Shown: piece by piece, positions 1 to 64,000 of the stretch
Position numbering within the stretch: position 1 is the first letter of the stretch
Layout: each line of letters opens with the position of its first letter
NCBI GenBank assembly: GCA_963802965.1
Contig: CAWDKS010000001.1
Location: forward strand, 202,864-266,863
DNA length: 64,000 bases
Reading direction: 5' to 3'
Source: an uncultured Verrucomicrobiae bacterium
GTDB taxonomy: Bacteria > Verrucomicrobiota > Verrucomicrobiia > Limisphaerales > UBA11358
Program-made: the position numbers and the translations under genes
Notes under the pieces: generated by a model
The model's input: the letters and a program-made list of their open reading frames with translations, nothing else
What the model was told of the DNA's origin: nothing
The model's database searches: none

Positions 1-1749
1 TTGGGCGGACTCGTTCTGCGGCAAACGGCCCTGTCCCAGACCAATGCCGATGGGACCAGCCAAATGTCCCCGACTGCATCCGCCACCAACGCGCCCGCGG
101 CTGCGGACGCCGGCACACCCAACGCAGCGCCGGCCGCGGCGGACACCAATGCGCCCGCCCTGAACACCGCCGGCAGCGAAACCGCGGCGGCCACCGCGAC
201 CAACCCGCCGGCCGCCGCAATGGCCAGCGAGCCATCCGCCAGTCCGGCCACCAATGCGCCGGCACCCCCGACGGCGAGCATACCGCTCATCCAATTCCAG
301 GACGTTCCCCTGACCACCGCCATCGAAAACCTGGCGCGGCAGGCTGGAATTAATTATTTGCTCGATCCCAAAATCGGCTATGGCCAGCCCGATCAAAACG
401 GACAGGTCAAAGCCGAACCCACCCTCTCCATCCGCTGGGAGAACGTCACGGCCGAACAGGCCCTCCGGGCCTTGCTGGACAATTACGGCCTCCAGTTGAT
501 CGAAGACAAGAACAACCACATTGCCCGAATCACCACCCGGGACCCCTCGGCGCCGCCGCCGCTCATCACCCGCGTCATCCAGCTCAAATACTCCAGCGTC
601 TCCAACATGACCATGGCGGTGCAGTCGGTGTTCACCGACAAACGCAGCAAGGTGTTGCCGGACACGCGCACCAGCCAACTGGTGGTGGTCGCCACCGACC
701 CGGAACAATCGGCGGTGGACACCCTGATCGCCCAACTTGACACACCGACCCGCCAGGTCTTGATTGAAGCCAAGCTGGTTGAAATCACGAGCAACCCCAG
801 CACCAAGAAAGGCATTGACTGGTCGGGCACGCTCTCAGGGCAAAATGTTTCGTTCGGAAACAATTTGAATGGAAATCCAACCACCATTCCCCCCGGCTAC
901 GGACCGCCGGTCGGGATTACAACGTTCACAGGTTCCAATGGCGTCCCTGGGATATCTGGCCTTGGCCAGGAACTTGGTAACTTGGTTAACAAGCCGAGCG
1001 TCGTTGCCGACACTGCCGCCGGCTTTGGCACCATTGGCTTCTTAAATGCCGACGGCGTGAACGCCGTGATTTCTTTCCTGAATGTGTCCGCCGAAGCGCA
1101 GGTGGTTTCCACGCCACGGATTGTGACGCTGGACAATGAAGCAGCGACCATTTCCGTCACCCGCGCCTTTCCGGTTATCAATGTCACCGCCAGCACTGCG
1201 AACACGACTGCCGGTTCCACAATTGCCTATACCAACGTCGGCGTCGTTCTAAATGTTACTCCCCGCATTTCGGCCAACGATTATATCTGGCTCAAAGTCA
1301 TTCCTGACGTGTCCTCGTTTTTCGACACGCAGTCTCAAATCATCGGTGGCGCAACCTACCAGGCCGATGTATTTGATTTCCGCCACATCGAAACCCAGGT
1401 TCTCATTCCCAATGCCAATACTTTGGTCATGGGCGGCATGGTCTCGGACAATCCAAATACCTCCTATACCAAAGTGCCGTTTTTGGGTGACATCCCGGTT
1501 TTGGGATACGCCTTCCGGAGTGAAAACAAATCGGTAAGCAAGGACAATCTTTTAATATTCATCACTCCAACCATCGTCCAGGACAACGACTTTATGCCGG
1601 CGGCGACCGGTTTCCTCAAGTCGCGTCCGTTGACCATGAAACCCTCGTTGCACCCAAACAGTATGTGGGACAGTGGTACACCTTACGACTGGAGCAATCC
1701 CAAGAACACGGACCCCGCTGAGAAAATTCTTAGCCAAGATGAGCAATAG
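1..1749 (+). CDS. Secretin-family outer-membrane channel (GspD/PilQ-like), 5' end cut by window edge
   Basis: The ORF is open to base 1. It has an Ala/Pro/Thr/Asn-rich linker and an STN-like segment IPLIQFQDVPLTTAIENLARQAGINYLLDP. The C-terminal secretin signature is VPFLGDIPVLGYAFRSENKSVSKDNLLIFITPTIV. Confidence 0.9.
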   Translation: MGGLVLRQTALSQTNADGTSQMSPTASATNAPAAADAGTPNAAPAAADTNAPALNTAGSETAAATATNPPAAAMASEPSASPATNAPAPPTASIPLIQFQDVPLTTAIENLARQAGINYLLDPKIGYGQPDQNGQVKAEPTLSIRWENVTAEQALRALLDNYGLQLIEDKNNHIARITTRDPSAPPPLITRVIQLKYSSVSNMTMAVQSVFTDKRSKVLPDTRTSQLVVVATDPEQSAVDTLIAQLDTPTRQVLIEAKLVEITSNPSTKKGIDWSGTLSGQNVSFGNNLNGNPTTIPPGYGPPVGITTFTGSNGVPGISGLGQELGNLVNKPSVVADTAAGFGTIGFLNADGVNAVISFLNVSAEAQVVSTPRIVTLDNEAATISVTRAFPVINVTASTANTTAGSTIAYTNVGVVLNVTPRISANDYIWLKVIPDVSSFFDTQSQIIGGATYQADVFDFRHIETQVLIPNANTLVMGGMVSDNPNTSYTKVPFLGDIPVLGYAFRSENKSVSKDNLLIFITPTIVQDNDFMPAATGFLKSRPLTMKPSLHPNSMWDSGTPYDWSNPKNTDPAEKILSQDEQ

Positions 1750-1772
1750 GCTCGGTCGCGAAACTTGACACA

Positions 1773-1806
1773 ACGGCGCGTTCCCTGGACGCGCCGTTTT
1801 TCTTTT
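1773..1806 (+). terminator. Rho-independent terminator after the secretin gene
   Basis: ACGGCGCGT-tccctgg-ACGCGCCGT forms a 9-bp GC stem followed by TTTTTCTTTT, about 24 nt after the stop codon. Confidence 0.75.
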
Positions 1807-1853
1807 GCCATTGTCTTAATCCCGAAAACCGAAGTTGGGCGCACGAAAATGGT

Positions 1854-1985
1854 GGTAGGGACAGCGCGCTGCGCTGTCCCCGCCCGCGTCGGGCGGGCGG
1901 AACGCATGGTGCGAGGGCGGACGCGCGCCCCGGACCGGTTCCGCGCCTGAACGGCGCGGTGACGGCGCAGCGCGCCGTCCCTACC
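1854..1985. repeat. Palindromic element, GGTAGGGAC...GTCCCTACC family (intergenic copy)
   Basis: The left end is GGTAGGGACAGCGCGCTGCGCTGTCCC and the right end is GACGGCGCAGCGCGCCGTCCCTACC (inverted). Each end is itself a 10-bp hairpin. The same termini recur inside mnmA (26183-26282). Confidence 0.8.
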
Positions 1986-2100
1986 CATTTCGGTTTTGGG
2001 GCTATTGTCAAATTGGTGGGTGCGCGGCTACGGTGCCGCCACCAAACTGGGAGATTCCCCTTTTGCTTCTTTGGCGTTTTGAGCGGAATTAGTGTTTAAG

Positions 2101-2257
2101 CCCGCCCTCACCTTTTATCCTCTCCCCCGGGAGAGGAAATCGCTTCCGATTATTTCTGGATTTGCGGATGAACGTCCGGCCAATCCAGTCGTATTAATTT
2201 CAAAGCAGCGGCGAACGATTCTCCCTCTCCTGGAGGAGAGGGCCGGGGTGAGGGCGG
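2101..2257. repeat. MITE-like element, CCGCCCTCACC...GGTGAGGGCGG family (full-length, about 157 bp)
   Basis: The left terminus is CCGCCCTCACCttttatCCTCTCCCCCGGGAGAGG and the right terminus is CTCCCTCTCCTGGAGGAGAGGGCCGGGGTGAGGGCGG. Half-copies of the right arm recur in pheS and hemW. Confidence 0.8.
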
Positions 2258-2348
2258 ATGTCATCCCTGCCTCCATAATATCGTGGCCGCACCCGAAGAG
2301 TCCGGTTTCACGCCTTGTCACCCACTAAAAACATCGAGGCCCCCTTTT

Positions 2349-2660
2349 TCAGCCACTGGCATCTTTCTGCGTGATTCGCTGCAAGTAATCGAAGGAATAA
2401 ATCCCCGTCGCGTGCCCGTCCGCCCAGACCGGCTGGATGGCATATCCGCCCACGCTGCCAAAACGGACCAATCGAAACGCCGCGGGCGACAGTGACCCTC
2501 CCGGGTTTTTGTAAACGTTCCCCAAAACGTCCTTCTCGCCCTGGCAACCCGCGCAGGGACAGCACCGCCGCAGTCTCTCCAGCGGAATGAAACTTTCGCC
2601 GCCGTCATCCCACTTGACGGCCAGCTCTCCGCCAATCATTTGAATGTCCACCGGTCGCAT
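2349..2660 (-). CDS. DUF971-like small protein (gamma-butyrobetaine hydroxylase-like N-terminal domain type)
   Basis: A 103-aa ORF with CPCAGCQGE and the tail YAIQPVWADGHATGIYSFDYL typical of this family. Its ATG overlaps the mntR stop by 1 nt, giving an operon with mntR. Confidence 0.7.
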   Translation of the reverse strand: MRPVDIQMIGGELAVKWDDGGESFIPLERLRRCCPCAGCQGEKDVLGNVYKNPGGSLSPAAFRLVRFGSVGGYAIQPVWADGHATGIYSFDYLQRITQKDASG

Positions 2661-3106
2661 CAGCGTTTTTTCAACAGCCGCTCAAAGGCCGCCAGCGTTT
2701 CAGGGCTGACGTGATGTTCAATGCCCTCGGCGTCCATTTTGGCCACCTTTTCGGAAATGCCGAGCGACCGCAAAAAGGCCACCACGGTCCCGTGCCGTTG
2801 CTTGGACTCTTTCGCCAGCTTGTGTCCGGCCTCCGTCAGAAAAATTGCGCGGTAAGGCTTCGTGTTCACGAATCCGATTTTTTTCAGCCGCGCCAGCGTG
2901 CGGTTGACGGTCACGTGCGTCACGCCCAGCCGCCGCGCCAAATCCACCACCCGCGCCTCGCCGACGGCGGCGGACAAATCGGCAATGGCCTCGACGTAAT
3001 CCTGCGCGGTCTCGAAGGCGTGATCGCGGCGGGAACGGCGGAACGTCTCGGCCTGCGGCGCGGACGCGCGCGGACGCGCGGCGGATTTGTGATTGGAACG
3101 CGGCAC
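2660..3106 (-). CDS. mntR: DtxR-family manganese-responsive transcriptional regulator MntR
   Basis: HTH segment ARVVDLARRLGVTHVTVNRTLARLKKIGFV followed by the metal-binding/dimerisation region RAIFLTEAGHKLAKESKQRHGTVVAFL...EGIEHHVSPE. It lies next to mntH. Confidence 0.85.
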   Translation of the reverse strand: MPRSNHKSAARPRASAPQAETFRRSRRDHAFETAQDYVEAIADLSAAVGEARVVDLARRLGVTHVTVNRTLARLKKIGFVNTKPYRAIFLTEAGHKLAKESKQRHGTVVAFLRSLGISEKVAKMDAEGIEHHVSPETLAAFERLLKKR

Positions 3107-3148
3107 GGTTCTGAAAAATAACCCCGTGACGGTTTTTACGTCGAGAGT

Positions 3149-3565
3149 TTAATTTTCCGGCAGATCGGCGCGATGCCACCATCCACCACCGAGGGCCTGA
3201 AACAGCGCCGCAGTATCAGCATAGCGATTGGCCTGCGCTTGAACGAGGTTGATCACGGCCTGTTGATAGGCCTGTTCCGCGTTTAAGAGCGCCAGATTGC
3301 CGGCATAACCGGTTTCCAGTTGTCGCCGGGTAAGATCCAGCGTCACCTTGGCGGCGGCGGCGGCGGCGGCGGCGGTTTTCAGGGCGTCGCCGTCCTGTTC
3401 GAGCGCATTCAAGGTGTCGGCGACATTTTGGAAGGCGGTCAGCACGGTGCTGCGATATTGCTCGGCGGCTTGAACATACGCGGCCTTGGCGGCGCGCTCC
3501 CGGTGCAACAAGGCGCCGCCCTGGAAAATGGGCTGCGTCATGCTGTGCAGCCCATCTTGCGGCAA
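3149..3565 (-). pseudogene. C-terminal remnant of a NodT/TolC-family efflux outer-membrane factor
   Basis: Only 138 codons are present (QPIFQGGALLHRERAAKAAY...NRYADTAALFQALGGGWW). They match the last third of roughly 470-aa NodT lipoproteins. There is no N-terminal part, lipobox or ATG start upstream. Confidence 0.55.
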
Positions 3566-3679
3566 GCGACAAAACCGGGAATTTGCGGCGACAAGGGCTG
3601 CGCCTCGGGTCCGGGCCCGACTGATTTGCGACCGGAACGGGGCATAACTTTTTCAACCAGATCCGCGGAGGGTCTTAAT

Positions 3680-3738
3680 TGTAACCCATGCTACATTTTT
3701 GTTGACCCGTTGGGTTTTATGTTGTAACTCATGCTACA
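3680..3738 (+). promoter_or_regulatory. Two direct copies of a TGTAAC(C/T)CATGCTACA dyad (candidate MntR operators)
   Basis: TTGTAACCCATGCTACATTTTTGTT at 3679-3703 and TTGTAACTCATGCTACATGTTTTTGTT at 3723-3749. The core is TGTA-N8-TACA and the copies are 43 bp apart. The second copy ends on the A of the barrel-gene ATG. Confidence 0.45.
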
Positions 3739-4628
3739 TGTTTTTGTTTGAGCTAAAAACGGCGGGTTTTGTTCTGGTTGTCAGTCTGATGCTCGTGCCG
3801 GCATTCCGCGCGCTGGCAGAGGAAACAAACGCTGTTCCGCCGGACAAGAGCGGCTACAACCTGTTCAATCCGACGCCGGACGAATATATGCGGGAAATGA
3901 GCCCAGACCGGCCTGACAAGACGGATTCCCCTTTCACCGTGGACGCCGGGCACTACCAACTGGAAATGGATTTTGCGAACTTTACCTATGACGCGCCCAA
4001 TTCCGAACGCGGCAACGTCAAGTCCGTGGATTATCAGATTGCGCCGATGAACGCCAAAGTCGGCGTGCTCAATAACGTGGATTTTCAACTGGTGCTATCG
4101 CCCTGCCAATGGCAGCGCATCGAGGACAAAACCGCGGGCGCGGTTGAACACCGGTCCGGCTTCGGCGACATCACCCCGCGTGTCAAAGTGAACTTGATTG
4201 GCAATGACGGCGGTTTTTTCGCGCTGGCGCTGATTCCGTTCGTTAAATTTCCCACCGCACGGAACAATCTCGGCAACGGTGCATACGAAGGCGGCGTTGG
4301 AATTCCCTACGCATTTAATGTTCCAAACTGGGATGTGGGTCTTCAAACCACGGTCAGTTGCGACCACGACGACCTTGATGGCGGCTATCACGCCGAGGTT
4401 GATGATTCCATCAGCGTCGGACACGCGGTTATTGGCAAGCTGGAATATCACGCGGAGTTTTTCAGCAGCGTCAGCACGGAGCAAAACTCAGATTGGGTTG
4501 GCACATTCGACACCTGGTTGACTTATCAGGTTAACGAAAATCTGATTTTCGACGGCGGCGTTTACATCGGCGTGACGGCGGCGGCGGATGATTGGCATCC
4601 GTGGGTGGGAGTGACCTGGCGCTATTGA
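3738..4628 (+). CDS. Outer-membrane beta-barrel channel (MetA-pathway/'transporter' PF13557-like family)
   Basis: Signal peptide MFLFELKTAGFVLVVSLMLVPAFRALA, the family-typical N-terminus YNLFNPTPDEYMREMSPDRPDKTDSPFTVDAGHYQLE, and a C-terminal aromatic end VTWRY. It ends 14 nt before mntH. Confidence 0.7.
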   Translation: MFLFELKTAGFVLVVSLMLVPAFRALAEETNAVPPDKSGYNLFNPTPDEYMREMSPDRPDKTDSPFTVDAGHYQLEMDFANFTYDAPNSERGNVKSVDYQIAPMNAKVGVLNNVDFQLVLSPCQWQRIEDKTAGAVEHRSGFGDITPRVKVNLIGNDGGFFALALIPFVKFPTARNNLGNGAYEGGVGIPYAFNVPNWDVGLQTTVSCDHDDLDGGYHAEVDDSISVGHAVIGKLEYHAEFFSSVSTEQNSDWVGTFDTWLTYQVNENLIFDGGVYIGVTAAADDWHPWVGVTWRY

Positions 4629-4642
4629 TTTATTTCCGATTT

Positions 4643-6052
4643 ATGGACTCAAAACCAACTCCAACCACTGACTCCGCCTGGCGCAAGCCGGAGGAGCAAG
4701 TCTCGCTATCGGATGTCCACAGCACCGTGCCCGTGCCGCATCACAAGGCCCGCTTCTGGCGGCAATGGCTGGCCTTCTCCGGACCGGCCATCCTCATCAG
4801 CGTCGGCTACATGGACCCCGGCAACTGGGGCACGGACCTCGCCGGCGGCGCGCAGTTCAAATACGGACTGCTCTGGGTCGTCGCCATGGCCAGTTTCATG
4901 GCCTTGATTCTTCAGGTCATTTCCGCGCGGCTCGGCATGGCCACCGGCAAGGACCTGGCGCAATGCAGCCGCGATTTTTATCCCCGTTGGTCGCGCGTGC
5001 CGAACTGGATCACCATGGAAATTGCCATTTGCGCCACGGACCTGGCCGAGTCGCTGGGCAGCGCCGTCGCCCTGAACCTGCTTTTCCACATCCCGATTTT
5101 GTGGGCGATTGTCATCACCGCGTTTGACGTGCTGCTGCTGCTGTCGTTGCAGGGGATGGGCATGAGAATGATCGAGGCGGTGGTCGCCGTGTTCGTGCTG
5201 ACCATCGGCGTGTGCTACGCCATTGAGATTTTTATTTTTCCGCAGACCCAGCCCGTCTTCTCCGAAATGGCCGGGGCGCTCGTGCGACCGGACCTGCGTC
5301 AGGCTGGCATGCTCGTGATTGCGGTCGGCATGATCGGCGCGACAGTCATGCCGCACAATCTTTACCTGCATTCGGCGCTGGTGCAGTCGCGCAACGTCGG
5401 ACGCGATGAAAACTCCATCCGCACCGCCATCAAGTTCAACACTGTGGATTCCACCGTCGCACTCACGATTGCGTTCTTTGTCAACGCGGCGATTCTCGTG
5501 CTGGCGGCGATGGTTTTCTATGGCAAGACCAGCGTCGCCGTGGCCGGCGGACAGGTCATCGCGTTCAGCCCCGACAGCGACTGGATTCGCGTGGCCTATC
5601 TGACGCTGGCGCCGTTGCTGGGCACGGTGGGTGCCAGCACGCTGTTCGCCGTGGCGCTGCTCGCCAGCGGCCAGAGCAGCACCATTACCGGCACCCTAGC
5701 CGGGCAGGTGGTGTTGGAAGGCTTCATGAACTGGCGCATCCGGCCGTGGCTGCGCCGGATGATTTCGCGCCTGCTGGCCGTCATCCCGGCCATCGTGATC
5801 ATCGGCATCCGCGGCAACGGCAGCATCACCGACCTGGTGAACTTGAGCCAGGTCTATCTCTGTCTCGTCCTGCCGTTCGCCATGTTTCCGTTGTTGCAAT
5901 TCACCTCCTCGCGTAAAATCATGGGCCAGTGGCGCAACGGCTGGTTCCTGCTGGTGCTGGGCTGGGCCAGCGTGATTGCCATCACCGGGATGGATATTTA
6001 CAGCCTGCCGGATGCGCTTAAAGATGCCTGGCACGTCATCCTCGGCAAATGA
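4643..6052 (+). CDS. mntH: Nramp-family Mn2+/Fe2+:H+ symporter MntH
   Basis: Polytopic membrane protein with Nramp motifs GPAILISVGYMDPGNWGTDLAGGAQFKYGLLWV and MPHNLYLHSAL. The ATG at 4643 is chosen because it lies after the upstream stop. Confidence 0.92.
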   Translation: MDSKPTPTTDSAWRKPEEQVSLSDVHSTVPVPHHKARFWRQWLAFSGPAILISVGYMDPGNWGTDLAGGAQFKYGLLWVVAMASFMALILQVISARLGMATGKDLAQCSRDFYPRWSRVPNWITMEIAICATDLAESLGSAVALNLLFHIPILWAIVITAFDVLLLLSLQGMGMRMIEAVVAVFVLTIGVCYAIEIFIFPQTQPVFSEMAGALVRPDLRQAGMLVIAVGMIGATVMPHNLYLHSALVQSRNVGRDENSIRTAIKFNTVDSTVALTIAFFVNAAILVLAAMVFYGKTSVAVAGGQVIAFSPDSDWIRVAYLTLAPLLGTVGASTLFAVALLASGQSSTITGTLAGQVVLEGFMNWRIRPWLRRMISRLLAVIPAIVIIGIRGNGSITDLVNLSQVYLCLVLPFAMFPLLQFTSSRKIMGQWRNGWFLLVLGWASVIAITGMDIYSLPDALKDAWHVILGK

Positions 6053-6082
6053 TGATAAACCAGCGGATTTGAATCTGAATCC

Positions 6083-6511
6083 ATGTATAAAAAAATCCTC
6101 ATTCCGCTTGAAAACAGCGTAACCGACAGTGCAATTCTCGACCACATCCGGTCGCTCACGAAGATCACCGGGGCAAAACTCCTGCTGCTGCATGTGGCCG
6201 ACGGCTGGGCGGCGCGGAATTTCAACCAGCTCGAACTCGCCGAGTCCGAGGAAATGAAGGACGACCGCGCGTATCTGGAAAAAATTGCCGGACAACTTCG
6301 CGGCGACGGTTTTTCCGTTGAAACCATGCTGGCACTTGGCAATCCACCGTCGGAAATCATCAAGGTCGCCGAAGCCGAAGCCTGTGATTTGATTGCGATG
6401 GCCGGCCACGGCCACCGTCTGTTCGGTGACATTTTTCACGGCAGCACCATCACCCGGGTCCGGCACCGAACGACGATCCCAATGCTCGTGGTCCGCGCAA
6501 AGAAGAAATGA
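6083..6511 (+). CDS. Universal stress protein (UspA family)
   Basis: 142 aa with MYKKILIPLENS...LLLLHV and the C-terminal ATP-binding-type motif DLIAMAGHGHRLFGDIFHGSTITRVRHRTTIPMLVV. Confidence 0.85.
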   Translation: MYKKILIPLENSVTDSAILDHIRSLTKITGAKLLLLHVADGWAARNFNQLELAESEEMKDDRAYLEKIAGQLRGDGFSVETMLALGNPPSEIIKVAEAEACDLIAMAGHGHRLFGDIFHGSTITRVRHRTTIPMLVVRAKKK

Positions 6512-6512
6512 C

Positions 6513-6539
6513 GTAGGACAGGCGTCGCGCCTGTCCTAC
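6513..6539. repeat. 12-bp-stem hairpin between convergent usp and VOC genes
   Basis: GTAGGACAGGCG-tcg-CGCCTGTCCTAC overlaps the VOC stop codon. There is no U-run. It is a possible bidirectional terminator or a solo repeat hairpin. Confidence 0.5.
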
Positions 6540-6937
6540 TTGGCAAGTTTGAAATCCGCCGGTCGTTCAACCAGGTGCAGCAAATTACCCTCGCCATCCT
6601 CGAAGAACAAAACCCGGCCGCCGCCCGCCGCCGGCCGGATTTCCTCCGTGAATTTCACGCCGCGCTTTTCCAGTCCGGTCTTCGCCGCATCCAGCGACGG
6701 CACGCGCAGCGCGATGTGGCGGAATCCGGCCAGCTGGTTGTCGCCGCGACCGGCATTGGGCGCGGCGTTGGCCGGATAAATCTCCAGCCATGCGCCGCCC
6801 GCCAGCGCGAGGATGAAGGTCGGCGGCTTCCGGCCATTGTCCCAAATCACCCGCGCGCCCAAGACGCGCTCATACCAGTTTTTCAGGGCGACGCTGTCCG
6901 CGGCGGGAACGCCGATGTGTTCGACGGAAAAGTTCAT
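6536..6937 (-). CDS. VOC-family (glyoxalase/bleomycin-resistance/dioxygenase fold) protein
   Basis: MNFSVEHIGVPAADSVALKNWYERVLGA...FRHIALRVPSLDAAKTGLEKRGVKFTEE...FFEDGEGNLLHLVE. The start is set at the internal Met that gives the usual family length. Confidence 0.75.
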   Translation of the reverse strand: MNFSVEHIGVPAADSVALKNWYERVLGARVIWDNGRKPPTFILALAGGAWLEIYPANAAPNAGRGDNQLAGFRHIALRVPSLDAAKTGLEKRGVKFTEEIRPAAGGGRVLFFEDGEGNLLHLVERPADFKLAK

Positions 6938-7085
6938 GCGTTTCAAATATACTGCCGCCGGCCCATGGACAATGTTCAAATCTTAATCCTAATCCTGCTC
7001 TTAATCGTAATCTCCCGGCTGGAACAATTAAGTCCACGATGACGATCTGGAGCGGCCAATTTCAAGTTCACTCACCACGGCCATC

Positions 7086-7745
7086 GTGTATCATTGGCGC
7101 GTGAATTCTGTGAACACCGAATCCTTTCTCAAGCAGCGGTTGCTTTGCATCACGTCGGTTGACCGGGCGGAGGACGCCGTGCCGCTCGCCAAGGCGCTGT
7201 TCGCCGGCGGATTGAAAGTCATGGAAATCACCTTCCGCACCGCCGCCGCCGCCGAGTCCATCCAACGCATCCGCCAGGGCCTGCCGGAAATGTCCATCGG
7301 CGCCGGCACGCTGCTGTCGCCGGAACAGGTGCAACGCGCGATGGAGGTCGGCGCGCAATTCGGCGTGTCGCCCGGCTTGAATGAAGCGGTTTTGGCCGAG
7401 GCGGATAAAAACGACCTCCCGTTTTTCCCCGGCGTCATGACGCCGACCGAGGTGGACCGCGCGTTGAACCTGGGCTGGAAACATCTGAAATTTTTCCCGG
7501 CGGAACCGTCCGGCGGTGCGGCGATGCTCAAGGCATTGGCCGGCCCGTTCGCGCACACCGGCGTAAAATTCATTCCCACCGGCGGCATCAACGCGGCAAC
7601 ATTGCCGGATTACCTCGCGATCCCGCAGGTCGCCGCCGTGGGCGGTTCGTGGATGGCTGAACGCAAACTCGTCGCGGAAAAGGCGTGGTCAAAAATTACG
7701 GCGTTAACTGCGGAAGCGATGAAGGTGATTGCGCAGGCGAAATGA
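7086..7745 (+). CDS. eda: KDPG / 4-hydroxy-2-oxoglutarate aldolase
   Basis: AVPLAKALFAGGLKVMEITFRT...IGAGTLL...FGVSPG...FFPGVMTPTE...LKFFPAEPSGG...FIPTGGI are classic Eda blocks. The GTG start at 7086 is uncertain. Confidence 0.9.
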   Translation: MYHWRVNSVNTESFLKQRLLCITSVDRAEDAVPLAKALFAGGLKVMEITFRTAAAAESIQRIRQGLPEMSIGAGTLLSPEQVQRAMEVGAQFGVSPGLNEAVLAEADKNDLPFFPGVMTPTEVDRALNLGWKHLKFFPAEPSGGAAMLKALAGPFAHTGVKFIPTGGINAATLPDYLAIPQVAAVGGSWMAERKLVAEKAWSKITALTAEAMKVIAQAK

Positions 7746-7749
7746 ATTT

Positions 7750-7814
7750 GGGAGGGACGACGTGTCGGCGTCCCCAACTAGAAAAGTTTGGGACGGCGGC
7801 ACGCCGTCCCTCCC
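7750..7814. repeat. Twin-hairpin palindromic element, GGGAGGGACG...CGTCCCTCCC family
   Basis: GGGAGGGACGACGTGTCGGCGTCCCC...GGGACGGCGGCACGCCGTCCCTCCC sits between the convergent stops of eda and the GH105-like gene. Relatives occur at 35459, 42316 and 62469. Confidence 0.8.
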
Positions 7815-7824
7815 GATAAAAATT

Positions 7825-10191
7825 TTAATTTCCAATCGTCACCTGCAGCGGCTGGTCGCGGCGCTCGGCGAAGCGACGGATGTAATCCATCCACGATTTC
7901 GCGTCGGGAAAATCGCCGCTCTCGCTCCAGCCCGCGCCGAGGTAATACACGAACGGCTTGCCGATTTCGGCTTGCGTCACAGCCAGCAAGTCGCGGATGG
8001 CCGGCTGGCCTTCCGTCATTGTATGAGTCGGTGCCGCAAATGCGCCGGCGGGCAAATTCGGATTGTCGTTGGTGAAAGTTTGCACGCTGCCCGGTGGCAG
8101 CACGATGGCATCAGCAATCGCCCCTTTGTTGAAATCCTGCGGCTGCCAGTAAGCCATCCAGCCTTCATTTTGATTTTGAACGACCAGTCCTTTGGCCGTG
8201 CTGCTTTGCCACGAATCCACTTCGGGTGAACCGTCCGGTACGATGACATTCTCGCCCGGACGCTCGGCCAGGCCGACGCCGATTTCCAAAGGTGATTTGT
8301 CATCGCTGCTGAAAGTGCTTTCGGCGCGGCTCAAGTTCGAGCCGGCGTCAATGCTGATGCGTTTGGTTTCGGACACCATCCGGCCATTGCCAGCGTCCCA
8401 GGCATCGTAGGTCAGTTCAAATTCCGAACGGATCGGCCCGGTGGTGATGAGCTTCCAAGTGCGCCAGTTTTTGGAGACGTGAAGTTCCTGGCCGTCCCAG
8501 ATGCCGATGCCGCCGCAGCCGCGGGTCTTGCCGACCTTGTAATCGTCCTGCATCAGCCAGTTCGTGTCATAATTCTGGCCGGTGCGATACATCTCGTTGG
8601 CGACGAGGCTGCGCGTGCGCTTGATCCAGACATCCACGCCGCTGCTGGTGAGCGGTTCCTGCTGCCATGTTTCCAGCGCCCTGCCGAAAACGCGGTGCGC
8701 GATACGGTCGCTTTCCCACGAGAAATCGTCTTCCCGCTCCGGCACGTAACGCGCAGTCGTCTTCACGATGGGCGACGGCACGGCAACCAGAGCCGAAGCG
8801 TCCAAAATGCAAAACGTCCGCGTCTCGCCCGGCGCAAGGTCAACCTGGAACACCAATTTTTCTGGCGGAAATTGTGAAGGATTTGAACCATAAACTTGCG
8901 AATCTAAAATACGGGAGGACGCACCATCCATAACTGCAAGGTGTTTGGCTAATAATGATGGCTTGAACTCAACCGTTTCGCAATCGCGGCGAAAATCCGC
9001 TGGATTGGTAATTCTGACCATCGCGCGTTTGCTGGCTCCCCCCGCTATTGGATTTGGCGCCGTTTCATCCAAAACCGCCATCCGATAAACCTCGCTGCCC
9101 GCGAGCAAAAATGCGCCGACGCCGTAAGGTTCGGTTGAATCAGGATTGAAATTTTTCGGGTCGGCGCCAATCGGTTGCACATTCGTCAATTTTCCATCCG
9201 CATTGACGCAGCCGACGAGCGCCGCCCAGCCTTTGCAGATCGCCAGTTCAAATTTCGCGCGGTCGAGCAGGCCTTGATTCACGCCCCATGCGAGCGCGTA
9301 GGTGAAAAAACCGGAGCCGCTGGTTTCCCTGGCCGGATAGCTGCCCGGGTCGAGCAGGCTCGCGCGCCAGAGTCCGTCGGGCTGCTGGCACGACAGGATT
9401 TTATCCGCCATGTCCTTGAACAATTGCTCGAAACGCGGCCGGTCGGGATGATTCATCGGCAGATATTGCAGAGTGCGGACAAGCCCGGCCATCACCCAGC
9501 CGTTGCCGCGGCCCCAGAAAACCTTTTTCCCGTTCGCCTCGGTCTTGGTGAAATAAGTGCTGTCGCGGAAAAAGAGGTGCTCGGCCTTGTCGTAAAGATA
9601 ATCCGTCGTGCGCCACCAGTTCGTCACGGCGAAATTCAGATAACGCTCGTCGTCCGTCGCGGTATAGAGTCGCACCCACGCCGGCGGCGCCATGAAGAGC
9701 GAGTCGCACCACGACCAGAGTTCTGCCGCTTTGCCATGCGGCCGGCTGAAATCCAGATTCGTCACCGCGGACGGATGCGACAGGATGAAATCAAACCGTT
9801 CGCGCAGCGGCGCAATCATCTTCGGATCGCGATAGAGAAAATAAAGCTCCGCGTAAGTCTGCCCGACGCATTGGTCGTCGGCGTGATACGGCCGTTCCCC
9901 GGGCTGCCAGCCGTTCGCCGCGCCCAGCGCCATCATCGCGTCGCGGTATTTCGGGTCGCCGGAAATGCCGGCCAGCGCCATCATGCCCGCGTCCCCGGCG
10001 GCCTGCGTCCAATCGGTCGGCTTGTGCGCCGATGGATGCGCCAGTTGCCAGTCGGCCACGCGCTGCATCGCGTCAAGAACGGCCTGCGGCGTGATGTCGG
10101 AGGAAATTTGCTGCGCGCGCAGTTGAAAATTGGCGGCGAGAAAAATAATTGCCGCGACGAAACCGGCGCGACGCGGGAAAGAGGGCTTCAT
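7825..10191 (-). CDS. Secreted fusion: GH105/GH88-type unsaturated (rhamno)galacturonyl hydrolase N-domain plus a roughly 390-aa C-domain resembling DUF4861
   Basis: Signal peptide MKPSFPRRAGFVAAIIFLAANFQLRAQQ. YteR-like alpha/alpha-barrel blocks are present (DWTQAAGDAGMMAL, WCDSLFMAPPAW, FWGRGNGWVMAGL, ETSGSGFFTYALAWGV). The C-terminal half (FSWESDRIAHRVFG...GCGGIGIWDG) resembles proteins that co-occur with kduI/kduD. The DUF4861 assignment is from memory only. Confidence 0.75.
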   Translation of the reverse strand: MKPSFPRRAGFVAAIIFLAANFQLRAQQISSDITPQAVLDAMQRVADWQLAHPSAHKPTDWTQAAGDAGMMALAGISGDPKYRDAMMALGAANGWQPGERPYHADDQCVGQTYAELYFLYRDPKMIAPLRERFDFILSHPSAVTNLDFSRPHGKAAELWSWCDSLFMAPPAWVRLYTATDDERYLNFAVTNWWRTTDYLYDKAEHLFFRDSTYFTKTEANGKKVFWGRGNGWVMAGLVRTLQYLPMNHPDRPRFEQLFKDMADKILSCQQPDGLWRASLLDPGSYPARETSGSGFFTYALAWGVNQGLLDRAKFELAICKGWAALVGCVNADGKLTNVQPIGADPKNFNPDSTEPYGVGAFLLAGSEVYRMAVLDETAPNPIAGGASKRAMVRITNPADFRRDCETVEFKPSLLAKHLAVMDGASSRILDSQVYGSNPSQFPPEKLVFQVDLAPGETRTFCILDASALVAVPSPIVKTTARYVPEREDDFSWESDRIAHRVFGRALETWQQEPLTSSGVDVWIKRTRSLVANEMYRTGQNYDTNWLMQDDYKVGKTRGCGGIGIWDGQELHVSKNWRTWKLITTGPIRSEFELTYDAWDAGNGRMVSETKRISIDAGSNLSRAESTFSSDDKSPLEIGVGLAERPGENVIVPDGSPEVDSWQSSTAKGLVVQNQNEGWMAYWQPQDFNKGAIADAIVLPPGSVQTFTNDNPNLPAGAFAAPTHTMTEGQPAIRDLLAVTQAEIGKPFVYYLGAGWSESGDFPDAKSWMDYIRRFAERRDQPLQVTIGN

Positions 10192-10445
10192 GGCGGGAAA
10201 ACTGGCCGGAAGCAGGGCGCGAATCAACGAAAAATGAATCAGGCGGCGTAAGTGAGGCATACTTGGACATTATGACAAACAAAGTTGCATTGTTTCGGAA
10301 GGAACGCCGGATTTATCCGGCAGGGCATTCAATCAAGCGAGCCCGCTGCCGCATGAATGCGGCGTTCCGTCGCAGTGTCGGGTGCGCCCGTGTGAGCAAG
10401 GTCTAAGGAATCGCCGGGAAGCACCGCCCTCATCCCACAAACCGC

Positions 10446-11222
10446 TCAACGCGCCAGCCAGCCGCCGTCCACGTTCAGGATTGTGCCGTTCAGATAATCG
10501 GCGTCCTTCGACGCCAGGAACAAAACCGCGCCGGCGATGTCCTCCGGCGTGCCCCAGCGGCCTTCGGGAATGCGGTCGAGAATCGCCTTGCTGCGGACCG
10601 GGTCCTCGCGCAGCGCCCGCGTGTTTTCCGTGGCGATGTAGCCGGGCGCAATGGCGTTGATGTTGATGCGTTCCTTCGCCCATTCGTTCGCCAGCGCCCG
10701 GGTGATGCCGGCGATGCCGTGTTTGCTCGCCGTGTAAGCGGAAACCAGGATGCCGCCCTGAAACGAAAGCAGTGACGCAACGTTGACAATTTTCAGGCAC
10801 GATTCGGCGGGCGATTGTTCGCGTCCGCCGGTCAACCACCATTTTGCGACCGCCTGACACAAGAAAAACGGCGCGGACAAATTCGTTCTCAAAACCTCGT
10901 TCCAATCCGCCTCGGCAACATCCACGGCGGGGGCGCGGCGGATGATGCCGGCGTTGTTGACCAGCGCGTCAAGGCGTCCGGTTTTATCCAGAATTGTTCC
11001 AATCAAATCTGCCGCTGCTTTCTGCGTGCCTTTGCTCAAATCGGCGTTGAGGGCGACGAATTTGCCGCCGGCGGCTATCACCTGCGCAGCGGTCTCCGTC
11101 AAATTGCTCCGCGCGACACCGGCGACCGTCGCGCTCTCGCGCGCGAACGCGACGCTAATGGCCTGCCCGATTCCCCGGCTCGCGCCGGTGACGACAACAA
11201 CCTTGTTTTTGAAACGCTTCAT
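10446..11222 (-). CDS. kduD: 2-dehydro-3-deoxy-D-gluconate 5-dehydrogenase (SDR)
   Basis: VVVVTGASRGIGQAI Rossmann motif, the SAYTASKHGIAGITRALANEWA catalytic YxxxK block, and adjacency to kduI. Confidence 0.85.
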   Translation of the reverse strand: MKRFKNKVVVVTGASRGIGQAISVAFARESATVAGVARSNLTETAAQVIAAGGKFVALNADLSKGTQKAAADLIGTILDKTGRLDALVNNAGIIRRAPAVDVAEADWNEVLRTNLSAPFFLCQAVAKWWLTGGREQSPAESCLKIVNVASLLSFQGGILVSAYTASKHGIAGITRALANEWAKERININAIAPGYIATENTRALREDPVRSKAILDRIPEGRWGTPEDIAGAVLFLASKDADYLNGTILNVDGGWLAR

Positions 11223-11314
11223 TTTTTCAACCGTTCAAGCGTTGAAGCGTGAAACCGCCAAACCGGTTTTGGCGCACGTTTGATTCCGGTTCAACGATTC
11301 AACGGTTTAACTCT

Positions 11315-12148
11315 TTAACGCAAATCAATGGGTTTCACCCCGTCCATGTCGTCGAACGCCTGGTTTTCGCCGGCCATGCCCCAGATGAATTTGTAGCTGC
11401 CCATGCCGCAGCCGCAGTGAATGGACCAGTTCGGCGACAGCGCAGCTTCCTCGTTATGAACAAACAAATGCCGTGTCTGTTGCGGTTCGCCCAGAAAATG
11501 CGCCAGCACGTTCCCGCCGAGGTCGAAATAAAAATAAATCTCCGTGCGGCGCCAGTGCGTGTGCGGCGGAAAAGAATTCCAGACGCTGCCCTCCTCCAGC
11601 GCGGTGAACCCCATCACGAGCTGGCAGCTTGGGATACCGCCGGGGTGGATGTATTTGTAAATCGTCCGCTGGTTCGCCGCCGCCGGCGAGCCTAGCGGCA
11701 CCGGCGCGGCGTCCTTCGACTTCATCATCGCGGCGGGATGCGCCGCGTGCGCCGGACAGCTCAGGAAATAAAACTTCGCCGGATTTTTCCGGTCCTTGCT
11801 CTCGAAAACCACCGACTTGGTTCCCATCGGCAGATAGACGCAATCCAGCCGGTCGAGCGCGAACGATTTTTTGTCCGCGTGGACCGCGCCCGCGCCGCCG
11901 ACGTTGATGGCGCCCAACTCGCGGCGTTCGAGGAAAAAGGCGCGGCCGGTTTCCCTGTGGTTCGGCAGTGCCACCGGTTTGACCGGCACGACGCCGCCGG
12001 CCACGAGCCGATCCAGATCGGTGAAGACGCCGTGCAATTCGCCCGGCGCAAAAAGGTGGCTGATGAGAAAAGTGTCGCGCAATTCCTGTGTGTTCAGGCG
12101 CGTGATGTCCTGCGGACGCGGCATCCGGCGGATGGTGTTTTCGAACAT
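11315..12148 (-). CDS. kduI: 5-dehydro-4-deoxy-D-glucuronate isomerase
   Basis: 277 aa with cupin blocks FLERRELGAINVGG, SCQLVMGFTALEEGSVWNSFPPHTHWRRTEIYFYF and HNEEAALSPNWSIHCG. Confidence 0.9.
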   Translation of the reverse strand: MFENTIRRMPRPQDITRLNTQELRDTFLISHLFAPGELHGVFTDLDRLVAGGVVPVKPVALPNHRETGRAFFLERRELGAINVGGAGAVHADKKSFALDRLDCVYLPMGTKSVVFESKDRKNPAKFYFLSCPAHAAHPAAMMKSKDAAPVPLGSPAAANQRTIYKYIHPGGIPSCQLVMGFTALEEGSVWNSFPPHTHWRRTEIYFYFDLGGNVLAHFLGEPQQTRHLFVHNEEAALSPNWSIHCGCGMGSYKFIWGMAGENQAFDDMDGVKPIDLR

Positions 12149-12229
12149 GGGGGCAGCTTCTCAAAAAGGGAACCGGACGACAAGCCGTTGCGTCCGGTTT
12201 TGGGGAAAATGCCCTGCGGTGTCACCAAC

Positions 12230-12249
12230 AATGGTGACATGCGCGTTTT
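12230..12249. promoter_or_regulatory. Perfect 8-4-8 palindrome upstream of kduI (candidate repressor operator)
   Basis: TGTCACCA-acaa-TGGTGACA lies about 85 bp upstream of the kduI ATG. Confidence 0.35.
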
Positions 12250-12313
12250 CGGGTTTGGGGTATGCTATGACCAGCAGTTGGAGCGGTTCTCAAGTGTTTT
12301 AGTGTGTTAGAAA

Positions 12314-12336
12314 AGGCCGGACCCGGTGTCCGGCCT
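12314..12336 (-). terminator. Hairpin terminator downstream of ilvB
   Basis: AGGCCGGAC-ccggt-GTCCGGCCT forms a 9-bp stem flanked by an A-run and a T-run on both sides, about 120 nt after the ilvB stop. Confidence 0.5.
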
Positions 12337-12458
12337 TTCTCTTTTTTCACGCAGATTAGAGACTTCTTACGTCCACCCTCCGCAGTGCTACGCCCGTCCT
12401 CCGCAGTAGCTCTGCTACGGAGGATGGAGAGGACGGGTCGTCTCCTACTCTTTTGACG

Positions 12459-14387
12459 TCACACCTTCCAGATCATGTCCGCGACGGTCCTGCCCGTCGG
12501 AATGAACGGCAGCACGTGTTCGCTGTAGGGCGTCACCACGTCGAGCACATACGTTTCCTTCGCGTCCAGCATCCGCTGGATGGCGGGGCGCAAATCCTTT
12601 TTGAACATCACGCGCTCGCATTTGACGCCGAAGGAATTGCAGACGCGGACATAGTCCGGATAAATCTCGGGGCGATGATCCGGGTCGCCGAGATAGGTGT
12701 GACCGCGGTTGCCGGCGTAAAAGTTGTCCTCCCATTGCACCACCATGCCGAGATGCTGGTTGTTCAGGATGATGGCCTTGGCGGCGATTTTTTCCACGTG
12801 CGCGGTGGCCAGTTCCTGGATGTTCATCAGGAACGAGCCGTCGCCGTCTATGTCAATCACTTCCCGGTCCGGGTGCGCGATCTTGATGCCGAGCGCCGCC
12901 GGGAAACCAAAGCCCATCGAACCAAGCCCGCCACTGGTGATGAACTGGCGCGGGTGTTCATACTTGAACCATTGGCCGGCCCACATCTGGTGCTGGCCCA
13001 CGCCGGTGGTGATGATGGCGTCGCCCTTGGTCAGGTCGTAAAGCGCCTCGACCACCATCTGTTGCAGGATGATCTGGTCTTCCTTGCCCTTGAGATGGTC
13101 TTTCATGTGGTCGCTGCTGGCGATCTCGTGCGTGACGGCGTAGGCAAACGGCCCCTTCTTTTTCCATTCCTCGATTTGCGCGAGCCACGCGGTGTGCTTC
13201 TTCGCGAGCGGACGTTTGGCGAGCAGCGCGTTGAGCCGCGTGAGGGCGTTCTTGATGTCGCCGACCACCGGCAGGTGCGCCTTTTTGTTCTTGTTCAGCT
13301 CGGACGCGTCAATGTCCACGTGGACAATCGTGCCGTTTTTGCAGAACTCCTCGAACTTGCCGGTCACGCGGTCGTCGAACCGCACGCCGAACGCGAGCAG
13401 CAGGTCCGCGCCGTCCTTGAGCTTCACCATCGGGTCGTTGAAACTCTTGCGCAGCTCGTATTCGCCGTTGACGGCCCAGTTGGCGAAGGCCGCGCCGTGC
13501 ATGCCCAGCCAGCGCAACGAGAGCGGATGCGTTTCCGGAAAACCGCCGATGCCCATGAGTGTGGTCGTCACGGGGATCTGCGCGGCCTCGGCGAATTTTT
13601 TCAATTCCGCCGATGCGCCGCTGCTGATGATGCCGCCGCCGCAATAAATCACCGGGCGTTCGGCCTTTTCAATCAGCCCCATGATTTCGTTCAAGGCCAC
13701 TTCGTCCGCGCGCAGGTCGGGCTGGTTGTAACCGCGCAGGCCCTTTTTGATTTGCTCGAGCGTCGGCCACACGGGCTGGGTTTTGGCCTGCTGAATGTTT
13801 TTCGGCACGTCAATCACCACCGGGCCGGGGCGGCCGGTCTGAGCGAGGTAAAACGCCTCCTTCACGATGCGCGGGATGTCGTTCACGTCCGTGACGAGGT
13901 AGCTGTGCTTCACGATGGGCAGGGTCACGCCGATGATGTCGGTTTCCTGGAACGCGCCTCGGCCGATCATGTTGGTGGTGACCTGGCCGGTGATGGCGAT
14001 GAGCGGGCAGGAATCCAGATAGGCGTCAGCAATGGCGGTGACGAGGTTGGTCGCGCCGGGGCCGCTGGTGCCCATGCACACGCCGGCCTTGCCGGTCGCG
14101 CGGCCATAACCTTCCGCCGCGAAACTGCCGCCCTGTTCGTGGCGTGGCAGGATGGTGCGGATTTTGGATTTCGTGAGCGACTGGTGGATTTCCATGCTCG
14201 CGCCGCCGGGATAGGCGAAAATGACCTCGACGCCTTCGCGTTCGAGAGCCTGGACGAGGATGTCGCGTCCGAACATGGTCGGGCCTACCTCGGCGCGCGC
14301 GGCGGCGGGGGCGGATTTCTTTTCTTGTCGCGCCGAAGCCGTTTTTGCGGCGGAGGCGGATCCAGCGGTTTCAGTTGTCTTGCTCAT
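12459..14387 (-). CDS. ilvB: Acetolactate synthase (acetohydroxy-acid synthase) large subunit, biosynthetic type
   Basis: MFGRDILVQALEREGVEVIFAYPGGASMEIHQSL, the ThDP motif GGLGSMGFGFPAALG...IDGDGSFLMNIQEL and the FAD-domain blocks are present. The start is set at MSKTTE (14387). No ilvN follows. Confidence 0.93.
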   Translation of the reverse strand: MSKTTETAGSASAAKTASARQEKKSAPAAARAEVGPTMFGRDILVQALEREGVEVIFAYPGGASMEIHQSLTKSKIRTILPRHEQGGSFAAEGYGRATGKAGVCMGTSGPGATNLVTAIADAYLDSCPLIAITGQVTTNMIGRGAFQETDIIGVTLPIVKHSYLVTDVNDIPRIVKEAFYLAQTGRPGPVVIDVPKNIQQAKTQPVWPTLEQIKKGLRGYNQPDLRADEVALNEIMGLIEKAERPVIYCGGGIISSGASAELKKFAEAAQIPVTTTLMGIGGFPETHPLSLRWLGMHGAAFANWAVNGEYELRKSFNDPMVKLKDGADLLLAFGVRFDDRVTGKFEEFCKNGTIVHVDIDASELNKNKKAHLPVVGDIKNALTRLNALLAKRPLAKKHTAWLAQIEEWKKKGPFAYAVTHEIASSDHMKDHLKGKEDQIILQQMVVEALYDLTKGDAIITTGVGQHQMWAGQWFKYEHPRQFITSGGLGSMGFGFPAALGIKIAHPDREVIDIDGDGSFLMNIQELATAHVEKIAAKAIILNNQHLGMVVQWEDNFYAGNRGHTYLGDPDHRPEIYPDYVRVCNSFGVKCERVMFKKDLRPAIQRMLDAKETYVLDVVTPYSEHVLPFIPTGRTVADMIWKV

Positions 14388-14399
14388 GGCGTTTTTGGG

Positions 14400-14431
14400 G
14401 ATTGATGGATTGATGGATTGATGGATTGATG
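14400..14431. repeat. (GATTGATG)x4 perfect 8-bp microsatellite in the ilvB 5' UTR
   Basis: Read directly. Degenerate inverted copies (CATCCAATCATCCAG...) follow at about 14459-14495. Confidence 0.9.
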
Positions 14432-14526
14432 GGCCGACGCTTCGGGGCGTTTTCCCACCCATCCAATCATCCAGTTATCCAATAATCCATTCATTTTTTG
14501 GTTGTGGCTGGTGGCGCGGATTAAAC

Positions 14527-14556
14527 AAAAAACCCACAGCCGTTGCCAGCCGTGGG
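14527..14556 (-). terminator. Attenuator/terminator hairpin between leader peptide and ilvB (it also lies downstream of the MFS gene)
   Basis: On the minus-strand RNA: CCCACGGCUG-GCAA-CGGCUGUGGG, a 10-bp stem with 2 G.U pairs and a GNRA loop, followed by UUUUUU. On the plus strand the same positions are A.C mismatches, so the structure is strand-specific. Confidence 0.7.
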
Positions 14557-14574
14557 TTTTTGTCGAAATTCAAC

Positions 14575-14658
14575 TTAACAACGACAAGCGCCAACGGCGT
14601 CGCTGACGACAACGACGACGACCGCCAGAGTAACTGCTTGTCCGATGTTGTTTAACAT
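14575..14658 (-). CDS. Val-rich leader peptide (27 aa) MLNNIGQAVTLAVVVVVVSDAVGACRC
   Basis: Hand-translated ATG(14658)-TAA(14575). It has 8 Val (6 consecutive) plus Ile/Leu. It ends 18 nt before the terminator hairpin and lies 190-270 nt upstream of ilvB. Confidence 0.6.
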   Translation of the reverse strand: MLNNIGQAVTLAVVVVVVSDAVGACRC

Positions 14659-14667
14659 TACGCGGAT

Positions 14668-14695
14668 AGTCTAACATCTGGCGGGAGTTGGTCAA
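14668..14695 (-). promoter_or_regulatory. Candidate sigma70-type promoter for the ilvB leader
   Basis: On the minus strand, TTGACC-16 nt-TAGACT ends 9 nt before the leader ATG. Confidence 0.35.
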
Positions 14696-14714
14696 GCCCT
14701 GTTTTTGGCCAATT

Positions 14715-16226
14715 TCAGGCCCTTTTTTGCTCCACCTCGGCAATATATTTGCGAGTGGCATGAGGCAATTCATGCCAGACCTTTATCGAAATGAGGGTGC
14801 CAATAATGGCAAACGGGACCAGAAATACAGGCCACCACAGCCACTCGCGCGGGATAAAATGGAAATGGGGGACGAACTGGCCATTCGCAGGCCCGTTTTT
14901 TTCCGGAACCAGAAACCCAGTGCACAGTGATTGCAGGCCGCTGCCCAGGTAAGCAAAGCCGTTGACAATGCCCATGCACGTCGCGGTGGCCTTGCGCCCG
15001 CCAAAATCCGTCGCGGCCGTGCCGGACATCAACGACGTGATGCCGATGGACGCCATGACGATGAACACCGCCGCCCAGCCGACAATGAGCGGCCGGGAGA
15101 ACAGAAAGGCGGCCATGGCCACGGCCATGAGCAGCACGAATCCACACAACATCGCGGTCGGCGGCCCGCGACGGGAATGAAATAATTTGTCGGAAATCAA
15201 TCCGCCGGAAAAGCCGCCGACAATCCCGAAGACGCAGGTGTACCAGCCCCAGTGCTGCGAGATAAATTCAGCGCCCGTCTGCTTCACTTCGCTTCCAAAA
15301 ATGGAATACCATTCCGTCATGCTGTAACGGAAAACGCCGCCGGTCAGTTCGACACAGGCAAACAGCAGCATCAGCGGATTGGTGAAGACTTTTTTCAGGA
15401 GGTCGAACGTGCTGAACTCGATATGCATCTGGCCGGACGAGGCATCATGCGTGTCGAAATCCTCCAGATCCGCTTCTGCCGGCGAATCCTTGATCAGCCA
15501 GATATCGAGCAACACCCAGAAAATCAGGATGGCTGCGGGGATGTAAAACACCGCCCAGGTCGCGTCCAATTGCCGGCCGGCTGGCGAAAAAATATCGTGG
15601 AGCAGGCCGGAGGCGTTTGCCCTGGTCAGCGCAATAATCGAGCTGCCCCAATCGAACGCAAAATAAACACCGATGGAAATCAGCGTCCCGAAAATCGCCC
15701 CGAACACGCCGCGTTCGCGCACGTGGAACCAGTAAGCCTTGACCTTGATAATGGACATGGAGCCGAAGCTCTGGAAATACATGTTCAACGCGTAAAGGAC
15801 CGAGTAGCTGACGACGAGATTCACCTTGAAATTTTTTGCGATAATCAGCCAGGTCAGGGCACCGAGGGCGACGTTGGCCAGTGAGGCGCCGACGGCGGAA
15901 ATGATCATGCCGCGCTTGCCACCCAGCGTTCTGTCAATCAGCGGCCCATTGACCACGAACGACAACGCATAAACCCATGTGCCAATGCCGAAGATAATGC
16001 CAAGATCCTGCTTGGACATTAATGTCCCCAAAGCGCTCTTGGCGACGATGATATTGTAACGTCCCATGCACAGGAACGCATAAGTCATCCCCAGCGGGAA
16101 CCAATTGATGAAACGGCGCACCATGAACCAGCGCCCGTGTTTCAGTGGATTGTTGAAAAAATAAGCGGCCACCACCGCCACCAAACAAAGCGCAATCGTG
16201 GCCGGATAGAGATAATCTGGAATCAT
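14715..16226 (-). CDS. MFS transporter (organophosphate/sugar-acid antiporter-like)
   Basis: 503 aa with about 12 TM segments. It has an MFS loop motif, GPLIDRTLGGKRGMI, and a second-half motif, GLISDKLFHSRRGP. Confidence 0.8.
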   Translation of the reverse strand: MIPDYLYPATIALCLVAVVAAYFFNNPLKHGRWFMVRRFINWFPLGMTYAFLCMGRYNIIVAKSALGTLMSKQDLGIIFGIGTWVYALSFVVNGPLIDRTLGGKRGMIISAVGASLANVALGALTWLIIAKNFKVNLVVSYSVLYALNMYFQSFGSMSIIKVKAYWFHVRERGVFGAIFGTLISIGVYFAFDWGSSIIALTRANASGLLHDIFSPAGRQLDATWAVFYIPAAILIFWVLLDIWLIKDSPAEADLEDFDTHDASSGQMHIEFSTFDLLKKVFTNPLMLLFACVELTGGVFRYSMTEWYSIFGSEVKQTGAEFISQHWGWYTCVFGIVGGFSGGLISDKLFHSRRGPPTAMLCGFVLLMAVAMAAFLFSRPLIVGWAAVFIVMASIGITSLMSGTAATDFGGRKATATCMGIVNGFAYLGSGLQSLCTGFLVPEKNGPANGQFVPHFHFIPREWLWWPVFLVPFAIIGTLISIKVWHELPHATRKYIAEVEQKRA

Positions 16227-16718
16227 TCTGTCGCGCGAAGCAAAGCAGAGCCGCGCCCCCCGGTCAAAGGATTTTGGGTGACAAAAAGGCCGCGGAGTAT
16301 TTCCTAGACGGTGCTAATTTCAATTTCATTGACTAATTTCCCATGCATCCACCCCAATGTTTATGCCATTTTCGACCATGAAAACATCAATAGACCTTTT
16401 GAGGGATGACAAAACCAACTTCTCCCGGTCTCAATCTCCTTTCCACCATCAGTTCGGTGCTAATTCCGGCACTGTCAAGAGCCTCCATCACTCCAATAAG
16501 CGAGGGTTCGGACTTCGCGCCTTTGTTTATATTCGCAGGGACGAGTTTCTTTTGGGGATAACCAGCGCGTTTCTCGCGTGACTTCTTATCGGAGGACTTT
16601 TTTTGTCCACCTTTTTGCGGACTCGCGGGGGGAATTAAATCGTCAGCCATTTGACATCCTCAAAATATTTGCAAATTTCAAATCGTTTTGGGTGTGTAAT
16701 TAATTTGCTTGAATGCGT

Positions 16719-18389
16719 TCATTGCCAATAGTCCGCAAAATCCACCCACCGATAGAGCCAGTAAGCCCACGGGATGAAAGCGCCCGCGCCCCAATTATTT
16801 GAATTGACGTAGTCATGGACGCCATCGGCCCACCAACCAAAAGCGACAATCGTGTTGGTGGACCCGAAGGGCGTGAAGCCATCGAAGTAGGCCACGTTCG
16901 GGGCGTTTTGCAGCGCGATACTGCGGATTATCTGTCCTTGTTGCTGTTGGTCTGCGTTCTTGCTGGGATAAGTTCCGATCAGAACAATTCCGGCGTTCGG
17001 GCAGTTGGTGCGATAAAAGCTCACCCATGCCGGGAGATAGGTTTGCAAGGTGTTCGTGTTTTCGATGCTTTGCCAGAAGATGATGTCCGGCGACCAGGTC
17101 CGGTAAATGGGGGACGATATGGAGTTTGACACCGCCAGTTCATTATACTCGTAGCTTGAGCTGTTAATCTGCCAGTTGAAAATGAAGCCGTTGGTGATTT
17201 TACTGTTGGTCACGACCCAGTTCACAATCCGGTTCGTGCCATTGCCGGAGTTTTGAAAGTAGAAATCAAGCTGTCTTGGGCCACTGTTGTTGGTCCAAAA
17301 AACGCTCCGGCCGGCCAGCGGACCGGATGCGCCAATGCCGCCCAGGGCAACATTCGTAGGTCCGCCGGCCCCGTTGTTCGTCAGAATATTGAAGGCGCCG
17401 CCGTCTGGCGCTGTGATGTAATCCACTTCAATCGTATCCCATACGAAAGAAGTGTAAAACTGAACGGCGGCGGCATTGTTGGAAAGAACCAGATAACTGC
17501 CATACCAGTTGCCGTCCTTGCCACCCTGTGTGCTGTTTGTGAGAAAAGTGTAGCCGATTTGGTAGTGATCGAGGTAAGCCTGATTGCAGCCGGCGAATGG
17601 CAGGCAGAGGTTGGTCATCAGATAGTCGAGGAAAACGGGGTAGAGCCATGACGCCAGACCCGTGCCATCGAGTTCAATTTTGATGGTCTTGCCGGCGCGC
17701 AATTTGGCAATCGCATTGGTCCACGAGTAACGGTTGACGTTCTGAAAATCGTTCAGCCGGGACGCCTGCTCGAACATCCAGAGATTGGAGTCAAGATTCG
17801 TCTCGTCGGCCGTGCCGAACGCAATTTGAGAAGCCGACACGTTGGTCAGCCCTGCTCCATTGCCGCCGAAGGTTCCCGCCAGCGTTAGGCCGGTTGCGCC
17901 ATTGGTCACCACCGTGGCGGGCAATTGCGCCAGTGGAACCGTGCCGCTCAATTGCGCGGCGGGCAGTGTGCCCAGCAGGTTGCTGGCGCTGTTGGCCATG
18001 ATGGCGTAGGGCACGGACAGAACCGGCTGACGCGGGGAAAGCGTTGTGAACATGCCGCTGCCGTTTGTCCGCACGTCTGCCTGCAGCCAAAGCGCCGGCC
18101 CGCTGAAAACGCCAGCGCCGAAATCCAGCGTCACGGCGAACAGCCCGTTCGTCACCGGCGTGGCGGAATTGGTGACCGGCCCGGCGATGACGTTGCCGGG
18201 ATTGTTGGTTGAATCGTAAATCGTGAACCGCAAATCGTAGATCCCATTGGCGGGGTTGCCACGGTCATTGAGACGGCCTTGATAGCCAAACGCCGTGCCT
18301 TGGGCGAAGACGGTTGAGAGTTGAAGGCTGAGGGTTGAGAACACCGCACACAGCAAGCCGGTTTGAATCAGGTTTCGTTTGGTTTTCAT
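16719..18389 (-). CDS. Secreted protein: tail-fibre-like N-terminal region plus uncharacterised C-terminal domain (possible SGNH-like)
   Basis: Signal peptide MKTKRNLIQTGLLCAVFSTLSLQLSTVFAQG, then FGYQGRLNDRGNPANGIYDLRFTIYDS, a motif type seen at the start of phage-tail-fibre-like proteins. The C-terminus contains WWADGVHDY (a DxxH-like block). The function is unknown. Confidence 0.7.
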   Translation of the reverse strand: MKTKRNLIQTGLLCAVFSTLSLQLSTVFAQGTAFGYQGRLNDRGNPANGIYDLRFTIYDSTNNPGNVIAGPVTNSATPVTNGLFAVTLDFGAGVFSGPALWLQADVRTNGSGMFTTLSPRQPVLSVPYAIMANSASNLLGTLPAAQLSGTVPLAQLPATVVTNGATGLTLAGTFGGNGAGLTNVSASQIAFGTADETNLDSNLWMFEQASRLNDFQNVNRYSWTNAIAKLRAGKTIKIELDGTGLASWLYPVFLDYLMTNLCLPFAGCNQAYLDHYQIGYTFLTNSTQGGKDGNWYGSYLVLSNNAAAVQFYTSFVWDTIEVDYITAPDGGAFNILTNNGAGGPTNVALGGIGASGPLAGRSVFWTNNSGPRQLDFYFQNSGNGTNRIVNWVVTNSKITNGFIFNWQINSSSYEYNELAVSNSISSPIYRTWSPDIIFWQSIENTNTLQTYLPAWVSFYRTNCPNAGIVLIGTYPSKNADQQQQGQIIRSIALQNAPNVAYFDGFTPFGSTNTIVAFGWWADGVHDYVNSNNWGAGAFIPWAYWLYRWVDFADYWQ

Positions 18390-18559
18390 ATCGGCTAAAC
18401 TGATTTTCCGACGCTCTCAATTAAACATCTGCTGAAAATGCGGTCAACAAAATTCCGTCGTAGCGGCCGCCGGCAGACCGCCGCATTTCTCCGGCAAGTT
18501 GAAGGGTGCGGCTCTCCACCGGGAAGCCGCTGCGCCGGTTTTGCGAGGTCGCAGAACGT

Positions 18560-18585
18560 AAAAAGGCCGCGGAAAATTCCGCGGC
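18560..18585 (-). terminator. Rho-independent terminator of the ribosomal-protein operon
   Basis: GCCGCGGAA-aa-TTCCGCGGC palindrome followed on the minus strand by UUUUU, 25 nt after the rplI stop. Confidence 0.7.
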
Positions 18586-18609
18586 TGCGCGAGATGATAA
18601 AATGTCCGG

Positions 18610-19335
18610 TTACTCTGCCTTGGCTGGCTTTTCGACTTTATCAGCTTTGTGAGCTTTCGGGGTTTTCGGAGCCTTGTCAACCTTGTCAATCTTTTCCGCC
18701 TTGGCCGGTTTCTCGACCTTGGCGGTCGTGGGTTTGTGCTCGCTGGCTTCCGCCGCCCCGGACTTTTCGGGTTTTTTGCCTTCGACCTCCCGTCTGGCGT
18801 ATCCGCGTTTTTCGGTCCGTGGCCTTCTGCCTTCCTCGGCCTTCGCCTCGGCGGCGGCTTCCGGTGTGAGCACGGGGGCCGGCGTGAGGCTTTCAACGCG
18901 GACTTTGAGCGTGCCCTTGACCTCGGCGTGCAGGTGCAATTCGATTTCGTGTTCGCCCAGCGCGCGAATCGGGTGTTCGAGATGGATTTTCCGCTTGTCG
19001 AGCGAGATGTCGAACTGGTGTTTCAATTCGTCGGCAATCATGCCGGCGGTCACCGAGCCGAACATCTTGCCGTCCTCGCCCGCCTTCACCTTGACGAGGC
19101 AGATGAGTTTGGCGACGGCCTTGGCGAGTTCGCTCATGGTGTTGAACTCGTGCGCTTCGCGCTCGGCACGGCGCTGCTTGAGCGCCTCGATCTGGCGTTT
19201 GTTGGCCCGCGTGAGCGGAATCGCCAGCCGTTGCGGGAACAGATAGTTGCGCGCGTAACCGGCGGCGACCTTTACCTGGTCGGATTCGGCGCCCAGACCG
19301 ACGATGTTGCTGGCGAGAATGACTTCAGTCTTCAT
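18610..19335 (-). CDS. rplI: 50S ribosomal protein L9 with a roughly 90-aa Lys/Ala/Glu/Pro-rich C-terminal extension
   Basis: MKTEVILASNIVGLGAESDQVKVAAGYARNYLFPQRLA is the L9 N-domain. The tail reads KVEKPAKAEKIDKVDKAPKTPKAHKADKVEKPAKAE. The longer 375-aa track ORF was rejected. Confidence 0.92.
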   Translation of the reverse strand: MKTEVILASNIVGLGAESDQVKVAAGYARNYLFPQRLAIPLTRANKRQIEALKQRRAEREAHEFNTMSELAKAVAKLICLVKVKAGEDGKMFGSVTAGMIADELKHQFDISLDKRKIHLEHPIRALGEHEIELHLHAEVKGTLKVRVESLTPAPVLTPEAAAEAKAEEGRRPRTEKRGYARREVEGKKPEKSGAAEASEHKPTTAKVEKPAKAEKIDKVDKAPKTPKAHKADKVEKPAKAE

Positions 19336-19397
19336 AAATCGTGATGTGTGTGATGCGTGAACAGAATTGCAGCTTGCAGAAAAATCAATTGTGTTCG

Positions 19398-19850
19398 TTA
19401 AAAGGGAACGTCGTCGGCTTCGGGCGGAGGCGCATCGGCATCGGCGGGCGCCGACGCGGGCGCGGCTGCCGGACGCGGCGTGGCCGGCGCGCCTTCGCCG
19501 CCATCGCCACGACCGCCGCCGGAATCCAGGAACTGGAAGTTTTCCAGTACGACGCCGAGTTTGCTTTTCTTCTGTTTGGTCTGCTTGTCTTCCCAGGTGT
19601 CGTAGCGGAGGCGGCCTTCGATCAAGATGGGGCGGCCTTTCTTCAGGTATTGGCCGATGGTTTCGGCGGTTTTGCCGAAGGCGTCCACGTCCACAAAAGT
19701 GACTTCCTCCTTCAACTCGCCGGTTTCGCTTTTCCACTTGCGGTTGCAGGCGACGCCGAGGCGCGCGACCGCCGTGCCTTTGGGCGTGTAGCGCAGTTCA
19801 GGGTCGCGGGTCAGATTTCCGGCGAGGATGACTTTGTTGAAGCTGGCCAT
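19398..19850 (-). CDS. ssb: Single-stranded DNA-binding protein
   Basis: OB fold MASFNKVILAGNLTRDPELRYTPKGTAVARLGVA, a Gly/Pro/Ala-rich linker and the acidic tip ADDVPF. Confidence 0.93.
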   Translation of the reverse strand: MASFNKVILAGNLTRDPELRYTPKGTAVARLGVACNRKWKSETGELKEEVTFVDVDAFGKTAETIGQYLKKGRPILIEGRLRYDTWEDKQTKQKKSKLGVVLENFQFLDSGGGRGDGGEGAPATPRPAAAPASAPADADAPPPEADDVPF

Positions 19851-19880
19851 GGGAAGTTGAGGGTTAAGGGTTGAGAGTTT

Positions 19881-20186
19881 TTATTTGGCGGGTTTGGGTT
19901 CGGGCGACAGTGTGAATAGAACGCGGAAAACCTCCTCGTTCAGCGCGAATTTCGTCCGCAATTGCGCGACGAGGGACGGTGTGCCGGTGAAAATGACGTT
20001 CGCGTAAAAGCCGGCGCTGTGTCGTTTGTCCGCCACGCGCGCAAAATTTTTCCTGTCCACTTTTTGCACGGTCTCGATCTTGCCGCCGGCCGCCGCGATG
20101 TCGGCGGAAATCTTGTCGAGGGCGGCGTTGACGCCTTCTTCCCTGCCTGTCGTGTTCAGGATGAACAGACCTTCGTATCGTTTCAT
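19881..20186 (-). CDS. rpsF: 30S ribosomal protein S6
   Basis: MKRYEGLFILNT...GGKIETVQKVDRKNFAR...GFYANVIFTG. Confidence 0.9.
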   Translation of the reverse strand: MKRYEGLFILNTTGREEGVNAALDKISADIAAAGGKIETVQKVDRKNFARVADKRHSAGFYANVIFTGTPSLVAQLRTKFALNEEVFRVLFTLSPEPKPAK

Positions 20187-20250
20187 TTATTTTTTCAATC
20201 GTTGAAGCGTTAAAGCGATGAAGAGTTGAAGCGGTTTACGCTTCAGCGCT

Positions 20251-20844
20251 TTAACCCTTCAACGCTTCAACCTTTCCGTTAAATTGACTCATTGCCATTT
20301 CAATGCCGTCGGCCAGCCAGCATTCCGCCTGGTCGGCCGCCCGGCCCAAAACTTTTTCCATCACCGCCGCTTCCGCCGCGTCAAAACGGTCCAGCACGTA
20401 ATCCGTGATTTCCCGCGCGCCGTCCTTGCGGCCGATGCCGAGCCGCAACCGCGCAAACGCCTGCGTGCCCAGATGCTGCCCGACGGACTCCAGACCGTGA
20501 TGTCCGCCGCTGCTGCCGCCCGCCCGCAGGCGAATTTCGCCCAGCGGCAAATCCGCATCGTCCACCGCCACCAGCAACTGTTCCGGCGGCAACTGATAAA
20601 AACCCATCACCGCTTTCACCGCCTCGCCGCTCGCATTCATGAACGTCCGCGGCTGGCACAGCAGGACGCGGATGCCGTTGCGTTCGGCGCGCGCGACGCG
20701 GGCATTGAACTTCCGTTCGTTCCGCCAATCCACTTTCCAGCGCGACGCCAGTTTCCCGGCCAGCGAAAACCCGGCATTGTGGCGCGTCTTCGCGTATTCC
20801 GCGCCGGGATTGCCCAGTCCCGCGATGAGATGCCATGACTCCAT
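20251..20844 (-). CDS. pth: Peptidyl-tRNA hydrolase
   Basis: HLIAGLGNPGAEYAKTRHNAGF, RVLLCQPRTFMNASGEAV and VDDADLPLGEIRLRAGGSSGGHHGLES. The start could be the ATG at 20844 or the GTG at 20853. Confidence 0.9.
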   Translation of the reverse strand: MESWHLIAGLGNPGAEYAKTRHNAGFSLAGKLASRWKVDWRNERKFNARVARAERNGIRVLLCQPRTFMNASGEAVKAVMGFYQLPPEQLLVAVDDADLPLGEIRLRAGGSSGGHHGLESVGQHLGTQAFARLRLGIGRKDGAREITDYVLDRFDAAEAAVMEKVLGRAADQAECWLADGIEMAMSQFNGKVEALKG

Positions 20845-20886
20845 GAGCGGCACGGACGGGGCGGTCCTCGCGGGCCACCCGCAAAA

Positions 20887-21726
20887 TCATTTCTTTTTCT
20901 CCGCCGGTTTTGTCCCGGCGGCCTTGTCGGCGGCCTTGGCCGGAGTGGCTGCGCCCTTTTCCGGTGCTTTCGCCGCGCCTTTCTCGGCGCCTTTCTCGGC
21001 GCCCTTGGCCGGGGCCTTTTCGCCGGGCTTGGCGGCGCCTTTTTCGCCCTTCGCCGGCACGGCCCCTTCCTCGCCTTCTTCCTTCTTTTCCTTGATCATC
21101 TCGACATCGCCCGCAGCCACGGCTTCGGTGGTGGCGGTCGCCGCCGCTTCTTCCTCTTCCGAGCGCGGCAGGGCCACCGCAACGACGGGAATTTTTTTGT
21201 CACCCAGAATTTCGACGCCGGCGGGCGCCTTGATTTCGCCGAGGTGAACGGCCTTGCCCAATTCAAGATGGCTGACGTCCACGATGATTTGTTCCGGCAA
21301 ATCCTTGGGCAGGCTGCGGACCTTGAGCTTGAACATGATGTGTTCGAGCACCCCGCCGCCGGTTTTCACACCGGCCGCTTCACCGGTGGTTTCCAGCGGG
21401 ACGTGGACGACGACCTTTTCGTTTTCGGCGACTTCATGGAAATCCACGTGCAACATGTCGCCCTCGAGCGGGTGATGCTGGATTTCCTGCACGAGCGCGA
21501 GGCGTTTGGGGCGGGCGTCGCTTTCGACCGACAAATCCACCAGCACGTTTTCCGAGGCGGAATGGTGGATGAGTTCCCCGAGTTCCTTCGCGTTGACCTC
21601 GAGGTTCTGCGGCTTGGCCTGACGGCCGTAAATGACCGCGGGCACGCGTCCGGCGGCGCGCAATCGTTTGGCTCCGCCCCGGCGCGACAACGCGCGGGGA
21701 TACGCTTTCAACGGCACTGATTTCAT
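20887..21726 (-). CDS. rplY: 50S ribosomal protein L25/Ctc with a Lys/Ala/Glu/Gly/Pro-rich C-terminal tail
   Basis: LRAAGRVPAVIYGRQAKPQNLEV...LVQEIQHHPLEGDMLHVDFHEV. The tail reads GEKGAAKPGEKAPAKGAEKGAEKGAAKAPEKGAA. Confidence 0.9.
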   Translation of the reverse strand: MKSVPLKAYPRALSRRGGAKRLRAAGRVPAVIYGRQAKPQNLEVNAKELGELIHHSASENVLVDLSVESDARPKRLALVQEIQHHPLEGDMLHVDFHEVAENEKVVVHVPLETTGEAAGVKTGGGVLEHIMFKLKVRSLPKDLPEQIIVDVSHLELGKAVHLGEIKAPAGVEILGDKKIPVVAVALPRSEEEEAAATATTEAVAAGDVEMIKEKKEEGEEGAVPAKGEKGAAKPGEKAPAKGAEKGAEKGAAKAPEKGAATPAKAADKAAGTKPAEKKK

Positions 21727-21753
21727 CGTCTAATAAATATGTTGGGCGGCGCC

Positions 21754-22698
21754 TCAACTCGTGCGCCCGCCTTTGAATTCAAACAGCGAGTTCACCGACG
21801 AATTGTTATGAATTCGTTTGATGGCTTCGCCCAAAAGCCCGGCCACCGACAGGGTGACAATCTTCACCCCGTCAATGGCGGGGCGTTGGACTGTATCAGT
21901 TGTAATCAACTCGTCAATCATCGATTTTCGCAATCTTTCGATGCCCACGTCGTTCAAAATGGCATGGGAAACACAGGCCAGAATCCGTTTGGCGCCCTTT
22001 TTCTTCAGCAATGCCGCCGCCGCCGTCAGCGTGCCCGCTGTCTCTGTCAAATCGTCCACCAGCAGGATGTTTTTGCCCTTGATATCGCCGATGACGGCCA
22101 TGGACTCGACCTCCGTCGCGCTTTTGCGCCGCTTGGCCACGATGGCCAGGCCCGCCTCCAGCACCTGCGAATAGGCGTGCGCCATCTTCAACCCGCCCAC
22201 GTCCGGGCTGACCACGACGAGGTCGGTCAGGTGTTTTTTCCTCAAATACTCATACATCACCGGCGCGGCGTAGAGATGGTCCACCGGAATGTCGAAGAAC
22301 CCCTGGATCTGTTGCGCGTGCAAATCCACAGTGAGGATGCGATTCACGCCGGAGGCGACGAGGAGGTTGGCCACGAGCTTGGCGGTGATGGGCACGCGCG
22401 GCTGGTCCTTGCGGTCCTGCCGGGCATAACCGTAAAATGGCAGCACCGCCGTGATGCGCGCCGCGCTCGCCCGCCGCACCGCGTCAATCATGATGAACAT
22501 CTCCATCAGGTTGTGGTTGGTCGGCGGGCAGGTGGATTGGACGATGAACACGTCTTCGCCGCGCACGTTCTCCTCGATTTTTACAAACGTCTCGCCGTCG
22601 GGGAACGGCGAGATTTTGCATTTGCCGAGTTCGATGCCGACGTATTTGCAAATGGCCTGGGCCAGAAGCTCATTGGCGGTGCCGCTGAAAACTTTCAC
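21754..22698 (-). CDS. prs: Ribose-phosphate pyrophosphokinase
   Basis: MKVFSGTANELLAQAI...RGEDVFIVQST...YGYARQDRK, and the PRPP-binding loop NILLVDDLTETAGTL. Confidence 0.93.
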   Translation of the reverse strand: MKVFSGTANELLAQAICKYVGIELGKCKISPFPDGETFVKIEENVRGEDVFIVQSTCPPTNHNLMEMFIMIDAVRRASAARITAVLPFYGYARQDRKDQPRVPITAKLVANLLVASGVNRILTVDLHAQQIQGFFDIPVDHLYAAPVMYEYLRKKHLTDLVVVSPDVGGLKMAHAYSQVLEAGLAIVAKRRKSATEVESMAVIGDIKGKNILLVDDLTETAGTLTAAAALLKKKGAKRILACVSHAILNDVGIERLRKSMIDELITTDTVQRPAIDGVKIVTLSVAGLLGEAIKRIHNNSSVNSLFEFKGGRTS

Positions 22699-22906
22699 GA
22701 GTCAAAATTTTTCTGGTTAAAACGGGCCGTCGTCGCGCCGGAGCGCTTTGCCGCGCCGCGAAGGCGGAAAAACCGCCGCCGGCGGATGAAATTGTGGAGT
22801 GACTTTAACAAGCGACAACGACGGCGCAAGTGAAAACTGGACGCCGGCAATCAACCGTCAACGACCGCCCCGGGTCTGCGGACCGAAACAGGACCGCTCC
22901 GGCAAA

Positions 22907-25279
22907 TCAGGGATTGAAAATCGAGCGATAGAATCGTTGGCTGAATTGGCCCGCGTTGGTGTCCACGAACGTGAAGGGCGCGGTGTTCGTCTGGATCGAA
23001 ACCCAGTTCACGAGATCGGTGGAAGCCTGCACCATATATTTATACCCGGAGGCGCCTGAAACCACAAAGGCATACTGGCGGTTGGTGTAGGCGGTCGAAC
23101 CCAGGGTCGCGGAAGCCGCCGGAGGCACCGTCAAATTGACCGTATTGCTGTTGATTGGCGAAACGTTCCCGCTGATGTCCATCGCATAAGCCTGGACTGT
23201 GTTCGTCCCGGGCTTCAGCAGCACAAGGGCCGCCCAGTTCGTCCACCCGTTGGCCGTCGTCGCCGCCATCCAGCCCGAACCGTTCAACGAATAATACACC
23301 GTCCCTACAGCCACATTGTCACAGGCCTTGCCCGTCACCGTAAACACCGTGTTGCTCACGCGCAAATTCGTCGCAGGTGTCACAAGGCTCATCGTCGGCC
23401 GGGTCACATCCACAAACTTCGCCGTCAACGCCAGGTTGGTCGCCATCGTGAATTGCAGGGTGGCGCGATTGGTCAGCAGATTGCCCGCTCCATCGGTCCA
23501 GTTGGTGAAGGCAAACCCCGACGCCGCATTGGCGGTCATCGTGTAGTTCTCGTTGATGGCCAGCAATGCCCCGTTGTAATTGGGATTGACCGTGCCCCAA
23601 TTGGTGTTGACCGCGCTGAGTCCAACGATCCGCACCGTCAGGGGCAGGCGCACCACGTATTCAAATTTGACGGTGTTGGTGGGCGAGAGATTCCCGCTGG
23701 TGTCCACGGCGTAGGCCTGGAGCGTGTTGGTGCCCGGTGTCAGCGTCAGGCTGGCCGTCCAATTGGTCCAGTTGTTGATGGTGTTGGCGTTGGTCCAAAG
23801 GCCGCCGTTCAACGAATAATACACCGCTCCCACCGCCACGTTGTCGCCGGCCTTGCCCGTCACCGTGAACGTTCCGTTGGTCCATTGCTGGTTCCACGCC
23901 GGGGTCACGATGCTCAATGTCGGCCGGGTCACATCCACAAACTTCGCCGTCAACGCCAGGTTGGTCGCCATTGTGAATTGCAAGGTGGCGCGATTGGTCA
24001 GCAGATTGCCCGCTCCATCGGTCCAGTTGGTGAAGGCAAACCCCGACGCCGCATTGGCGGTCATTGTGTAGTTTTCGTTGATCGCCAGCAATGCCCCGTT
24101 GTAATTGGGATTGACCGTGCCCCAATTGGTGTTGACCGCGCTGAGTCCAACGATCCGCACTGTCAAGGGCATGCGCACCACGTATTCAAATTTGACGGTG
24201 TTGGTGGGGGAGATATTGCCGCTGGTGTCCACGGCGTAGGCTTGGACGGTGTTGGTGCCCGGTGTCAGCGTCACACTGGCTATCCAGTTGGTCCAGTTGT
24301 TGGTTGTCGTTACCGCCATCCAGCTTGAACCGTTCAACGAATAATAAACCGCCCCCACCGCCACGTTGTCGCCGGCCTTGCCCGTCACCGTGAACGTTCC
24401 GTTGGTCCATTGCTGGTTCCACACCGGGGGCACGATGCTCACCGTCGGCTTCTGCACATCCACAAACTTCACCGTCAGCGCCAGGTTCGTCGCCATCGTG
24501 AACTGCAGGGTGGCGCGATTGGTCAGCAGATTGCCCGCTCCATCGGTCCAGTTGGTGAAGGCAAACCCCGACGCCGCACTTGCGGTCATCGTGTAGTTCT
24601 CGTTGATCGCCAGCAATGCCCCGTTGTAATTGGGATTGACCGTGCCCCAATTGGTGTTGACCGCGCTGAGTCCAACGATCCGCACTGTCAAGGGCAGGCG
24701 CACCACGTATTCAAATTTGACGGTGTTGGTGGGCGAGATGTTCCCGCTGGTGTCCACGGCGTAGGCTTGGACGGTGTTGGTGCCCGGTGTCAGCGTCACA
24801 CTGGCTATCCAGTTGGTCCAGTTGTTGATGGTGTTGGCGTTGGTCCAAAGGCCGCCGTTCAACAAATAATAAACCGTCCCCACCGCCACGTTGTCGCCGG
24901 CCTTGCCCGTCACCGTGAACGTTCCGTTGGTCCATTGCTGGTTCCATGTTGGGGTCACGATGCTTACCGTCGGGGGCAGGGGCATGGTGAAGGAAATTTC
25001 ATGGGAAAGCGGACTTTCCAGACCAAAAACGTCAAGCGTTGCGGCCGCAAAGCAGTAAGTGGCTCCTGCAACCAGATTGGAAATGGTCACACTCGTGGTG
25101 TTGCCGGCGAGAACCTTGTTGGTGGAAACGCCTCCCTTAATCCAGAAATAGATGTCGTAGCCCGCGACAACCGGATTCATGTTTGCGTCCCACCCCAATG
25201 TCACATTTCCGGCAAAAGCCGGCAGTTCCATTATCGCAACCAGAATGCCGAAGCGTAAAAAATGTCGGATACTGCGCAT
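22907..25279 (-). CDS. Secreted repeat protein: FN3-like domain, 3.5 modules of (Ig-like + InlB-B-repeat-like) and a conserved C-terminal domain
   Basis: A signal peptide, then an FN3-like segment GNVTLGWDANMNPVVAGYDIYF. A 175-aa module is repeated (VSIVxPxWNQQWTNGTFTVTGKAGDNVAVG...FTNWTDGAGNLLTNRATLQFTM...KFVDV). The C-terminus is YKYMVQASTDLVNWVSIQTN...FYRSI. Confidence 0.85.
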   Translation of the reverse strand: MRSIRHFLRFGILVAIMELPAFAGNVTLGWDANMNPVVAGYDIYFWIKGGVSTNKVLAGNTTSVTISNLVAGATYCFAAATLDVFGLESPLSHEISFTMPLPPTVSIVTPTWNQQWTNGTFTVTGKAGDNVAVGTVYYLLNGGLWTNANTINNWTNWIASVTLTPGTNTVQAYAVDTSGNISPTNTVKFEYVVRLPLTVRIVGLSAVNTNWGTVNPNYNGALLAINENYTMTASAASGFAFTNWTDGAGNLLTNRATLQFTMATNLALTVKFVDVQKPTVSIVPPVWNQQWTNGTFTVTGKAGDNVAVGAVYYSLNGSSWMAVTTTNNWTNWIASVTLTPGTNTVQAYAVDTSGNISPTNTVKFEYVVRMPLTVRIVGLSAVNTNWGTVNPNYNGALLAINENYTMTANAASGFAFTNWTDGAGNLLTNRATLQFTMATNLALTAKFVDVTRPTLSIVTPAWNQQWTNGTFTVTGKAGDNVAVGAVYYSLNGGLWTNANTINNWTNWTASLTLTPGTNTLQAYAVDTSGNLSPTNTVKFEYVVRLPLTVRIVGLSAVNTNWGTVNPNYNGALLAINENYTMTANAASGFAFTNWTDGAGNLLTNRATLQFTMATNLALTAKFVDVTRPTMSLVTPATNLRVSNTVFTVTGKACDNVAVGTVYYSLNGSGWMAATTANGWTNWAALVLLKPGTNTVQAYAMDISGNVSPINSNTVNLTVPPAASATLGSTAYTNRQYAFVVSGASGYKYMVQASTDLVNWVSIQTNTAPFTFVDTNAGQFSQRFYRSIFNP
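23120..24979. repeat. Tandem 525-bp coding repeats (3 full copies plus 1 partial), roughly 95% identical at DNA level
   Basis: The track ORFs at 23316, 23841 and 24366 (and their antisense partners) recur with an exact 525-bp period. Hand comparison of 23453-23760 against 23978-24285 shows only scattered substitutions. Confidence 0.9.
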
Positions 25280-25520
25280 CTCGACCGGGCAGGCGCTTCC
25301 ACTTGTTTTTTCGTGCCGGTTCCTTCCTGAAAGATGGACCGTTTTCTGTCAAACGCGCCGCCGTAATAGCTACAGATGTATTCCGGGGTGTAAACGGTTT
25401 TTTTATGGGAGTTATTCACAGAGATACTCACAGGATATTCACAGGAATTACTGTGTGATCGGGATGGCTTTGGGGTGAGACGGAGAAATCCAAAGCGAAA
25501 TTGACGCGGCCTGTGGTGAT

Positions 25521-26729
25521 TTATGCAATCCAGCCGCCGCCGAGGACCAAATCGTCCTGATAAAACACCGCCGCCTGGCCGGGAGTGATGGCGCGTTGCG
25601 GCGCGTGCAGTTTCACACGGACGGAATTGTTTTCCAGCGGCGTCACCGTCGCAGGTGTGCCGGGATGGTTGTAGCGAATTTTGGTCGTTACTTCGATTGG
25701 CCCGGTCAGGTTGTTGAACGGAATCCAGTTGCAACTGCTCGCGGTGAATTCATCGCGGTCGAGCGCGGATTCGTCGCCGACGACGACCCGATTATTTTCC
25801 GCGTCCAGTTCGACGACGTAAACCGGCTTCGGCGTCGTGATGCCGAGGCCTTTGCGCTGGCCGATGGTGTAAAACTCGATGCCCTCATGATGACCAAGCA
25901 TGTGCCCGTGCAAATCCACAATTTCGCCGCGATGCTTTTGCACGAGGTTGGCCTGCTGGAGAAAGCCGCCGTAATTGTTGTCCGGCACAAAGCAGATTTC
26001 CATGCTCTCCTCCTTGTCAGCGGTCTTGAGCTGGCAATGCCGCGCGACTGCGCGCGTGTCGCTCTTGGTCTTTTCGCCGAGCGGAAACAGCGCGCGCGCG
26101 AGCTGGTCCTGCCGCAGCGAAAACAAAAAGTAGCTCTGGTCCTTCTTCAAATCGCGTCCGCGCTTGAGCAAGTAACGCCCCGTGGTAGGGACGGCGCGCT
26201 GCGCCGTCCGCGCCGCGTTCAGCGGCGCAATAGTTTCGCCCGCTACTTCGCGGGCGAGGACATCGCAGCGCGATGTCCCTACCACAGTAGGATTCGGGGC
26301 GCGCTCAACCCGCGCGAAATGGCCGGTGGCGATGAATTCCGCGCCGAGCTGGTTGGCACGGTCAATGAGCCGGCCGAACTTCAGGTTCTGATTGCACATC
26401 ACGCACGGATTTGGCGTGCGGCCGGCTTTGTATTCGTCGGCGAAGTATTGGATGACGTGCTTTTGGAATTCCGCCGCCTCGTCAATGAGGTAATACGGGA
26501 TGTCGAGCTTGTGGCAGACGGCGCGGGCGTCGGTGACGGCCTGCGGGCCGCAGCATTTGTCCTCGGCGCGGTTGACGCAATCCTGCGGCCAGAGCTTGAG
26601 CGTGATGCCGATGACCTCGTAGCCCTGCTCCAGCAACAGCGCTGCCGTGGCGGAGGAGTCCACTCCTCCGCTCATGCCAACGACCACGCGGATGCGCTTT
26701 TCTAAATTCAACAGGACGCAAATATACAA
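25521..26729 (-). CDS. mnmA: tRNA 2-thiouridine(34) synthase MnmA, carrying an in-frame repeat-derived insert
   Basis: The PP-loop VVVGMSGGVDSS, CCGPQAV, IATGHFARV, KDQSYFLFSL and ICFVPD are present. About 35 extra residues lie between GHFARV and LLKRGRD. Confidence 0.9.
   Translation of the reverse strand: MYICVLLNLEKRIRVVVGMSGGVDSSATAALLLEQGYEVIGITLKLWPQDCVNRAEDKCCGPQAVTDARAVCHKLDIPYYLIDEAAEFQKHVIQYFADEYKAGRTPNPCVMCNQNLKFGRLIDRANQLGAEFIATGHFARVERAPNPTVVGTSRCDVLAREVAGETIAPLNAARTAQRAVPTTGRYLLKRGRDLKKDQSYFLFSLRQDQLARALFPLGEKTKSDTRAVARHCQLKTADKEESMEICFVPDNNYGGFLQQANLVQKHRGEIVDLHGHMLGHHEGIEFYTIGQRKGLGITTPKPVYVVELDAENNRVVVGDESALDRDEFTASSCNWIPFNNLTGPIEVTTKIRYNHPGTPATVTPLENNSVRVKLHAPQRAITPGQAAVFYQDDLVLGGGWIA
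26183..26282. repeat. GGTAGGGAC...GTCCCTACC palindromic element inside the mnmA reading frame
   Basis: GGTAGGGACGGCGCGCTGCGCCGTCC...GGACATCGCAGCGCGATGTCCCTACC has the same termini as the intergenic copy at 1854-1985. It is translated as PNPTVVGTSRCDVLAREVAGETIAPLNAARTAQRAVPTT. Confidence 0.8.
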
Positions 26730-26842
26730 TACGGGCGTTTGGTGTAAATTGGCGATTGGCAGTGCAATTTTGAAAACATTTATTGCGAAACGGTGAAATT
26801 CGGGTAAAAACTAAGCGGATTTGAGGCGTTAACAGCCCTGAA

Positions 26843-31489
<4,647 letters not shown>

Positions 31490-31686
31490 ATTAATATCCT
31501 AATTACTAAATCCTAATGACTAAAAAAGCCCGAATCTCGAATACCGAATGCAGGTGTGTGTGGTTGGTTCTCGCACGACCGCCTGCCGTTTTCGGATTTC
31601 GGGCTTAGGACTTGTTTATGGTTTAGGGCTTAGGATTTCGGGCTTGGAATGTCTCGGCACGAAGTGAACAATGGTTTCTGACAATC

Positions 31687-33171
31687 ATGGGCAAACCCAC
31701 AGGATTTATCGAGTATCTGCGCGAATTGCCGCTGGATCGTTCGGCCACCGAACGCATCCGCGACTGGAACGAATTCCATTTCCACATGGAGGAGGCCAAG
31801 CTCCGCCAGCAGGGCGCGCGCTGCATGGATTGCGGCATCCCGTTCTGCCACACCGGCACGCTCCTGAACGGCATGGCCAGCGGCTGCCCCATCCACAACC
31901 TCATCCCGGAATGGAACGACCTCGTTTATCGCGGCCTGTGGAAGGAAGCGCTCGAACGGCTGCACAAGACGAATAATTTTCCCGACTTCACCGGTCGCGT
32001 CTGTCCGGCCCCCTGCGAAGGCTCCTGCGTCCTCGGCATCAACGCCCCGCCCGTCACCATCAAGAACATCGAGAACGCCATCGCCGAAAAAGGGTGGGAT
32101 GAAGGCTGGATTGTGCCCGAACCGCCGAAGAAACGCACCGGGAAGAAAGTCGCCGTGGTCGGCTCCGGCCCGGCGGGTCTGTGCGCGGCGGCGCAATTGA
32201 ACCGGGCCGGCCACACCGTCACGGTGTTCGAACGCGATGACCGGCCCGGCGGATTGCTGATGTATGGCATCCCGAACATGAAGCTGGACAAGGAACAGGT
32301 CGTTCTGCGCCGCATCAAACAAATGGAAGCCGAAGGCATCCAGTTCGTGTGCAACATCGAAGTCGGCAAAAATTATCCCGCTGAAAAGCTGCTCAAGGAA
32401 TTTGACTCGGCAATTCTTGCGACCGGCGCAACCAAGCCGCGCGACCTGCCCATCGAAGGCCGGAACCTCAAGGGCGTCCATTTTGCGATGGATTTTCTGA
32501 CCGCCAACACCCGCGCGCTGCTGGATCGGCACAAGAACGGGAATTACATTTCCGCCGAAGGCAAGGACGTCATCGTCATCGGCGGCGGCGACACCGGCAC
32601 GGACTGCGTGGGCACGTCGCTCCGCCAGGGCTGCAAGAGCCTGGTGCAGGTTGAAATTTTGCCTCGGCCGCCGGGGGAGCGCGCCAGGGACAATCCATGG
32701 CCGGAATGGCCGAAGATTTACTTTTTGGACTACGGCCAGCAGGAGGCGGCGGCAAAATTTGGCGCCGACCCGCGTGTTTATCTGACCACCGTCAAAAAAT
32801 TCATTGGTGACAATCACGAACAGGTCAAGGAAGTGCTGACCGTCCAGATTCAGTGGGAACGGAACGAAAAGGGCCAGTTCGTGCCGAAGGAAATTCCCGG
32901 TTCGGAAAAAGTCCTGCCGGCCCAGCTCGTGTTGCTGGCGATGGGCTTTCTCGGCCCGGAACAGCCGCTGCTGGACGCCCTCAAGCTCGAGCGCGACCCG
33001 CGCACCAACGTGAAGGCCGAATTCGAAAAATACTCGACGAACCTCAAGGGCGTGTTTGCCGCCGGCGACTGTCGGCGCGGCCAGAGCCTGGTGGTGTGGG
33101 CCTTCAACGAAGGTCGTGGCGCGGCCCGCGAGTGCGACCGCTACCTGATGGGCCAGACGGATTTGCCGTAA
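31687..33171 (+). CDS. gltD: Glutamate synthase small subunit (NADPH)
   Basis: Fe-S Cys clusters CMDCGIPFC and CPAPCEGSC, the dinucleotide folds [11 protein letters not shown] and [13 protein letters not shown], and [15 protein letters not shown]. Confidence 0.95.
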
Positions 33172-33410
33172 TGTCCTTCGCTCATCGGATGGGAGAAGGT
33201 GGCGCAGCCGGATGAGAGGTATAGCCGGACAGGTGAGAGTCATGGTGCAAAAACACTTCAACGCAGAGGCGCAAAGGCCGCAGAGGAACGCAAAGAACTC
33301 AAAACCATTTCAGCCGCAAAAAAGCGCAGAAGGCGCAAATATGGGGATCTGAAAAAACCGCCGGCGCGAAACATTTTGCATTTTTCCCGGCCAAGTTGCA
33401 CGCTGGAGGC

Positions 33411-33785
33411 ATGACGCAACCGCTGGCGCTCGTTTTTTACGAAAAACTCATGCCCGGCAGCCAACTGGTCAACCGGCTGCAGGATTTGAATTATCGCGTC
33501 CAGGCCGTCAACGATGTGGCGTCCTTCCAGCGCTGCGCGCAGAGCGAAGGGCCCATGCTGGTATTCGTGGATTTGGAATCGAAGGAGGACGACGTTTGTC
33601 AGGCGATTGCCGCGCTAAAATCCGATACGGCCACGCAACATATTCCGGTTGTGGCATTTGCGAGCGAACAGGCCGGGGAACTGCAGGCCGCCGCCCAGAA
33701 AGCCGGGGCAAAACTCGTCGTCAGCGAAACCGCGTTGCTGGATCATCTGCCGGAACTGTTGAATCAGGCACTTCAGGTTGAGTAA
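33411..33785 (+). CDS. Stand-alone CheY-like receiver domain protein (atypical acidic pocket)
   Basis: 124 aa with an alpha/beta receiver pattern. The putative phospho-Asp is in LVFVDLES, but the N-terminal DD pair is replaced (VFYEK). Confidence 0.6.
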   Translation: MTQPLALVFYEKLMPGSQLVNRLQDLNYRVQAVNDVASFQRCAQSEGPMLVFVDLESKEDDVCQAIAALKSDTATQHIPVVAFASEQAGELQAAAQKAGAKLVVSETALLDHLPELLNQALQVE

Positions 33786-33800
33786 CCCCAAAACTTATGC

Positions 33801-33829
33801 TTGACGAAAACCGCCCTAACCTTTACGCT
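33801..33829 (+). promoter_or_regulatory. Candidate promoter of the cold-shock gene (long 5' UTR)
   Basis: TTGACG-17 nt-TACGCT lies about 115 nt upstream of the ATG. An AGGAG Shine-Dalgarno sequence sits at 33932-33936. Confidence 0.4.
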
Positions 33830-33942
33830 CATCCCGAATTGAGGCATGAACTGTTTTCTAAAGTAATTTGCGGACATTAGCTGTTTTCCAGTGGTGTCCG
33901 TTTTTATTTTGAGCGGCAACCTCAAAAAGTCAGGAGTTGGAT

Positions 33943-34152
33943 ATGGCTAGCGGCAAAGTAAAGTGGTTCGATAACAAAAAAGGGTTCGGCTTTATCGCCC
34001 AGGGCACCGGCCAGGACGTCTTCGTGCATCACTCGTCCATCATCGGCGCCGGATTCAAAACACTCAACGAAGGCGAAGAAGTCTCTTTTGAGATCGTATC
34101 CAGCGACAAAGGTTTGAAGGCCCAAAACGTGCAACGCCTTTCTCCCTCGTAG
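33943..34152 (+). CDS. Cold-shock protein (CspA family)
   Basis: [15 protein letters not shown] (RNP1) and DVFVHHS (RNP2). Confidence 0.93.
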
Positions 34153-34237
34153 CGGGGCTTGCAGCGTGTCAGGTTGGACAATTTCGCGGCGGCGGTTTTC
34201 GTTCGCCAGTGCCGGGAAAGGAAGCTAATTTGTGTCC

Positions 34238-35455
34238 ATGCCGGTCATCTCCGCGGCCCGCGTCGCGAGCCTTTACATTCACGTCCCGTTCTGCGCGCAG
34301 AAATGCGCGTATTGCGCCTTTTATTCCGAACCGTCGGGCGGCGAACTGGTCAATCGCTACGTCGCCGCGCTGATTCGTGAGTTGGAAATGGTCGCGGACG
34401 ATCTCAAGCCCAAAACGGTTTTCTTTGGCGGCGGCACGCCGTCGCTGCTGAATCTCCGGCAATGGGAATTAATCCTCCGGGCCATGGAACGCCTGCATCT
34501 ACTCGAAGCCAATGAATTCACCGTCGAGTGCAATCCCGCCACGGTGTCGGCCGACAAGGCGAAATTGCTCCGGGACTCCGGCGCGAACCGGATTTCGATG
34601 GGCGTGCAGTCGCTCGATGAAAAATTGCTCGACCGGCTCGGTCGCATTCATACGCGGGAGATGGTCTTCAAATCGTTCGATATTTTGCGGCGCGCCGGTT
34701 TCGACAATCTTAACCTCGACCTCATGTTCGCGATTCCCGGCCAGACGATGGACATCTGGCGCGCGACCTTGAACGAAGCCGTCGCCATGCAGAGCGAACA
34801 CCTTTCCAGCTACGAAGTCATTTACGAGGACGACACGCCGCTGTTCGCCCAGCTGCAAGCCGGCAAATTTGCCACGGATGAGGATCTGGCCTGCGCGATG
34901 TATGAAGAACTCGTTGAGCGGGCGACGGCCGCCGGATTCCGGCAATATGAAGTCGCCAACTTTGCCAAAGACGAACTCCTCTCCCGGCCTGCGGCCACCC
35001 TCTCCCCGCCCGGCGGGGAGAGGGACGGGGCGAGGGGCGTTGAAATTCCGTTCCGGGCCTGCAAGCACAACGTGAATTACTGGCGCGGCGGCTCGTTTTA
35101 CGGGCTGGGTCCCAGCGCGACAAGTTACGTCCGCGGTGTGCGGACAAAAAACCGGCCGAACACGCGGCTTTATTGCGAGCAGCTCGAAAAGGGAAAACGC
35201 GCCGTAGAATCGCGCGAGGAATTGCCGCCGTTGTCGCGCGCCGGCGAAACCGCCGCGTTCGGTTTGCGCATGGTGGCCGGCTGGCCGTTTGAGGAATTTC
35301 AACGCGCGACCAGCTTTGATTTGCGCCGCGAATGGCCGGCGGAAATGAGCCAGTTGACGGCGCGCGGTTGGGCGGAAATTTTGCCGGATGGTTTTCACCT
35401 CACGCGCCATGGATTGCGCTTTGCTGATTCCGCGGCGGAACTGTTTTTGCGATGA
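34238..35455 (+). CDS. hemW: Radical-SAM heme chaperone HemW (oxygen-independent coproporphyrinogen-III-oxidase-like), with in-frame repeat insert
   Basis: LYIHVPFCAQKCAYCAF (CxxxCxxC), FFGGGTPS, RISMGVQS and HNVNYW. About 25 extra residues lie before HNVNYW. Confidence 0.88.
   Translation: MPVISAARVASLYIHVPFCAQKCAYCAFYSEPSGGELVNRYVAALIRELEMVADDLKPKTVFFGGGTPSLLNLRQWELILRAMERLHLLEANEFTVECNPATVSADKAKLLRDSGANRISMGVQSLDEKLLDRLGRIHTREMVFKSFDILRRAGFDNLNLDLMFAIPGQTMDIWRATLNEAVAMQSEHLSSYEVIYEDDTPLFAQLQAGKFATDEDLACAMYEELVERATAAGFRQYEVANFAKDELLSRPAATLSPPGGERDGARGVEIPFRACKHNVNYWRGGSFYGLGPSATSYVRGVRTKNRPNTRLYCEQLEKGKRAVESREELPPLSRAGETAAFGLRMVAGWPFEEFQRATSFDLRREWPAEMSQLTARGWAEILPDGFHLTRHGLRFADSAAELFLR
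34997..35038. repeat. Half-copy of the ...CTCTCC-GGAGAGGG...GGGG family inside hemW
   Basis: CACCCTCTCCCCGCCCGGCGGGGAGAGGGACGGGGCGAGGGGCG is translated as TLSPPGGERDGARG. Compare the right arm of the 2101-2257 element. Confidence 0.65.
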
Positions 35456-35458
35456 AAA

Positions 35459-35516
35459 GGGAGGGACGGCGTGCCGCCGTCCCCAAATTCAGGGTCGTCG
35501 GCACGGCGACCCTCCC
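35459..35516. repeat. Twin-hairpin GGGAGGGACG family element between convergent hemW and kinase genes
   Basis: GGGAGGGACGGCGTGCCGCCGTCCCCaaattcaGGGTCGTCGGCACGGCGACCCTCCC. Confidence 0.8.
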
Positions 35517-35520
35517 GGCT

Positions 35521-37035
35521 TCAAGTTATCGGCAGCCGCACGGTAAAGGTCGTCCCGGCATTTTCCTTGCGCGAAACTTCAATCGTTCCGCCGTGCGCCT
35601 CGACCACGGCCTTCGAAATGGCCAGTCCCAAGCCAGCATTGCCGTTGGAAGCGGTCCGTGATTTGTCGGCGCGATAAAATCGTTCAAATACATGCGGCAA
35701 ATCTTCGGCTGAAATTCCCCGTCCTGTGTCGGCGACCGTCAGCACGGCCAGCCCCCCTTGCGGTTCCAATTTCACGCGCACTTCGCCGCCGGCATGATTG
35801 TATTGGATGGCGTTGGTCAGCAGGTTGGTGACGACCTGCGCGAGCCGCCCGGAATCGCCGGCAATTTGCAGCGGCGCGAGTTCGGAGATAATTTTCACAC
35901 CGCGTTCATTGGCCAGCGGCCGGACGAGTTCCACGCATTCGTTGGCCGCTTGGGAAAGATCGAAACGCAGCCGTTTCAAGGTTTCCTGCCCGGCATCGAG
36001 GCGGGCGAGTTCGAGGAGCGATTCAATCAACTTGCGCATGCGCTGGGATGCGCGCTGGCAGGCTTCGAGCGTTTCCCGATATTCGGCGGCGGTCCGTTCG
36101 CGGTTCAAGGCGGTCTGCGTTTGCGTGAGCATCACCGAAACCGGCGTGCGGAGTTCATGCGCGGCGTCGGAGGTGAATTGTTGTTGCTGCGCGAATGCGG
36201 CGTCGAGCCGGGCGAAGGTGGAATTGAGCACGGCGGCAAGTTTGCCCAGTTCGCTTTCGGCCTCGGCGACGTTGATGCGCTGCGACAAATCCCCGGCGGA
36301 GATTTTCACGGCGGTTGCGCTGATGTCGTCAATCGGTTTGATGGCGCGGGAGACCAGCCACCAGCCGCCGGCGAGGCCAATGAGCAAAATCAAGCCGCCA
36401 ACCGCAGTCAAATTCAAGGCCGTGCGATGAAGCTCTTTCAACTCCGGCGCGATGGAACAGCCTACCTCAATGAACTCTCCGGATGGTAATATGTCCGCGA
36501 TGAATTGATAGTCTTGAAAAATAATCGGTTTTAGTGGAATTGGCGGATTTCCCGGCAGATTGTCAACGTGATTTACCTGTCCTAAAAAGTGATTAGAGAC
36601 AATCACGGCTTGAGGTTGCGAGTAGTTGTCCGAGCGCGCGATTTCCCTGTTGCCATGCACGTTGAGCAATTCGATTCTGAAAGAAAAACCATTTGGATCG
36701 TTGGTTCCAAAAAAATGAGCGTCTTCCGGTGGCAGATGAAATTCAGGCAAAGGACGATTTTTCTGCAAAATTGGCGGGCCGTCGTCGGGAAGTTGGTCGG
36801 GTGGCGGTCGGTCAAAAGGTTGTTCTTGTTCGTTTCCGTCCGTCCGGCGCGGTGGCGGATGATGAAGTGCATTTGCCAAAACACTAACGCGACGATGCAA
36901 TTCATCGTCAATCCGGCGGAACTGCCGGTTGCGCTCTAGTTGATACGCCGTAAAGCCGAAGCCCGCCAGCACGACCACGAGGATGAGGCCATACCAGAGC
37001 TGCAGCCGCCACTTGATGGATTTGAAAACCTTCAT
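35521..37035 (-). CDS. Sensor histidine kinase (heavy-metal CusS/CopS-like architecture)
   Basis: TM1, a roughly 170-aa periplasmic domain, TM2, a HAMP domain, the HisKA H-box FTSDAAHELRTPVS, and the HATPase N, G1 and G2 boxes (NAIQYN, DTGRGI, GLGLAI). Confidence 0.88.
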   Translation of the reverse strand: MKVFKSIKWRLQLWYGLILVVVLAGFGFTAYQLERNRQFRRIDDELHRRVSVLANALHHPPPRRTDGNEQEQPFDRPPPDQLPDDGPPILQKNRPLPEFHLPPEDAHFFGTNDPNGFSFRIELLNVHGNREIARSDNYSQPQAVIVSNHFLGQVNHVDNLPGNPPIPLKPIIFQDYQFIADILPSGEFIEVGCSIAPELKELHRTALNLTAVGGLILLIGLAGGWWLVSRAIKPIDDISATAVKISAGDLSQRINVAEAESELGKLAAVLNSTFARLDAAFAQQQQFTSDAAHELRTPVSVMLTQTQTALNRERTAAEYRETLEACQRASQRMRKLIESLLELARLDAGQETLKRLRFDLSQAANECVELVRPLANERGVKIISELAPLQIAGDSGRLAQVVTNLLTNAIQYNHAGGEVRVKLEPQGGLAVLTVADTGRGISAEDLPHVFERFYRADKSRTASNGNAGLGLAISKAVVEAHGGTIEVSRKENAGTTFTVRLPIT

Positions 37036-37040
37036 TCGAT

Positions 37041-37104
37041 TCGGAGGGACGAGCTCTGCGAGTCCCATTTCAAATTCAGGGGTTCGTGGAACTCGTCCCT
37101 CCGA
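37041..37104. repeat. CGGAGGGACGAG...CTCGTCCCTCCG palindromic element in the regulator-kinase spacer
   Basis: TCGGAGGGACGAGCTCTGCGAGTCCC...GGTTCGTGGAACTCGTCCCTCCGA. Relatives occur at 58409 (inside pheT) and 63661. Confidence 0.8.
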
Positions 37105-37117
37105 TGTTCAATTATTT

Positions 37118-37768
37118 TCACTCAATGCAATAGCCATGGCCACGGCGGGTGGTGATGAATTCCGCGCCGAGCTTTTTGCGGACATTGGAAACGTGAACGT
37201 CCAGCAGGTTGGAAAGCGTCGAATCGTTTTCGTCGAACAGATGCTCGTAAAGCTGCGTGCGCGTGACCACTTCGCCGCGATGCAGCGCGAGGAATGCCAC
37301 CAGCGCATATTCGCGGGCGGTGAGTTCCACCGGCTTTGCCTTGAGCAAGACGTTCCGCGCAGCCGTGTCAATTGTCACGTCGCCGATTTCGATGACGTTC
37401 GTCGTCTTGTTCGCGCTGCGGCGGATGAGCGCGCGAAGACGGGCGAAGAGTTCCGTGAGGTCGAACGGTTTGACGACGTAATCGTCGGCCCCGGTGTCGA
37501 GGCCCTTGACGCGGTCGCGGGACTGGTCGCGCGCGGTGAGCATCAGCACGGGCGTCTTTTTGGTTCGGCGCAGGCGCTTCAAAATTTCCCAGCCATCCAG
37601 TTTGGGCAGCATCACATCGAGCACGATGGCGTCGTAGTCGCAGCCCTCGGCGTTGAACAGCCCGTCCTCGCCGTTGTTGGCGGTGTCCACGGCGTAGCCT
37701 TCCTCGCGCAACGCCTGGGCGAGGCTGCGGAGCAGGTCGGGCTCGTCTTCCACAATCAGGATTCTCAT
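37118..37768 (-). CDS. OmpR-family response regulator (CusR/CopR-like)
   Basis: MRILIVEDEPDL...DAIVLDVMLPKLDGWEIL...VLMLTARD...GADDYVVKPF plus a winged-helix C-domain ending RGHGYCIE. Confidence 0.9.
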   Translation of the reverse strand: MRILIVEDEPDLLRSLAQALREEGYAVDTANNGEDGLFNAEGCDYDAIVLDVMLPKLDGWEILKRLRRTKKTPVLMLTARDQSRDRVKGLDTGADDYVVKPFDLTELFARLRALIRRSANKTTNVIEIGDVTIDTAARNVLLKAKPVELTAREYALVAFLALHRGEVVTRTQLYEHLFDENDSTLSNLLDVHVSNVRKKLGAEFITTRRGHGYCIE

Positions 37769-37932
37769 TTTCGCCGTGGCCGCGGCTGGTTTAACACAAC
37801 CGTGTCCCGGCGTCACTCTCGCAGGCGCAACCTTAAGGGAACATGAAGCCGTGACGGGAAAATTGTTGGGCGGGTGGATAACTAATTTCAACCTTCACGT
37901 TTTCTTAAGGTTCATGCGTGTAAAATGGCGGC

Positions 37933-39711
37933 ATGAAAATTCAAATTCACATCCGCGCCAGAATCAACCGGACAAATTTCATCGCCGCGTCTGCGGGAAT
38001 GGTTCTCGCGTTGGCGGCCATCGCCCGCGCCGATGACCCGCGGACGAATTCGTGGTTCACGGCGTATGCCGGCCAATACGCGCGCATTTACACAAATGAC
38101 GCGGCAAAGTCCGCAGGCAATGCCGTCGCGACCTGGAGCAACGGGACGCTGACGCAATCGTCGCCCGCGTATTGCGGCGTGCAGGAAATTTATTCCTCGA
38201 CGAACTGGGTTTATGTCCGCAGCACCGGCCTCGCCGGTTACAACATGGGGCCGTGGTATTTGGATGCGCAGCACACGACAATCTTTCCCAATTGGCCGGT
38301 GAACCAAAAGTTGTTCTTCCGGTTTCCGCGCACGAATGGCGTGCCGACGACGAAAACGCCCACCGGGGGCGGGCAGATCGGCATTTTTGTGGACGGCGTG
38401 GAAATGTTCAACAGTTGGGACGCCTTTTATTGGAACGGTTCGGCGGATGTCAGCGGCGGCGGCACGGGCTATTGGAACCGCGACGCCTACGTGAACGAGG
38501 GCGTCACCTTCGACGCTGGTTACGCGCATCAACAGAACACCGGCACGTATCATTATCACGCTGACCCGATTGCGTTGCGTTACCTGCTCGGCGACCATGT
38601 GAATTTTGATCCGGCGGCGAAAACTTACAGCGAATCCACAAACGCGCCGACGAAACATTCGCCGATTCTCGCGTGGACGGCGGATGGTTTTCCGCTCTAC
38701 GGGCCTTACGGATATGCCAACGCGACCAACGCCGGCAGCGGCGTCCGCCGGATGATTTCCGGCTACGTCATTCGCAACGGTCAATACGGCACGAGCAATC
38801 TCACCGCGAATGGCCGCACAACGATTCCGCAATGGGCGGTGAGAATTTTCAACGTGAGTTCAAATCAAACCGGCCCGAACGTCAGCACGAGTTATCCGCT
38901 CGGCCGTTACATGGAGGATAATGATTATCTCGGCGACCACGGCTACACGCAGGGTGTTGATTTCGATTTGGACGAATACAACGGCCGCTGGTGCGTCACG
39001 CCGGAATTTCCGAACGGCACTTACGCTTACTTTGTCGCGATTGATTCCAACGGCGTCCCGGTCTTTCCCTACAACATCGGTCGCGGTTATTACGGCAGCC
39101 CGGTCGGCGGCAGCGTTTCGACCATTTCGGAAACGGTCGTGACGAATTTCCTCGGCAACACCAATTTGACTTCAAGCCTCGGCACACCCGGCGTGAACAA
39201 CGGAACGGTCACGTTGACCTGGAGCGCGGTCGAAGGCGGCAGTTACCAGGTCGAGGCCACGACGAATCTTGCAAGCTCGTCAGGCTGGACGGCTCTCACT
39301 ACCGGCGTTTCGCCAAATCAAATCACCGGTGGTTACACGAATGTCACGTCGCTTGATAAGGGGTTTTACCGCGTTGGACGGACTTCCGTTGCAACTTTCG
39401 ACAGCGCGGGAACGACAACATTTTCGACGGGTTCCGTTGCACCCGGAGGCAGTGCCAGCCGCGGCTCGACCGTCACCGTGACCATCACTATGCCGGGTTC
39501 GCCGCCATGGCCGCCGGCAAACGCACCCATCACCAGCGTCGTGCTTGCGGGCAGCATCAGCGGCACGAGCATTTCGGATTCGACGCAAGGCACCGTCGTC
39601 GCCACGTTCACAATTCCGGCGAATGCATCCACGGGAGCGCAAAACATTGTCGTCACTTTTCAAAGTCCCGGCCCGACTTACACGCTCACGGACGGTTTCG
39701 CCATCAACTAA
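37933..39711 (+). CDS. Secreted YHYH-domain protein with C-terminal beta-sandwich domains
   Basis: A signal peptide and the eponymous motif NTGTYHYHADPIALRYLLG. FPLYGPYGY is also present. The C-terminal region contains YQVEATTNLASSSGWTAL...FYRVG and an IPT-like segment. Confidence 0.8.
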   Translation: MKIQIHIRARINRTNFIAASAGMVLALAAIARADDPRTNSWFTAYAGQYARIYTNDAAKSAGNAVATWSNGTLTQSSPAYCGVQEIYSSTNWVYVRSTGLAGYNMGPWYLDAQHTTIFPNWPVNQKLFFRFPRTNGVPTTKTPTGGGQIGIFVDGVEMFNSWDAFYWNGSADVSGGGTGYWNRDAYVNEGVTFDAGYAHQQNTGTYHYHADPIALRYLLGDHVNFDPAAKTYSESTNAPTKHSPILAWTADGFPLYGPYGYANATNAGSGVRRMISGYVIRNGQYGTSNLTANGRTTIPQWAVRIFNVSSNQTGPNVSTSYPLGRYMEDNDYLGDHGYTQGVDFDLDEYNGRWCVTPEFPNGTYAYFVAIDSNGVPVFPYNIGRGYYGSPVGGSVSTISETVVTNFLGNTNLTSSLGTPGVNNGTVTLTWSAVEGGSYQVEATTNLASSSGWTALTTGVSPNQITGGYTNVTSLDKGFYRVGRTSVATFDSAGTTTFSTGSVAPGGSASRGSTVTVTITMPGSPPWPPANAPITSVVLAGSISGTSISDSTQGTVVATFTIPANASTGAQNIVVTFQSPGPTYTLTDGFAIN

Positions 39712-39713
39712 AA

Positions 39714-41480
39714 ATGAGCTGCGCGCTGAAAATAATCCTGATGCTCCCGCTCCTGCTGGCAACCGGGGCGGGAGCGGCGGATTTGCGCGTGGATTTTGCC
39801 TCGCAATTCAACGGCGCGCCGCTGGCCTTTGACGCGCCCAACAATCAAATCTCGCGCGGACAGAAAATTTCCGTCACGCGGCTGGATTTTCTGGTGTCAG
39901 GACTCGCGCTGCGCCGCGCGGACGGAACGTGGATTGGGCAAAAGGATTGGTTCGGTTACATCAGTGCGCGGGACGGCAGGACGAATTTCACGCTGGAGAA
40001 CATTCCCGCCGAAAATTACGACCGCCTCCGTTTCAATATCGGCCTGGAACCGCCAGTCAATCACGCCGATGCCGCGCAATGGCCCGCCGGTCATCCGCTG
40101 AATCCCGAAGTGAACCATTTGTATTGGAGCTGGTCGCGCGAATACGTCTTTCTCGCCCTGGAAGGCGGCTGGCAAAACGGCGGCGAGCCGAGTGGCTTTT
40201 CCTACCACCTCGCCACCGACCGCGAGCTGATGACAATTAAACTGCCCGCCGTACTGGACTTACATTCCGACCGAGATCTTCAGGTGACATTGGATGTCAG
40301 CAAAATTTTCTCCGCGCCGAACAAAATTGAGTTGAGCAACGCCAGCGACACAACTCATTCGCGGACGAACGATACGCTGGCCGTGATGCTGCGGCAAAAT
40401 GTTGAAGCCGCGTTTGCCGTGGAAAACGTGCGCGAGTTTTCGCCGATTGCCGAGCTGTCGCGCGGAACGAACCACATCGAAATCGCGCCGAACGCCACGC
40501 CGTATCGGTTGACGTTTTCGGCCTTTGCACCGCGCCCCGATTTGCCGCGCGACAATCCGCTCACCGGCGAAGGCGTCGCGCTGGGCAGCAGATTGTTCTT
40601 CGACCGCCGGCTTTCGGCGGGCAACGCGCAATCCTGCGCCTCGTGCCATCATCCGCGTGAAGCGTTTTCAGATAAAAGGCGCTTCAGCCGCGGCGTGGAC
40701 GGCGACATTGGCGCGCGCAACGCCATGCCGCTGCTGAATCTCGCGTGGAAATCGTCGTTCTTCTGGGATGGCCGCGCGGCGACATTGCGCGCGCAGGTGT
40801 TGCAGCCGATCCAGAACCCGGTGGAGATGCGCGAATCGCTGACCAACGTCGTCGCCAAAATTCTGACGGACCGGGATTACCCGCAGCTCTTTGCCCGCGC
40901 GTTCGGTTCGCCGCAAATCACCGCAGACAGGATCGCCCGCGCACTCGAGCAGTTTCTGCTCGTGCAGGTTTCGTTCGATTCAAAATACGACCGCGTCATG
41001 AACGGCCGGGCGCAATTCACGGACGAGGAACGGCGCGGCTTTGTGTTGTTCAACACGGAATACGATCCGTATCACGGGCAATATGGCGCGGATTGTTTTC
41101 ATTGCCACGGCGGCCCGTTGTTTCGGAGCCAGGACTTCGCCAACAACGGCCTGGATTCGGAATTCAAGGATTTGGGCCGTTACGCGGTGACAAAACGCGC
41201 GGGCGACCCGGGCAAATTTGCCGTGCCGTCGCTGCGCAATGTCGCCGTCACCGCCCCTTACATGCACGACGGACGGTTCAGGACTTTGGACGAAGCGGTC
41301 GAGCATTATTGCACCGGCATGAAGCGCAGCGCGACCCTCGACCCGAATCTCGCCAAGCACCCGGATGGCGGCGTGCCGTTGAGCGCCGCGGACAAACGGT
41401 CGCTGGTGGCATTTTTGAAAACGCTCACGGATGAACGGTTTTTGCCGCCGGCCGGACCCGTAAATTTGGCCCGAAAATAA
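39714..41480 (+). CDS. Fusion protein: MbnP-like (WxW) copper-binding domain plus MbnH-like di-haem cytochrome c peroxidase
   Basis: Signal peptide MSCALKIILMLPLLLATGAGA. The N-half has RLDFLVSGLAL and the YWSWS (WxW) motif. The C-half has two CxxCH sites (CASCH, CFHCH) and FWDGRA, PSLRNV and PYMHDG blocks. The start is 2 nt after the YHYH gene stop. Confidence 0.8.
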   Translation: MSCALKIILMLPLLLATGAGAADLRVDFASQFNGAPLAFDAPNNQISRGQKISVTRLDFLVSGLALRRADGTWIGQKDWFGYISARDGRTNFTLENIPAENYDRLRFNIGLEPPVNHADAAQWPAGHPLNPEVNHLYWSWSREYVFLALEGGWQNGGEPSGFSYHLATDRELMTIKLPAVLDLHSDRDLQVTLDVSKIFSAPNKIELSNASDTTHSRTNDTLAVMLRQNVEAAFAVENVREFSPIAELSRGTNHIEIAPNATPYRLTFSAFAPRPDLPRDNPLTGEGVALGSRLFFDRRLSAGNAQSCASCHHPREAFSDKRRFSRGVDGDIGARNAMPLLNLAWKSSFFWDGRAATLRAQVLQPIQNPVEMRESLTNVVAKILTDRDYPQLFARAFGSPQITADRIARALEQFLLVQVSFDSKYDRVMNGRAQFTDEERRGFVLFNTEYDPYHGQYGADCFHCHGGPLFRSQDFANNGLDSEFKDLGRYAVTKRAGDPGKFAVPSLRNVAVTAPYMHDGRFRTLDEAVEHYCTGMKRSATLDPNLAKHPDGGVPLSAADKRSLVAFLKTLTDERFLPPAGPVNLARK

Positions 41481-41579
41481 TCCACGGAAATATTTCCGCC
41501 TTCACCCTGGCTTAAGGTTCATGGGCGTAGGGTGGCGCAAAGAAAAGATTCACACCGGCAAATGGAAAGAGAGCACAAA

Positions 41580-42149
41580 ATGAAAACAAAAATGAAAATC
41601 ATGCTGGCGCTGCTGACCCTCGGCACGTCGGCCTTCGTTGCCAGCGCCCAGGACAACAATGGCGGCCCATCCGAAGGGGGTGGTCCCGGAAGCCAGGGCG
41701 GCCCCAATGGTCCGGGTGGACATCATCGTCCACCGCCACTGCCGCTCGTCCTCGCGCTCGACGTGAACCACGACGGCGTGATTGACTCCAACGAGATCGC
41801 CAACGCCAGCGCCGAACTGCTGACGCTCGACAGGAATGGCGACGGCCGGTTGACCGCCGATGAATATCTGCCGCCGCTGCCGAAGGATGCGCCCGCCGAC
41901 GCCCCACGTCCGCCGACACCGCTGATCGTCAAGGCGCTTGACACCAACGGTGACGGGGTGATTGATGCGAACGAAATCGCCAACGCGCCCACCGCGTTGA
42001 GGTCGCTGGATAAACGAGGCGACGGCAGGCTGACGCCGGATGAATACATCGGCAAGCCGCCCGGTCCGCCGCCAAATTCCAACGGCGGCAGCGAAGCCGG
42101 CGGCCCGCCCGATGGTGCGCCTCCCGGTCCGCCTCCGGATGCGCAATAA
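41580..42149 (+). CDS. Secreted EF-hand calcium-binding protein (two EF-hand pairs)
   Basis: Signal peptide MKTKMKIMLALLTLGTSAFVASAQ. Four EF loops are present: DVNHDGVIDSNE, DRNGDGRLTADE, DTNGDGVIDANE and DKRGDGRLTPDE. The flanks are Gly/Pro-rich. Confidence 0.85.
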   Translation: MKTKMKIMLALLTLGTSAFVASAQDNNGGPSEGGGPGSQGGPNGPGGHHRPPPLPLVLALDVNHDGVIDSNEIANASAELLTLDRNGDGRLTADEYLPPLPKDAPADAPRPPTPLIVKALDTNGDGVIDANEIANAPTALRSLDKRGDGRLTPDEYIGKPPGPPPNSNGGSEAGGPPDGAPPGPPPDAQ

Positions 42150-42158
42150 ATGGACTTT

Positions 42159-42229
42159 GGTAGGGCGGGCAGTCCCCTGCCCGCCGCAAAATGCCAACGA
42201 CGGCGCGCACGGAGTGACGCGCCCCTACC
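42159..42229. repeat. GGTAGGG...CCCTACC-type palindromic element (variant interior)
   Basis: GGTAGGGCGGGCAGTCCCCTGCCCGCC...GGCGCGCACGGAGTGACGCGCCCCTACC. Confidence 0.7.
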
Positions 42230-42315
42230 GAGAATTCCGTTTGAGTGAACGGACAGGCGGCGGGTTGTTCTGCGAATGCCGGATGTGAAGCAGTCAATCC
42301 GCCGCTTGGATTTTT

Positions 42316-42367
42316 GGGAGCCGCCGTCCCAAAGCCAAATCAGGGTCGCCGACACGGCGACCCTCCC
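42316..42367. repeat. Twin-hairpin GGGAG...CCCTCCC family element abutting the MFS stop codon
   Basis: GGGAGCCGCCGTCCCaaagccaaatcaGGGTCGCCGACACGGCGACCCTCCC. Confidence 0.7.
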
Positions 42368-42368
42368 A

Positions 42369-43625
42369 TTATTTCCCTTTCCCGCCCAATCGCTGAATCG
42401 CCAGCGCGCCGGCGGCAATCGAAATCGCGCCGCAAATCACGTAAGGCAGCATCGGAACACGCAGGTAAAGCGTCGCGGCGAACAGCGGACCGAGGATGCG
42501 CGCCAGGGCGCCGGCGCTTTGCGCGACGCCGATGGTCGCGCCCTGTTCGTTTGCGGGCGCGAGGTTCGAGAGCAATCCAAACACCGGCGGGCGCGTCAGG
42601 CCGGTGCCAATGGCCAGCAAGGCCAGCACCAGCAGCATTTTGATCCACGGCCAGTCGGCGAGGCGCAAAACCGCCAGCCATTTCAACTGGCCGTCACCCT
42701 TGACGAACGGCAGCAGCGCGAGGCTGATGCCGGTCAGGAACAGGCTGAAGGAAATCAGCTTCGGTTCGCCGAATTTTTTCACCAGCCGCCCGATGGCCCC
42801 GCCCTGGATGAACGCGCCGATGATTCCGCAAAAAACGAAGAGCGAAATGACCGTCGTGGCGGGTTTGGTTTCGTCCACGGCGATGCCGAGATTGAAATTG
42901 TCGCTGACGAGCAGCGGCAGGGTGCTTTCAAAGCAACTGAAGGCGAACGTCGCCAGGAAAAAAATCAGGATCAGCGAACCGATTTTCGGCTGGGCGAGGG
43001 TGTGCCTCCATTGCTTCAGGCGCGGACGGTTGCCCGCGTGGCCGGAATCGGCTTTCAAGCTTTCGGCGAGAATAAAGAACGCGAGGAGAAAATTGGCCGC
43101 GCACAGTGCGGCGGCGGCCCAGCCGGGGCCGGTGACGCCAAAAAGTTTCAAGGCAATGCCGCTGATGGCCGGACCGAAAATAAATCCGAGTCCGAACGCC
43201 ATGCCGACGAGTCCCATCCGCTTCGAGCGATTTTCCGGCGGCGTGATGTCGGCGATATAGGCCTGGGCGACGGTGATGTTGCCGCCGCACGCGCCCGCGA
43301 ACACGCGGGAGACCAGCAGCGCCCAGAGCGCGGCGGTGTGGTTTTCAAAGCCCGACCCGATGGCGAACAGCACATACGACAACGCCGCTCCGGCGGTGCT
43401 GATGAGCAGAATCGGGCGGCGGCCATGACGGTCGGACAGCCGGCCCCAAATCGGCGAGAAGAGGAACTGCATCGCGGAGAACGAAGCGATGATGGCGCCG
43501 ATGACGAACCCGCCCGCGCCGTAATGCCGGCTGTAAATCGGCACCAGCGGCACGACAATGCCGAAACCGATGAGGTCAATGAAGACCGTCAGGAAAACGA
43601 CGAGCAATGATGGCTTGCGATTCAT
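42369..43625 (-). CDS. MFS transporter (DHA1/TetA-like)
   Basis: VFLTVFIDLIGFGIVVPLVP and the motif-A segment GRLSDRHGRRPILL. There are about 12 TM segments. Confidence 0.85.
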   Translation of the reverse strand: MNRKPSLLVVFLTVFIDLIGFGIVVPLVPIYSRHYGAGGFVIGAIIASFSAMQFLFSPIWGRLSDRHGRRPILLISTAGAALSYVLFAIGSGFENHTAALWALLVSRVFAGACGGNITVAQAYIADITPPENRSKRMGLVGMAFGLGFIFGPAISGIALKLFGVTGPGWAAAALCAANFLLAFFILAESLKADSGHAGNRPRLKQWRHTLAQPKIGSLILIFFLATFAFSCFESTLPLLVSDNFNLGIAVDETKPATTVISLFVFCGIIGAFIQGGAIGRLVKKFGEPKLISFSLFLTGISLALLPFVKGDGQLKWLAVLRLADWPWIKMLLVLALLAIGTGLTRPPVFGLLSNLAPANEQGATIGVAQSAGALARILGPLFAATLYLRVPMLPYVICGAISIAAGALAIQRLGGKGK

Positions 43626-43839
43626 ACCGGCAACGGGCGCAAAGTCTAGTTGTGTTTATGAATGAGTCAAATCTTCCGGTTTGGACGACTGCAGCAGCGC
43701 TCTGTGAGTGCCGGTTGAATTTTGCGGCGGCCACAGACTGCCGCTACAGCCATATGGCGAATAACTTTGTGAATTGGTTGCGAACGGAAATGTTCAATTC
43801 CGCCTTGCTGCTCGTTCGGTAAAGCGTTCTCCTGTTCGC

Positions 43840-45306
43840 ATGATTGATTCCGTCTCCGAAGCCGCCGGCGCGGCGGCCGATTTGAAGAAAACACGGCGAC
43901 AGAAGGCCGCGCAGCAGCGCGGTCCCACCGTGGACCGGCTGCCGCCGCATTCGCCGGAAGGCGAGCAGGGCGTGTTGGGCTGCGTGCTGCTCTCGCCGAA
44001 CGAATGCTTGGGCGAGTGCCTGGAAAAACTCAAGGACGGCAAGGAGGTTTTCTACGACCTGCGGCACCAGACGATTTTCGAGACGCTCGTGGTGATGTTC
44101 GACACCCGCGAGGCGATTGATGTCATCACGCTCCAGCAACGGCTCAAGGACAAGCAGCTTTTGGAACAGGTCGGCGGCATCGCGTATTTGTCGCAACTTC
44201 AGGACGCGGTGCCGAGCGCGGCCAATCTGAGCTACTACCTCGACATCGTCCGGGAAAAGTTTCTGCTGCGGAAAATGATCCAGACCTGCACGGACGTGGT
44301 CGGGCGGGTTTATGATTACGAGGGCGAGGTGGACGCCCTGCTGGATGAAGTCGAACGCGACGTTTTAAGAATTTCAGAATCGCGGGTGCAGGGCGGCGTG
44401 GTGACCACCAAGGAACTGGTGGGCAAGGCCATCGGGACGATTGAAAATTTTTTCAGCCGCAAAGGGACGCTCACGGGTCTGGCGACCGGTTTCACGGACC
44501 TGGACCGGATGACCGACGGCCTGCACGGCAGCGAAATGATTGTCATCGCGGCGCGGCCCAGCATGGGCAAGACGTCCATCGCCATGAACATCGTCGAGCA
44601 CGTCGTGCTGGAGCAGAAATTGCCGGCGGCGGTGTTCAGCCTGGAAATGAGCGCGGAGGCGCTGGTGTTGCGGATGATGTGCTCGCTGGCGCGGGTGAAT
44701 TTGCGGAGCATCCGCGAAGGGTTCATGAGCGAGGCCGATTTCCCGAAGCTGACGGGCGCGGCGGGCCGGCTGGCGAACGCCCCGCTGTTCATTGACGATT
44801 CGGCGGCGCTCTCGATCTTGCAGTTGCGGGCGCGCGCGCGGCGGCTACACCAGCAGCACGGCATCAAACTTTTTGTGGTTGATTATTTGCAGTTGTTGCA
44901 TTCTACTGCGCGCCGGTCCCAGGAAAACCGGCAGCAGGAAATCTCGGACATTTCCAGCGGCATCAAGGCGCTGGCGAAGGAATTGAAGGTGCCGGTGCTG
45001 GTGCTCAGCCAGTTGAACCGCGAACTGGAGCGGGACAAAAGCCGCAAGCCACGATTGTCGGACTTGCGCGAATCGGGCGCGATCGAACAGGACGCCGACG
45101 TGGTCGGGCTGCTGTACAAGCCGAACGCCGGCGAAGATGACGACAATGTCACCGCCGAAGAGCCGGAAGGTTTGCCGGTGAACCTGTTGATTGCCAAACA
45201 ACGCAACGGCCCGACGGGCGACGTGAATTTAACGTTCTTGAAACCATACACGCGATTTGAAAGCGCAGCCAAAGTCAGCGACGAAGACGTGCCGATGGAC
45301 CGGTAG
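43840..45306 (+). CDS. dnaB: Replicative DNA helicase DnaB
   Basis: PPHSPEGEQGVLGCVLL in the N-domain, Walker A ARPSMGKTS, Walker B FVVDYLQLL, and LSQLNRELE and KQRNGPTG. Confidence 0.93.
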   Translation: MIDSVSEAAGAAADLKKTRRQKAAQQRGPTVDRLPPHSPEGEQGVLGCVLLSPNECLGECLEKLKDGKEVFYDLRHQTIFETLVVMFDTREAIDVITLQQRLKDKQLLEQVGGIAYLSQLQDAVPSAANLSYYLDIVREKFLLRKMIQTCTDVVGRVYDYEGEVDALLDEVERDVLRISESRVQGGVVTTKELVGKAIGTIENFFSRKGTLTGLATGFTDLDRMTDGLHGSEMIVIAARPSMGKTSIAMNIVEHVVLEQKLPAAVFSLEMSAEALVLRMMCSLARVNLRSIREGFMSEADFPKLTGAAGRLANAPLFIDDSAALSILQLRARARRLHQQHGIKLFVVDYLQLLHSTARRSQENRQQEISDISSGIKALAKELKVPVLVLSQLNRELERDKSRKPRLSDLRESGAIEQDADVVGLLYKPNAGEDDDNVTAEEPEGLPVNLLIAKQRNGPTGDVNLTFLKPYTRFESAAKVSDEDVPMDR

Positions 45307-45309
45307 CCG

Positions 45310-47814
45310 ATGAAATTATTTCTCCGCCTTTTCGGGATCTGGCTGTTGCTCGGCTGCGCCTCCGCCGCGTGGTCGCAAACGACCGGGCCGAAAATTGACC
45401 GCGTGGACGTGAAATTTGTCGGCCCCGCGTCGGTCAGCGAGCCGTTCATCCGCGCCAACATCCGCCTCAAGGCCGGGGACATCTACCGCGCGAACAACAC
45501 GGAGGACGACGTTCACGCGCTCTACGCCACGGGACAATTTTACAACATCCGCGTCACGGCGGACCCGGCGGCGGACGGCGGCGTGATTCTGACCTACATC
45601 GTGCAGGTGCGCCCGCGGATCTCGGAAATCAAGCTGGAGGGCAACAAAAAGTTGAGCGACACAAAACTCCGGAAAAAAATCACCGTGAAGGTGGGCGACC
45701 CGCTGGACGAGCAGAAATTGTTCACGGACGCGCAGGAGATGCAAAAGCTCTACGAGAAATACGGCCACCCGGATTCGCAGGTGAAATACGTCCTGAACAT
45801 TGATGAAAACGCCGGCCGCGGCTCTGTCACGTTTGAAATCACCGAAAGTCCGAAAGTCAAAATCACCCATGTCGAATTCATCGGCTCGGCGGCGTTTTCG
45901 CAGAAGCAACTGCGCAAGGAAATCAAGACCAAGCAACGCTGGATGTGGTCGTGGCTGACCGGCCGGGGCACGTTCAAGCAGGATGACTTCGACGCCGACC
46001 GCGACGACCTGGTGGATTTTTACCGCAATCACGGTTATCTCGATTTCGAGATCAAGGACGTGAAGCTCGATCGCCCGACGACGAACACCATGGCCATCAA
46101 GTTTTACGTCTTCGAAGGGCGGCAATACCGGGCGGGCGCCATCACCTTCAGCGGCACGACGATATTTCCCACCAACGCGGTGAGTCCCGCCTTCAATCCG
46201 GGGCCGGAGCCGAAGCCAAAAACCAGCCCCGCCGCCGCCGCGTGGTTGAGAAACCGGAAACTGAACAAGGACTTCACGATGAAAACGGGCAGCATCTTCA
46301 CGCCCGACGGCCTGACCAAGGATAGCAAGGCCGTGGAAGATTTTTACGGCAGCCAGGGCCATATCGAAGTCGCGCAGGGCGAGGCGCTGCGGGTCGCGCG
46401 CGTGCCGAACGTGGACACCGGGACGATGGATTTGGAATTTCAAGTGGACGAGGGCCAGAAATCCTACGTGGAAAAAATCGAGATTCGCGGCAATTTGAAA
46501 ACGAAGGACAAGGTCATCCGCCGCGAACTGGCCATCTCGCCCGGCGAAGTCTTTGACATGGTGCGTGTCCAGGTCAGCAAGGAGCGCCTCGAAAATCTGC
46601 AATACTTCGACAAGGTGGATTTGCGGCCGGAGCCGACCGACCCGCCGATTGCCGGGCGCAAAAACCTGATTGTGAACGTCGAGGAACAAAACACCGGCAA
46701 GCTCACGTTCGGCGCGGGCTTCAGTTCGGTGGACGCGCTCGTCGGCTATGTTGAACTGACGCAGGGCAACTTTGATTTGTTCCATCCGCCCACCTTCACC
46801 GGCGGCGGCCAGAAATTCCGCCTGTTCGTGCAGTTGGGCACAGAGCGGCAGGACTACGAACTGTCCTTCATCGAACCGTGGTTTCTCAACCGCAAGCTGT
46901 CGTTGGGCGTGGACCTTTTCCGCCACCAGTTGGATTTCGAGAGTCCGAACAACATCTTTAACGAGACCCGCACCGGCATGAAATTGAGCCTCACCCGCGC
47001 CTTGGGGAGCGACTTCCTCATCGGCAGCGTCAGCTACGCGATTGAAGACGTGGGCATCTCACTGAATGATGGCTGGCATGACTGGGAATCAGTGATTCCA
47101 ACCAAGTCAAATCCCACCGGATTTATTACGCCCAATGTTCCGCAGGCCATTCTGGATGAAACCGGCGATCACTTTTATCAACGCTTCGGGGCGTCGCTGG
47201 CTTACGACACGCGCAACAGCACGCAACTGCCCAATCACGGCCAGCGCAGCGAAATTGACACCGAGCTAAGCACCGGTGACAAAACCTTTTACAAGGTCGA
47301 GGTCAAAAGCGATTGGTTTTTCCCCGGTTTCTTCAAGGGCCACGTGCTGGAAGCGGGCGGGCGCGCCGGCATTGCCGACAGCCTGAGTTCCGGCGACGTG
47401 CCATTTTATGACCGCTATTATCTTGGCGGCCTCTACTCACTGCGTGGTTTCAAATACCGGAATATCGGCCCGCGTGACTCAAATTACGGAAACATTCAAT
47501 ATCCGTATATGGCCAATGAGCCGATTGGCGGCGACAGCTACTGGTTTGGCTCGCTCGAATACAGCATACCCATTTTGGAAAAGGAAAACGGCATTGGCGT
47601 GCGCATTGCCCTCTTTTACGATGCCGGGGCCGTTGGCGCCGGGTCTTACTCGTTTTCGGGAAATTTTGACGATAACTGGGGCTTGGGCTTCCGTCTGAAC
47701 ATTCCGCACCTCGGCCCGTTGCGTCTGGATTATGGTGTGCCCATTCATCACGATCAATACAACAGCGGTTCCGGTCAATTCCAATTCGGCGCTGGTTATA
47801 CCCGTGAATTTTAA
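45310..47814 (+). CDS. bamA: Outer-membrane protein assembly factor BamA
   Basis: A signal peptide and five POTRA-like units (for example IEIRGNLKTKDKVIRRELAISPGEVF). The C-terminal barrel ends FQFGAGYTREF. Confidence 0.92.
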   Translation: MKLFLRLFGIWLLLGCASAAWSQTTGPKIDRVDVKFVGPASVSEPFIRANIRLKAGDIYRANNTEDDVHALYATGQFYNIRVTADPAADGGVILTYIVQVRPRISEIKLEGNKKLSDTKLRKKITVKVGDPLDEQKLFTDAQEMQKLYEKYGHPDSQVKYVLNIDENAGRGSVTFEITESPKVKITHVEFIGSAAFSQKQLRKEIKTKQRWMWSWLTGRGTFKQDDFDADRDDLVDFYRNHGYLDFEIKDVKLDRPTTNTMAIKFYVFEGRQYRAGAITFSGTTIFPTNAVSPAFNPGPEPKPKTSPAAAAWLRNRKLNKDFTMKTGSIFTPDGLTKDSKAVEDFYGSQGHIEVAQGEALRVARVPNVDTGTMDLEFQVDEGQKSYVEKIEIRGNLKTKDKVIRRELAISPGEVFDMVRVQVSKERLENLQYFDKVDLRPEPTDPPIAGRKNLIVNVEEQNTGKLTFGAGFSSVDALVGYVELTQGNFDLFHPPTFTGGGQKFRLFVQLGTERQDYELSFIEPWFLNRKLSLGVDLFRHQLDFESPNNIFNETRTGMKLSLTRALGSDFLIGSVSYAIEDVGISLNDGWHDWESVIPTKSNPTGFITPNVPQAILDETGDHFYQRFGASLAYDTRNSTQLPNHGQRSEIDTELSTGDKTFYKVEVKSDWFFPGFFKGHVLEAGGRAGIADSLSSGDVPFYDRYYLGGLYSLRGFKYRNIGPRDSNYGNIQYPYMANEPIGGDSYWFGSLEYSIPILEKENGIGVRIALFYDAGAVGAGSYSFSGNFDDNWGLGFRLNIPHLGPLRLDYGVPIHHDQYNSGSGQFQFGAGYTREF

Positions 47815-47815
47815 G

Positions 47816-50404
47816 ATGACTCGTTGCGCGAAAAAAATTCTGAGATCTCTGCCAAACCGGGGCGCGGACAGCTTTGTCCGCGAGTTCAGGTGGCCGGCAT
47901 GCTGGCGGACATGGCTGTCCGCGCTCCTCAACGCCACTCGCCACGGGCTTTGCAGAGGTCTCATTCTGTGTGCCGGCTCAACAGTCGGCCTGATGGCGCC
48001 GGCCGTGTCCGCGCAAATGGCGACGCCGCCAGGCGACATGCCGCTTTTCTTTGAGGCCAATCGCGGACAGGCAGACCATTCAGTTCAGTTCCTCGCGCGT
48101 GGACGCGATTCCCAATTCCTGATTTCGCCGGCCGGAGCGAAAATCGTCCTGCGCAAAGATGCGGCGGCGCCCGTGACGGTGCGAATGCAATTCATGGGCG
48201 CAAACCCACAAGCGCAAATCCGCGGCGATGCCGCATTGTCCGGCCAGGTCAATTACCTTGTGGGCAACGACCCCGCGCAGTGGCATACCGGGGTGCCGAC
48301 CTTTGCCAAAGTCCGCGTCGCGGAGCTTTATCCCGGCATCAACCTGGTTTATTACGGCAATCAGCAACGGCTTGAATACGATTTCACGATTGCTCCGGGG
48401 GCGAACCCGGATGCCCTTGCCATTCATTTCGACGGCGTGGACAGAATGTCAATCAATGCGCAGGGCGAACTGGTTTTGACCTTGAGTGGCGGTGAAATCC
48501 GCCAGCCCAAGCCGGTGATTTATCAGATGGCGAATGGCATACGCCATGAAATCAGCGGCGGCTACCGGCTGGCGCACGCACGCACCGTTGCCTTCGCTGT
48601 CGGCAACTACGATCACAGCCTGCCGCTGGTGATTGACCCGATCTTGAGTTACTCCACTTACTTCGGCGGCAATTATGGTGAAACTGCCTGGGCGGTTGCG
48701 ATCAACACAAACGACGGTTCCATTTACATGGCAGGCCAGACCTTTTCGACGCAATTCACGAACTGGCCGGTTCCACCCGGCGCATATCAGACAAATTTCC
48801 ATGGTGGTACTCTGACCGGTGATGCTTTTGTAGCCAAGTTTGACAACGCGGCACAAAATCTCATTTATTTTACCTACCTTGGCGGCAGCGGCGACGACGC
48901 CGCTTACGGACTGGCTGTGGACACCAACGGCGATGCTTATATCGCCGGTGTTACTGACTCGACAAATTTTCCTGTCAGGAACGGAATTTACACCAACATC
49001 AGCGGTACTCTGAATACCCATCTCGGAGTTTATCCTGTGGACGCTTTCGTTGCGGAATTGGGTCCCGGCGGTTCCAACTTGGTGTATTCCACCTATCTTG
49101 GCGGCGAAAGTGCCGATGCAGCCTTTGGCATCGCAGTGGATTTGGCCGGTAACGCTTATGTGACCGGCTTCACCTATTCAACGAATTTCCCGGTCAAAAG
49201 CCCGGTGCCTTATCAGTTGGCGGGGACAACAAACTTGTACTTGAACCACCTGGCCTGCACCAATACGGTGTACTACAATGCCAATGCCTTCATCGCCAAA
49301 ATTGCTCCCGGCGGCAACAACCTGATTTATTCAACCTACTTTGGCGGCAACAATTTTGATATCGGCGAAGGCATCGCCGTTGACAACCTCAACCAGGTTT
49401 ATGTGACCGGTTTCACCGCCTCGACCAATTTCCCAAACCTAAACGCATTCCAAAAATACTTGAACGGCTCGACAAATCAGGATTCCGCCTTAGACGCCTT
49501 TGTTGCCAAATTTGATTCGACTGGTACAAATTTACTTTACTCAACTTTTCTCGGTGGCATCAACGACGATGTCGCTTATTCCGTCGCCGCTGACAACAAC
49601 GGTGCCGCTTACGTGACCGGCTGGACAGTTTCAACCAATTTTCCAAATACCGTTACAAATTCCAATCTCTACAATGGGCTGACCAACAACTTGTATTACG
49701 GTTACAGTCTCACCACCAACGCCTTCCTGACAAAGATTACCAACGGCGTTCAGGCTGGAATCGCCTATTCCACCGTCTTTGGCGGCACCAATCTCAACAC
49801 TGACGTCGGCTACGGCGTGGCACTTGACGCGGCGGGCAATGTATTTGTCGTTGGCACCACCTCCTCGACCAATTTCCCGGTCACAACGAACAACCTCTCC
49901 GGTTTTCTCCGCGCGACCAACTCCGGCGGCAATGATGTGTTTGTCATCGCCTTCAACACCAATGCCACCGCCCTGCTTTATTCCGCCTATCTGGGCGGCT
50001 CGGCCGATGATTTTGGTTATGGCATCGCCGTGGATTCGCTGGGCAACGCCTATGTTGTCGGCCAGACGCTTTCGACGAACTTTCCCACGCTCAATGCCCG
50101 CCAGGCCACGCTCAACGGAACGAACGACACCTTCCTCGCCAAAATCCTGCTGACCGTCCCGTCGCCGGTGCTCACCATAACCACTTCCGGCAGCAATAAT
50201 TTCGAGATTTCCTGGCCGGCGGTGCTGCCGTTTGAGCCGGAACTGGGGCAATTGTTCGAGTTGGACTTCAACACCAGTTTGACCTCACCCACCAACTGGA
50301 TTTCGGCGGGCTTTCCAGTGGTGTTGACCAATAACTTGTATACTTACAGTTTCCCGTTAAACCCCATCTATACCAATGCGTTCTTCCGTCTGCGCGCGCC
50401 ATAG
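47816..50404 (+). CDS. Giant secreted beta-propeller (SBBP-repeat) protein
   Basis: FFEANRGQADHSVQFLARG in the N-domain, then more than 10 SBBP-type repeats (YSTYLGG...D.A.GIAVD..GNAYVTG.T.STNFP). The C-terminus is the FFRLRAP-type domain. The ATG lies 2 nt after the bamA stop, but the start is uncertain because a repeat element sits in the N-region. Confidence 0.8.
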   Translation: MTRCAKKILRSLPNRGADSFVREFRWPACWRTWLSALLNATRHGLCRGLILCAGSTVGLMAPAVSAQMATPPGDMPLFFEANRGQADHSVQFLARGRDSQFLISPAGAKIVLRKDAAAPVTVRMQFMGANPQAQIRGDAALSGQVNYLVGNDPAQWHTGVPTFAKVRVAELYPGINLVYYGNQQRLEYDFTIAPGANPDALAIHFDGVDRMSINAQGELVLTLSGGEIRQPKPVIYQMANGIRHEISGGYRLAHARTVAFAVGNYDHSLPLVIDPILSYSTYFGGNYGETAWAVAINTNDGSIYMAGQTFSTQFTNWPVPPGAYQTNFHGGTLTGDAFVAKFDNAAQNLIYFTYLGGSGDDAAYGLAVDTNGDAYIAGVTDSTNFPVRNGIYTNISGTLNTHLGVYPVDAFVAELGPGGSNLVYSTYLGGESADAAFGIAVDLAGNAYVTGFTYSTNFPVKSPVPYQLAGTTNLYLNHLACTNTVYYNANAFIAKIAPGGNNLIYSTYFGGNNFDIGEGIAVDNLNQVYVTGFTASTNFPNLNAFQKYLNGSTNQDSALDAFVAKFDSTGTNLLYSTFLGGINDDVAYSVAADNNGAAYVTGWTVSTNFPNTVTNSNLYNGLTNNLYYGYSLTTNAFLTKITNGVQAGIAYSTVFGGTNLNTDVGYGVALDAAGNVFVVGTTSSTNFPVTTNNLSGFLRATNSGGNDVFVIAFNTNATALLYSAYLGGSADDFGYGIAVDSLGNAYVVGQTLSTNFPTLNARQATLNGTNDTFLAKILLTVPSPVLTITTSGSNNFEISWPAVLPFEPELGQLFELDFNTSLTSPTNWISAGFPVVLTNNLYTYSFPLNPIYTNAFFRLRAP
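47861..47927. repeat. GCGCGGACAGC...GCTGTCCGCGC palindromic element inside the predicted signal-peptide n-region
   Basis: GGCGCGGACAGCTTTGTCCGCGAG...GGCGGACATGGCTGTCCGCGCTCC. A relative in the opposite orientation occurs in pheT at 59696. Confidence 0.75.
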
Positions 50405-50451
50405 ATGAATTTTCAGTTGGCGTCGTCCGCGAATTCTGTTTTCCTATTCCC

Positions 50452-51093
50452 ATGAAAATGTTGCGAACAACAATTTTGATGTTTTTACTGCTGGCCATTT
50501 TGAGCGTCCCGGCGCTGGCGCAAACCAAAATCGCCTCCGTGGACATGGAAAAGCTCTTCAAAGGTTATTGGAAAACCAAGCAGGCCGAGGTGGCGCTCAA
50601 CGGGCGCGCATCCGACCTCCAGAAGGAGATCAAGGACATGGCGGACGGTCTGGACAAGGAGCAGGCCGACTACAGCCAGCTTTTGGACCAGGCCAGCGAC
50701 CAGGCCCTTTCTGACGAACAACGCGGAAAAAGCCGGCAGGCCGCCGCCGACAAGCTGAAGGAAATCAATAGTTCCAAAGTCGCCATTGAACAATTCAACC
50801 GCCAGGCGCAAGCCCAGGTGCTGGACCAAAGGCAGCGGATGACCGCCAACCTCGTCAGCGAAATCCAAAAGGCCGTGGGCGACAAGGCCAAGGCCGGCGG
50901 TTACACGCTGGTGGTCAATTCCGCGGTGACGGACGCGGTCGTTTACACCAGCGGCGATGATTTGACCGAGGCCGTTCTCAAACAGCTCAACGTCAACGCG
51001 CCGATAGACCTGGCCCAACCAGCCGAGGTGGCGCCCATCACAACCTTGTTGAGCGCCACCAACGGTCCGGCCCTCGATCTCAACTCGCACTGA
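50452..51093 (+). CDS. skp: OmpH/Skp-family periplasmic chaperone
   Basis: A signal peptide, then [19 protein letters not shown] and a long coiled-coil region. It lies downstream of bamA. Confidence 0.85.
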
Positions 51094-52261
51094 GCCGCTG
51101 CACCGGCTGCTCAAACAACATCCGGTGCGCGTCCTCCAGAATTTCCGGGAGGTGCCCGGCAAACGGGCTGTGCCGCAACGCGTTTCGTAAATCCAGTTCA
51201 CGCGCCTTCGCCGCGTTCTGGCCGGGAAACCAGTGCTCCGCCTGGCCGAGCAGGTTGTAGCGCATCTTGCCCCAGGCCACGAGGTCGAGCGATTTCGCGT
51301 AGGTCCACAGCCGCGCGATTTCGGAAACGTTGATTTCACCGGGCACGTCCACGTAATTCGGCAGGCCTTCAAACCACCGCGCGCACCAATCCGCGCCGAG
51401 CACGCGCTCCATCTCCGCCCGCAGCCGTTTTTCAACCGGCGCAATGGCCTCCGGGATTTGGTCGTAAAACCGCAGCGCGCGAACGTGCGCGTCGAAATCA
51501 CCCGGTTTACTGGCGCCGCAGCTCAAGGTATGGACTTCCGGGCGCGCGAGGCAGTAGAGGTCGTTGAATTCCATCGGCGTCAGCGGCGCGCAAAGTCCGG
51601 CCAGTTTTTGCGGCGGCTCGTAAAGTTTGCCGCCCTTGTCGTTCGGGCTGATGATGAACACGCCCAGGTCGAGCCGGTGCGCGGCCTCAATCGCCGGCCA
51701 GTTCAAATCATTGACGAAATACCAGTGGACATTGCAGTAATCGAATTCGCCGGTGTTCACCGCTTCCAGGATGACATCCGTGGTGGCGTGCGTGGAAAAC
51801 CCGATGAACCGCGCGCGCCCGTCCTTTTGCAGTTTGCGGGCCGCGGCCAGACAGCCGTTTTGCTTCAGCGACCAGCCCAGCAGTTCGCGGTTGTTGATGC
51901 CGTGCAACGAGAGCAAATCCACGTGATCCAGCCGCAGATATTTCATCGAGGTCTCGAAGATTTCGAGAAATTCCCGGGCGTTCGCCTTCGGCACCACCTT
52001 GGTCTGGACGATGATTTTGTCGCGCGGCAATTGGGGCAGCACGCTGCCGAGCTGCATCTCGGAGGTGCCGTAGCCGCGCGCGGTTTCAATGTGGTTGATG
52101 CCCAGTTCGAACGCGCGGTGGATGGTGGCTTCGAGGTTTTTCTGGTTGTCCGCCGGGATTTCCTTCGGGTCCGCGTCCTGCCACTTGAATTGATACCGCA
52201 TCCCGCCACAGGAAATCACGGGCATCGCCAGCCCCGTCCGCCCAAAACGACGATATTTCAT
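51080..52261 (-). CDS. Aldo/keto reductase (long form)
   Basis: [23 protein letters not shown]...[12 protein letters not shown]...[12 protein letters not shown]. The upstream 110 codons of the track ORF were rejected. Confidence 0.85.
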
Positions 52262-52371
52262 TGCGCTGAAAATAAATTGCGTCACCCGCAATGGCAAGCT
52301 GCGGAGTTGATGAATTTCAAAAATCCGGCCGGGCGGTGTCCCGAGCCGGAGGTTCCGCTGGGAGTGGCCGC

Positions 52372-53538
52372 CTAGGGTCCAAACAACGCTTCGCGCATGC
52401 CGGGCATGGGCCGGTTGTTTGGCTTGTCCCAATAGCGGAATCCCGCGCTCCAGTCCCAGATGGCCCAGCCCAGCTTCTCCCGGTCGAGCGCGCGGCGGAA
52501 CGCGGCGTAGAACCGGGCGCGCGACGCCGGATCGGCCCGGGTGTAACAGCCAAACTCGCCCACGTGCACCGGGCGGCCGTAATAATCCGACCATTCACGC
52601 GCCAGTTTGATTTTGCCTTCAAACGCCATCGGGCTGCTCGGATTTTTTTCCGTTGGCAGCGTGTTGTATTTGTGAATCCAATCCTGCACCCAGGGGTTCA
52701 ATTTGAGCGCCGGGTCGGGCACGAGCGGCGTGGCGGGCGGGCCGGGGAACTGGATGCCGGTTGCCTTCGGGTCCGGGCCGGCCCATGTCGCGCCCTGGTG
52801 CGTGAAATAAAACGGGTCGTAACTATGCACCGAGACAATCAGATTGTCGTCGGCGGCGGGCAGCACGAGATTTTTAAGTTCCTCAATGCTGCCCCAATTG
52901 CCCGGCTCGACGAAGATGGTGCGGCGCGGATTTGTTTGCCGAATTTCGGCAATGGCGCGGGCGTAAATCGGATTCATCACGGCGGTCTTCGCGTTCTCAT
53001 GCGGCTCGTTGTCCAGCTCGAACGCCAGTTGGTTGGGAAAATTCCGATAATGCGCCGCGACCTGCCGCCAGATCGCCATGAACTTTTCCGTGTTCCCCGC
53101 CGGATCAAGGTCCAGTTCATCGAAATGATGGATGTTGATCATCACGGCCAGATGATTGGCCAGCGCGTTGGTGACGACGAAATCCACCCGCGCAAAAATT
53201 TCCGGTGCCAGCGCAAAATCCGGCGCCGGACCGGTGTAATGCTGCCAGCCCACGGGCACACGCACATGATCGAATCCCTCGGCGCGCATGATGGCAAATT
53301 CATTGGCCGAACAGGTCACACCCCAATTTTGGCCCGGCGGCACTTCAAGATCATCGCCGAGATTGACGCCATGCCTGAACCACCGCGCCGCCTGATAAGC
53401 GGGTGAATCGCGGTTTGTCAGCGGCTGCATTTCCGGCGGATTTGAAGGGACAAAGGAACCACCGGACGCGGCCCGACTGACGCCGTTTTGGAAGGCGAGG
53501 ATTGCGAAAAGGAAGAGAAAGGGCGTTTTCAGAGCCAC
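52372..53538 (-). CDS. Secreted glycoside hydrolase family 5 (cellulase/mannanase-type)
   Basis: A signal peptide, then [11 protein letters not shown] and FDHVRVPV. The acid/base block is FELDNEPHE and the nucleophile region is VHVGEFG. Confidence 0.85.
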
Positions 53539-53599
53539 AGGCTTGTTTTTTTTGCGCCGGGGTCAAGCCCTTTTGACCGGATTTGAATTCAAAAATCAC

Positions 53600-53628
53600 T
53601 TGCCTTCGCGGAAACGGCCATCTATATT
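53600..53628 (+). promoter_or_regulatory. Candidate promoter of rpmI-rplT
   Basis: TTGCCT-17 nt-TATATT ends about 27 nt upstream of the rpmI ATG. Confidence 0.45.
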
Positions 53629-53654
53629 CCGCGCTCTTTTGCAATAAAGAATTT

Positions 53655-53864
53655 ATGCGACGTCCCAAAGGCATCAAGACCAGAAAGTCCGTGGCCAAGC
53701 GTTTTAAGATTACCGCGGGCGGAAAAGTCCTGCGCTCCAGCGCCGGCCGCCGCCATCTGGCCCAGAGCAAACGACCCAAACACCGCCGCCGTCTCCGTGG
53801 CGCAACCACGGTGGATGCCACCGACATGTATCGCATCACGCAAAGCCTGCCGTTCAGCCATTAA
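53655..53864 (+). CDS. rpmI: 50S ribosomal protein L35
   Basis: MRRPKGIKTRKSVAKRFKITAGGKVLRSSAGRRHL. Confidence 0.9.
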   Translation: MRRPKGIKTRKSVAKRFKITAGGKVLRSSAGRRHLAQSKRPKHRRRLRGATTVDATDMYRITQSLPFSH

Positions 53865-53893
53865 GGCCCTCAACCCTCAACTCTCAACCACTC

Positions 53894-54277
53894 ATGCGTG
53901 TTACCAACGCCGCCGCCTCTCGCAAACGCCGCAAACGGATGGTCTCAGCCGCCAAAGGCTACCGGATGCGCCGTTCGAAACTTTACCGCTACGCCTCCGA
54001 CGCCGTTGACCACGGCCGCCAGTATGCCTACCGCGATCGCCGCCGCAAAAAGCGCACGTTCCGTTATCTCTGGCAAATCCGCATCAACGCCGCGGCGCGC
54101 TCCGCCGGCTTGACCTACAGCCGGTTCATGGAGGGACTCAAGGCCGCCAAATGCGCCCTCGACCGCAAGGTGCTGGCCGACCTCGCCGCGACCGACGCGG
54201 CTGCATTCAGCGAATTGATCAACGTTGCCAAGGCCGCGTTGAAGGCCAAGCCCGCCGCCACTCTGGCAAAGGCGTAA
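53894..54277 (+). CDS. rplT: 50S ribosomal protein L20
   Basis: MRVTNAAASRKRRKRMVSAAKGYRMRRSKLYR...RRRKKRTFRYLWQIRINAAAR. Confidence 0.93.
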   Translation: MRVTNAAASRKRRKRMVSAAKGYRMRRSKLYRYASDAVDHGRQYAYRDRRRKKRTFRYLWQIRINAAARSAGLTYSRFMEGLKAAKCALDRKVLADLAATDAAAFSELINVAKAALKAKPAATLAKA

Positions 54278-54301
54278 AAGTCCAAAATTTTCAGTTTCAA
54301 G

Positions 54302-54331
54302 CGGGCGACCGGCAACGGTCGCCCGTTTTTT
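54302..54331 (+). terminator. Rho-independent terminator after rplT
   Basis: CGGGCGACCG-gcaa-CGGTCGCCCG forms a 10-bp stem with a GNRA loop, followed by TTTTTT. Confidence 0.8.
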
Positions 54332-54337
54332 GTGTGG

Positions 54338-54433
54338 AAACATCGAACACTGAACATCGAACGCTCAACGTCCAGTTTCCTTCCGGCGCAATCATTGGAT
54401 GTTCGATGTTGGGCGTTGAATGTTGGATGTTCC
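54338..54433. repeat. Degenerate inverted array of (A)ACATCGAAC / TCAACG units
   Basis: GAACATCGAACGCTCAACGTCC...GGATGTTCGATGTTGGGCGTTGAATGTTGGATGTTCC forms a long imperfect hairpin. Confidence 0.6.
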
Positions 54434-54483
54434 CTTTGAAAAAACTTTCCTTCTTTGTGTTCTTTGTGTTCTCTTGCGGCTAA
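54427..54483 (+). other. Phe-rich mini-ORF MFPLKKLSFFVFFVFSCG* ending 16 nt before the pheS ATG
   Basis: Hand-translated, with 6 Phe in 18 codons. It may be coincidental because TTCTTTGTGTTCTTTGTG looks like a dispersed repeat unit. Confidence 0.3.
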
Positions 54484-54499
54484 GCTTCGCAATTCTTTT

Positions 54500-55561
54500 A
54501 TGGCTGGATTGATTGATCAAATTGAGCCTTTGAAACAAGCCGCGCTCACGGACTTGAAAGCCGCTCCCGACCTCGCCGCGCTCGAACAGGCCAAGGGCAA
54601 CTGGATTGGCGCGCACGGCAAATTCACCGCGCTGATGAAACAGCTCGGCACGCTGTCCAAGGAGGAAAAGCCCGCCGCCGGCAAGGCCATCAACGCCGCC
54701 AAAATCGAACTCGAAGCCGCGCTGGCCGGACGCCGCTCCGAACTCGAGCTGGCGGCCGCGTTGCCCAAGGAACCGACCGATTTCACGTTGCCCGGACGCC
54801 GTCGTGCGCTCGGCAAACTGCATCCGCTCACGCAGGTGACCGAGGACATCGTCCGCGCCTTCCGCAAGCTCGGCTTTGCCGTCGCCGACGGCCCGGAAAT
54901 CGAGGACGAATACCATTGCTTCGACGCCCTCAACACCCCCGCCGACCATCCCGCCCGCGACACCCAGGACACGTTCTATCTTGCCAATAACGCGCCGAAT
55001 GTTTCTCCCTCTCCTGGGGGAGAGGGCCGGGGTGAGGGCGGTCATAAACCACTCTTGCTCCGCACCCACACATCGTCAGTGCAGATCCGGGTAATGAAAT
55101 CGCAACCTCCACCCATTCGCATCATCGTGCCGGGCCGCGTGTATCGCCGCGACAACGCCGACGCGACGCACAACCCGACCTTCGAGCAGATCGAAGGGCT
55201 TTACGTGGACAAAAACGTCACCGTCGGCGATTTGAAGGGCACGGTGGAATTTGTCTTCAAGGAATTGCTCGGCGAGGAGACGAAGATCCGTTTTCGTCCG
55301 CACTATTTCAGCTACACCGAGCCGAGCTTCGAGATTGATTTCAGCAACGCGCTGGTGAAGAAGCTGGGCAAGGACTGGCTGGAAATTGCGGGTTGCGGCA
55401 TGGTGCATCCGCAGGTGTTTGAAAACGTCGGCTACGACCCCGACATCTGGACCGGCTGGGCGTTCGGTTTCGGCATCGAACGCATCGCCATGATTCGTTA
55501 CGGCATCAACGACATCCGCCTCTTTTACGAAAACGACGTGCGGTTCTTGGAACAATTTTGA
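54500..55561 (+). CDS. pheS: Phenylalanine--tRNA ligase alpha subunit, with in-frame repeat insert
   Basis: HPLTQV, ADHPARDTQDTFYL, LLRTHTSSVQIR, RIIVPGRVYRRD, FRPHYFSYTEPS, GCGMVHP and the tail [21 protein letters not shown]. About 20 extra residues lie between DTFYL and LLRTHTS. Confidence 0.93.
   Translation: MAGLIDQIEPLKQAALTDLKAAPDLAALEQAKGNWIGAHGKFTALMKQLGTLSKEEKPAAGKAINAAKIELEAALAGRRSELELAAALPKEPTDFTLPGRRRALGKLHPLTQVTEDIVRAFRKLGFAVADGPEIEDEYHCFDALNTPADHPARDTQDTFYLANNAPNVSPSPGGEGRGEGGHKPLLLRTHTSSVQIRVMKSQPPPIRIIVPGRVYRRDNADATHNPTFEQIEGLYVDKNVTVGDLKGTVEFVFKELLGEETKIRFRPHYFSYTEPSFEIDFSNALVKKLGKDWLEIAGCGMVHPQVFENVGYDPDIWTGWAFGFGIERIAMIRYGINDIRLFYENDVRFLEQF
55004..55041. repeat. Half-copy of the 2101-2257 element (right arm) inside pheS
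   Basis: TCTCCCTCTCCTGGGGGAGAGGGCCGGGGTGAGGGCGG compared with CTCCCTCTCCTGGAGGAGAGGGCCGGGGTGAGGGCGG at 2221-2257. It is translated as SPSPGGEGRGEGG. Confidence 0.8.
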
Positions 55562-55563
55562 CG

Positions 55564-56096
55564 ATGCAGAACGAACTCGACATCGTTCGCGACGTTTCGA
55601 AACGGCTGGACGCTGCGGGCATCGGCTACATGCTCACCGGTTCGATGGCGATGAACTATTTTGCCCAGCCGCGCATGACCCGCGACATTGATGTCGTTGT
55701 TGAGTTGCAACCCGGTGATGCTGGGCGCGTGGTGAAATTGTTCAGTCCGGACTACTACGTTTCACGCGAGGCGGTGGACAGTTCCATCGCGCACCAATCA
55801 CTGTTCAACCTCATCCACAACGAAAGCATCATCAAAGTGGATTGCATCGTCCGCAAGCAGAGTGAATACCGCCTCAACGAATTTAATCGCCGGCAACGCA
55901 TCAAAATTCAGGATTTTGAGATGTGGATCGTCAGCAAGGAAGACCTGATTCTCTCCAAACTTTTTTGGGCAAAGGATTCCCGCTCGGAAGTGCAGCTCAG
56001 CGACGTGAAGAACCTCATTGGCACCGGCTGCGACCGCGCCTACATCGAACGTTGGACGGCGGAACTGGGTTTGACTAACTTGTGGAAGGAAATCGT

Positions 56097-56100
<4 letters not shown>
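55564..56100 (+). CDS. Minimal nucleotidyltransferase-fold protein (cassette 1, gene 1)
   Basis: It carries an NTase signature, G-S-x13-D-x-D, in LTGSMAMNYFAQPRMTRDIDVVV. It is 178 aa and its ATG lies 2 nt after the pheS stop. Confidence 0.75.
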
Positions 56101-56378
<278 letters not shown>

Positions 56379-56379
<1 letters not shown>

Positions 56380-56990
56380 TGGCGAAGGAAATTAAAATTT
56401 ACGAATCCGCTGTGCCGATTTCCGGCGAGGAAGTCGAACACGCAATTCTTTTAATTCGCGGGCAAAAAGTGATGCTTGACCGCGACCTCGCCCGGCTTTA
56501 CGGCGTGCAGACCAAAATTCTAAACAAAGCGGTCAGCCGCAACCTCGACCGGTTCCCTGCCGATTTCATGTTCCAATTGACCCCGGAAGAACAAGATTCT
56601 TTAAGGTTCCAATTTGGAACCTTAAAGCGCGGGCAACATTCCAAGTATCTGCCGTTCGTCTTCACGCAGGAAGGCGTCGCCATGCTTTCGGGCGTGCTGC
56701 GCAGTCCGCGTGCGGTGCAGGTCAACGTCGCCATCATGCGCGCCTTCGTGCGACTGCGCGAAACGCTGTCGTTGCACAAGGAACTGGCGCACAAGCTCGC
56801 CGACCTGGAACGCAAGATTGAAAACCACGACGAAAACATCCGCAGCCTGTTTGACGCCATTCGCCATTTGATGACGCCGCCGGAAACGCCGCGCCGCGAA
56901 ATCGGCTTCCACGTCAAGGAAGACAGCGTGCCGTATCGGGTGAAAACCAGAAAACCCGTAAAAGCTCCGCTAGGAGCGAAATCTTTGTAA
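56379..56990 (+). CDS. ORF6N-domain (KilA-N-related) DNA-binding protein (cassette 2)
   Basis: LLIRGQKVMLDRDLARLYGVQTKILNKAVSRNLDRFPADFMFQLTPEE is the ORF6N signature. The last 9 codons (KAPLGAKSL*) lie inside a MITE-like element. Confidence 0.85.
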
Positions 56991-57150
56991 CAACGAAACC
57001 AGATAAATTTTTAAGCTCCGTCAGGAGCGACATCGAAAACAAATGAACAACGCCGGTCAAAAAATTGTGGTTGGCGAAATATGCCGCCCCGATGGGGCTT
57101 GGCGGATTGGTGGCGTGCTGACTACAAAGATGCCGCTCCTAGCGGAGCTT
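56962..57150. repeat. MITE-like element with AAGCTCCGCTAGGAGCG...CGCTCCTAGCGGAGCTT termini
   Basis: The 17-bp terminal inverted repeats are perfect. An internal third copy, AAGCTCCGTCAGGAGCG, lies at 57013. The left end supplies the ORF6N stop and the right end abuts pheS-tail copy C. Confidence 0.8.
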
Positions 57151-57152
57151 GG

Positions 57153-57213
57153 CGGCATCAACGACATCCGCCTTTTCTACGAAAACGACGCGCGGTTTTT
57201 GAAACAGTTTTAA
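57153..57213 (+). repeat. Copy C of the pheS 3' end (61 nt, 3 mismatches to copy B)
   Basis: It encodes [19 protein letters not shown]. It shares GAAACAGTTTTAA with copy B, whereas the resident end reads GGAACAATTTTGA. Confidence 0.9.
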
Positions 57214-57226
57214 GTCAAATATTTTT

Positions 57227-57814
57227 ATGAGTGAAGACAAAAAAAACGAATGTGGGACTTCATTTGCGAAAGCGCTTCGCACTCTAACAAATAATATGGA
57301 TGGTTTGCGTGAATTCGTAACCACCGTGGAATCGTATTTGAAGGAACGACAAATGAAAATTGTCGAAAAGAATGCATCGAATTTAACCCCGTTCTATCTG
57401 GCGATGCGCAAGCTTAAACCCGAAGACTTCCCGACCGCGAAACTTTCAGATGAAGAGGTTGCAAAACGGTTCAAGGGTAATATTTCGATAAATGTCAAAG
57501 ACGAAGGGGACGGGAAAAAAACTGCGCAAATCAAAATTTCAGGGGAAGGTGAAAAGGATTTTGATCGTGCTATGGCAGAATTGCGCAAAGCTGAAGACAT
57601 GTCTGCAAAAAGCCAGCGGTTTCAGCTTGGCTGGTTAGCCCTGTGTGAAAAATTTGATGAATTATTCCCTCTTTTGCCAAAGGTGATTAAGAGCAAACAA
57701 CTCTCTCGGGAAGAACTTCGTGACTTCCCAATTTTTGAAGAAGTTCGGAAAGACAAACGCTGTAATAAATTTCTTCCAAAAGAACTTGAGAAGGTAAAGC
57801 AAATTGAAAAATGA
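57227..57814 (+). CDS. Hypothetical protein, low-GC orphan (cassette 3)
   Basis: A 195-aa Lys/Glu-rich ORF, roughly 40% GC against about 60% in the flanks. Its stop overlaps the pheT ATG (ATGA). I recognise no family. Confidence 0.55.
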   Translation: MSEDKKNECGTSFAKALRTLTNNMDGLREFVTTVESYLKERQMKIVEKNASNLTPFYLAMRKLKPEDFPTAKLSDEEVAKRFKGNISINVKDEGDGKKTAQIKISGEGEKDFDRAMAELRKAEDMSAKSQRFQLGWLALCEKFDELFPLLPKVIKSKQLSREELRDFPIFEEVRKDKRCNKFLPKELEKVKQIEK

Positions 57815-60405
57815 AAGTCACCTTTAACTGGCTCAAACAATACGTTGATTTCAACTGGTCGCCCGAAGAATTGACCGAGCGGCTCACCATGCTCGGCCTC
57901 GAAGCCGAAAGCGTCCGCAAAATGGGCGGCGAGTTCGAGGGCGTCGTCGTCGCCCAAATTCTTACGCGCGACCCCGTGCCCGGCTCGGACAAGCTCTCCG
58001 TCTGCAAGGTCAACGACGGCAAGGGCGAGCGCACCATCATTTGCGGCGCGCAGAACCACAAGCCCGGCGACAAAGTCCCGCTCATCCTGCCGAACTTCGC
58101 GTTGCCGCTGAAGCCCGGCGACAAGGAGCCGTTCGTCATCAAGGAACGAAAAGTTTTCGGCATCACCAGCCACGGCATGATGTGTTCGCCGCAGGAGCTC
58201 GGCCTGCCGGACAAGGTGGACGGCCTGCTCATTTTGCCTGCGGACGCGCCCGTGGGAAAACCATTCGCCGAATACCTCGGTCGCGCGGGTGATGACGTGG
58301 TTTATGATTTGGAAATCACGCCAAACCGACCGGATTGGAACAGTGTTATCGGCATCGCCCGCGAAATCGCGGCGGTGACGGGAAACAAGCTGAAGATGCC
58401 GCAAATCACGGAGGGACGAGTTACACGAGTCCCCAATTCTGCCGAGCAGTCAGGGGCTCGTGGAACTCGCCCCTCCGAAAAGCCGGAAAATTTGGTCAGC
58501 GTGCGCATCGAAGACGCCGAGCTATGCCCGCGTTACACCGCGCGGGTCGTCCAGGGCGTGAAAATCGGGCCAAGCCCGGACTGGCTCCGCTCGACACTGG
58601 AGAAAGTCGGCATCCGTTCGATTAACAACGTCGTGGACGTGACGAATTACGTGATGCTCGAAAGCGGCCAGCCGCTGCACGCGTTTGACTATCATTTGGT
58701 GGCACGGGCGTCCCGCCCGTGTGTTGATGACGAAACTCACAGGCAAGATGCCTGTGCCACTATTATCGTCCGCCGCGCCGCCGCCGGCGAGAAGTTCAAG
58801 ACGCTCGACAATCAGGAGCGCACGCTGACGAGCGAAATGCTTTTGATTGCCGACGAACAAAAAGGCATCGCCCTCGCCGGCATCATGGGCGGCCAGAACA
58901 CGGAAATTAATAGTTCGACGACGGATGTGCTCATCGAAAGCGCCTATTTTTCGCCGACGAACATTCGTCGCACGAGCAAGGCGCTCGGTCTACGCAGCGA
59001 GTCCAGCTACCGTTTTGAGCGCGGCGCGGACATCGGCATCTGCGATTGGGCCAGCCTGCGCGCGGCACAATTGATTCTGGAAACCGCCGGCGGCCAGCTC
59101 GCCGAAGGCGTCGTGGACGCGTATCCGAAACCCGTTGAGCCGAAGCACGTGACGCTGCGCCATCACAAGGTCAACGAACTGCTTGGCATCGCCTTAAAAC
59201 CGGAGGAGTGCGAATTTTATCTCGGTCAGCTTGGATTGAAGGTTGTGAATCGCAAGGCGCGTCCGGTGGGAGCGGGCGGCACGCCGGAGCCGGTGACGTT
59301 TCAAATTCCAACCTTCCGCGTGGACTTGAAACGCGAGGTGGATTTGATCGAGGAAATCGCCCGCCTGCACGGCGTGGACAAGATTCCAGCCACGCCGCCG
59401 CGCGGGGCGATTGGCGCAAACGCGTTTGATTCCGTCCACGACGAAATTGCCGAGGCGCGTCGCATCCTCACCGGCCTCGGCTTGAACGAAGCGCAAGGCC
59501 AGACGCTGGTGGCGAATGCAGAATGCAGAATGAAGAATGAAGAATTGGTTGCGCTCGCGAATCCGTTGAGTTCAGACATGGATGTGCTGCGTCCAAGTCT
59601 GCTGCCCGGCTTGATTCATTCATTGCGGCACAACATCACCCGGAAGAATTACGATGTGGCTTTGTTTGAAATCGGGCGGGTGTTCGCGTCGGGCAGGAGC
59701 GCGGACAGCCATGTCCGCGAGAACAAACCAACGCCGGAAAACGCGGACAAAGCTGTCCACGCTCCTTCCGAAGAGCGCTGCGTGGCCATCGCGCTCACCG
59801 GTCAGCGTCATCCTCTGTTCTGGAGTGGTGATGACCGCGACGCAAAGTTTGACGCTTACGATTTGAAAGGCCTGCTGGAGGAATTTTTCGAGCAATTCGG
59901 TTTGCGCGGAATGACGTTCAACCGCCGGGCTGAAAGCACCACGCTCTTTCTCGAATCGAGCACGGTTCAACTTGGCAGGCAAACCTTGGGTGAACTCGGC
60001 CAGTTGTCGCCGGTGCTGGCGAAGAAATACGATTTGCGCGACGCGGTTTTTCTTGCCGAGCTGAACCTGGATCAACTGCTCGCGCGGCGTAATCCGGCGA
60101 AAACGTTCAGGCCGTTGCCGCAATTCCCGTCCATCCGCCGCGACGTGGCGATGCTCGTGCCGGAAGCGACGACGCACGAGTCGGTTTGGCAAACGGTCAG
60201 GAAAACCAAGCCCCCGAATCTCGAAACGGTGGAATTGTTCGACGTGTTCCGGGGCAAGAATGTGCCGGAAGGTCAAAAGAGCCTGGCCTACGCGTTCACC
60301 TATCGTTCACCGGAAAAAACTTTGACGGACGCCGAGGTGAACGCCGCGCACGCGAAAATCTTGGAAGCCTTCAAACAGCAGTTGAACGCGGTTGTGCGCG
60401 AGTAG
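57811..60405 (+). CDS. pheT: Phenylalanine--tRNA ligase beta subunit, carrying several in-frame repeat inserts
   Basis: MKVTFNWLKQYVDF, a tRNA-binding domain, B3/4 and B5 domains (ITPNRPDWNSVIGIAREI, INNVVDVTNYVMLESGQPLHAFD, SSYRFERG), and an FDX-ACB C-domain. Confidence 0.93.
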   Translation: MKVTFNWLKQYVDFNWSPEELTERLTMLGLEAESVRKMGGEFEGVVVAQILTRDPVPGSDKLSVCKVNDGKGERTIICGAQNHKPGDKVPLILPNFALPLKPGDKEPFVIKERKVFGITSHGMMCSPQELGLPDKVDGLLILPADAPVGKPFAEYLGRAGDDVVYDLEITPNRPDWNSVIGIAREIAAVTGNKLKMPQITEGRVTRVPNSAEQSGARGTRPSEKPENLVSVRIEDAELCPRYTARVVQGVKIGPSPDWLRSTLEKVGIRSINNVVDVTNYVMLESGQPLHAFDYHLVARASRPCVDDETHRQDACATIIVRRAAAGEKFKTLDNQERTLTSEMLLIADEQKGIALAGIMGGQNTEINSSTTDVLIESAYFSPTNIRRTSKALGLRSESSYRFERGADIGICDWASLRAAQLILETAGGQLAEGVVDAYPKPVEPKHVTLRHHKVNELLGIALKPEECEFYLGQLGLKVVNRKARPVGAGGTPEPVTFQIPTFRVDLKREVDLIEEIARLHGVDKIPATPPRGAIGANAFDSVHDEIAEARRILTGLGLNEAQGQTLVANAECRMKNEELVALANPLSSDMDVLRPSLLPGLIHSLRHNITRKNYDVALFEIGRVFASGRSADSHVRENKPTPENADKAVHAPSEERCVAIALTGQRHPLFWSGDDRDAKFDAYDLKGLLEEFFEQFGLRGMTFNRRAESTTLFLESSTVQLGRQTLGELGQLSPVLAKKYDLRDAVFLAELNLDQLLARRNPAKTFRPLPQFPSIRRDVAMLVPEATTHESVWQTVRKTKPPNLETVELFDVFRGKNVPEGQKSLAYAFTYRSPEKTLTDAEVNAAHAKILEAFKQQLNAVVRE
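58409..58477. repeat. CGGAGGGACGAG...CCCCTCCG element (69 bp) inside pheT
   Basis: CGGAGGGACGAGTTACACGAGTCCCC...GGGGCTCGTGGAACTCGCCCCTCCG is translated as EGRVTRVPNSAEQSGARGTRPSE. Confidence 0.8.
58700..58759. repeat. TGGCACGGGCGTCCCGCCCGTG...CACAGGCAAGATGCCTGTGCCA element (60 bp) inside pheT
   Basis: Two adjacent hairpins bounded by GGCAC/GTGCC, translated as ARASRPCVDDETHRQDACAT. It interrupts the conserved LHAFD...I.VR block. Confidence 0.7.
59524..59556. repeat. Heptanucleotide tandem repeat (GAATGCA)2(GAATGAA)2GAATT inside pheT
   Basis: Read directly. It is translated as NAECRMKNEEL. Confidence 0.85.
59696..59765. repeat. GGAGCGCGGACAGC...GCTGTCCACGCTCC element inside pheT
   Basis: GGAGCGCGGACAGCCATGTCCGCGAG...GCGGACAAAGCTGTCCACGCTCC is translated as RSADSHVRENKPTPENADKAVHAPS. 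It belongs to the same family as 47861-47927. Confidence 0.75.
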
Positions 60406-60491
60406 ATGGGATTTCGGAACGCCGCGTTCACGCGGCCTGCTTCTGTTGACCTATGATTGCTGCCGTCTGAAGGCGGCGTTCCTCGCAGATT

Positions 60492-62465
60492 TTAAGATGC
60501 GTCCGTCTGGACAAATGGCGGCATCGGGCAATCCAGCGTGTCGGCAACGGCGCGCAACAATTCGGCTTCGCTTTCCAAAATCACGCCGTCCGCGCCGACC
60601 GTGTGAATGCAGGCTTCCAGCAGATTCTTTTTGATGATCGGCACGGCCTGCGCAAGACGGTCGAGCGCGGCGTCAATCTGCGTCACCCCGCACTGTTCGC
60701 GCGGCAGCAATCCCCAATCGCCCTCGGGCGCGCGCAGATACGGCGCGCCCAGCTCGAAAGCTTTTTGGACTTCTACAGCGTCGCTGCTGCCGGCATTTGC
60801 CAGCGCGGACAGCACGACGACGCAATCCGGCACGAGCGGTTTGAGCGTGTAATATTGGACCGTCGCCGGACGCGCCTTGCCAAACTGCGGTGCGAGATGG
60901 CGGAGCACAATCTTCTGCAGCACGTATTCAAACAGTTCGACCTTCCCGTCGCTCTCGACCAGCCATTGGAGCGTTTGGGAAAATTGGCCGAACTGTTCCG
61001 CCGTCAAATGCCGCAACGTGCCCAAGGCGAGATTCACGATCGGCAAATGCGCGTGAGCGGCAGCGGAGGAAACGTCCGGGAACAGCGTGGCGGCCTTTTG
61101 CTGAATCGCCGGGTCAACGCGCTGGACAAGCCCGGCCAGTTGCGTCGTGCGTGTCGCATTGTCCGGGCTGAGCAGCATCGCGTAAATCAAAGCGACCGCA
61201 TCGAGCGGCTCACGCGCGGCGGCCTTCACGCTATCGGGCAGCGACTCGCGCAACTGTTCGGCGTATTTGAGATGCAGCGGCGTTGGGTTGCCCAGATTGG
61301 GCAGAACGGAATGCGACCTGATGACCGGCGGTTTTTCCGCATCGCCCGAAGCGAGAATGGCGCCGCCCAGCACCGTGCCAAAGATGTTCGGCATGGGCGG
61401 GCGTGTCGGTTTTGCAATTTCTTCAGGCGGCCGGTCGCGCCCGTCGTAGCGGACGTAAGGAAATTTTCCGTCGAAGCTCGGGTCAAAGACGCGGATGCGT
61501 TCCGCGAGCGGCGGATGGGTTTCAAGCAGTCCAATGAATGGTTCGCTGACGCCGTTGCCAAAAAACATGTGCGACAGTTCCTCGGCGTGCGCGTGGCTGA
61601 GGCGCGATCCCGTTTCACCCAGGCCGCCGATTTTTTTCAGCGCGCCGGTGATGCCTTCCGGATTGCGGGTAAACTGGACGGACGAGGCGTCGGCGAGAAA
61701 TTCGCGCTGGCGGCTGACGGCCGCCTGGATGAGCCGCCCAAAGAAAACGCCGATATAACCGATGACCAGCAGCAGCAAACCAAGCAGGGGCAGAGGATTC
61801 TGGCCGCGCCCGCGCCCCCCGCCGCGCGCCGTTTGCAAAAGAACCCGGCCGATGATGGCGAGGCAAAGGATGCCAAAGATGATCCCCATCAGCCGCAGGT
61901 TCAGCCGCATGTCGCCGTTCAAAACGTGGCTGAATTCGTGGCCGATGACGCCCTGCAATTCGTCGCGCGACAAAATTTTCATGCAGCCGCGCGTGACGGT
62001 GATGGTCGCGTCGCCGGGTTTGTGGCCGGCGGCGAAGGCGTTGATGCCGTCCTCCCCATCCATGACATAGACCTGCGGCACGGGCACACCGGAGGCGATG
62101 GCCATTTCCTCAACGACATTGAGCAGCTTGCGTTCGTCGGGATCGTTCGTGTTCGGGCTGACGAGGCGTCCGCCCATCATTTCCGAAACCGCGCTGCCGC
62201 CAGACACCAGCGCCATGGTTTTGTAAGTGCTGCCGATGAGAACGACCGCCAGCACGCCGACGGCGGCACCAAAAAATAATTGCGGATTCCAAAGTGCGAG
62301 CTGGGGTTGTTCGCCATAACGATGGTAGTGCGATTGCGCCCCGGCAAATATGACCAGCGAGGCGAAATAAACGGCAATGATGAGCGCCGCGACGGCGATG
62401 GCGAAATAAAAAACGAGCAGCTTTGTTTTGCGGCGGGTCTTGTCCTGCTGCGCGAAAAAATCCAT
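60492..62465 (-). CDS. Membrane-anchored M48-family zinc metallopeptidase with a large C-terminal domain
   Basis: Two N-terminal TM segments, the HEFSHVLNGD (HExxH) motif and two further TM segments, followed by a soluble region of about 330 aa. It lies downstream of lemA. Confidence 0.85.
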   Translation of the reverse strand: MDFFAQQDKTRRKTKLLVFYFAIAVAALIIAVYFASLVIFAGAQSHYHRYGEQPQLALWNPQLFFGAAVGVLAVVLIGSTYKTMALVSGGSAVSEMMGGRLVSPNTNDPDERKLLNVVEEMAIASGVPVPQVYVMDGEDGINAFAAGHKPGDATITVTRGCMKILSRDELQGVIGHEFSHVLNGDMRLNLRLMGIIFGILCLAIIGRVLLQTARGGGRGRGQNPLPLLGLLLLVIGYIGVFFGRLIQAAVSRQREFLADASSVQFTRNPEGITGALKKIGGLGETGSRLSHAHAEELSHMFFGNGVSEPFIGLLETHPPLAERIRVFDPSFDGKFPYVRYDGRDRPPEEIAKPTRPPMPNIFGTVLGGAILASGDAEKPPVIRSHSVLPNLGNPTPLHLKYAEQLRESLPDSVKAAAREPLDAVALIYAMLLSPDNATRTTQLAGLVQRVDPAIQQKAATLFPDVSSAAAHAHLPIVNLALGTLRHLTAEQFGQFSQTLQWLVESDGKVELFEYVLQKIVLRHLAPQFGKARPATVQYYTLKPLVPDCVVVLSALANAGSSDAVEVQKAFELGAPYLRAPEGDWGLLPREQCGVTQIDAALDRLAQAVPIIKKNLLEACIHTVGADGVILESEAELLRAVADTLDCPMPPFVQTDAS

Positions 62466-62468
62466 TTT

Positions 62469-62530
62469 GGGAGGGACGGCATTTTGCCGTCCCAAAAATC
62501 AATTGGGGACGGCGGCACGCCGTCCCTCCC
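62469..62530. repeat. Twin-hairpin GGGAGGGACG family element in the lemA-M48 spacer
   Basis: GGGAGGGACGGCATTTTGCCGTCCCaaaaatcaattGGGGACGGCGGCACGCCGTCCCTCCC. Confidence 0.8.
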
Positions 62531-62535
62531 ACGCT

Positions 62536-63138
62536 TCACGAGAATGAAACCTTCGGCGCGTCCTTCTGCTCCGGCTTGTCTATGACGAACAGTTCCGCCG
62601 GGCCGAAGTTGAACATGCCGGCGATGAGATTGCTTGGAAAAACTTCGCGGTCGGTGTTGTAAATCATGACGGAATCGTTGTAAGCCTGCCGGGCGAAGGA
62701 AATCTTGTTTTCCGTCGAGGTCAACTCCTCGGTGAGTTGCATCATGTTCTGGTTCGCCTTCAAATCGGGATATGATTCGGACACCATCATCAGGCGGCTG
62801 AGAGTGCCGGCCAAGCCGCTCTCGGCGGAAACGAGATTCTTCATCGCGCCCGCGTCGCCGGGATTTGCGGCGGCGGCCTGCGAAGCGACATAGGCGATGT
62901 TGCGCGCCTTGGTGACATTCTCCAACGTCTCGCGTTCGTGCTTGATGTAGCCCTTGGCGATTTCGACGAGGTTCGGAATCAGGTCGTAGCGGCGCTTGAG
63001 CTGCACGTCAATCTGTGCGTAGGCGTTCTTGAAGCGGTTGCGCAGCGTGACGAGTTTGTTGTAGCCGCCGATGACCATGCCGACGATGATGAGGACGAGC
63101 ACAACCACGACGCCGAGAAATATAAGCAATGGAATCAT
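62536..63138 (-). CDS. lemA: LemA family protein
   Basis: An N-terminal TM segment, then GGYNKLVTLRNRFKNAYAQIDVQLKRRYDLIPNLVE and ENKISFARQAYNDSV. Confidence 0.9.
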   Translation of the reverse strand: MIPLLIFLGVVVVLVLIIVGMVIGGYNKLVTLRNRFKNAYAQIDVQLKRRYDLIPNLVEIAKGYIKHERETLENVTKARNIAYVASQAAAANPGDAGAMKNLVSAESGLAGTLSRLMMVSESYPDLKANQNMMQLTEELTSTENKISFARQAYNDSVMIYNTDREVFPSNLIAGMFNFGPAELFVIDKPEQKDAPKVSFS

Positions 63139-63180
63139 AATTTATCTTTGTTGAGTTTGACTGAGCTGGCCAAATCAGTG

Positions 63181-63573
63181 CTAGAAATCTTTTTTGTCCT
63201 CGTTGTTGACCACTTTGCCTGCGAGCAACGAAAACGCCAAACCGAAAAATCCAAAAAGGCCGCCATACGCAAGGAAGATGACATATTTGATCGGAGCCAT
63301 CCCGCTGGCACCATATATCGCCATAATTCCGCCAATTAGCAATGCGATGAAACAAACACTGAACGCAATCGCCGAAACTGCGGTCGTGGCAATTTTGTGG
63401 CCGGATTGGGCGGCGAGCGAAGCGAGCAGCAGGCACACCGATGAGGAAAAGAACTGGAGGATTAAAGGAACGGCTTCGAGGTGATCTGACATGGACAGCG
63501 TGATGAGTTGGACGCCGCCGAAGATGATGCTCAATAGAAAGAATAAGTATCCAAATATAACTCGTATTTTCAT
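63181..63573 (-). CDS. Small integral membrane protein (4 predicted TM segments), unknown function
   Basis: The hydrophobic pattern is MKIRVIFGYLFFLLSIIFGG...LLLASLAAQ...AIAFSVCFIALLIGGIMAIYG...FGFFGLAFSLLAG. The GC content is lower than in the flanks. Confidence 0.55.
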   Translation of the reverse strand: MKIRVIFGYLFFLLSIIFGGVQLITLSMSDHLEAVPLILQFFSSSVCLLLASLAAQSGHKIATTAVSAIAFSVCFIALLIGGIMAIYGASGMAPIKYVIFLAYGGLFGFFGLAFSLLAGKVVNNEDKKDF

Positions 63574-63660
63574 AAATGTTCCTCGTGTCAAATTTGGCTA
63601 ACAGCTAACGCAACGGACCGCGCTGGGCAATGATAATTTCTTCACAATTTTGGAATCGCT

Positions 63661-63732
63661 TCGGAGGGACGAGTTCCACGAGTCCCTGATTTTTCGGTTT
63701 TAGTTTGGGACTCGTGGAACTCGTCCCTCCGA
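63661..63732. repeat. CGGAGGGACGAGTTCCACGAGTCCC...GGGACTCGTGGAACTCGTCCCTCCG element (perfect 25-bp inverted termini)
   Basis: Read directly. It sits immediately after the stop of the L,D-transpeptidase gene. Confidence 0.85.
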
Positions 63733-63736
63733 AAAA

Positions 63737-64000
63737 TTACGGCTCGACGAACACGGGCATTCCGATCCAGACGAGCCGGCTCAGGTATTCCGCGTCCCAG
63801 TTCGCCAGCCGGAAACAGCCGTGTGATTCGGTGCGACCGACCTGCTCCGGGTTCGGCGTGCCATGAATGCCGTAACCCGGTTTGTCCAGGCCAATCCATG
63901 CCACACCGACCGGGTTGTTCGGACCGGGCGGCAAAACCAGTTTTTGGTTCAACTGCCGCGCCTCCGGCGATTCGGGAAACAATTCCGGGTCGAAGGTATA
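63737..64000 (-). CDS. L,D-transpeptidase (YkuD domain), C-terminal part; the gene continues past the window end
   Basis: [22 protein letters not shown] contains the catalytic His...SHGC motif. The frame is open to base 64000. Confidence 0.8.

Follow-up and report, generated by a model that had tools for sequence, protein, structure and literature searches.

A predicted valine-rich leader-peptide attenuator upstream of ilvB in Verrucomicrobiota

What controls ilvB in a verrucomicrobial genome where the gene stands without its usual operon partners? The window, by which we mean the whole 64,000-nucleotide stretch of DNA analysed here, encodes on its minus strand the large subunit of a biosynthetic acetolactate synthase. 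Its reading frame scores 678 bits against TIGR00118, with a cut-off of 538, and contains three TPP-enzyme Pfam domains. Neither ilvN nor ilvC adjoins the gene. It is followed instead by KduI/SDR/GH88 genes in the window and by 3-keto-disaccharide-hydrolase-like, PilM, AAA ATPase or PQQ propeller genes in relatives. The presumed regulated gene, ilvB, appears to be monocistronic. A first-pass annotation of the region had read the interval before it as an attenuator of the classical kind, made of a promoter, a valine-rich leader ORF and a terminator, with the caveat that the hairpin might simply end the MFS transporter gene that lies further upstream.

The components are all found in the window where that annotation had placed them (Table 1). 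The promoter candidate is present on the minus strand, translation of the mini-ORF agrees with the peptide described, including its count of valines, and the hairpin with its U-run, 18 nt past the ORF, is matched base for base. The ilvB start codon, said to lie about 140 nt beyond the hairpin, was measured at 139 nt after the U-run. The end of the −10 hexamer is separated from the leader ATG by 9 nt, and the leader stop codon from the terminator stem by the 18-nt spacer GTTGAATTTCGACAAAAA.

Table 1. Coordinates of the features of the ilvB upstream region in the window. The last five lines give relative positions in the 65 sequences on which the geometry was measured.
Feature	Position	Strand	Sequence or basis
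MFS transporter gene, upstream of ilvB, same strand	16226..14715	minus	
Promoter-like site	14668..14695	minus	TTGACC-16 nt-TAGACT; consensus scan and near-invariant columns in relatives
Leader ORF, 27 codons and TAA	14575..14658	minus	MLNNIGQAVTLAVVVVVVSDAVGACRC; translation; 8 Val, 6 consecutive
Region 1 (ORF nt 18-23)	14636..14641	minus	ACAAGC; pairs with GCUUGU of region 2
Six consecutive Val codons	14605..14622	minus	GTC GTC GTC GTT GTC GTC; proposed regulatory codons
Further Val codons	14632-14634 and 14593-14595	minus	sequence
Region 2	14582..14598	minus	GCCGTTGGCGCTTGTCG; 5' strand of the predicted antiterminator; its GCTTGT also pairs with region 1
Region 3	14549..14565	minus	CGACAAAAACCCACGGC; 3' strand of the stop-codon hairpin and of the predicted antiterminator; overlaps the terminator 5' arm
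Intrinsic terminator	14527..14561 (stem to U-run 14556..14527)	minus	(AAAAA)CCCACGGCTG-GCAA-CGGCTGTGGG, then TTTTTT
Hairpin between terminator and ilvB ATG	14399..14494	minus	arms of 8-nt tandem units (GGATGATT... / ...ATCAATCC)
ilvB, biosynthetic acetolactate synthase large subunit, 642 aa	12459..14387	minus	TIGR00118 and Pfam
Region 1, geometry set	ORF nt 18-23, fixed		
Val run, geometry set	starts about ORF nt 31-46 (medians)		
Region 2 start, geometry set	9 nt after first base of last Val codon; median 24 nt after first Val codon		
Stop codon, geometry set	starts 1 nt (or 7 nt) after region 2 end; 15-21 nt after region 2 start		
Region 3 start, geometry set	13-20 nt after stop codon start		

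A consensus scan finds one sigma-70-like site in 13800-15400 where 0.5 are expected. Neither this single site nor the terminator count is significant alone, and it is conservation that rules against a chance origin. The window holds no second copy of the element, and the patterns of region 2 and of the terminator recur in its 64 kb only at the level of chance. A candidate second attenuator before pheS was rejected, the terminator at 54301-54330 simply following rplT and a Phe-rich ORF being absent. The large hairpin between the terminator and the ilvB ATG (−40.4 kcal/mol, z = −3.8) is an insertion that most relatives lack and lies outside the conserved attenuator.

We collected relatives by scanning for the ilvB protein and keeping one genome per species, which yielded 80 loci (L001-L080) whose ilvB is 82-92% identical to that of the window. 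Almost all come from MAGs that carry the label Verrucomicrobiota, Verrucomicrobiae, Limisphaerales, Pedosphaera or subdivision 3, with peat and soil sites (SPRUCE, MFD) among their sources. The bacterium behind the window is likewise a soil member of Verrucomicrobiota, Pedosphaera/Limisphaerales-like. A promoter, a Val-rich in-frame ORF and a terminator precede ilvB in 76 of the 76 loci with enough upstream DNA, 71 of them recognised automatically and L016, L027, L041, L050 and L066 by eye; outside this count, L064 is cut inside the element and L031, L039 and L075 are without the region. The mini-ORF and terminator, whose conservation upstream of ilvB the first-pass annotation had proposed to check, are thus kept in every relative examined. 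Metagenome contigs were then scanned for an exact copy of the 18-nt ACAAGAACCCACGGCTGG of region 3, with at least 121 matches in at least 120 stretches. Among the matches listed, ilvB lies downstream in all 106 that have enough downstream DNA; the remaining 15 comprise 14 with less than 270 nt downstream and one on a probably chimeric 1-kb contig. More than 180 examples of the element are now known, all before ilvB. The matches listed by a protein search for further ilvB relatives are all at least 86% identical. As all relatives belong to one clade, with ilvB at least 82% identical, this conservation in part reflects shared ancestry.

The same loci bear on the nature of the hairpin. Were it a plain terminator of the MFS gene, the Val-rich ORF would be a chance frame. 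The MFS gene does run in the same direction, with 154 nt between its end and the hairpin, and the A-tract 5' and T-tract 3' of the stem would suit an ordinary terminator equally well. Yet only about 25 of the 80 loci have an MFS homologue upstream, whereas every one of the 76 with enough sequence has the ORF and hairpin; the hairpin is therefore not the MFS terminator. Moreover, a conserved promoter stands between the MFS stop and the ORF; the ATG, the frame and the stop codon of the latter are conserved; and ilvB always follows the element among the matches listed. We therefore regard the MFS reading as scarcely credible, and the synteny contradicts the earlier caveat. What stays constant while the surroundings change is the series promoter, leader, terminator and ilvB, which makes it one conserved unit. 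The distance from the U-run to the ilvB ATG, 139 nt in the window, is only about 37 nt in most relatives. A promoter of its own would not fit into so short a gap, and transcription of ilvB must therefore pass through the terminator.

The leader has the marks of a coding sequence. Among 72 automatically extracted leaders, of 18-27 codons each, the start codon is ATG in 68 and the stop codon is TGA in 57 and TAA in 15. Where indels are seen in the coding part they come in multiples of 3 nt, and the frame is open in every relative. Valine accounts for 30% of the residues; a peptide of roughly 23 codons has a median of 7, and the longest run counts 2-7 valines (median 4). Among the codons that take the place of valine in the run are those for Leu, Ile and Ala. 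A short ORF enriched for the end product of the ilvB pathway thus adjoins ilvB.

The choice of valine codons sets the leaders apart from the genes. The 514 leader codons divide into 206 GTC, 152 GTT, 141 GTA and 15 GTG, compared with 215 GTG, 129 GTC, 74 GTT and 9 GTA in eight large genes of the window. GTG, about half of the valine codons in these genes, is therefore nearly absent from the leaders (15/514), while GTA rises from 2% to 27%. The window leader itself uses GTC and GTT only, and the GTA bias of the pooled relatives is not its own. This preference of the relatives' leaders for GTA, a codon rare in genes, has a counterpart in the leu leader, a similar rare-codon case. Third positions vary among GTC, GTT and GTA within the Val run, unlike the synonymous sites of regions 1 and 2, which are near-invariant (alignments A1 and A2).

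Where transcription would begin can be read from the promoter. TTGAC lies 35-40 nt 5' of the ATG in 68 of the 72 leaders, and in most of them the end of TANNNT is 7-10 nt from the ATG, 37 having exactly 9 nt. In the 70-sequence alignment A1 the CTTGAC and TAnnnT columns are near-invariant, with an unconserved spacer between them. With a −10 end 7-10 nt from the ATG and a start about 7 nt past the −10, the 5' untranslated region would be at most 3 nt long, in which a Shine-Dalgarno site has no room. The mini-ORF would accordingly be leaderless or nearly so, the transcription start itself being predicted from the position of the promoter. In this it resembles some leader peptides of actinobacteria, for which a leaderless start has been reported.

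Between the leader ORF and ilvB, on the same strand, lies an intrinsic terminator, which with its flanking A/T pairs scores 15 pairs. The stem contains one G.U and one U.G wobble that become C.A and A.C mismatches on the opposite strand; a good helix therefore forms on the minus strand only, which bears out the earlier remark that the structure is specific to the ilvB direction. Columns 178-189 and 195-206 of A1 are paired in 98% of the cells (70 sequences). One pair changes in a compensatory manner (AU 54, GC 15), GC alternates with GU at two neighbouring pairs, and the aligned relatives show a U-run of 4-8. The terminator has a median energy of −22.7 kcal/mol over the 70 sequences and is predicted to win at equilibrium in 70 of 70 full-length RNAs, from which it follows that read-through must be kinetic. 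Read-through of the E. coli trp leader is likewise kinetic.

An attenuator requires a second structure that competes with this one. The first-pass annotation had proposed a 7-bp antiterminator between GCCGUUG and a CAACGGC in the loop and 3' arm of the terminator. The segment is present at 14598..14592 and is complementary to the loop and 3' arm, but it makes a weaker antiterminator with them than with the 5' arm. In the relatives the 7-bp pairing is formed in 86% of the cells and contains no double changes, 32 of 70 sequences cannot form its pair 138:192, and a shift of the partner by +3 columns gives almost as much pairing (82%). A better model, on the evidence of folding and alignment, is that GCCGUUG pairs with the 5' arm of the terminator and so extends a hairpin around the stop codon. 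In this model the best antiterminator consists of GCCGUUGGCGCUUGU(CG) with (CG)ACAAGAACCCACGGC, the latter being the terminator's 5' arm.

The stop-codon hairpin, hairpin B, joins CUUGUYG with YRACAAG (A1 columns 142-148 with 171-177) and is 93% paired; its pair 147:172 covaries, with UA in 42 sequences and CG in 17. The extension pairs GCCGU.GG (132-139) with CC.ACGGC (180-187). Across the 70 sequences the whole 14-pair helix is 95% paired, in contrast to 25-65% in slid controls. The extension lies in almost invariant columns, hence covariation there is weak: pair 136:183 is UA in 48 sequences, UG in 13, CG in 3 and unpaired in 6. G is found at 183 in 3 of the 5 sequences with C at 136, compared with 16 of 70 overall (p ~0.07, hypergeometric by hand, uncorrected for phylogeny), which is not significant. 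The columns of region 2 are invariant or near-invariant in A1, synonymous sites included.

This alternative pairing takes the 5' arm of the terminator and thereby excludes it; CCCACGGC has either region 2 or region 4 as its partner. When a ribosome is placed as stalled on the Val codons, the antiterminator is the predicted minimum-free-energy fold of the nascent RNA, as transcribed up to the 5' arm of the terminator, its mean pair probability exceeding 0.5 in 69 of 70 sequences. Its energy (2:3) has a median of −21.5 kcal/mol and is −18.4 kcal/mol in the window. Shuffling the 5' part of region 2 gave a median z of −1.9, and of 100 shuffled versions of the window sequence 8 fold equally well. 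Mutually exclusive structures on the minus strand, which the earlier annotation had suggested looking for, are therefore predicted both by RNA folding and from the alignments of relatives.

A third pairing involves the beginning of the ORF. The RNAalifold consensus of the transcribed part (A2) adds a 1:2 helix, ACAAGY with GCUUGU, that encloses the Val codons. This helix is paired in 96% of the cells, and the pairing of the Val codons CGUCGU with GCGACG in 88%. The synonymous third position of the CAA codon in region 1 is almost invariant. In L062, a G>A change in region 1 is accompanied by C>U in region 2 and by an A at the matching place of region 3. CUUGU thus has two alternative partners, the upstream ACAAG (1:2) or the downstream ACAAG (2:3). 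The 1:2 state has a median energy of −24.9 kcal/mol and −28.7 kcal/mol in the window. We propose that the region 1 helix may serve as an anti-antiterminator or a pause helix. In the untranslated nascent RNA at equilibrium the antiterminator is predicted in 44 of 70 sequences, and the default of an untranslated transcript depends on the order of folding.

The spacing of these segments, measured on 65 sequences (Table 1), is that of ribosome-mediated attenuators. Given the position of the stop codon and a footprint of about 26-30 nt, region 2 would be hidden under a terminating ribosome and region 3 would stay accessible. Region 2 would in turn be accessible if the ribosome stalled on the Val codons, the last one or two excepted. 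Stopping would mask the segment, and stalling in the Val run would release it.

We consider it probable, from the anatomy of the locus and its conservation, that the element is a ribosome-mediated leader-peptide attenuator that ties transcription of ilvB to charged tRNA-Val, with a minor input from Leu/Ile codons. From these features we infer where transcription starts, that the ORF is translated, that transcription can end prematurely and that valine supply affects the outcome; the scheme is as follows. Transcription would start at most 3 nt before the leader ATG, and a ribosome would load on an essentially leaderless mini-ORF. When valine is ample, the ribosome would reach the stop codon and cover region 2 (GCCGUUGGCGCUUGU), leaving region 3 free; 3:4 pairing would then form the terminator, and transcription would end at the U-run before ilvB. 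When valine is scarce, the ribosome would stall in the Val run, 9-24 nt 5' of region 2, and region 2 would pair with region 3 (ACAAGAACCCACGGC, the terminator 5' arm included) before region 4 is made. This 2:3 pairing would let RNA polymerase read through into ilvB. If there is no translation, region 1 (ACAAGY and the Val codons) may pair with region 2, which would leave region 3 free and make termination the default.

It is conceivable that the RNA is sensed by something other than a ribosome, that is, that a protein or a small ligand binds it, either through the GUN repeats, as with TRAP, or through the invariant GACGCCGUUGGCGCUUGU, the ORF being incidental. Conservation of regions 1 and 2 at synonymous sites does indicate a constraint on the RNA, a GU-N repeat with a 3-nt period is by itself indistinguishable from Val codons and could bind a protein, and the transcript would begin at the ATG with no Shine-Dalgarno site. 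Such a sensor would not explain why the ATG is fixed in 68 of 72 leaders with an open frame and visible indels in 3-nt steps, why the stop codon always adjoins region 2, or why the replacements in the Val run include Leu, Ile and Ala codons and not arbitrary triplets. No riboswitch, T-box or protein-binding leader was matched in Rfam; for riboswitch and T-box families, the covariance models gave nothing in 14380-14720 or in 12000-17000 up to an E of 10. Several phyla are also reported to control ilvB through a leader peptide (PMC10272879, PMC13236596). We consider a sensor of this kind improbable.

Alternatively, the mini-ORF could be translated and yet not mediate valine-specific attenuation, whether as a hydrophobic-peptide gene with a leaky terminator or as a uORF that senses general translation stress or acts through Rho or translation reinitiation. 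The conserved peptide motif QVV..VVVV.DAVGAC could mean selection on the peptide, the terminator is strong (about −22.7 kcal/mol) and favoured at equilibrium, and there is precedent for non-classical behaviour in the leader of S. coelicolor (PMC1262725). The codons of DAVGAC are, however, invariant in their nucleotides, third positions included, which indicates RNA pairing rather than selection on the peptide. The enrichment is specifically for valine, the product of the ilvB pathway, and avoids the common GTG; the stop codon and the geometry of regions 2 and 3 fit the classical model; and among the metagenome matches listed the element occurs only with ilvB. This reading, too, strikes us as unlikely. 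The attenuator with a Val-rich leader, as first proposed, is supported by its conservation, by its linkage to ilvB and by the predicted exclusive folds, from which a response to valine may be expected.

The proposed attenuator shares its layout with the enterobacterial leaders of ilvBN (ivbL) and ilvGMEDA (ilvL) and with E. coli trp, his and leu: a short ORF rich in codons for the product, a terminator before the first gene, and a four-segment plan of 1:2, 2:3 and 3:4 pairings in which the antiterminator is weaker than the terminator and control is kinetic. The likeness to the enterobacterial arrangement noted in the first-pass annotation therefore extends to the ORF, the terminator and the four-segment plan, and is one of analogy, not homology. 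Here the leader lacks a Shine-Dalgarno site, the ORF lies at most 3 nt from the predicted transcription start, ilvB is monocistronic instead of part of an ilvBN operon, and the phylum is Verrucomicrobiota. A blastn comparison (word size 11) with 5,426 E. coli genomes found no similarity to the ilv leaders, only chance matches to hyfD (E = 7). The Rfam model His_leader (RF00514) aligns at 25.5 bits, below its gathering score of 49; the score is carried by the terminator, and the ORF has no His codons.

The actinobacterial ilvB leaders resemble the element in having a uORF rich in branched-chain amino acid codons before ilvB, followed by a Rho-independent terminator (PMC13236596, PMC10272879, PMC11857589, PMC1262725). 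They include the uORF attenuator of ilvB1NC in M. tuberculosis (PMC13236596), the ilvB-II motif or ilvBNC attenuator of Corynebacterium (PMC10272879, PMC11857589) and further predictions (PMC1262725). In the model for M. tuberculosis, about 26 nt are hidden by a ribosome that has reached the stop codon, which blocks the antiterminator, while a stall at the regulatory codons permits it (PMC13236596); the geometry of stop codon and stall is the same in the family described here. That system is supported by SEnd-seq, ribosome profiling and reporters (PMC13236596), whereas ours is known from sequence. The two also differ in that our family is unrelated in sequence and peptide, has a far longer run of Val and adds a third (1:2) pairing, and in that the actinobacterial operons include ilvN and ilvC, both missing beside ilvB in the window. 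In Streptomyces coelicolor, mutation of the candidate regulatory codons of the ilvB leader had no effect (PMC1262725), so anatomy is not proof.

Proteobacteria, Actinobacteria, Leptospira and others have known or predicted leader peptides that control ilvB (PMC10272879, PMC11857589, PMC13236596, PMC1262725). The ilvB-OMG and Leptospira ilvB RNA motifs have been re-read as uORF attenuators, the latter with at least three consecutive Val codons (PMC10272879). In Rfam, in a copy that may omit these two motifs, only the sub-threshold His_leader aligned to the leader described here. The same study mentions control of ilvB by a ppGpp riboswitch and calls uORF attenuation of ilvB a common mechanism (PMC10272879), so that no new concept is required.

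Naville and Gautheret, in 2010, knew leader-peptide systems only from Proteobacteria and Actinobacteria, in addition to their own cases in Firmicutes (PMC2965389). Our full-text literature search met no such element described in Verrucomicrobia, though the survey of Lopatovskaya et al. 2010 may list further phyla. We rate the family as a probable new, lineage-specific attenuator of a known type, analogous to the enterobacterial leaders and not homologous with them. The chances are about even that it is the first leader-peptide attenuator family to be described in Verrucomicrobiota (PVC superphylum), one that would run on a leaderless mini-ORF with its ATG at most 3 nt from the transcription start.

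Altogether, the mini-ORF deserves annotation as a leader peptide, and the hairpin should not be called the terminator of the upstream gene. The apparently leaderless sensor ORF suggests that the design of an attenuator can do without a Shine-Dalgarno site. If our reading is true, leaderless initiation and a tight coupling of transcription and translation operate in Verrucomicrobiota, and promoter, leader, terminator and ilvB form a compact, portable unit that would keep its regulation at any position in the genome. Classical ribosome-mediated attenuation would then extend to a phylum known mostly from metagenomes, in which gene regulation is almost uncharted, and this well-defined family supplies a clear, testable four-segment model.

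Downstream of the attenuator terminator and ahead of the ilvB ATG lies a hairpin of about 100 nt, with a predicted free energy of -40.4 kcal/mol (z = -3.8). Its arms are built from 8-nt units in tandem, four copies of GGATGATT on one side and four of ATCAATCC on the other. Among the 80 related loci (L001-L080, with ilvB 82-92% identical to that of the window), the gap from terminator to ATG is only about 37 nt in most cases, and inserts at the site of the window's hairpin occur in about 15 (L001, L003, L005, L008, L017, L018, L027, L030, L032, L037, L051, L054, L055, L064 and L080). These inserts fall into two mutually unrelated sequence types, GGATGATTGG... or GATTAAGATTAAGA...; since some 15 inserts of two unrelated types share one site, the pattern suggests that insertion there happened more than once or that a periodic hairpin is selected for at this position.

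The ilvB hairpin is one of three periodic hairpins, in 5' UTRs or between genes, in the 64 kb. Another directly precedes the ATG of an S6-like ORF (MKRYEGLFILNT), which is followed by ssb and rplI; the third is placed between the rplT terminator and pheS. The window also holds three families of REP-like intergenic palindromes. In the longest ORF with ribosomal protein L9 domains, the L9 N-domain begins at residue 138; the protein has a long N-terminal extension unless translation actually starts inside the ORF.

Hairpins, palindromes and the L9 ORF in the window
Feature	Positions	Strand	Remark
Periodic-arm hairpin, ilvB 5' UTR	14399-14494	minus	terminator to ATG
Hairpin, arms CGTTGAAG / ACGCTTCA	20194-20271	minus	~8-nt periodic repeats
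Hairpin, arms GAACATCG... / ...GTTCGATGTT	54339-54431	plus	~8-nt periodic repeats
REP-like family GGGAGGGACG...CGTCCCTCCC	7750-7814, 37041-37104, 62468-62531, 63660-63733		
REP-like family GCGCGGACAGC...GCTGTCCGCGC	47859-47927, 59692-59769		
REP-like family GGAACGCCG...CGGCGTTCC	10298-10371, 60416-60482		
Longest ORF with L9 domains	18610-19737	minus	375 aa

Neither ilvN/ilvH nor ilvC adjoins ilvB in the window (12459-14387 and flanks) or in L001-L080. The genes 3' of ilvB are those of uronate catabolism in the window (KduI, an SDR and GH88-DUF4861) and unrelated ones in the relatives. The gene for the regulatory small subunit must lie elsewhere.

At ten loci (L013, L031, L041, L042, L045, L046, L060, L067, L074 and L079), a verrucomicrobial ilvB lies on a contig labelled as a Bifidobacteriaceae, Bifidobacterium, Candidatus Sulfotelmatobacter or Pseudomonadales MAG. 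The leader is present in nine of them, the contig of L031 having no upstream DNA; these contigs are probably mis-binned or mislabelled. L083, a 1,019-bp metagenome contig, carries two copies of the leader core in opposite orientations (166-183, plus; 636-653, minus); a fold-back chimera produced during assembly is the most likely explanation.

The use of valine codons in the leader ORFs of L001-L080 (GTC 206, GTT 152, GTA 141, GTG 15) is reversed relative to eight large genes of the window (GTG 215, GTC 129, GTT 74, GTA 9); the window's own leader contains no GTA. This bias could make the leader more sensitive to the charging of tRNA-Val, or it could stem from constraints of RNA pairing.

Follow-up and report, generated by a model that had tools for sequence, protein, structure and literature searches.

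A soil verrucomicrobium carries, inside the open reading frame of its mnmA gene, a 100-bp palindromic element that belongs to a genome-wide family of GTAG-type REP doublets, and in other species the same loop of the enzyme holds palindromes of other families. The explanation we favor, with a probability of about 0.85, is that a REPIN of a RAYT-served family landed in frame in a permissive loop of MnmA, where it is translated and tolerated but constrained as DNA, and that this loop has been occupied repeatedly, in relatives by other elements. The insert would be a non-autonomous mobile REPIN whose family spread in a genus of soil Verrucomicrobiota (subdivision 3, Limisphaerales/Pedosphaerales) and is probably served by a single-copy RAYT. 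One copy would have landed in the DNA for a beta-hairpin tip in the N-terminal catalytic domain of MnmA. The reuse of one loop by many elements is the unusual part of the finding.

The element within mnmA

The window, by which we mean the whole stretch of 64,000 nucleotides that was analyzed, contains mnmA as a single open frame of 402 codons, as first annotated, although TTG is uncertain as its true start codon. Since the inserted DNA and its junction together make a multiple of three and bring no stop into the frame used, mnmA stayed open. In Pfam, the product matches tRNA_Me_trans (PF03054) together with the M and C domains PF20259 and PF20258 (HUP, PRC-barrel, and beta-barrel). It has the features that define MnmA, namely, a HUP domain with the PP-loop SGGVDS, a PRC-barrel, a C-terminal beta-barrel, and the MnmA fold, and its matches in the PDB include E. 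coli MnmA (2DER) at E = 1.7e-78 and also 2HMA and 9HLN.

The HMMER alignment of the protein to solved MnmA structures falls into two blocks and skips residues 141-180. The element lies after ...IATGHFARVE and before RYLLKRGRDLKKDQSYFL, that is, between the conserved MnmA blocks where the initial annotation had placed it. The spacing from GHFA to LLKRG is 47 residues here; relatives that lack an insert have 9-13, and E. coli has about 10. The element and the extra junction codons beside it lengthen a beta-hairpin tip of the catalytic domain by 36 residues, close to the 35 or so estimated at first. In the AF2 model (pLDDT 80.3, pTM 0.79), the MnmA fold is otherwise intact, with Foldseek TM scores of 0.84-0.85 against 2HMA and 2DET and 0.85 to the E. 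coli MnmA-tRNA complex. A first run with 56 very close homologues had given a pLDDT of 56.8 and was not usable, and more diverse rows raised this value to 80.3. Confidence falls to pLDDT below 50 in residues 148-176, which stick out from the turn that links strands 138-143 and 186-190; the insert is most likely a disordered excursion at the hairpin tip. The element most likely gives the enzyme some 36 additional residues as a disordered loop on its surface; judging from the sequence, it would be translated and tolerated, and harmless to the enzyme.

The termini of the element recur in the window. GGTAGGGAC is present four times, at 1854 (+), 1985 (-), 26184 (+), and 26283 (-), versus 0.09 times expected by chance, and 0 of 100 shuffles reach four. 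These occurrences make two convergent pairs, 1854/1985 and 26184/26283. The termini quoted in the initial annotation, which had matched the element in mnmA to the intergenic one, were exact; the element is present as described, but its coordinates had been given as 26183-26282, one base off (Table 1). The intergenic copy is spanned by short spurious frames only, and the mnmA copy is read on the minus strand from V149 (third base) to T182 as the peptide VGTSRCDVLAREVAGETIAPLNAARTAQRAVPT.

Four hairpins make up the element. REP unit 1 forms a perfect hairpin with arms at 26189-26197 and 26201-26209 and is a variant among the commonest of the family, and REP unit 2 (arms 26258-26266 and 26270-26278, a perfect 9 bp) is the commonest exact variant, both here and in relatives. 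All long copies of the family keep the first inner hairpin. One subfamily has it in a compensatory variant, CCGCGCC..GGCGCGG, and the orthologous element of one species (L016) carries C>T and G>A as a compensatory pair. The arms of the second (26236-26243 and 26250-26257) are 100% complementary, and this hairpin, too, is kept in the family alignment. Folded as RNA, a step that the initial annotation had proposed, the element gives one long hairpin of -85.7 kcal/mol (z = -8.3), and as DNA the value is -48.2 (z = -9.2). The extra junction codons are not in insert-free alleles. They contain ..CCTAC, which, from its sequence, may be what is left of an earlier GTAG element at its end, and this flank is the same in L046 and variable in L016 and L045.

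Table 1. Positions in the window of mnmA, the element inside it, and the related intergenic copy
Feature	Position	Strand	Basis
mnmA, tRNA 2-thiouridine(34) synthase, 402 codons from TTG	25521..26729	-	ORF list, Pfam, PDB, AF2 model
REPIN-type element, 100 bp: two inverted GTAG-REP units and two inner hairpins	26184..26283		
REP unit 1: GGTAGGGAC GGCGC GCT GCGCC GTCC; GTAG head, 9-bp stem, 3-nt loop	26184..26209	+	
Inner hairpin GCGCCGC-GTTCA-GCGGCGC	26210..26228		
Inner hairpin TCGCCCGC-TACTTC-GCGGGCGA	26236..26257		
REP unit 2, minus-strand sequence GGTAGGGACATCGCGCTGCGATGTCC	26258..26283	-	
Extra junction codons A144-V149 (GCC CCG AAT CCT ACT GT.)	26284..26300	-	Codon alignments of insert-bearing versus empty alleles
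Intergenic copy of the same REPIN family, 132 bp; subfamily with longer central spacer and extended outer arms	1854..1985		

The REP family and its RAYT

Searching the genome (3.3 Mb on 12 contigs), we found about 63-71 REP units on 9 of the 12 contigs (55 units at no more than 2 mismatches and 71 at no more than 4) and 0 occurrences of a reversed control pattern. What the initial annotation had taken for a copy of a dispersed palindromic element is, therefore, a member of a genome-wide REP/REPIN family of 55-71 units. The 26-nt unit follows the pattern GGTAGGGAC-NN-CGCGCTGCG-NN-GTCC, in which G-GTAG-GGAC is joined to a 9-bp stem with a GCT loop. These units form 27 convergent pairs, which are either abutted doublets of 52 bp or elements of 100-172 bp with a spacer, and the longer elements (18 copies) have a common architecture of REP, hairpin, variable spacer, hairpin, and REP. 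Aligned with the 17 other long copies, that in mnmA shows the full architecture in its shortest form, with no central spacer. Pairing holds for 96.5% of the stem cells in 32 distinct units, and 34 cells are changed on both sides, a level that 0 of 500 shuffles reach; five of the nine pairs have changed on both sides (e.g., GG/CC, AT/AT, AG/CT, and GC/GC). This covariation indicates that the selected structure is the individual REP hairpin.

A RAYT gene of 157 aa is located at C1:173762-174235 of this genome, about 55 kb upstream of the element and outside the window. It is single copy and has two copies of the family on each side. The product matches the NCBIfam equivalog NF047646 (REP_Tyr_transpos, REP-associated tyrosine transposase) at 90.1 bits, versus a cut-off of 80, with the HUH (HVHAL) and Y..NPV motifs present. 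With a GTAG palindrome, many dispersed copies, inverted doublets, and a cognate RAYT flanked by the repeats, the family and its RAYT are a classical REPIN-RAYT (REPtron) system. Of the 25 genomes of the genus (this one counted), 22 carry the family, with up to 108 units each, and beyond the genus it is nearly absent. Presence/absence polymorphism between species and copy numbers from 0 to 108 within the genus are indirect signs that the RAYT may mobilize the family. Neither a target-site duplication, by which a MITE would be recognized, nor a target motif was found in the flanks of the 27 copies, which have only a T/A preference at position -1 that extends the palindrome.

By one defining feature of REPs, extragenic location, the mnmA copy and at least five others do not qualify, being in frame in Pfam-verified proteins. 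Intragenic exceptions are documented (PMC3733652), so this location does not exclude membership in the REP/REPIN class. The five other proteins with in-frame copies here are a radical-SAM/CofH-like enzyme, RibD, a family-9 glycosyltransferase (GT9), Vsr, and a SIS-domain protein, and altogether at least 6 of about 44 family loci are in frame within verified protein domains. The copy in RibD sits in an interdomain linker. Relatives either lack an insert at the RibD and radical-SAM positions or have palindromes there that belong to several different families. We also considered that the elements might be coding competent through depletion of stops and rejected this idea: in the two frames that avoid the TAG of GTAG, 17-20 of the 27 copies are open, which is no meaningful enrichment over the 15-16 or so in shuffles. 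Since the elements are not specially stop-free, it is survivorship that selects in-frame, stop-free insertions.

Polymorphism, conservation, and turnover at the MnmA loop

Most relatives have no insert in MnmA. The site is a short turn, e.g., RIEKSADGSRY, in 22 of 30 mnmA loci in relatives' genomes, and 49 of 76 species representatives from a public genome collection have 9-13 residues there. Overall, the short loop of 9-13 residues is found in about 70% of related species, a share in which insert-bearing alleles may be under-sampled, since short-read assemblies tend to break at repeats; all genomes compared are metagenome assembled, the nearest relatives coming from soil and peat metagenomes. 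Two genomes rich in the family, G015 (108 units) and G006 (66 units), have an empty mnmA, so the insertion is a real presence/absence polymorphism, a possibility already raised in the initial annotation; in G009 (67 units), no mnmA match was found. The insert is also absent in the solved MnmA structures of other phyla and in most members of its own order. Two findings had been named as counting against the initial annotation, an insert of this sequence in MnmA of unrelated phyla and a family missing elsewhere in the genome, and we found neither. Three points go beyond what that annotation described: the element is a GTAG-type REP doublet and has a cognate RAYT, other families use the same loop in relatives, and the copy is conserved at the DNA level. 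The ancestral loop codons (KSADGS) are absent from alleles with an insert, not just split by it, an absence that simple cut-and-paste insertion does not predict. A long match in L115 that might have passed for a large insertion was rejected as such, being an empty allele with a duplicated 3' fragment downstream.

The mnmA copy is old, being common to at least five species: the same 100-bp form is present at the same codon in five species, whose genomes were assembled independently in different studies. Between species, the pairwise identity is 92-96% for the element, 86-89% for mnmA outside it, and 66-70% for third codon positions. In four species, 12% of the columns of the element are variable versus 22.7% of those of mnmA outside it and 47.6% of third positions (element versus third positions, Fisher p = 2e-11). 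The flanking halves of mnmA are variable at 10% of first and second positions versus 48% of third positions, indicating strong purifying selection. These data bear on whether the repeat was mis-assembled into a metagenome-assembled genome (MAG) or whether mnmA is a decaying pseudogene, either of which we regard as extremely improbable. This genome is indeed a MAG, assemblies classically go wrong at repeats, and one relative, G010, has a frameshift in a T-run. However, the copy recurs at one codon in five independent assemblies, the frame is intact with all conserved motifs, and both halves of the gene around the insert are under purifying selection. The split match in G010, first a candidate for a frameshifting insert, was rejected as one, since it consists of an in-frame insert of another family and a separate indel in the T-run.

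What is being conserved appears to be the DNA. Both REPs of the mnmA copy are identical to dominant variants of the genomic family. The junction codons beside the element differ in sequence and length, so that the conserved stretch is not a recombination tract. Since a disordered peptide would not constrain all three codon positions, the constancy at the nucleotide level probably reflects a constraint on the DNA (or RNA) hairpins or homogenization against the genomic REPINs, not selection on the peptide. High DNA conservation could also mean that the hairpin has acquired a function. Exaptation of this kind, with the element retained in mnmA for an mRNA hairpin of -86 kcal/mol (ribosome slowing or mRNA decay) or for the peptide surface, would account for a copy more conserved than its host gene and far above third codon positions, for its persistence in at least five species, and for the very stable fold. 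We nevertheless consider it quite unlikely. Most relatives do without any insert and others have unrelated sequences at the site, so no particular peptide or hairpin is needed, and the same pattern is seen in unrelated genes. Moreover, the conserved parts are the REP units, which are the master sequences of the genomic family, as fits family-level constraint or gene conversion, and the pLDDT of the insert is below 50.

Other insert-bearing species have different palindromes at the same loop, and we counted at least 12 unrelated families. They include a 52-bp GGTAGGGCTGACC doublet, GTAGCAGCCGACGTGAGG hairpins, GTAGGACAGGC hairpins, GGGAGCGCCGGC... hairpins, CCCCTCACCC... hairpins, an AT-rich palindrome, and several others. 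Nearly all of these inserts are long hairpins, with z from -4 to -10 versus shuffles, and many have GTAG..CTAC ends. When 229 MnmA sequences are aligned, this site is the only one with inserts of 6 aa or more, a second insert elsewhere in one of them being the single exception. On a maximum-likelihood protein tree of 109 MnmA sequences, built with the loop columns removed, the loop states need 20 changes, a count that recombination between species could inflate, and at least 14 changes are forced by well-supported branches. Sister species can carry different element families (L051 and L061; L047 and L048). A single ancestral insertion was rejected on the forced changes together with these differences between sister taxa; however, the tree, including its deep nodes, is poorly resolved near this genome, so that gains, losses, and replacements are not cleanly separable there. 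Past events have left traces in single alleles. The "empty" allele of L055, sister of an allele with this element, keeps GTCCCTA, a REP end, as a deletion scar, and the metagenomic allele P0098 has a stop-free compound of 339 nt with at least four element types in the same loop.

This history of reoccupation, with its losses, scars, and nested compounds, may have two factors behind it: an exceptionally permissive loop and a resident hairpin that acts as a preferred target, or "landing pad," for more hairpin elements. Survivorship could suffice without the second factor, if palindromes insert everywhere at a high rate and the loop is the sole place in MnmA that tolerates about 10-110 extra residues, with no targeting. 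This is a possible explanation, though we would stop short of calling it probable. It agrees with the location of the site at a beta-hairpin tip of low model confidence, with the fact that the radical-SAM enzyme and RibD, in its interdomain linker, likewise have their inserts in loops, and with the lack of a target motif in the flanks of the 27 copies. It also agrees with the state of the empty site: a hairpin or other special structure there as the target was rejected, since the folds of 49 empty alleles, taken with flanks of 30 nt, are no more stable than those of shuffles (mean z = -0.25). Against it, other loops of low confidence in the model (52-58 and 240-250) are insert-free in the 229 sequences, and nested compounds and the differing elements of sister species suggest repeated hits on sites already occupied. 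Other mobile elements are also known to target REPs, by the account in PMC3733652. Returning to the in-frame REPIN in a permissive loop, we tentatively extend it as follows: the MnmA tip and the loops in RibD, the radical-SAM enzyme, and other housekeeping proteins may be reusable landing pads, in which a resident single-stranded DNA hairpin is a preferred RAYT-type substrate, unrelated REP families succeed each other at the same codon, and control over the resident copy acts on its DNA, through selection on the REPIN population or conversion from it, and not on the protein.

Relation to known systems and implications

Two parts of these observations are already known, intragenic GTAG REPs and in-frame palindromes like the RPEs of Rickettsia. 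Di Nocera et al. (2013, BMC Genomics 14:522; PMC3733652) catalogued intragenic GTAG REPs and REP dimers, most of them in the verrucomicrobium Opitutus terrae, and described one case, Xanthomonas recB, with different REPs at about the same site; the intragenic-REP table and supplement of that paper have no entry for mnmA, trmU, or thiouridylase. The family described here resembles those REPs in its GTAG head followed by a 9-bp stem, its inverted dimers, its cognate RAYT ("REPtron"), and its in-frame copies of 20-40 residues in housekeeping genes, in the same phylum. In contrast, the mnmA element is a four-hairpin REPIN (100-136 bp) and not a bare dimer, about 100 species show a single loop used by at least 12 families, scars and nested compounds included, and the mnmA copy has demonstrably changed less than the gene around it. 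The last two, the scale of one-loop reuse and a copy more conserved than its gene, are beyond the published work that we compared.

The family is also similar to the REPIN-RAYT systems of Bertels and Rainey (2011, PMC3116915) and RAREFAN (10.1101/2022.05.22.493013) in its hairpin-forming REP doublets, its single RAYT flanked by repeats, its vertical persistence in a genus at 0 to 108 copies per genome, and its few dominant "master" sequences. However, REPINs are extragenic in those systems, whereas at least 6 of about 44 loci are in frame here.

The RPEs of Rickettsia (Ogata et al. 2000), in the accounts of them given in PMC10969869 and PMC3733652, are in-frame palindromes in conserved genes that add surface peptides fitting the fold, "Selfish DNA in protein-coding genes." As far as those accounts go, the likeness is one of behavior only, that of a tolerated palindromic repeat in frame in a conserved gene. 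Membership of the mnmA element in an RPE family is unlikely: RPE-4 and RPE-6 are of the CGTC type (PMC3733652), whereas the element has a GTAG head. The two come from different phyla and have no known sequence relation. The organism here is free-living and soil-dwelling, unlike the obligate intracellular hosts of RPEs. To our knowledge, no cognate transposase has been assigned to RPEs.

MITEs, such as Correia/NEMIS, ERIC, and Nezha, are short non-autonomous elements with terminal inverted repeats that are occasionally intragenic. The family of the mnmA element differs from them in having no target-site duplication, a Y1/HUH RAYT as its partner instead of a DDE transposase, and GTAG-hairpin ends instead of the terminal inverted repeats of a parental IS.

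REPs and REPINs are extragenic by definition; the in-frame exceptions are little known, most of what has been documented coming from Rickettsia and one survey of 2013. In practice, such inserts inflate protein lengths and give spurious "lineage-specific insertions" in the annotation of Verrucomicrobiota. The mnmA locus is a clean natural experiment, with a site defined at the scale of a codon in a universally conserved enzyme, about 100 species in which that site is empty, occupied, scarred, or nested, and a RAYT known in the same genome. It bears on whether hairpin elements target existing hairpins, on the tolerance of a catalytic domain for foreign peptides, and on the upkeep of intragenic REPINs at the DNA level. 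If the landing-pad reading is true, protein loops would be a regular, heritable habitat of REPINs with turnover dynamics of their own.

Transposase-like domains and repeats within other protein genes

Outside mnmA, the genome containing the window (G000) has two genes, thrS and priA, whose products show a Pfam Y1_Tnp match flanked by the usual ThrRS or PriA domains, respectively. This Y1/HUH transposase-like domain (CVMPDHVHLL...) is complete in both proteins and is bordered in both by repeat-derived peptides.

Five other protein genes of the same genome contain further in-frame copies from the GGTAGGGAC family (table). Two of these hosts, RibD and the SIS-domain protein, also carry inserts from other repeat families (LSPPGGER.., SRREEAPSE.., HAEAVLGAPG).

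Coordinates of repeat copies, host genes and neighboring features
Feature	Location	Strand	Remarks
GGTAGGGAC-family copy	G000 C8:13480-13531		in frame; radical-SAM/CofH-like enzyme
GGTAGGGAC-family copy	G000 C8:24193-24244		in frame; RibD
GGTAGGGAC-family copy	G000 C1:102133-102158		in frame; GT9 heptosyltransferase
GGTAGGGAC-family copy	G000 C8:73396-73503		in frame; Vsr
GGTAGGGAC-family copy	G000 C3:1092157-1092208		in frame; SIS-domain protein
thrS, ~848 aa	G000 C2:11040-13586	-	outside window; in-frame Y1/HUH transposase-like domain
priA, ~981 aa	G000 C12:54630-57575	+	outside window; in-frame Y1/HUH transposase-like domain
P0098	L185:1001-2392		metagenomic MnmA
790-aa ORF	window 22907-25279	-	directly downstream of mnmA
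Duplicated mnmA fragment	L115:4200-4800		relative's locus
Junction codons	window 26284-26300		upstream of mnmA element
RAYT-flanking REPINs	G000 C1:173200-174800		~220 bp each

Inserts and possible scars at the mnmA loop

The same MnmA loop of P0098 holds a stop-free compound insert of 113 residues (339 nt), which includes one split CCCCTCACC-type element and a second, complete copy, together with a GTAG REP end, a AGCCTTCGCTCAGAAGCTACGGC unit repeated twice, and four CATCGAA heptamers in tandem. In a relative's locus, L038 (G010:C68), the in-frame insert in mnmA belongs to a further family (VGVQASACSDGNLTREPQE), and a separate frameshift at a T-run ~100 nt downstream of this insert is probably an assembly error.

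The "empty" allele of L055 (loop RVEQVPSAGRY), sister to an allele carrying the 100-bp element, keeps GTC CCT A, the last REP bases, apparently the scar of an imprecise deletion. Similar scars may be present in L072 (AAGTPSVPG) and L087 (AEGAGG). In the window, the extra junction codons (...CCGAATCCTAC TGT), common to another relative's locus, L046, have a GTAG-element-like end (..CCTAC) and may be a remnant of an older resident element.

Genes beside mnmA and the RAYT gene

The ORF next to mnmA is composed of near-identical ~190-aa repeats (…TVSIVTPxWNQQWTNGTFTVTGKAGDNVAVG…NTVKFEYVV…), and its product is probably a secreted repeat protein. L115 has an mnmA that lacks an insert; downstream of this gene and of a glutathione-peroxidase-like one is a duplicated fragment encoding approximately the last 20 MnmA residues (PGQAAVFYQDDLVVGGEWIVR).

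Each of the REPIN copies flanking the gene for the REP-associated tyrosine transposase (RAYT) contains an element from a different GTAG family (GTAGCAGAGCTACTGCGGAGGACGGGC...); thus, one REP family is nested within another, adjoining the transposase gene itself.

Follow-up and report, generated by a model that had tools for sequence, protein, structure and literature searches.

Palindromic, probable REP-doublet elements in frame within pheT of a Verrucomicrobiota member and recurrent turnover at the same loops

The phenylalanyl-tRNA synthetase β subunit gene (pheT) of a REP-rich, Limisphaerales/Pedosphaera-type member of the Verrucomicrobiota from soil was found to contain three palindromic segments, which very probably represent REP doublets of three families that landed in the gene, are translated and are tolerated, at loops that undergo recurrent turnover of their occupants. 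According to this explanation, an essential and highly conserved enzyme absorbs selfish hairpin DNA at several places simultaneously. The gene was analysed within a stretch of 64,000 nucleotides (referred to here as the window), and turnover was surveyed in 195 PheT orthologues, with DNA-level work on 81 species representatives. Since most of the sequences compared are metagenome-assembled genomes, some insert combinations could be mosaics of related-strain assemblies.

pheT and its repeat-derived segments

The gene and the segments within it are located as follows:

57811-60405, + strand: pheT (phenylalanyl-tRNA synthetase β subunit), 864 aa, intact (ORF list, Pfam and PDB match)
58409-58477, + strand: insert 1, a long inverted repeat of the CGGAGGGACGAG family, with 25-nt arms that are 88% complementary
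58699-58760, + strand: insert 2, a REP doublet of two small hairpins in inverted orientation, with 27-nt arms that are 78% complementary
59514-59545, + strand: heptanucleotide array, GAATGCA/GAATGAA x 4.6 (TRF: period 7, 96% matches)
59692-59769, + strand: insert 4, a REP doublet of the GGAGCGCGGACAGC family, with 28-nt arms that are 86% complementary

The product of 57811-60405 has the domain set of a bacterial-type PheT, with five of five Pfam domains (tRNA_bind, B3_4, B5, tRNA_synthFbeta and FDX-ACB) each above the gathering score (E=6e-67 for B3_4 and 1e-46 for tRNA_synthFbeta). It aligns end to end with six bacterial PheT crystal-structure sequences, and the match to Pseudomonas aeruginosa PheT (PDB 4p71; E=6e-126) covers residues 1-863. 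An AlphaFold2 model of the full protein, based on a 61-sequence alignment of close relatives, reached a mean pLDDT of 51 and a pTM of 0.25, which is too poor for mapping of the loops.

Folding of each insert as single-stranded DNA was compared with that of 200 dinucleotide shuffles, and none of the 200 matched any of the three inserts. Insert 1 (-28.6 kcal/mol, z = -7.7), the arms of which have an inner stem of just 5 bp (GGGAC/GTCCC), reads as (T)EGRVTRVPNSAEQSGARGTRPSE in the linker preceding the B3_4 domain. Insert 2 (z = -4.7) is composed of the hairpins CACGGGCG-TCC-CGCCCGTG and CACAGGCA-AGA-TGCCTGTG, has the ends GTGGCAC...GTGCCAC and reads as VARASRPCVDDETHRQDACAT, lying inside the B3_4 domain after PLHAFDYHL and before IIVRR, in agreement with the double hairpin that a preliminary description of this DNA had reported to split the LHAFD block. 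Insert 4 (z = -6.5) reads as (G)RSADSHVRENKPTPENADKAVHAPS between GRVF and EER of the catalytic-like module, and each of its arms contains a self-complementary GCGGACA-n4-TGTCCGC (GCGGACA-GCCA-TGTCCGC).

Members of the insert-1 and insert-4 families are also present elsewhere in the window:

37041-37104, no strand assigned: full-length intergenic member (64 nt) of the insert-1 family, placed upstream of a minus-strand ATG at a distance of 7 nt
63660-63733, no strand assigned: second full-length intergenic member of the insert-1 family; its 27-nt arms are perfectly (100%) complementary
47859-47927, no strand assigned: further member of the insert-4 family, in the interval that separates the gene ending at 47811 from the one after it

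These copies bear out the relatives at 37041 and 63661 (for the palindrome at 58409) and at 47861 (for that of ~70 bp near 59696) that had been described previously. The CGGAGGGACGAG sequence has seven matches in the window against 0.34 expected, and the family consensus, TCGGAGGG...CCCTCCGA, spans 71 nt in pheT and 64 and 72-74 nt in the intergenic copies. The insert-4 family was found at the identical site in ten genomes with its hairpin kept (20 predicted pairs), and the hairpin is conserved across 11 copies. For insert 2, no second copy was detected in the 64-kb window; at least 120 metagenome contigs contain its REP unit, GTGGCACRGGCNTCCNGCCYGTG, and 24 of the 136 family copies listed (~18%) fall within ORFs that look coding and belong to other genes of housekeeping type.

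Sequence comparison identifies the three palindromes as lineage-specific, repeat-derived insertions, the corresponding places being empty in distant orthologues and in solved PheT structures. Site 1 is a 7-aa linker in 73 of the 195 orthologues, the empty allele HLIAKGKDGKPTIVV is present at site 2 in 55 of the 81 species representatives, and more distant relatives carry the empty allele xxNGxxxEER at site 4. At the insert places, AKGKDGKPT and xxNGQTKEER are found in orthologues of 68-77% identity. In P. aeruginosa PheT (4p71), the alignment shows gaps of ~20 residues at sites 2 and 4, and the site-1 linker is shorter. The orthologue comparison proposed in the preliminary description, in which the three segments proved to be absent from more distant PheT proteins, also upheld its placement of them at variable loops, as other PheT sequences have short loops there. 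The rival view that these stretches are not mobile DNA, but old PheT loops peculiar to the lineage or artefacts of assembly, is hardly credible: the metagenomic origin of many sequences is all that speaks for it, whereas empty alleles exist, the same families are also found outside pheT, and ~200 independent assemblies show the inserts, with contigs of 0.7-2.5 Mb among them.

Compared with empty alleles, site 1 has gained a net 51 nt and site 2 a net 33 nt, where 69 and 60 nt had been described previously, and the element ends are fuzzy; little weight can thus be attached to the earlier observation that the first two inserts have lengths that are exact multiples of three. Occupied alleles lack 11-27 nt of ancestral loop DNA, and the inserts are therefore not simple insertions. 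An uninterrupted reading frame was observed in all 81 orthologous pheT genes with DNA examined, which include 74 occupied site-instances in 27 DNA-level clusters. If the inserts were untranslated or excised, only about one-third of them would preserve the frame, so that the uninterrupted frame argues for translation, and the PheT inserts are, as predicted from reading frames, almost certainly translated.

In the proposed sequence of events, three short, non-autonomous palindromic elements would have landed in the pheT coding sequence, namely in the pre-B3/4 linker, in the loop just after the HAFD motif and in a loop of the catalytic-like module. They would have been retained with the frame preserved, no stop codon in the frame used and loops that tolerate extra hydrophilic residues, and each would for these reasons be translated as 17-25 extra residues.

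The heptamer array is also repeat-derived, with no net length gain. Its product, ANAECRMKNEE, belongs to a loop in the catalytic-like module, and the array has no structure at the DNA level (fold z = +1.5). This loop measures 24-25 aa in nearly all 200 relatives, two residues below that of P. aeruginosa. Other heptamers (GAATGCC, GAAGTCA and GAAGGCA) form clean arrays at the same loop in relatives, and GAAGTCA was found in two different loops of pheT. The array has probably overwritten the ancestral loop with its length unchanged, and the frame would be kept only by three-unit slippage (21 nt). The preliminary description had listed four unrelated in-frame insertions, a count that stands for the three palindromes; the microsatellite is real, though positioned by TRF at 59514-59545 and not at 59524-59556, but it adds no length, and with a loop length equal in nearly all relatives it is not an insertion. 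Nor are the palindromes unrelated, as they represent three families of one element class (REP doublets).

Turnover of occupants across relatives

Across the clade, many families were found to occupy the same loops time and again, with traces of erosion. Some lineages have no insert in the three PheT loops and in one loop of pheS (Pfam tRNA-synt_2d, E=5e-97); in others, 7-18 different repeat families occupy them. The pheS segment of the window is:

54980-55057, + strand: repeat-derived loop of pheS, LANNAPNVSPSPGGEGRGEGGHKPLL, a second hot-spot loop (DTFY/../LRTHTS)

This pheS loop consists of 8 aa in 8 of 47 loci and of 10-42 aa, from many families, in the other 39, with at least 16 aa in 37 of the 47.

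At PheT sites 1, 2 and 4, respectively, 18, 13 and 17 families were distinguished at the peptide level, and 11, 9 and 7 clusters at the DNA level. Greedy peptide clustering at 50% identity over-splits some families (e.g. F4 and F8 at site 1), and single-linkage peptide clustering was discarded as it over-merged them; greedy, DNA-level and coarse-class counts were consequently used together. The minimum number of state changes on a 195-leaf tree was 84, 73 and 71 at the three sites, compared with 74, 68 and 59 for coarse classes and 38, 50 and 22 for presence/absence alone.

Different occupant families were observed in PheT pairs that are only 2-5% apart outside the inserts, and in one pair of loci (L016 and L022) the DNA is 88.7% identical, with similarity stopping exactly at the insert edges. 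Half-elements and deletion footprints occur among the pheT alleles, indicative of decay by in-frame deletion. The loops may cycle through insertion, erosion and re-insertion, and repeated cycles of this kind would explain why ancestral loop residues are missing from occupied alleles.

The inserts are probably neutral or slightly deleterious passengers, not functional modules. The extreme diversity at fixed loops of both PheRS subunits, with the rest of the protein 75-100% conserved, would suit inserts kept for diversification of the PheRS surface (involving an inhibitor, toxin or phage factor) or for an added function. Such an adaptive role is nevertheless very unlikely, as empty alleles, half-elements and footprints are common, the occupants belong to ordinary repeat families that are also intergenic and present in unrelated genes, the conserved feature is the hairpin and not the peptide, and no evidence for an interacting factor was found.

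A possible refinement, put forward tentatively and without contradicting the passenger explanation, is that the hot-spot loops are preferred landing pads at which a resident hairpin or target-like loop DNA attracts REPIN-type elements. Among the 81 species representatives, 27-41% of alleles are occupied per loop of ~40 nt, and at the same loci the hairpin density is ~0.25/kb in intergenic DNA versus ~0.02/kb in other neighbouring coding DNA; the per-nucleotide excess in the loops is at least ~15-fold, as judged at a single detection threshold. One family recurs at a site in lineages that are 14-25% apart, while close lineages differ, and sharing of an occupant family gave essentially no signal of closer flanks in a low-resolution test on only 100 protein residues. 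At site 2, the GTAGGAC family displays three different left junctions, which implies at least three separate events, and at the right edge the native sequence, CCGAC, is similar to the element end, CCTAC.

Several of these observations can also be accounted for by other means. Insert junctions coincide with structural anchors of the loops (RVF/EER and HL/IVVRR), where selection on tolerated deletions would also place them; occupancy could rise through slower loss of elements from coding DNA; and a limited set of old insertions could travel between related populations on short recombination tracts. An apparent nested element (P0079) was rejected, representing instead an internal expansion of one REP loop. 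It is doubtful, though conceivable, that the three PheT loops and the PheS loop act as fixed landing pads into which many families insert, erode and are replaced. If this were the case, the elements or their RAYT would home to resident hairpins or near-cognate coding motifs, and an essential enzyme would possess hypervariable peptide loops made by selfish DNA. Turnover at fixed loops constitutes a natural experiment in which it can be measured how fast REPINs insert, decay and are replaced, and it also permits a direct test of element targeting to existing hairpins.

Element class and mobilisation

The palindromes are best classed as REP-doublet (REPIN-like) elements of 62-78 nt in three families. 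Each arm of inserts 2 and 4 is a self-complementary unit of ~20 nt, a REP being a short imperfect palindrome of ~20-40 nt that can form a stem-loop, and the inverted pairs form one hairpin, as in a REPIN, with arms of 25-28 nt that are 78-88% complementary (z = -4.7 to -7.7). In place of the GTAG 5' tag, the window inserts start with (A)CGGAGGG, GTGGCAC and AGGAGCGCGG, and so carry GGAG or GTGG; many occupants of the pheT sites in relatives start with GTAG and end with CTAC. The window contains ~19 hairpin elements, with 2-3 copies per element family, and shuffled sequence yields almost none. Two further elements lie just downstream of pheT and within mnmA (tRNA 2-thiouridylase, 25524-26690, minus strand), for which the Pfam match to tRNA_Me_trans (E=8e-72) is stretched:

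60416-60482, no strand assigned: palindromic element of the GGAACGCCG family, 11 nt past the pheT stop codon, with a relative at 10298-10371
26182-26285, - strand: GTAG-tagged REP doublet of 104 nt, in frame in mnmA (hairpin scan; Pfam)

The latter and the element at 6513-6539 start with GTAG and end with CTAC.

Mobilisation of the inserts in trans by a RAYT-type Y1 (HUH) transposase is plausible and mildly favoured here. RAYT-like ORFs with HUH-like motifs adjoin pheT in two relatives (L033 and L032); their matches to NF047646 (E=1e-20 and 2.5e-14; 74 and 53 bits) are below the curated cut-off of 80, and Pfam returned no match for either. A search of the 64-kb window with an approximate E. 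coli RAYT sequence, which serves as a lead only, revealed no RAYT gene. This result, the missing strict GTAG tag of the window inserts and the form of insert 1, a single long inverted repeat with a weak inner stem in each arm, would be compatible with classical MITEs moved by a DDE-type insertion-sequence transposase rather than with RAYT-moved REP/REPIN elements. A MITE origin is nonetheless improbable: MITEs derive from an insertion sequence and combine terminal inverted repeats with a target-site duplication, whereas no such duplication or flanking direct repeat is present at the three family-1 copies and none was seen for the pheT inserts, where target DNA was lost and not duplicated. Moreover, inserts 2 and 4 have the REPIN architecture of inverted doublets, many same-site occupants in relatives are of the GTAG...CTAC type, and RAYT-like genes are present in the clade.

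In REP-rich Verrucomicrobiota, a sizeable part of the repeat copies is coding, as illustrated by the ~18% of the 136 copies listed for the insert-2 family. Through such inserts, proteins become longer and spurious 'hypothetical' peptide motifs arise; assemblies can break, and orthology or marker alignments can be blurred, pheS and pheT being common phylogenomic markers.

Comparison with known systems

The parallel with Rickettsia palindromic elements (RPEs) drawn in the preliminary description is apt as a description of how insertion works. RPEs (Ogata et al. 2000 and 2002) reportedly lie in frame in essential genes, are translated and are presumed to lie in surface loops; for Rickettsia guanylate kinase, the kinetics of variants carrying or lacking the insert have reportedly been compared. 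They are ~100-150 bp long and belong to a reduced intracellular genome; to our knowledge, different species carry orthologous RPE insertions at a given site, with no replacement by other families. The resemblance, that of selfish palindromes in frame in an essential gene, is functional only; the inserts described here are 62-78 nt long, occur in another phylum, have no known sequence relation to RPEs and are replaced by other families at the same site. The heptamer array, for its part, resembles coding microsatellites with a unit that is not a multiple of three, in that it is read through and three-unit changes keep the frame; it differs in that its length is fixed clade-wide, whereas the unit sequence varies by species.

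REPIN-RAYT systems (Bertels and Rainey 2011, PMC3116915, with later studies of how REPIN populations persist) share with the present elements the inverted REP doublets, long hairpins and, probably, many genomic copies, and RAYT-like Y1 transposase genes likewise occur in the clade. REPINs were described as extragenic, whereas here many copies are coding and several unrelated families coexist; in addition, the link to RAYT is presumptive here, and the window inserts carry GGAG or GTGG and not GTAG.

The closest precedent is provided by the catalogue of intragenic in-frame GTAG/CGTC REPs of Di Nocera et al. 2013 (BMC Genomics 14:522; PMC3733652), in which GTAG cases are most numerous in Opitutus terrae (~70 in-frame intragenic REPs), so that the earlier suggestion that the phenomenon may be uncharacterised in this lineage was too strong. 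Those REPs are short G+C-rich palindromes, often inverted dimers, which add 7-30 residues in frame to conserved proteins, with two sites in some genes, and which also occur in the phylum Verrucomicrobia; genes for RNA-binding proteins and, in other species, aminoacyl-tRNA synthetases are among their targets, although PheRS is absent from the list in PMC3733652. The present case concerns a Limisphaerales-type order and other repeat families. That paper dealt with single genomes and reported neither a multi-family loop across species nor presence/absence turnover; beyond it, the same loops are shown here to be empty or variously filled across 195 PheT orthologues.

Palindromic segments and a heptamer array in pheT

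The pheT gene of the window specifies an 864-amino-acid protein that matches all five bacterial PheT Pfam domains and can be aligned over its full length with solved PheT chains (785-800 residues). The preliminary description had claimed four repeat-derived insertions in this gene, corresponding to the following segments:

57811-60405, plus strand: pheT ORF
58409-58477, within pheT (site 1): insert 1, palindrome with 25-nt inverted arms
58699-58760, within pheT (site 2): insert 2, palindrome with 27-nt inverted arms
59514-59545, within pheT (site 3): period-7 array of 4.6 copies
59692-59769, within pheT (site 4): insert 4, palindrome with 28-nt inverted arms

Single-stranded DNA folding against shuffled controls yielded z-scores of -7.7, -4.7 and -6.5 for inserts 1, 2 and 4, respectively, and revealed no structure in the period-7 array. 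A protein search over 5.8 billion sequences retrieved 120 PheT relatives (77-100% identity, 824-925 aa), which belong to Verrucomicrobiota wherever the source gives a name, while a scan of species-representative genomes retrieved 80 pheT loci (67-83% identity), some of them labelled Limisphaerales or Pedosphaera. Among the more divergent half of the 80 loci, the empty site 2 reads HLIAKGKDGKPTIVV and is invariably 51 nt long, and the empty site 4 reads RVFxxxNGxxKEER. In Pseudomonas aeruginosa PheT, inserts 2 and 4 each face a gap of ~20 residues, and the linker facing insert 1 is shorter. Since the sites are shorter in distant relatives and in P. aeruginosa, the alignments identify the three palindromic segments as derived, lineage-specific insertions. 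The fourth claimed insertion was ruled out, as the heptamer loop measures 24-25 aa in almost all PheT relatives, two residues less than the Pseudomonas loop. This loop is nonetheless repeat-derived; clean arrays of other heptamers (GAATGCC, GAAGTCA or GAAGGCA) fill site 3 in relatives, and 'empty' site 1 alleles are frequently heptamer arrays as well, sometimes with a unit shared with site 3.

A second repeat class in the window consists of 7-8-nt tandem units arranged as inverted pairs, such that the palindrome arms are themselves microsatellites (11226-11310, 14399-14494, 20194-20271 and 54339-54431). Related heptamer arrays occupy pheT sites 1 and 3 and a loop of pheS in relatives.

The pheT gene was shown to be a single unbroken frame in each of the 80 species-representative loci, and all 74 occupied site-instances in 81 pheT genes (27 DNA-level clusters) are in frame and free of stop codons. 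If the inserts were excised or bypassed, only about a third of them would be expected to preserve the frame, so this universal retention argues for translation, and the inserts are almost certainly translated. The predicted peptides are hydrophilic.

Element class and dispersal

Inserts 2 and 4 are built as inverted doublets of self-complementary ~20-nt units, i.e. they show REPIN architecture. Insert 1 consists of one long inverted repeat whose inner stem is weak. In relatives, strong hairpins (RNA MFE between about -30 and -66 kcal/mol) fill these sites as well, many of them starting with GGTAGGGAC or GTAGGAC and finishing with the complement. Approximately 19 such hairpins were counted in the window, and 216 in the 1.49 Mb sampled altogether (the window together with 80 loci), compared with 11 in shuffled copies. 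Related features are:

37041-37104 and 63660-63733, non-coding spacers: full copies of the insert-1 family
47859-47927, non-coding spacer: one copy of the insert-4 family
26182-26285, inside mnmA (25524-26690, minus strand): GTAG-tagged REP doublet, 104 nt, in frame
10298-10371 and 60416-60482: further palindromic family, GGAACGCCG...CGGCGTTCC
L033 (locus of a relative) 13438-14043, plus strand: RAYT-like ORF
L032 (locus of a relative) 12623-13207, minus strand: RAYT-like ORF, repeated sequence on its flanks

The intergenic relatives previously proposed for the first and last palindromes were thus borne out. No further copy of insert 2 was found across the 64-kb window; its REP unit, GTGGCACRGGCNTCCNGCCYGTG, is common in metagenomes from soil, peat and sediment (L081-L200), occurring on at least 120 contigs, several with two or three copies. 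All three inserts thus belong to repeated families. Among the matches listed, 24 of 136 copies (~18%) lie within coding-like ORFs, where they are frequently translated as SGTGVPPV or HGQDARAT; visible motifs suggest that genes of aconitase-like, class II aminoacyl-tRNA-synthetase-like and penicillin-binding-protein-like type are among the hosts. The doublet in mnmA (tRNA 2-thiouridylase) is likewise read through, encoding VVGTSRCDVLAREVAGETIAPLNAARTAQRAVPTT. The GGAACGCCG...CGGCGTTCC palindromes lie immediately downstream of the pheT stop codon and of that of a gene ending at 10269, a terminator-like placement.

Both RAYT-like ORFs, RAYT standing for REP-associated tyrosine transposase, are located within ~1 kb downstream of pheT, carry HUH-like motifs and differ from each other; they match NF047646 (E=1e-20 and 2.5e-14) under the NCBIfam curated cut-off. 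Because these ORFs score below the cut-off and no RAYT-like ORF was found within the 64-kb window, mobilisation of the pheT elements by a RAYT is regarded as putative.

Occupant turnover and hot loops in pheT and pheS

Across the clade, the occupants of each site were shown to vary extensively.

Table. Occupancy and turnover at pheT sites (195 distinct PheT sequences; DNA clusters from 81 species)
Measure: site 1; site 2; site 4
Empty alleles among 195 PheT: 73; 91; 65
Peptide families: 18; 13; 17
DNA clusters: 11; 9; 7
Minimum state changes, fine classes: 84; 73; 71
Minimum state changes, coarse classes: 74; 68; 59
Minimum state changes, presence/absence: 38; 50; 22

Different families occupy relatives only 2-5% distant outside the inserts (for instance proteins P0041 versus P0113, and P0092 versus locus L026), and in loci L016 and L022 (88.7% DNA identity) near-identity runs to the edges of inserts that are themselves unrelated. 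In occupied alleles the ancestral loop is shortened by 11-27 nt, with junctions varying from family to family. Half-elements at site 2 (L037, L004, L028 and L030) and footprints at site 4 (L030, HRAAGTF; L022) are indicative of erosion through in-frame deletion. An additional copy was present inside the occupant's own 10-kb flanks for 13 of 74 occupants, and in the flanks of at least one sampled locus for 45. Clearly verrucomicrobial pheT loci also occur in records whose titles name Klebsiella, Bifidobacterium, Akkermansia, Proteobacteria or the like (L043, L047, L060, L061, L068, L073, L079 and others); these metagenome-assembled genomes have probably been mislabelled or mis-binned.

54500-55555: pheS
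~54980-55057, within pheS: repeat-derived loop between DTFY and LRTHTS

The pheS loop, which reads LANNAPNVSPSPGGEGRGEGGHKPLL in the window, measures 8 aa in 8 of 47 loci and 10-42 aa in the other 39 (at least 16 aa in 37), the long forms, including the window copy, being occupied by several repeat families. Three small genes separate pheS from pheT in the window (55558-57814): one for a DUF6036/AbiEii-like nucleotidyltransferase (a weak match), one for an ORF6N-domain protein, and one, low in G+C, for a protein of 195 aa; as pheS and pheT lie side by side, 11 nt apart, in at least one relative (L201), this stretch looks like an inserted islet.

With one detection threshold throughout, 37 hairpins were counted in 202 kb of pheT, 26 in 894 kb of other coding interiors (~10 of them at one pheS spot) and 92-103 in 399 kb of intergenic DNA; per nucleotide, occupancy of the three pheT loops is at least ~15-fold that of intergenic DNA. 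At matched overall divergence, flanking protein sequence was no closer when the occupant family was shared. Together with the hot loop of pheS, these results argue that the pattern may go beyond tolerance alone. The same observations would favour targeted re-insertion into PheT/PheS loops, which is nonetheless considered rather unlikely. Elements that persist longer in coding DNA, recombination over short tracts or mosaic assemblies of metagenomic genomes could also generate the pattern.

Comparison with known intragenic repeats

Palindromic repeats located in frame within essential genes are known from Rickettsia. The suggestion that such insertion was uncharacterised in this lineage went too far, since in-frame intragenic REPs are already on record: in a general treatment of REPs, Di Nocera et al. 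2013 (PMC3733652) reported ~70 intragenic REPs in Opitutus terrae, which like the host of the pheT inserts is a Verrucomicrobium, and intragenic REPs in the glycyl- and isoleucyl-tRNA synthetase genes of other organisms, PheRS being absent from their list. A full-text literature search returned no account of one protein loop with many REP families across related species. In-frame REP insertion in pheT belongs to a known phenomenon, of which the hot-spot turnover of occupants may be the new part.
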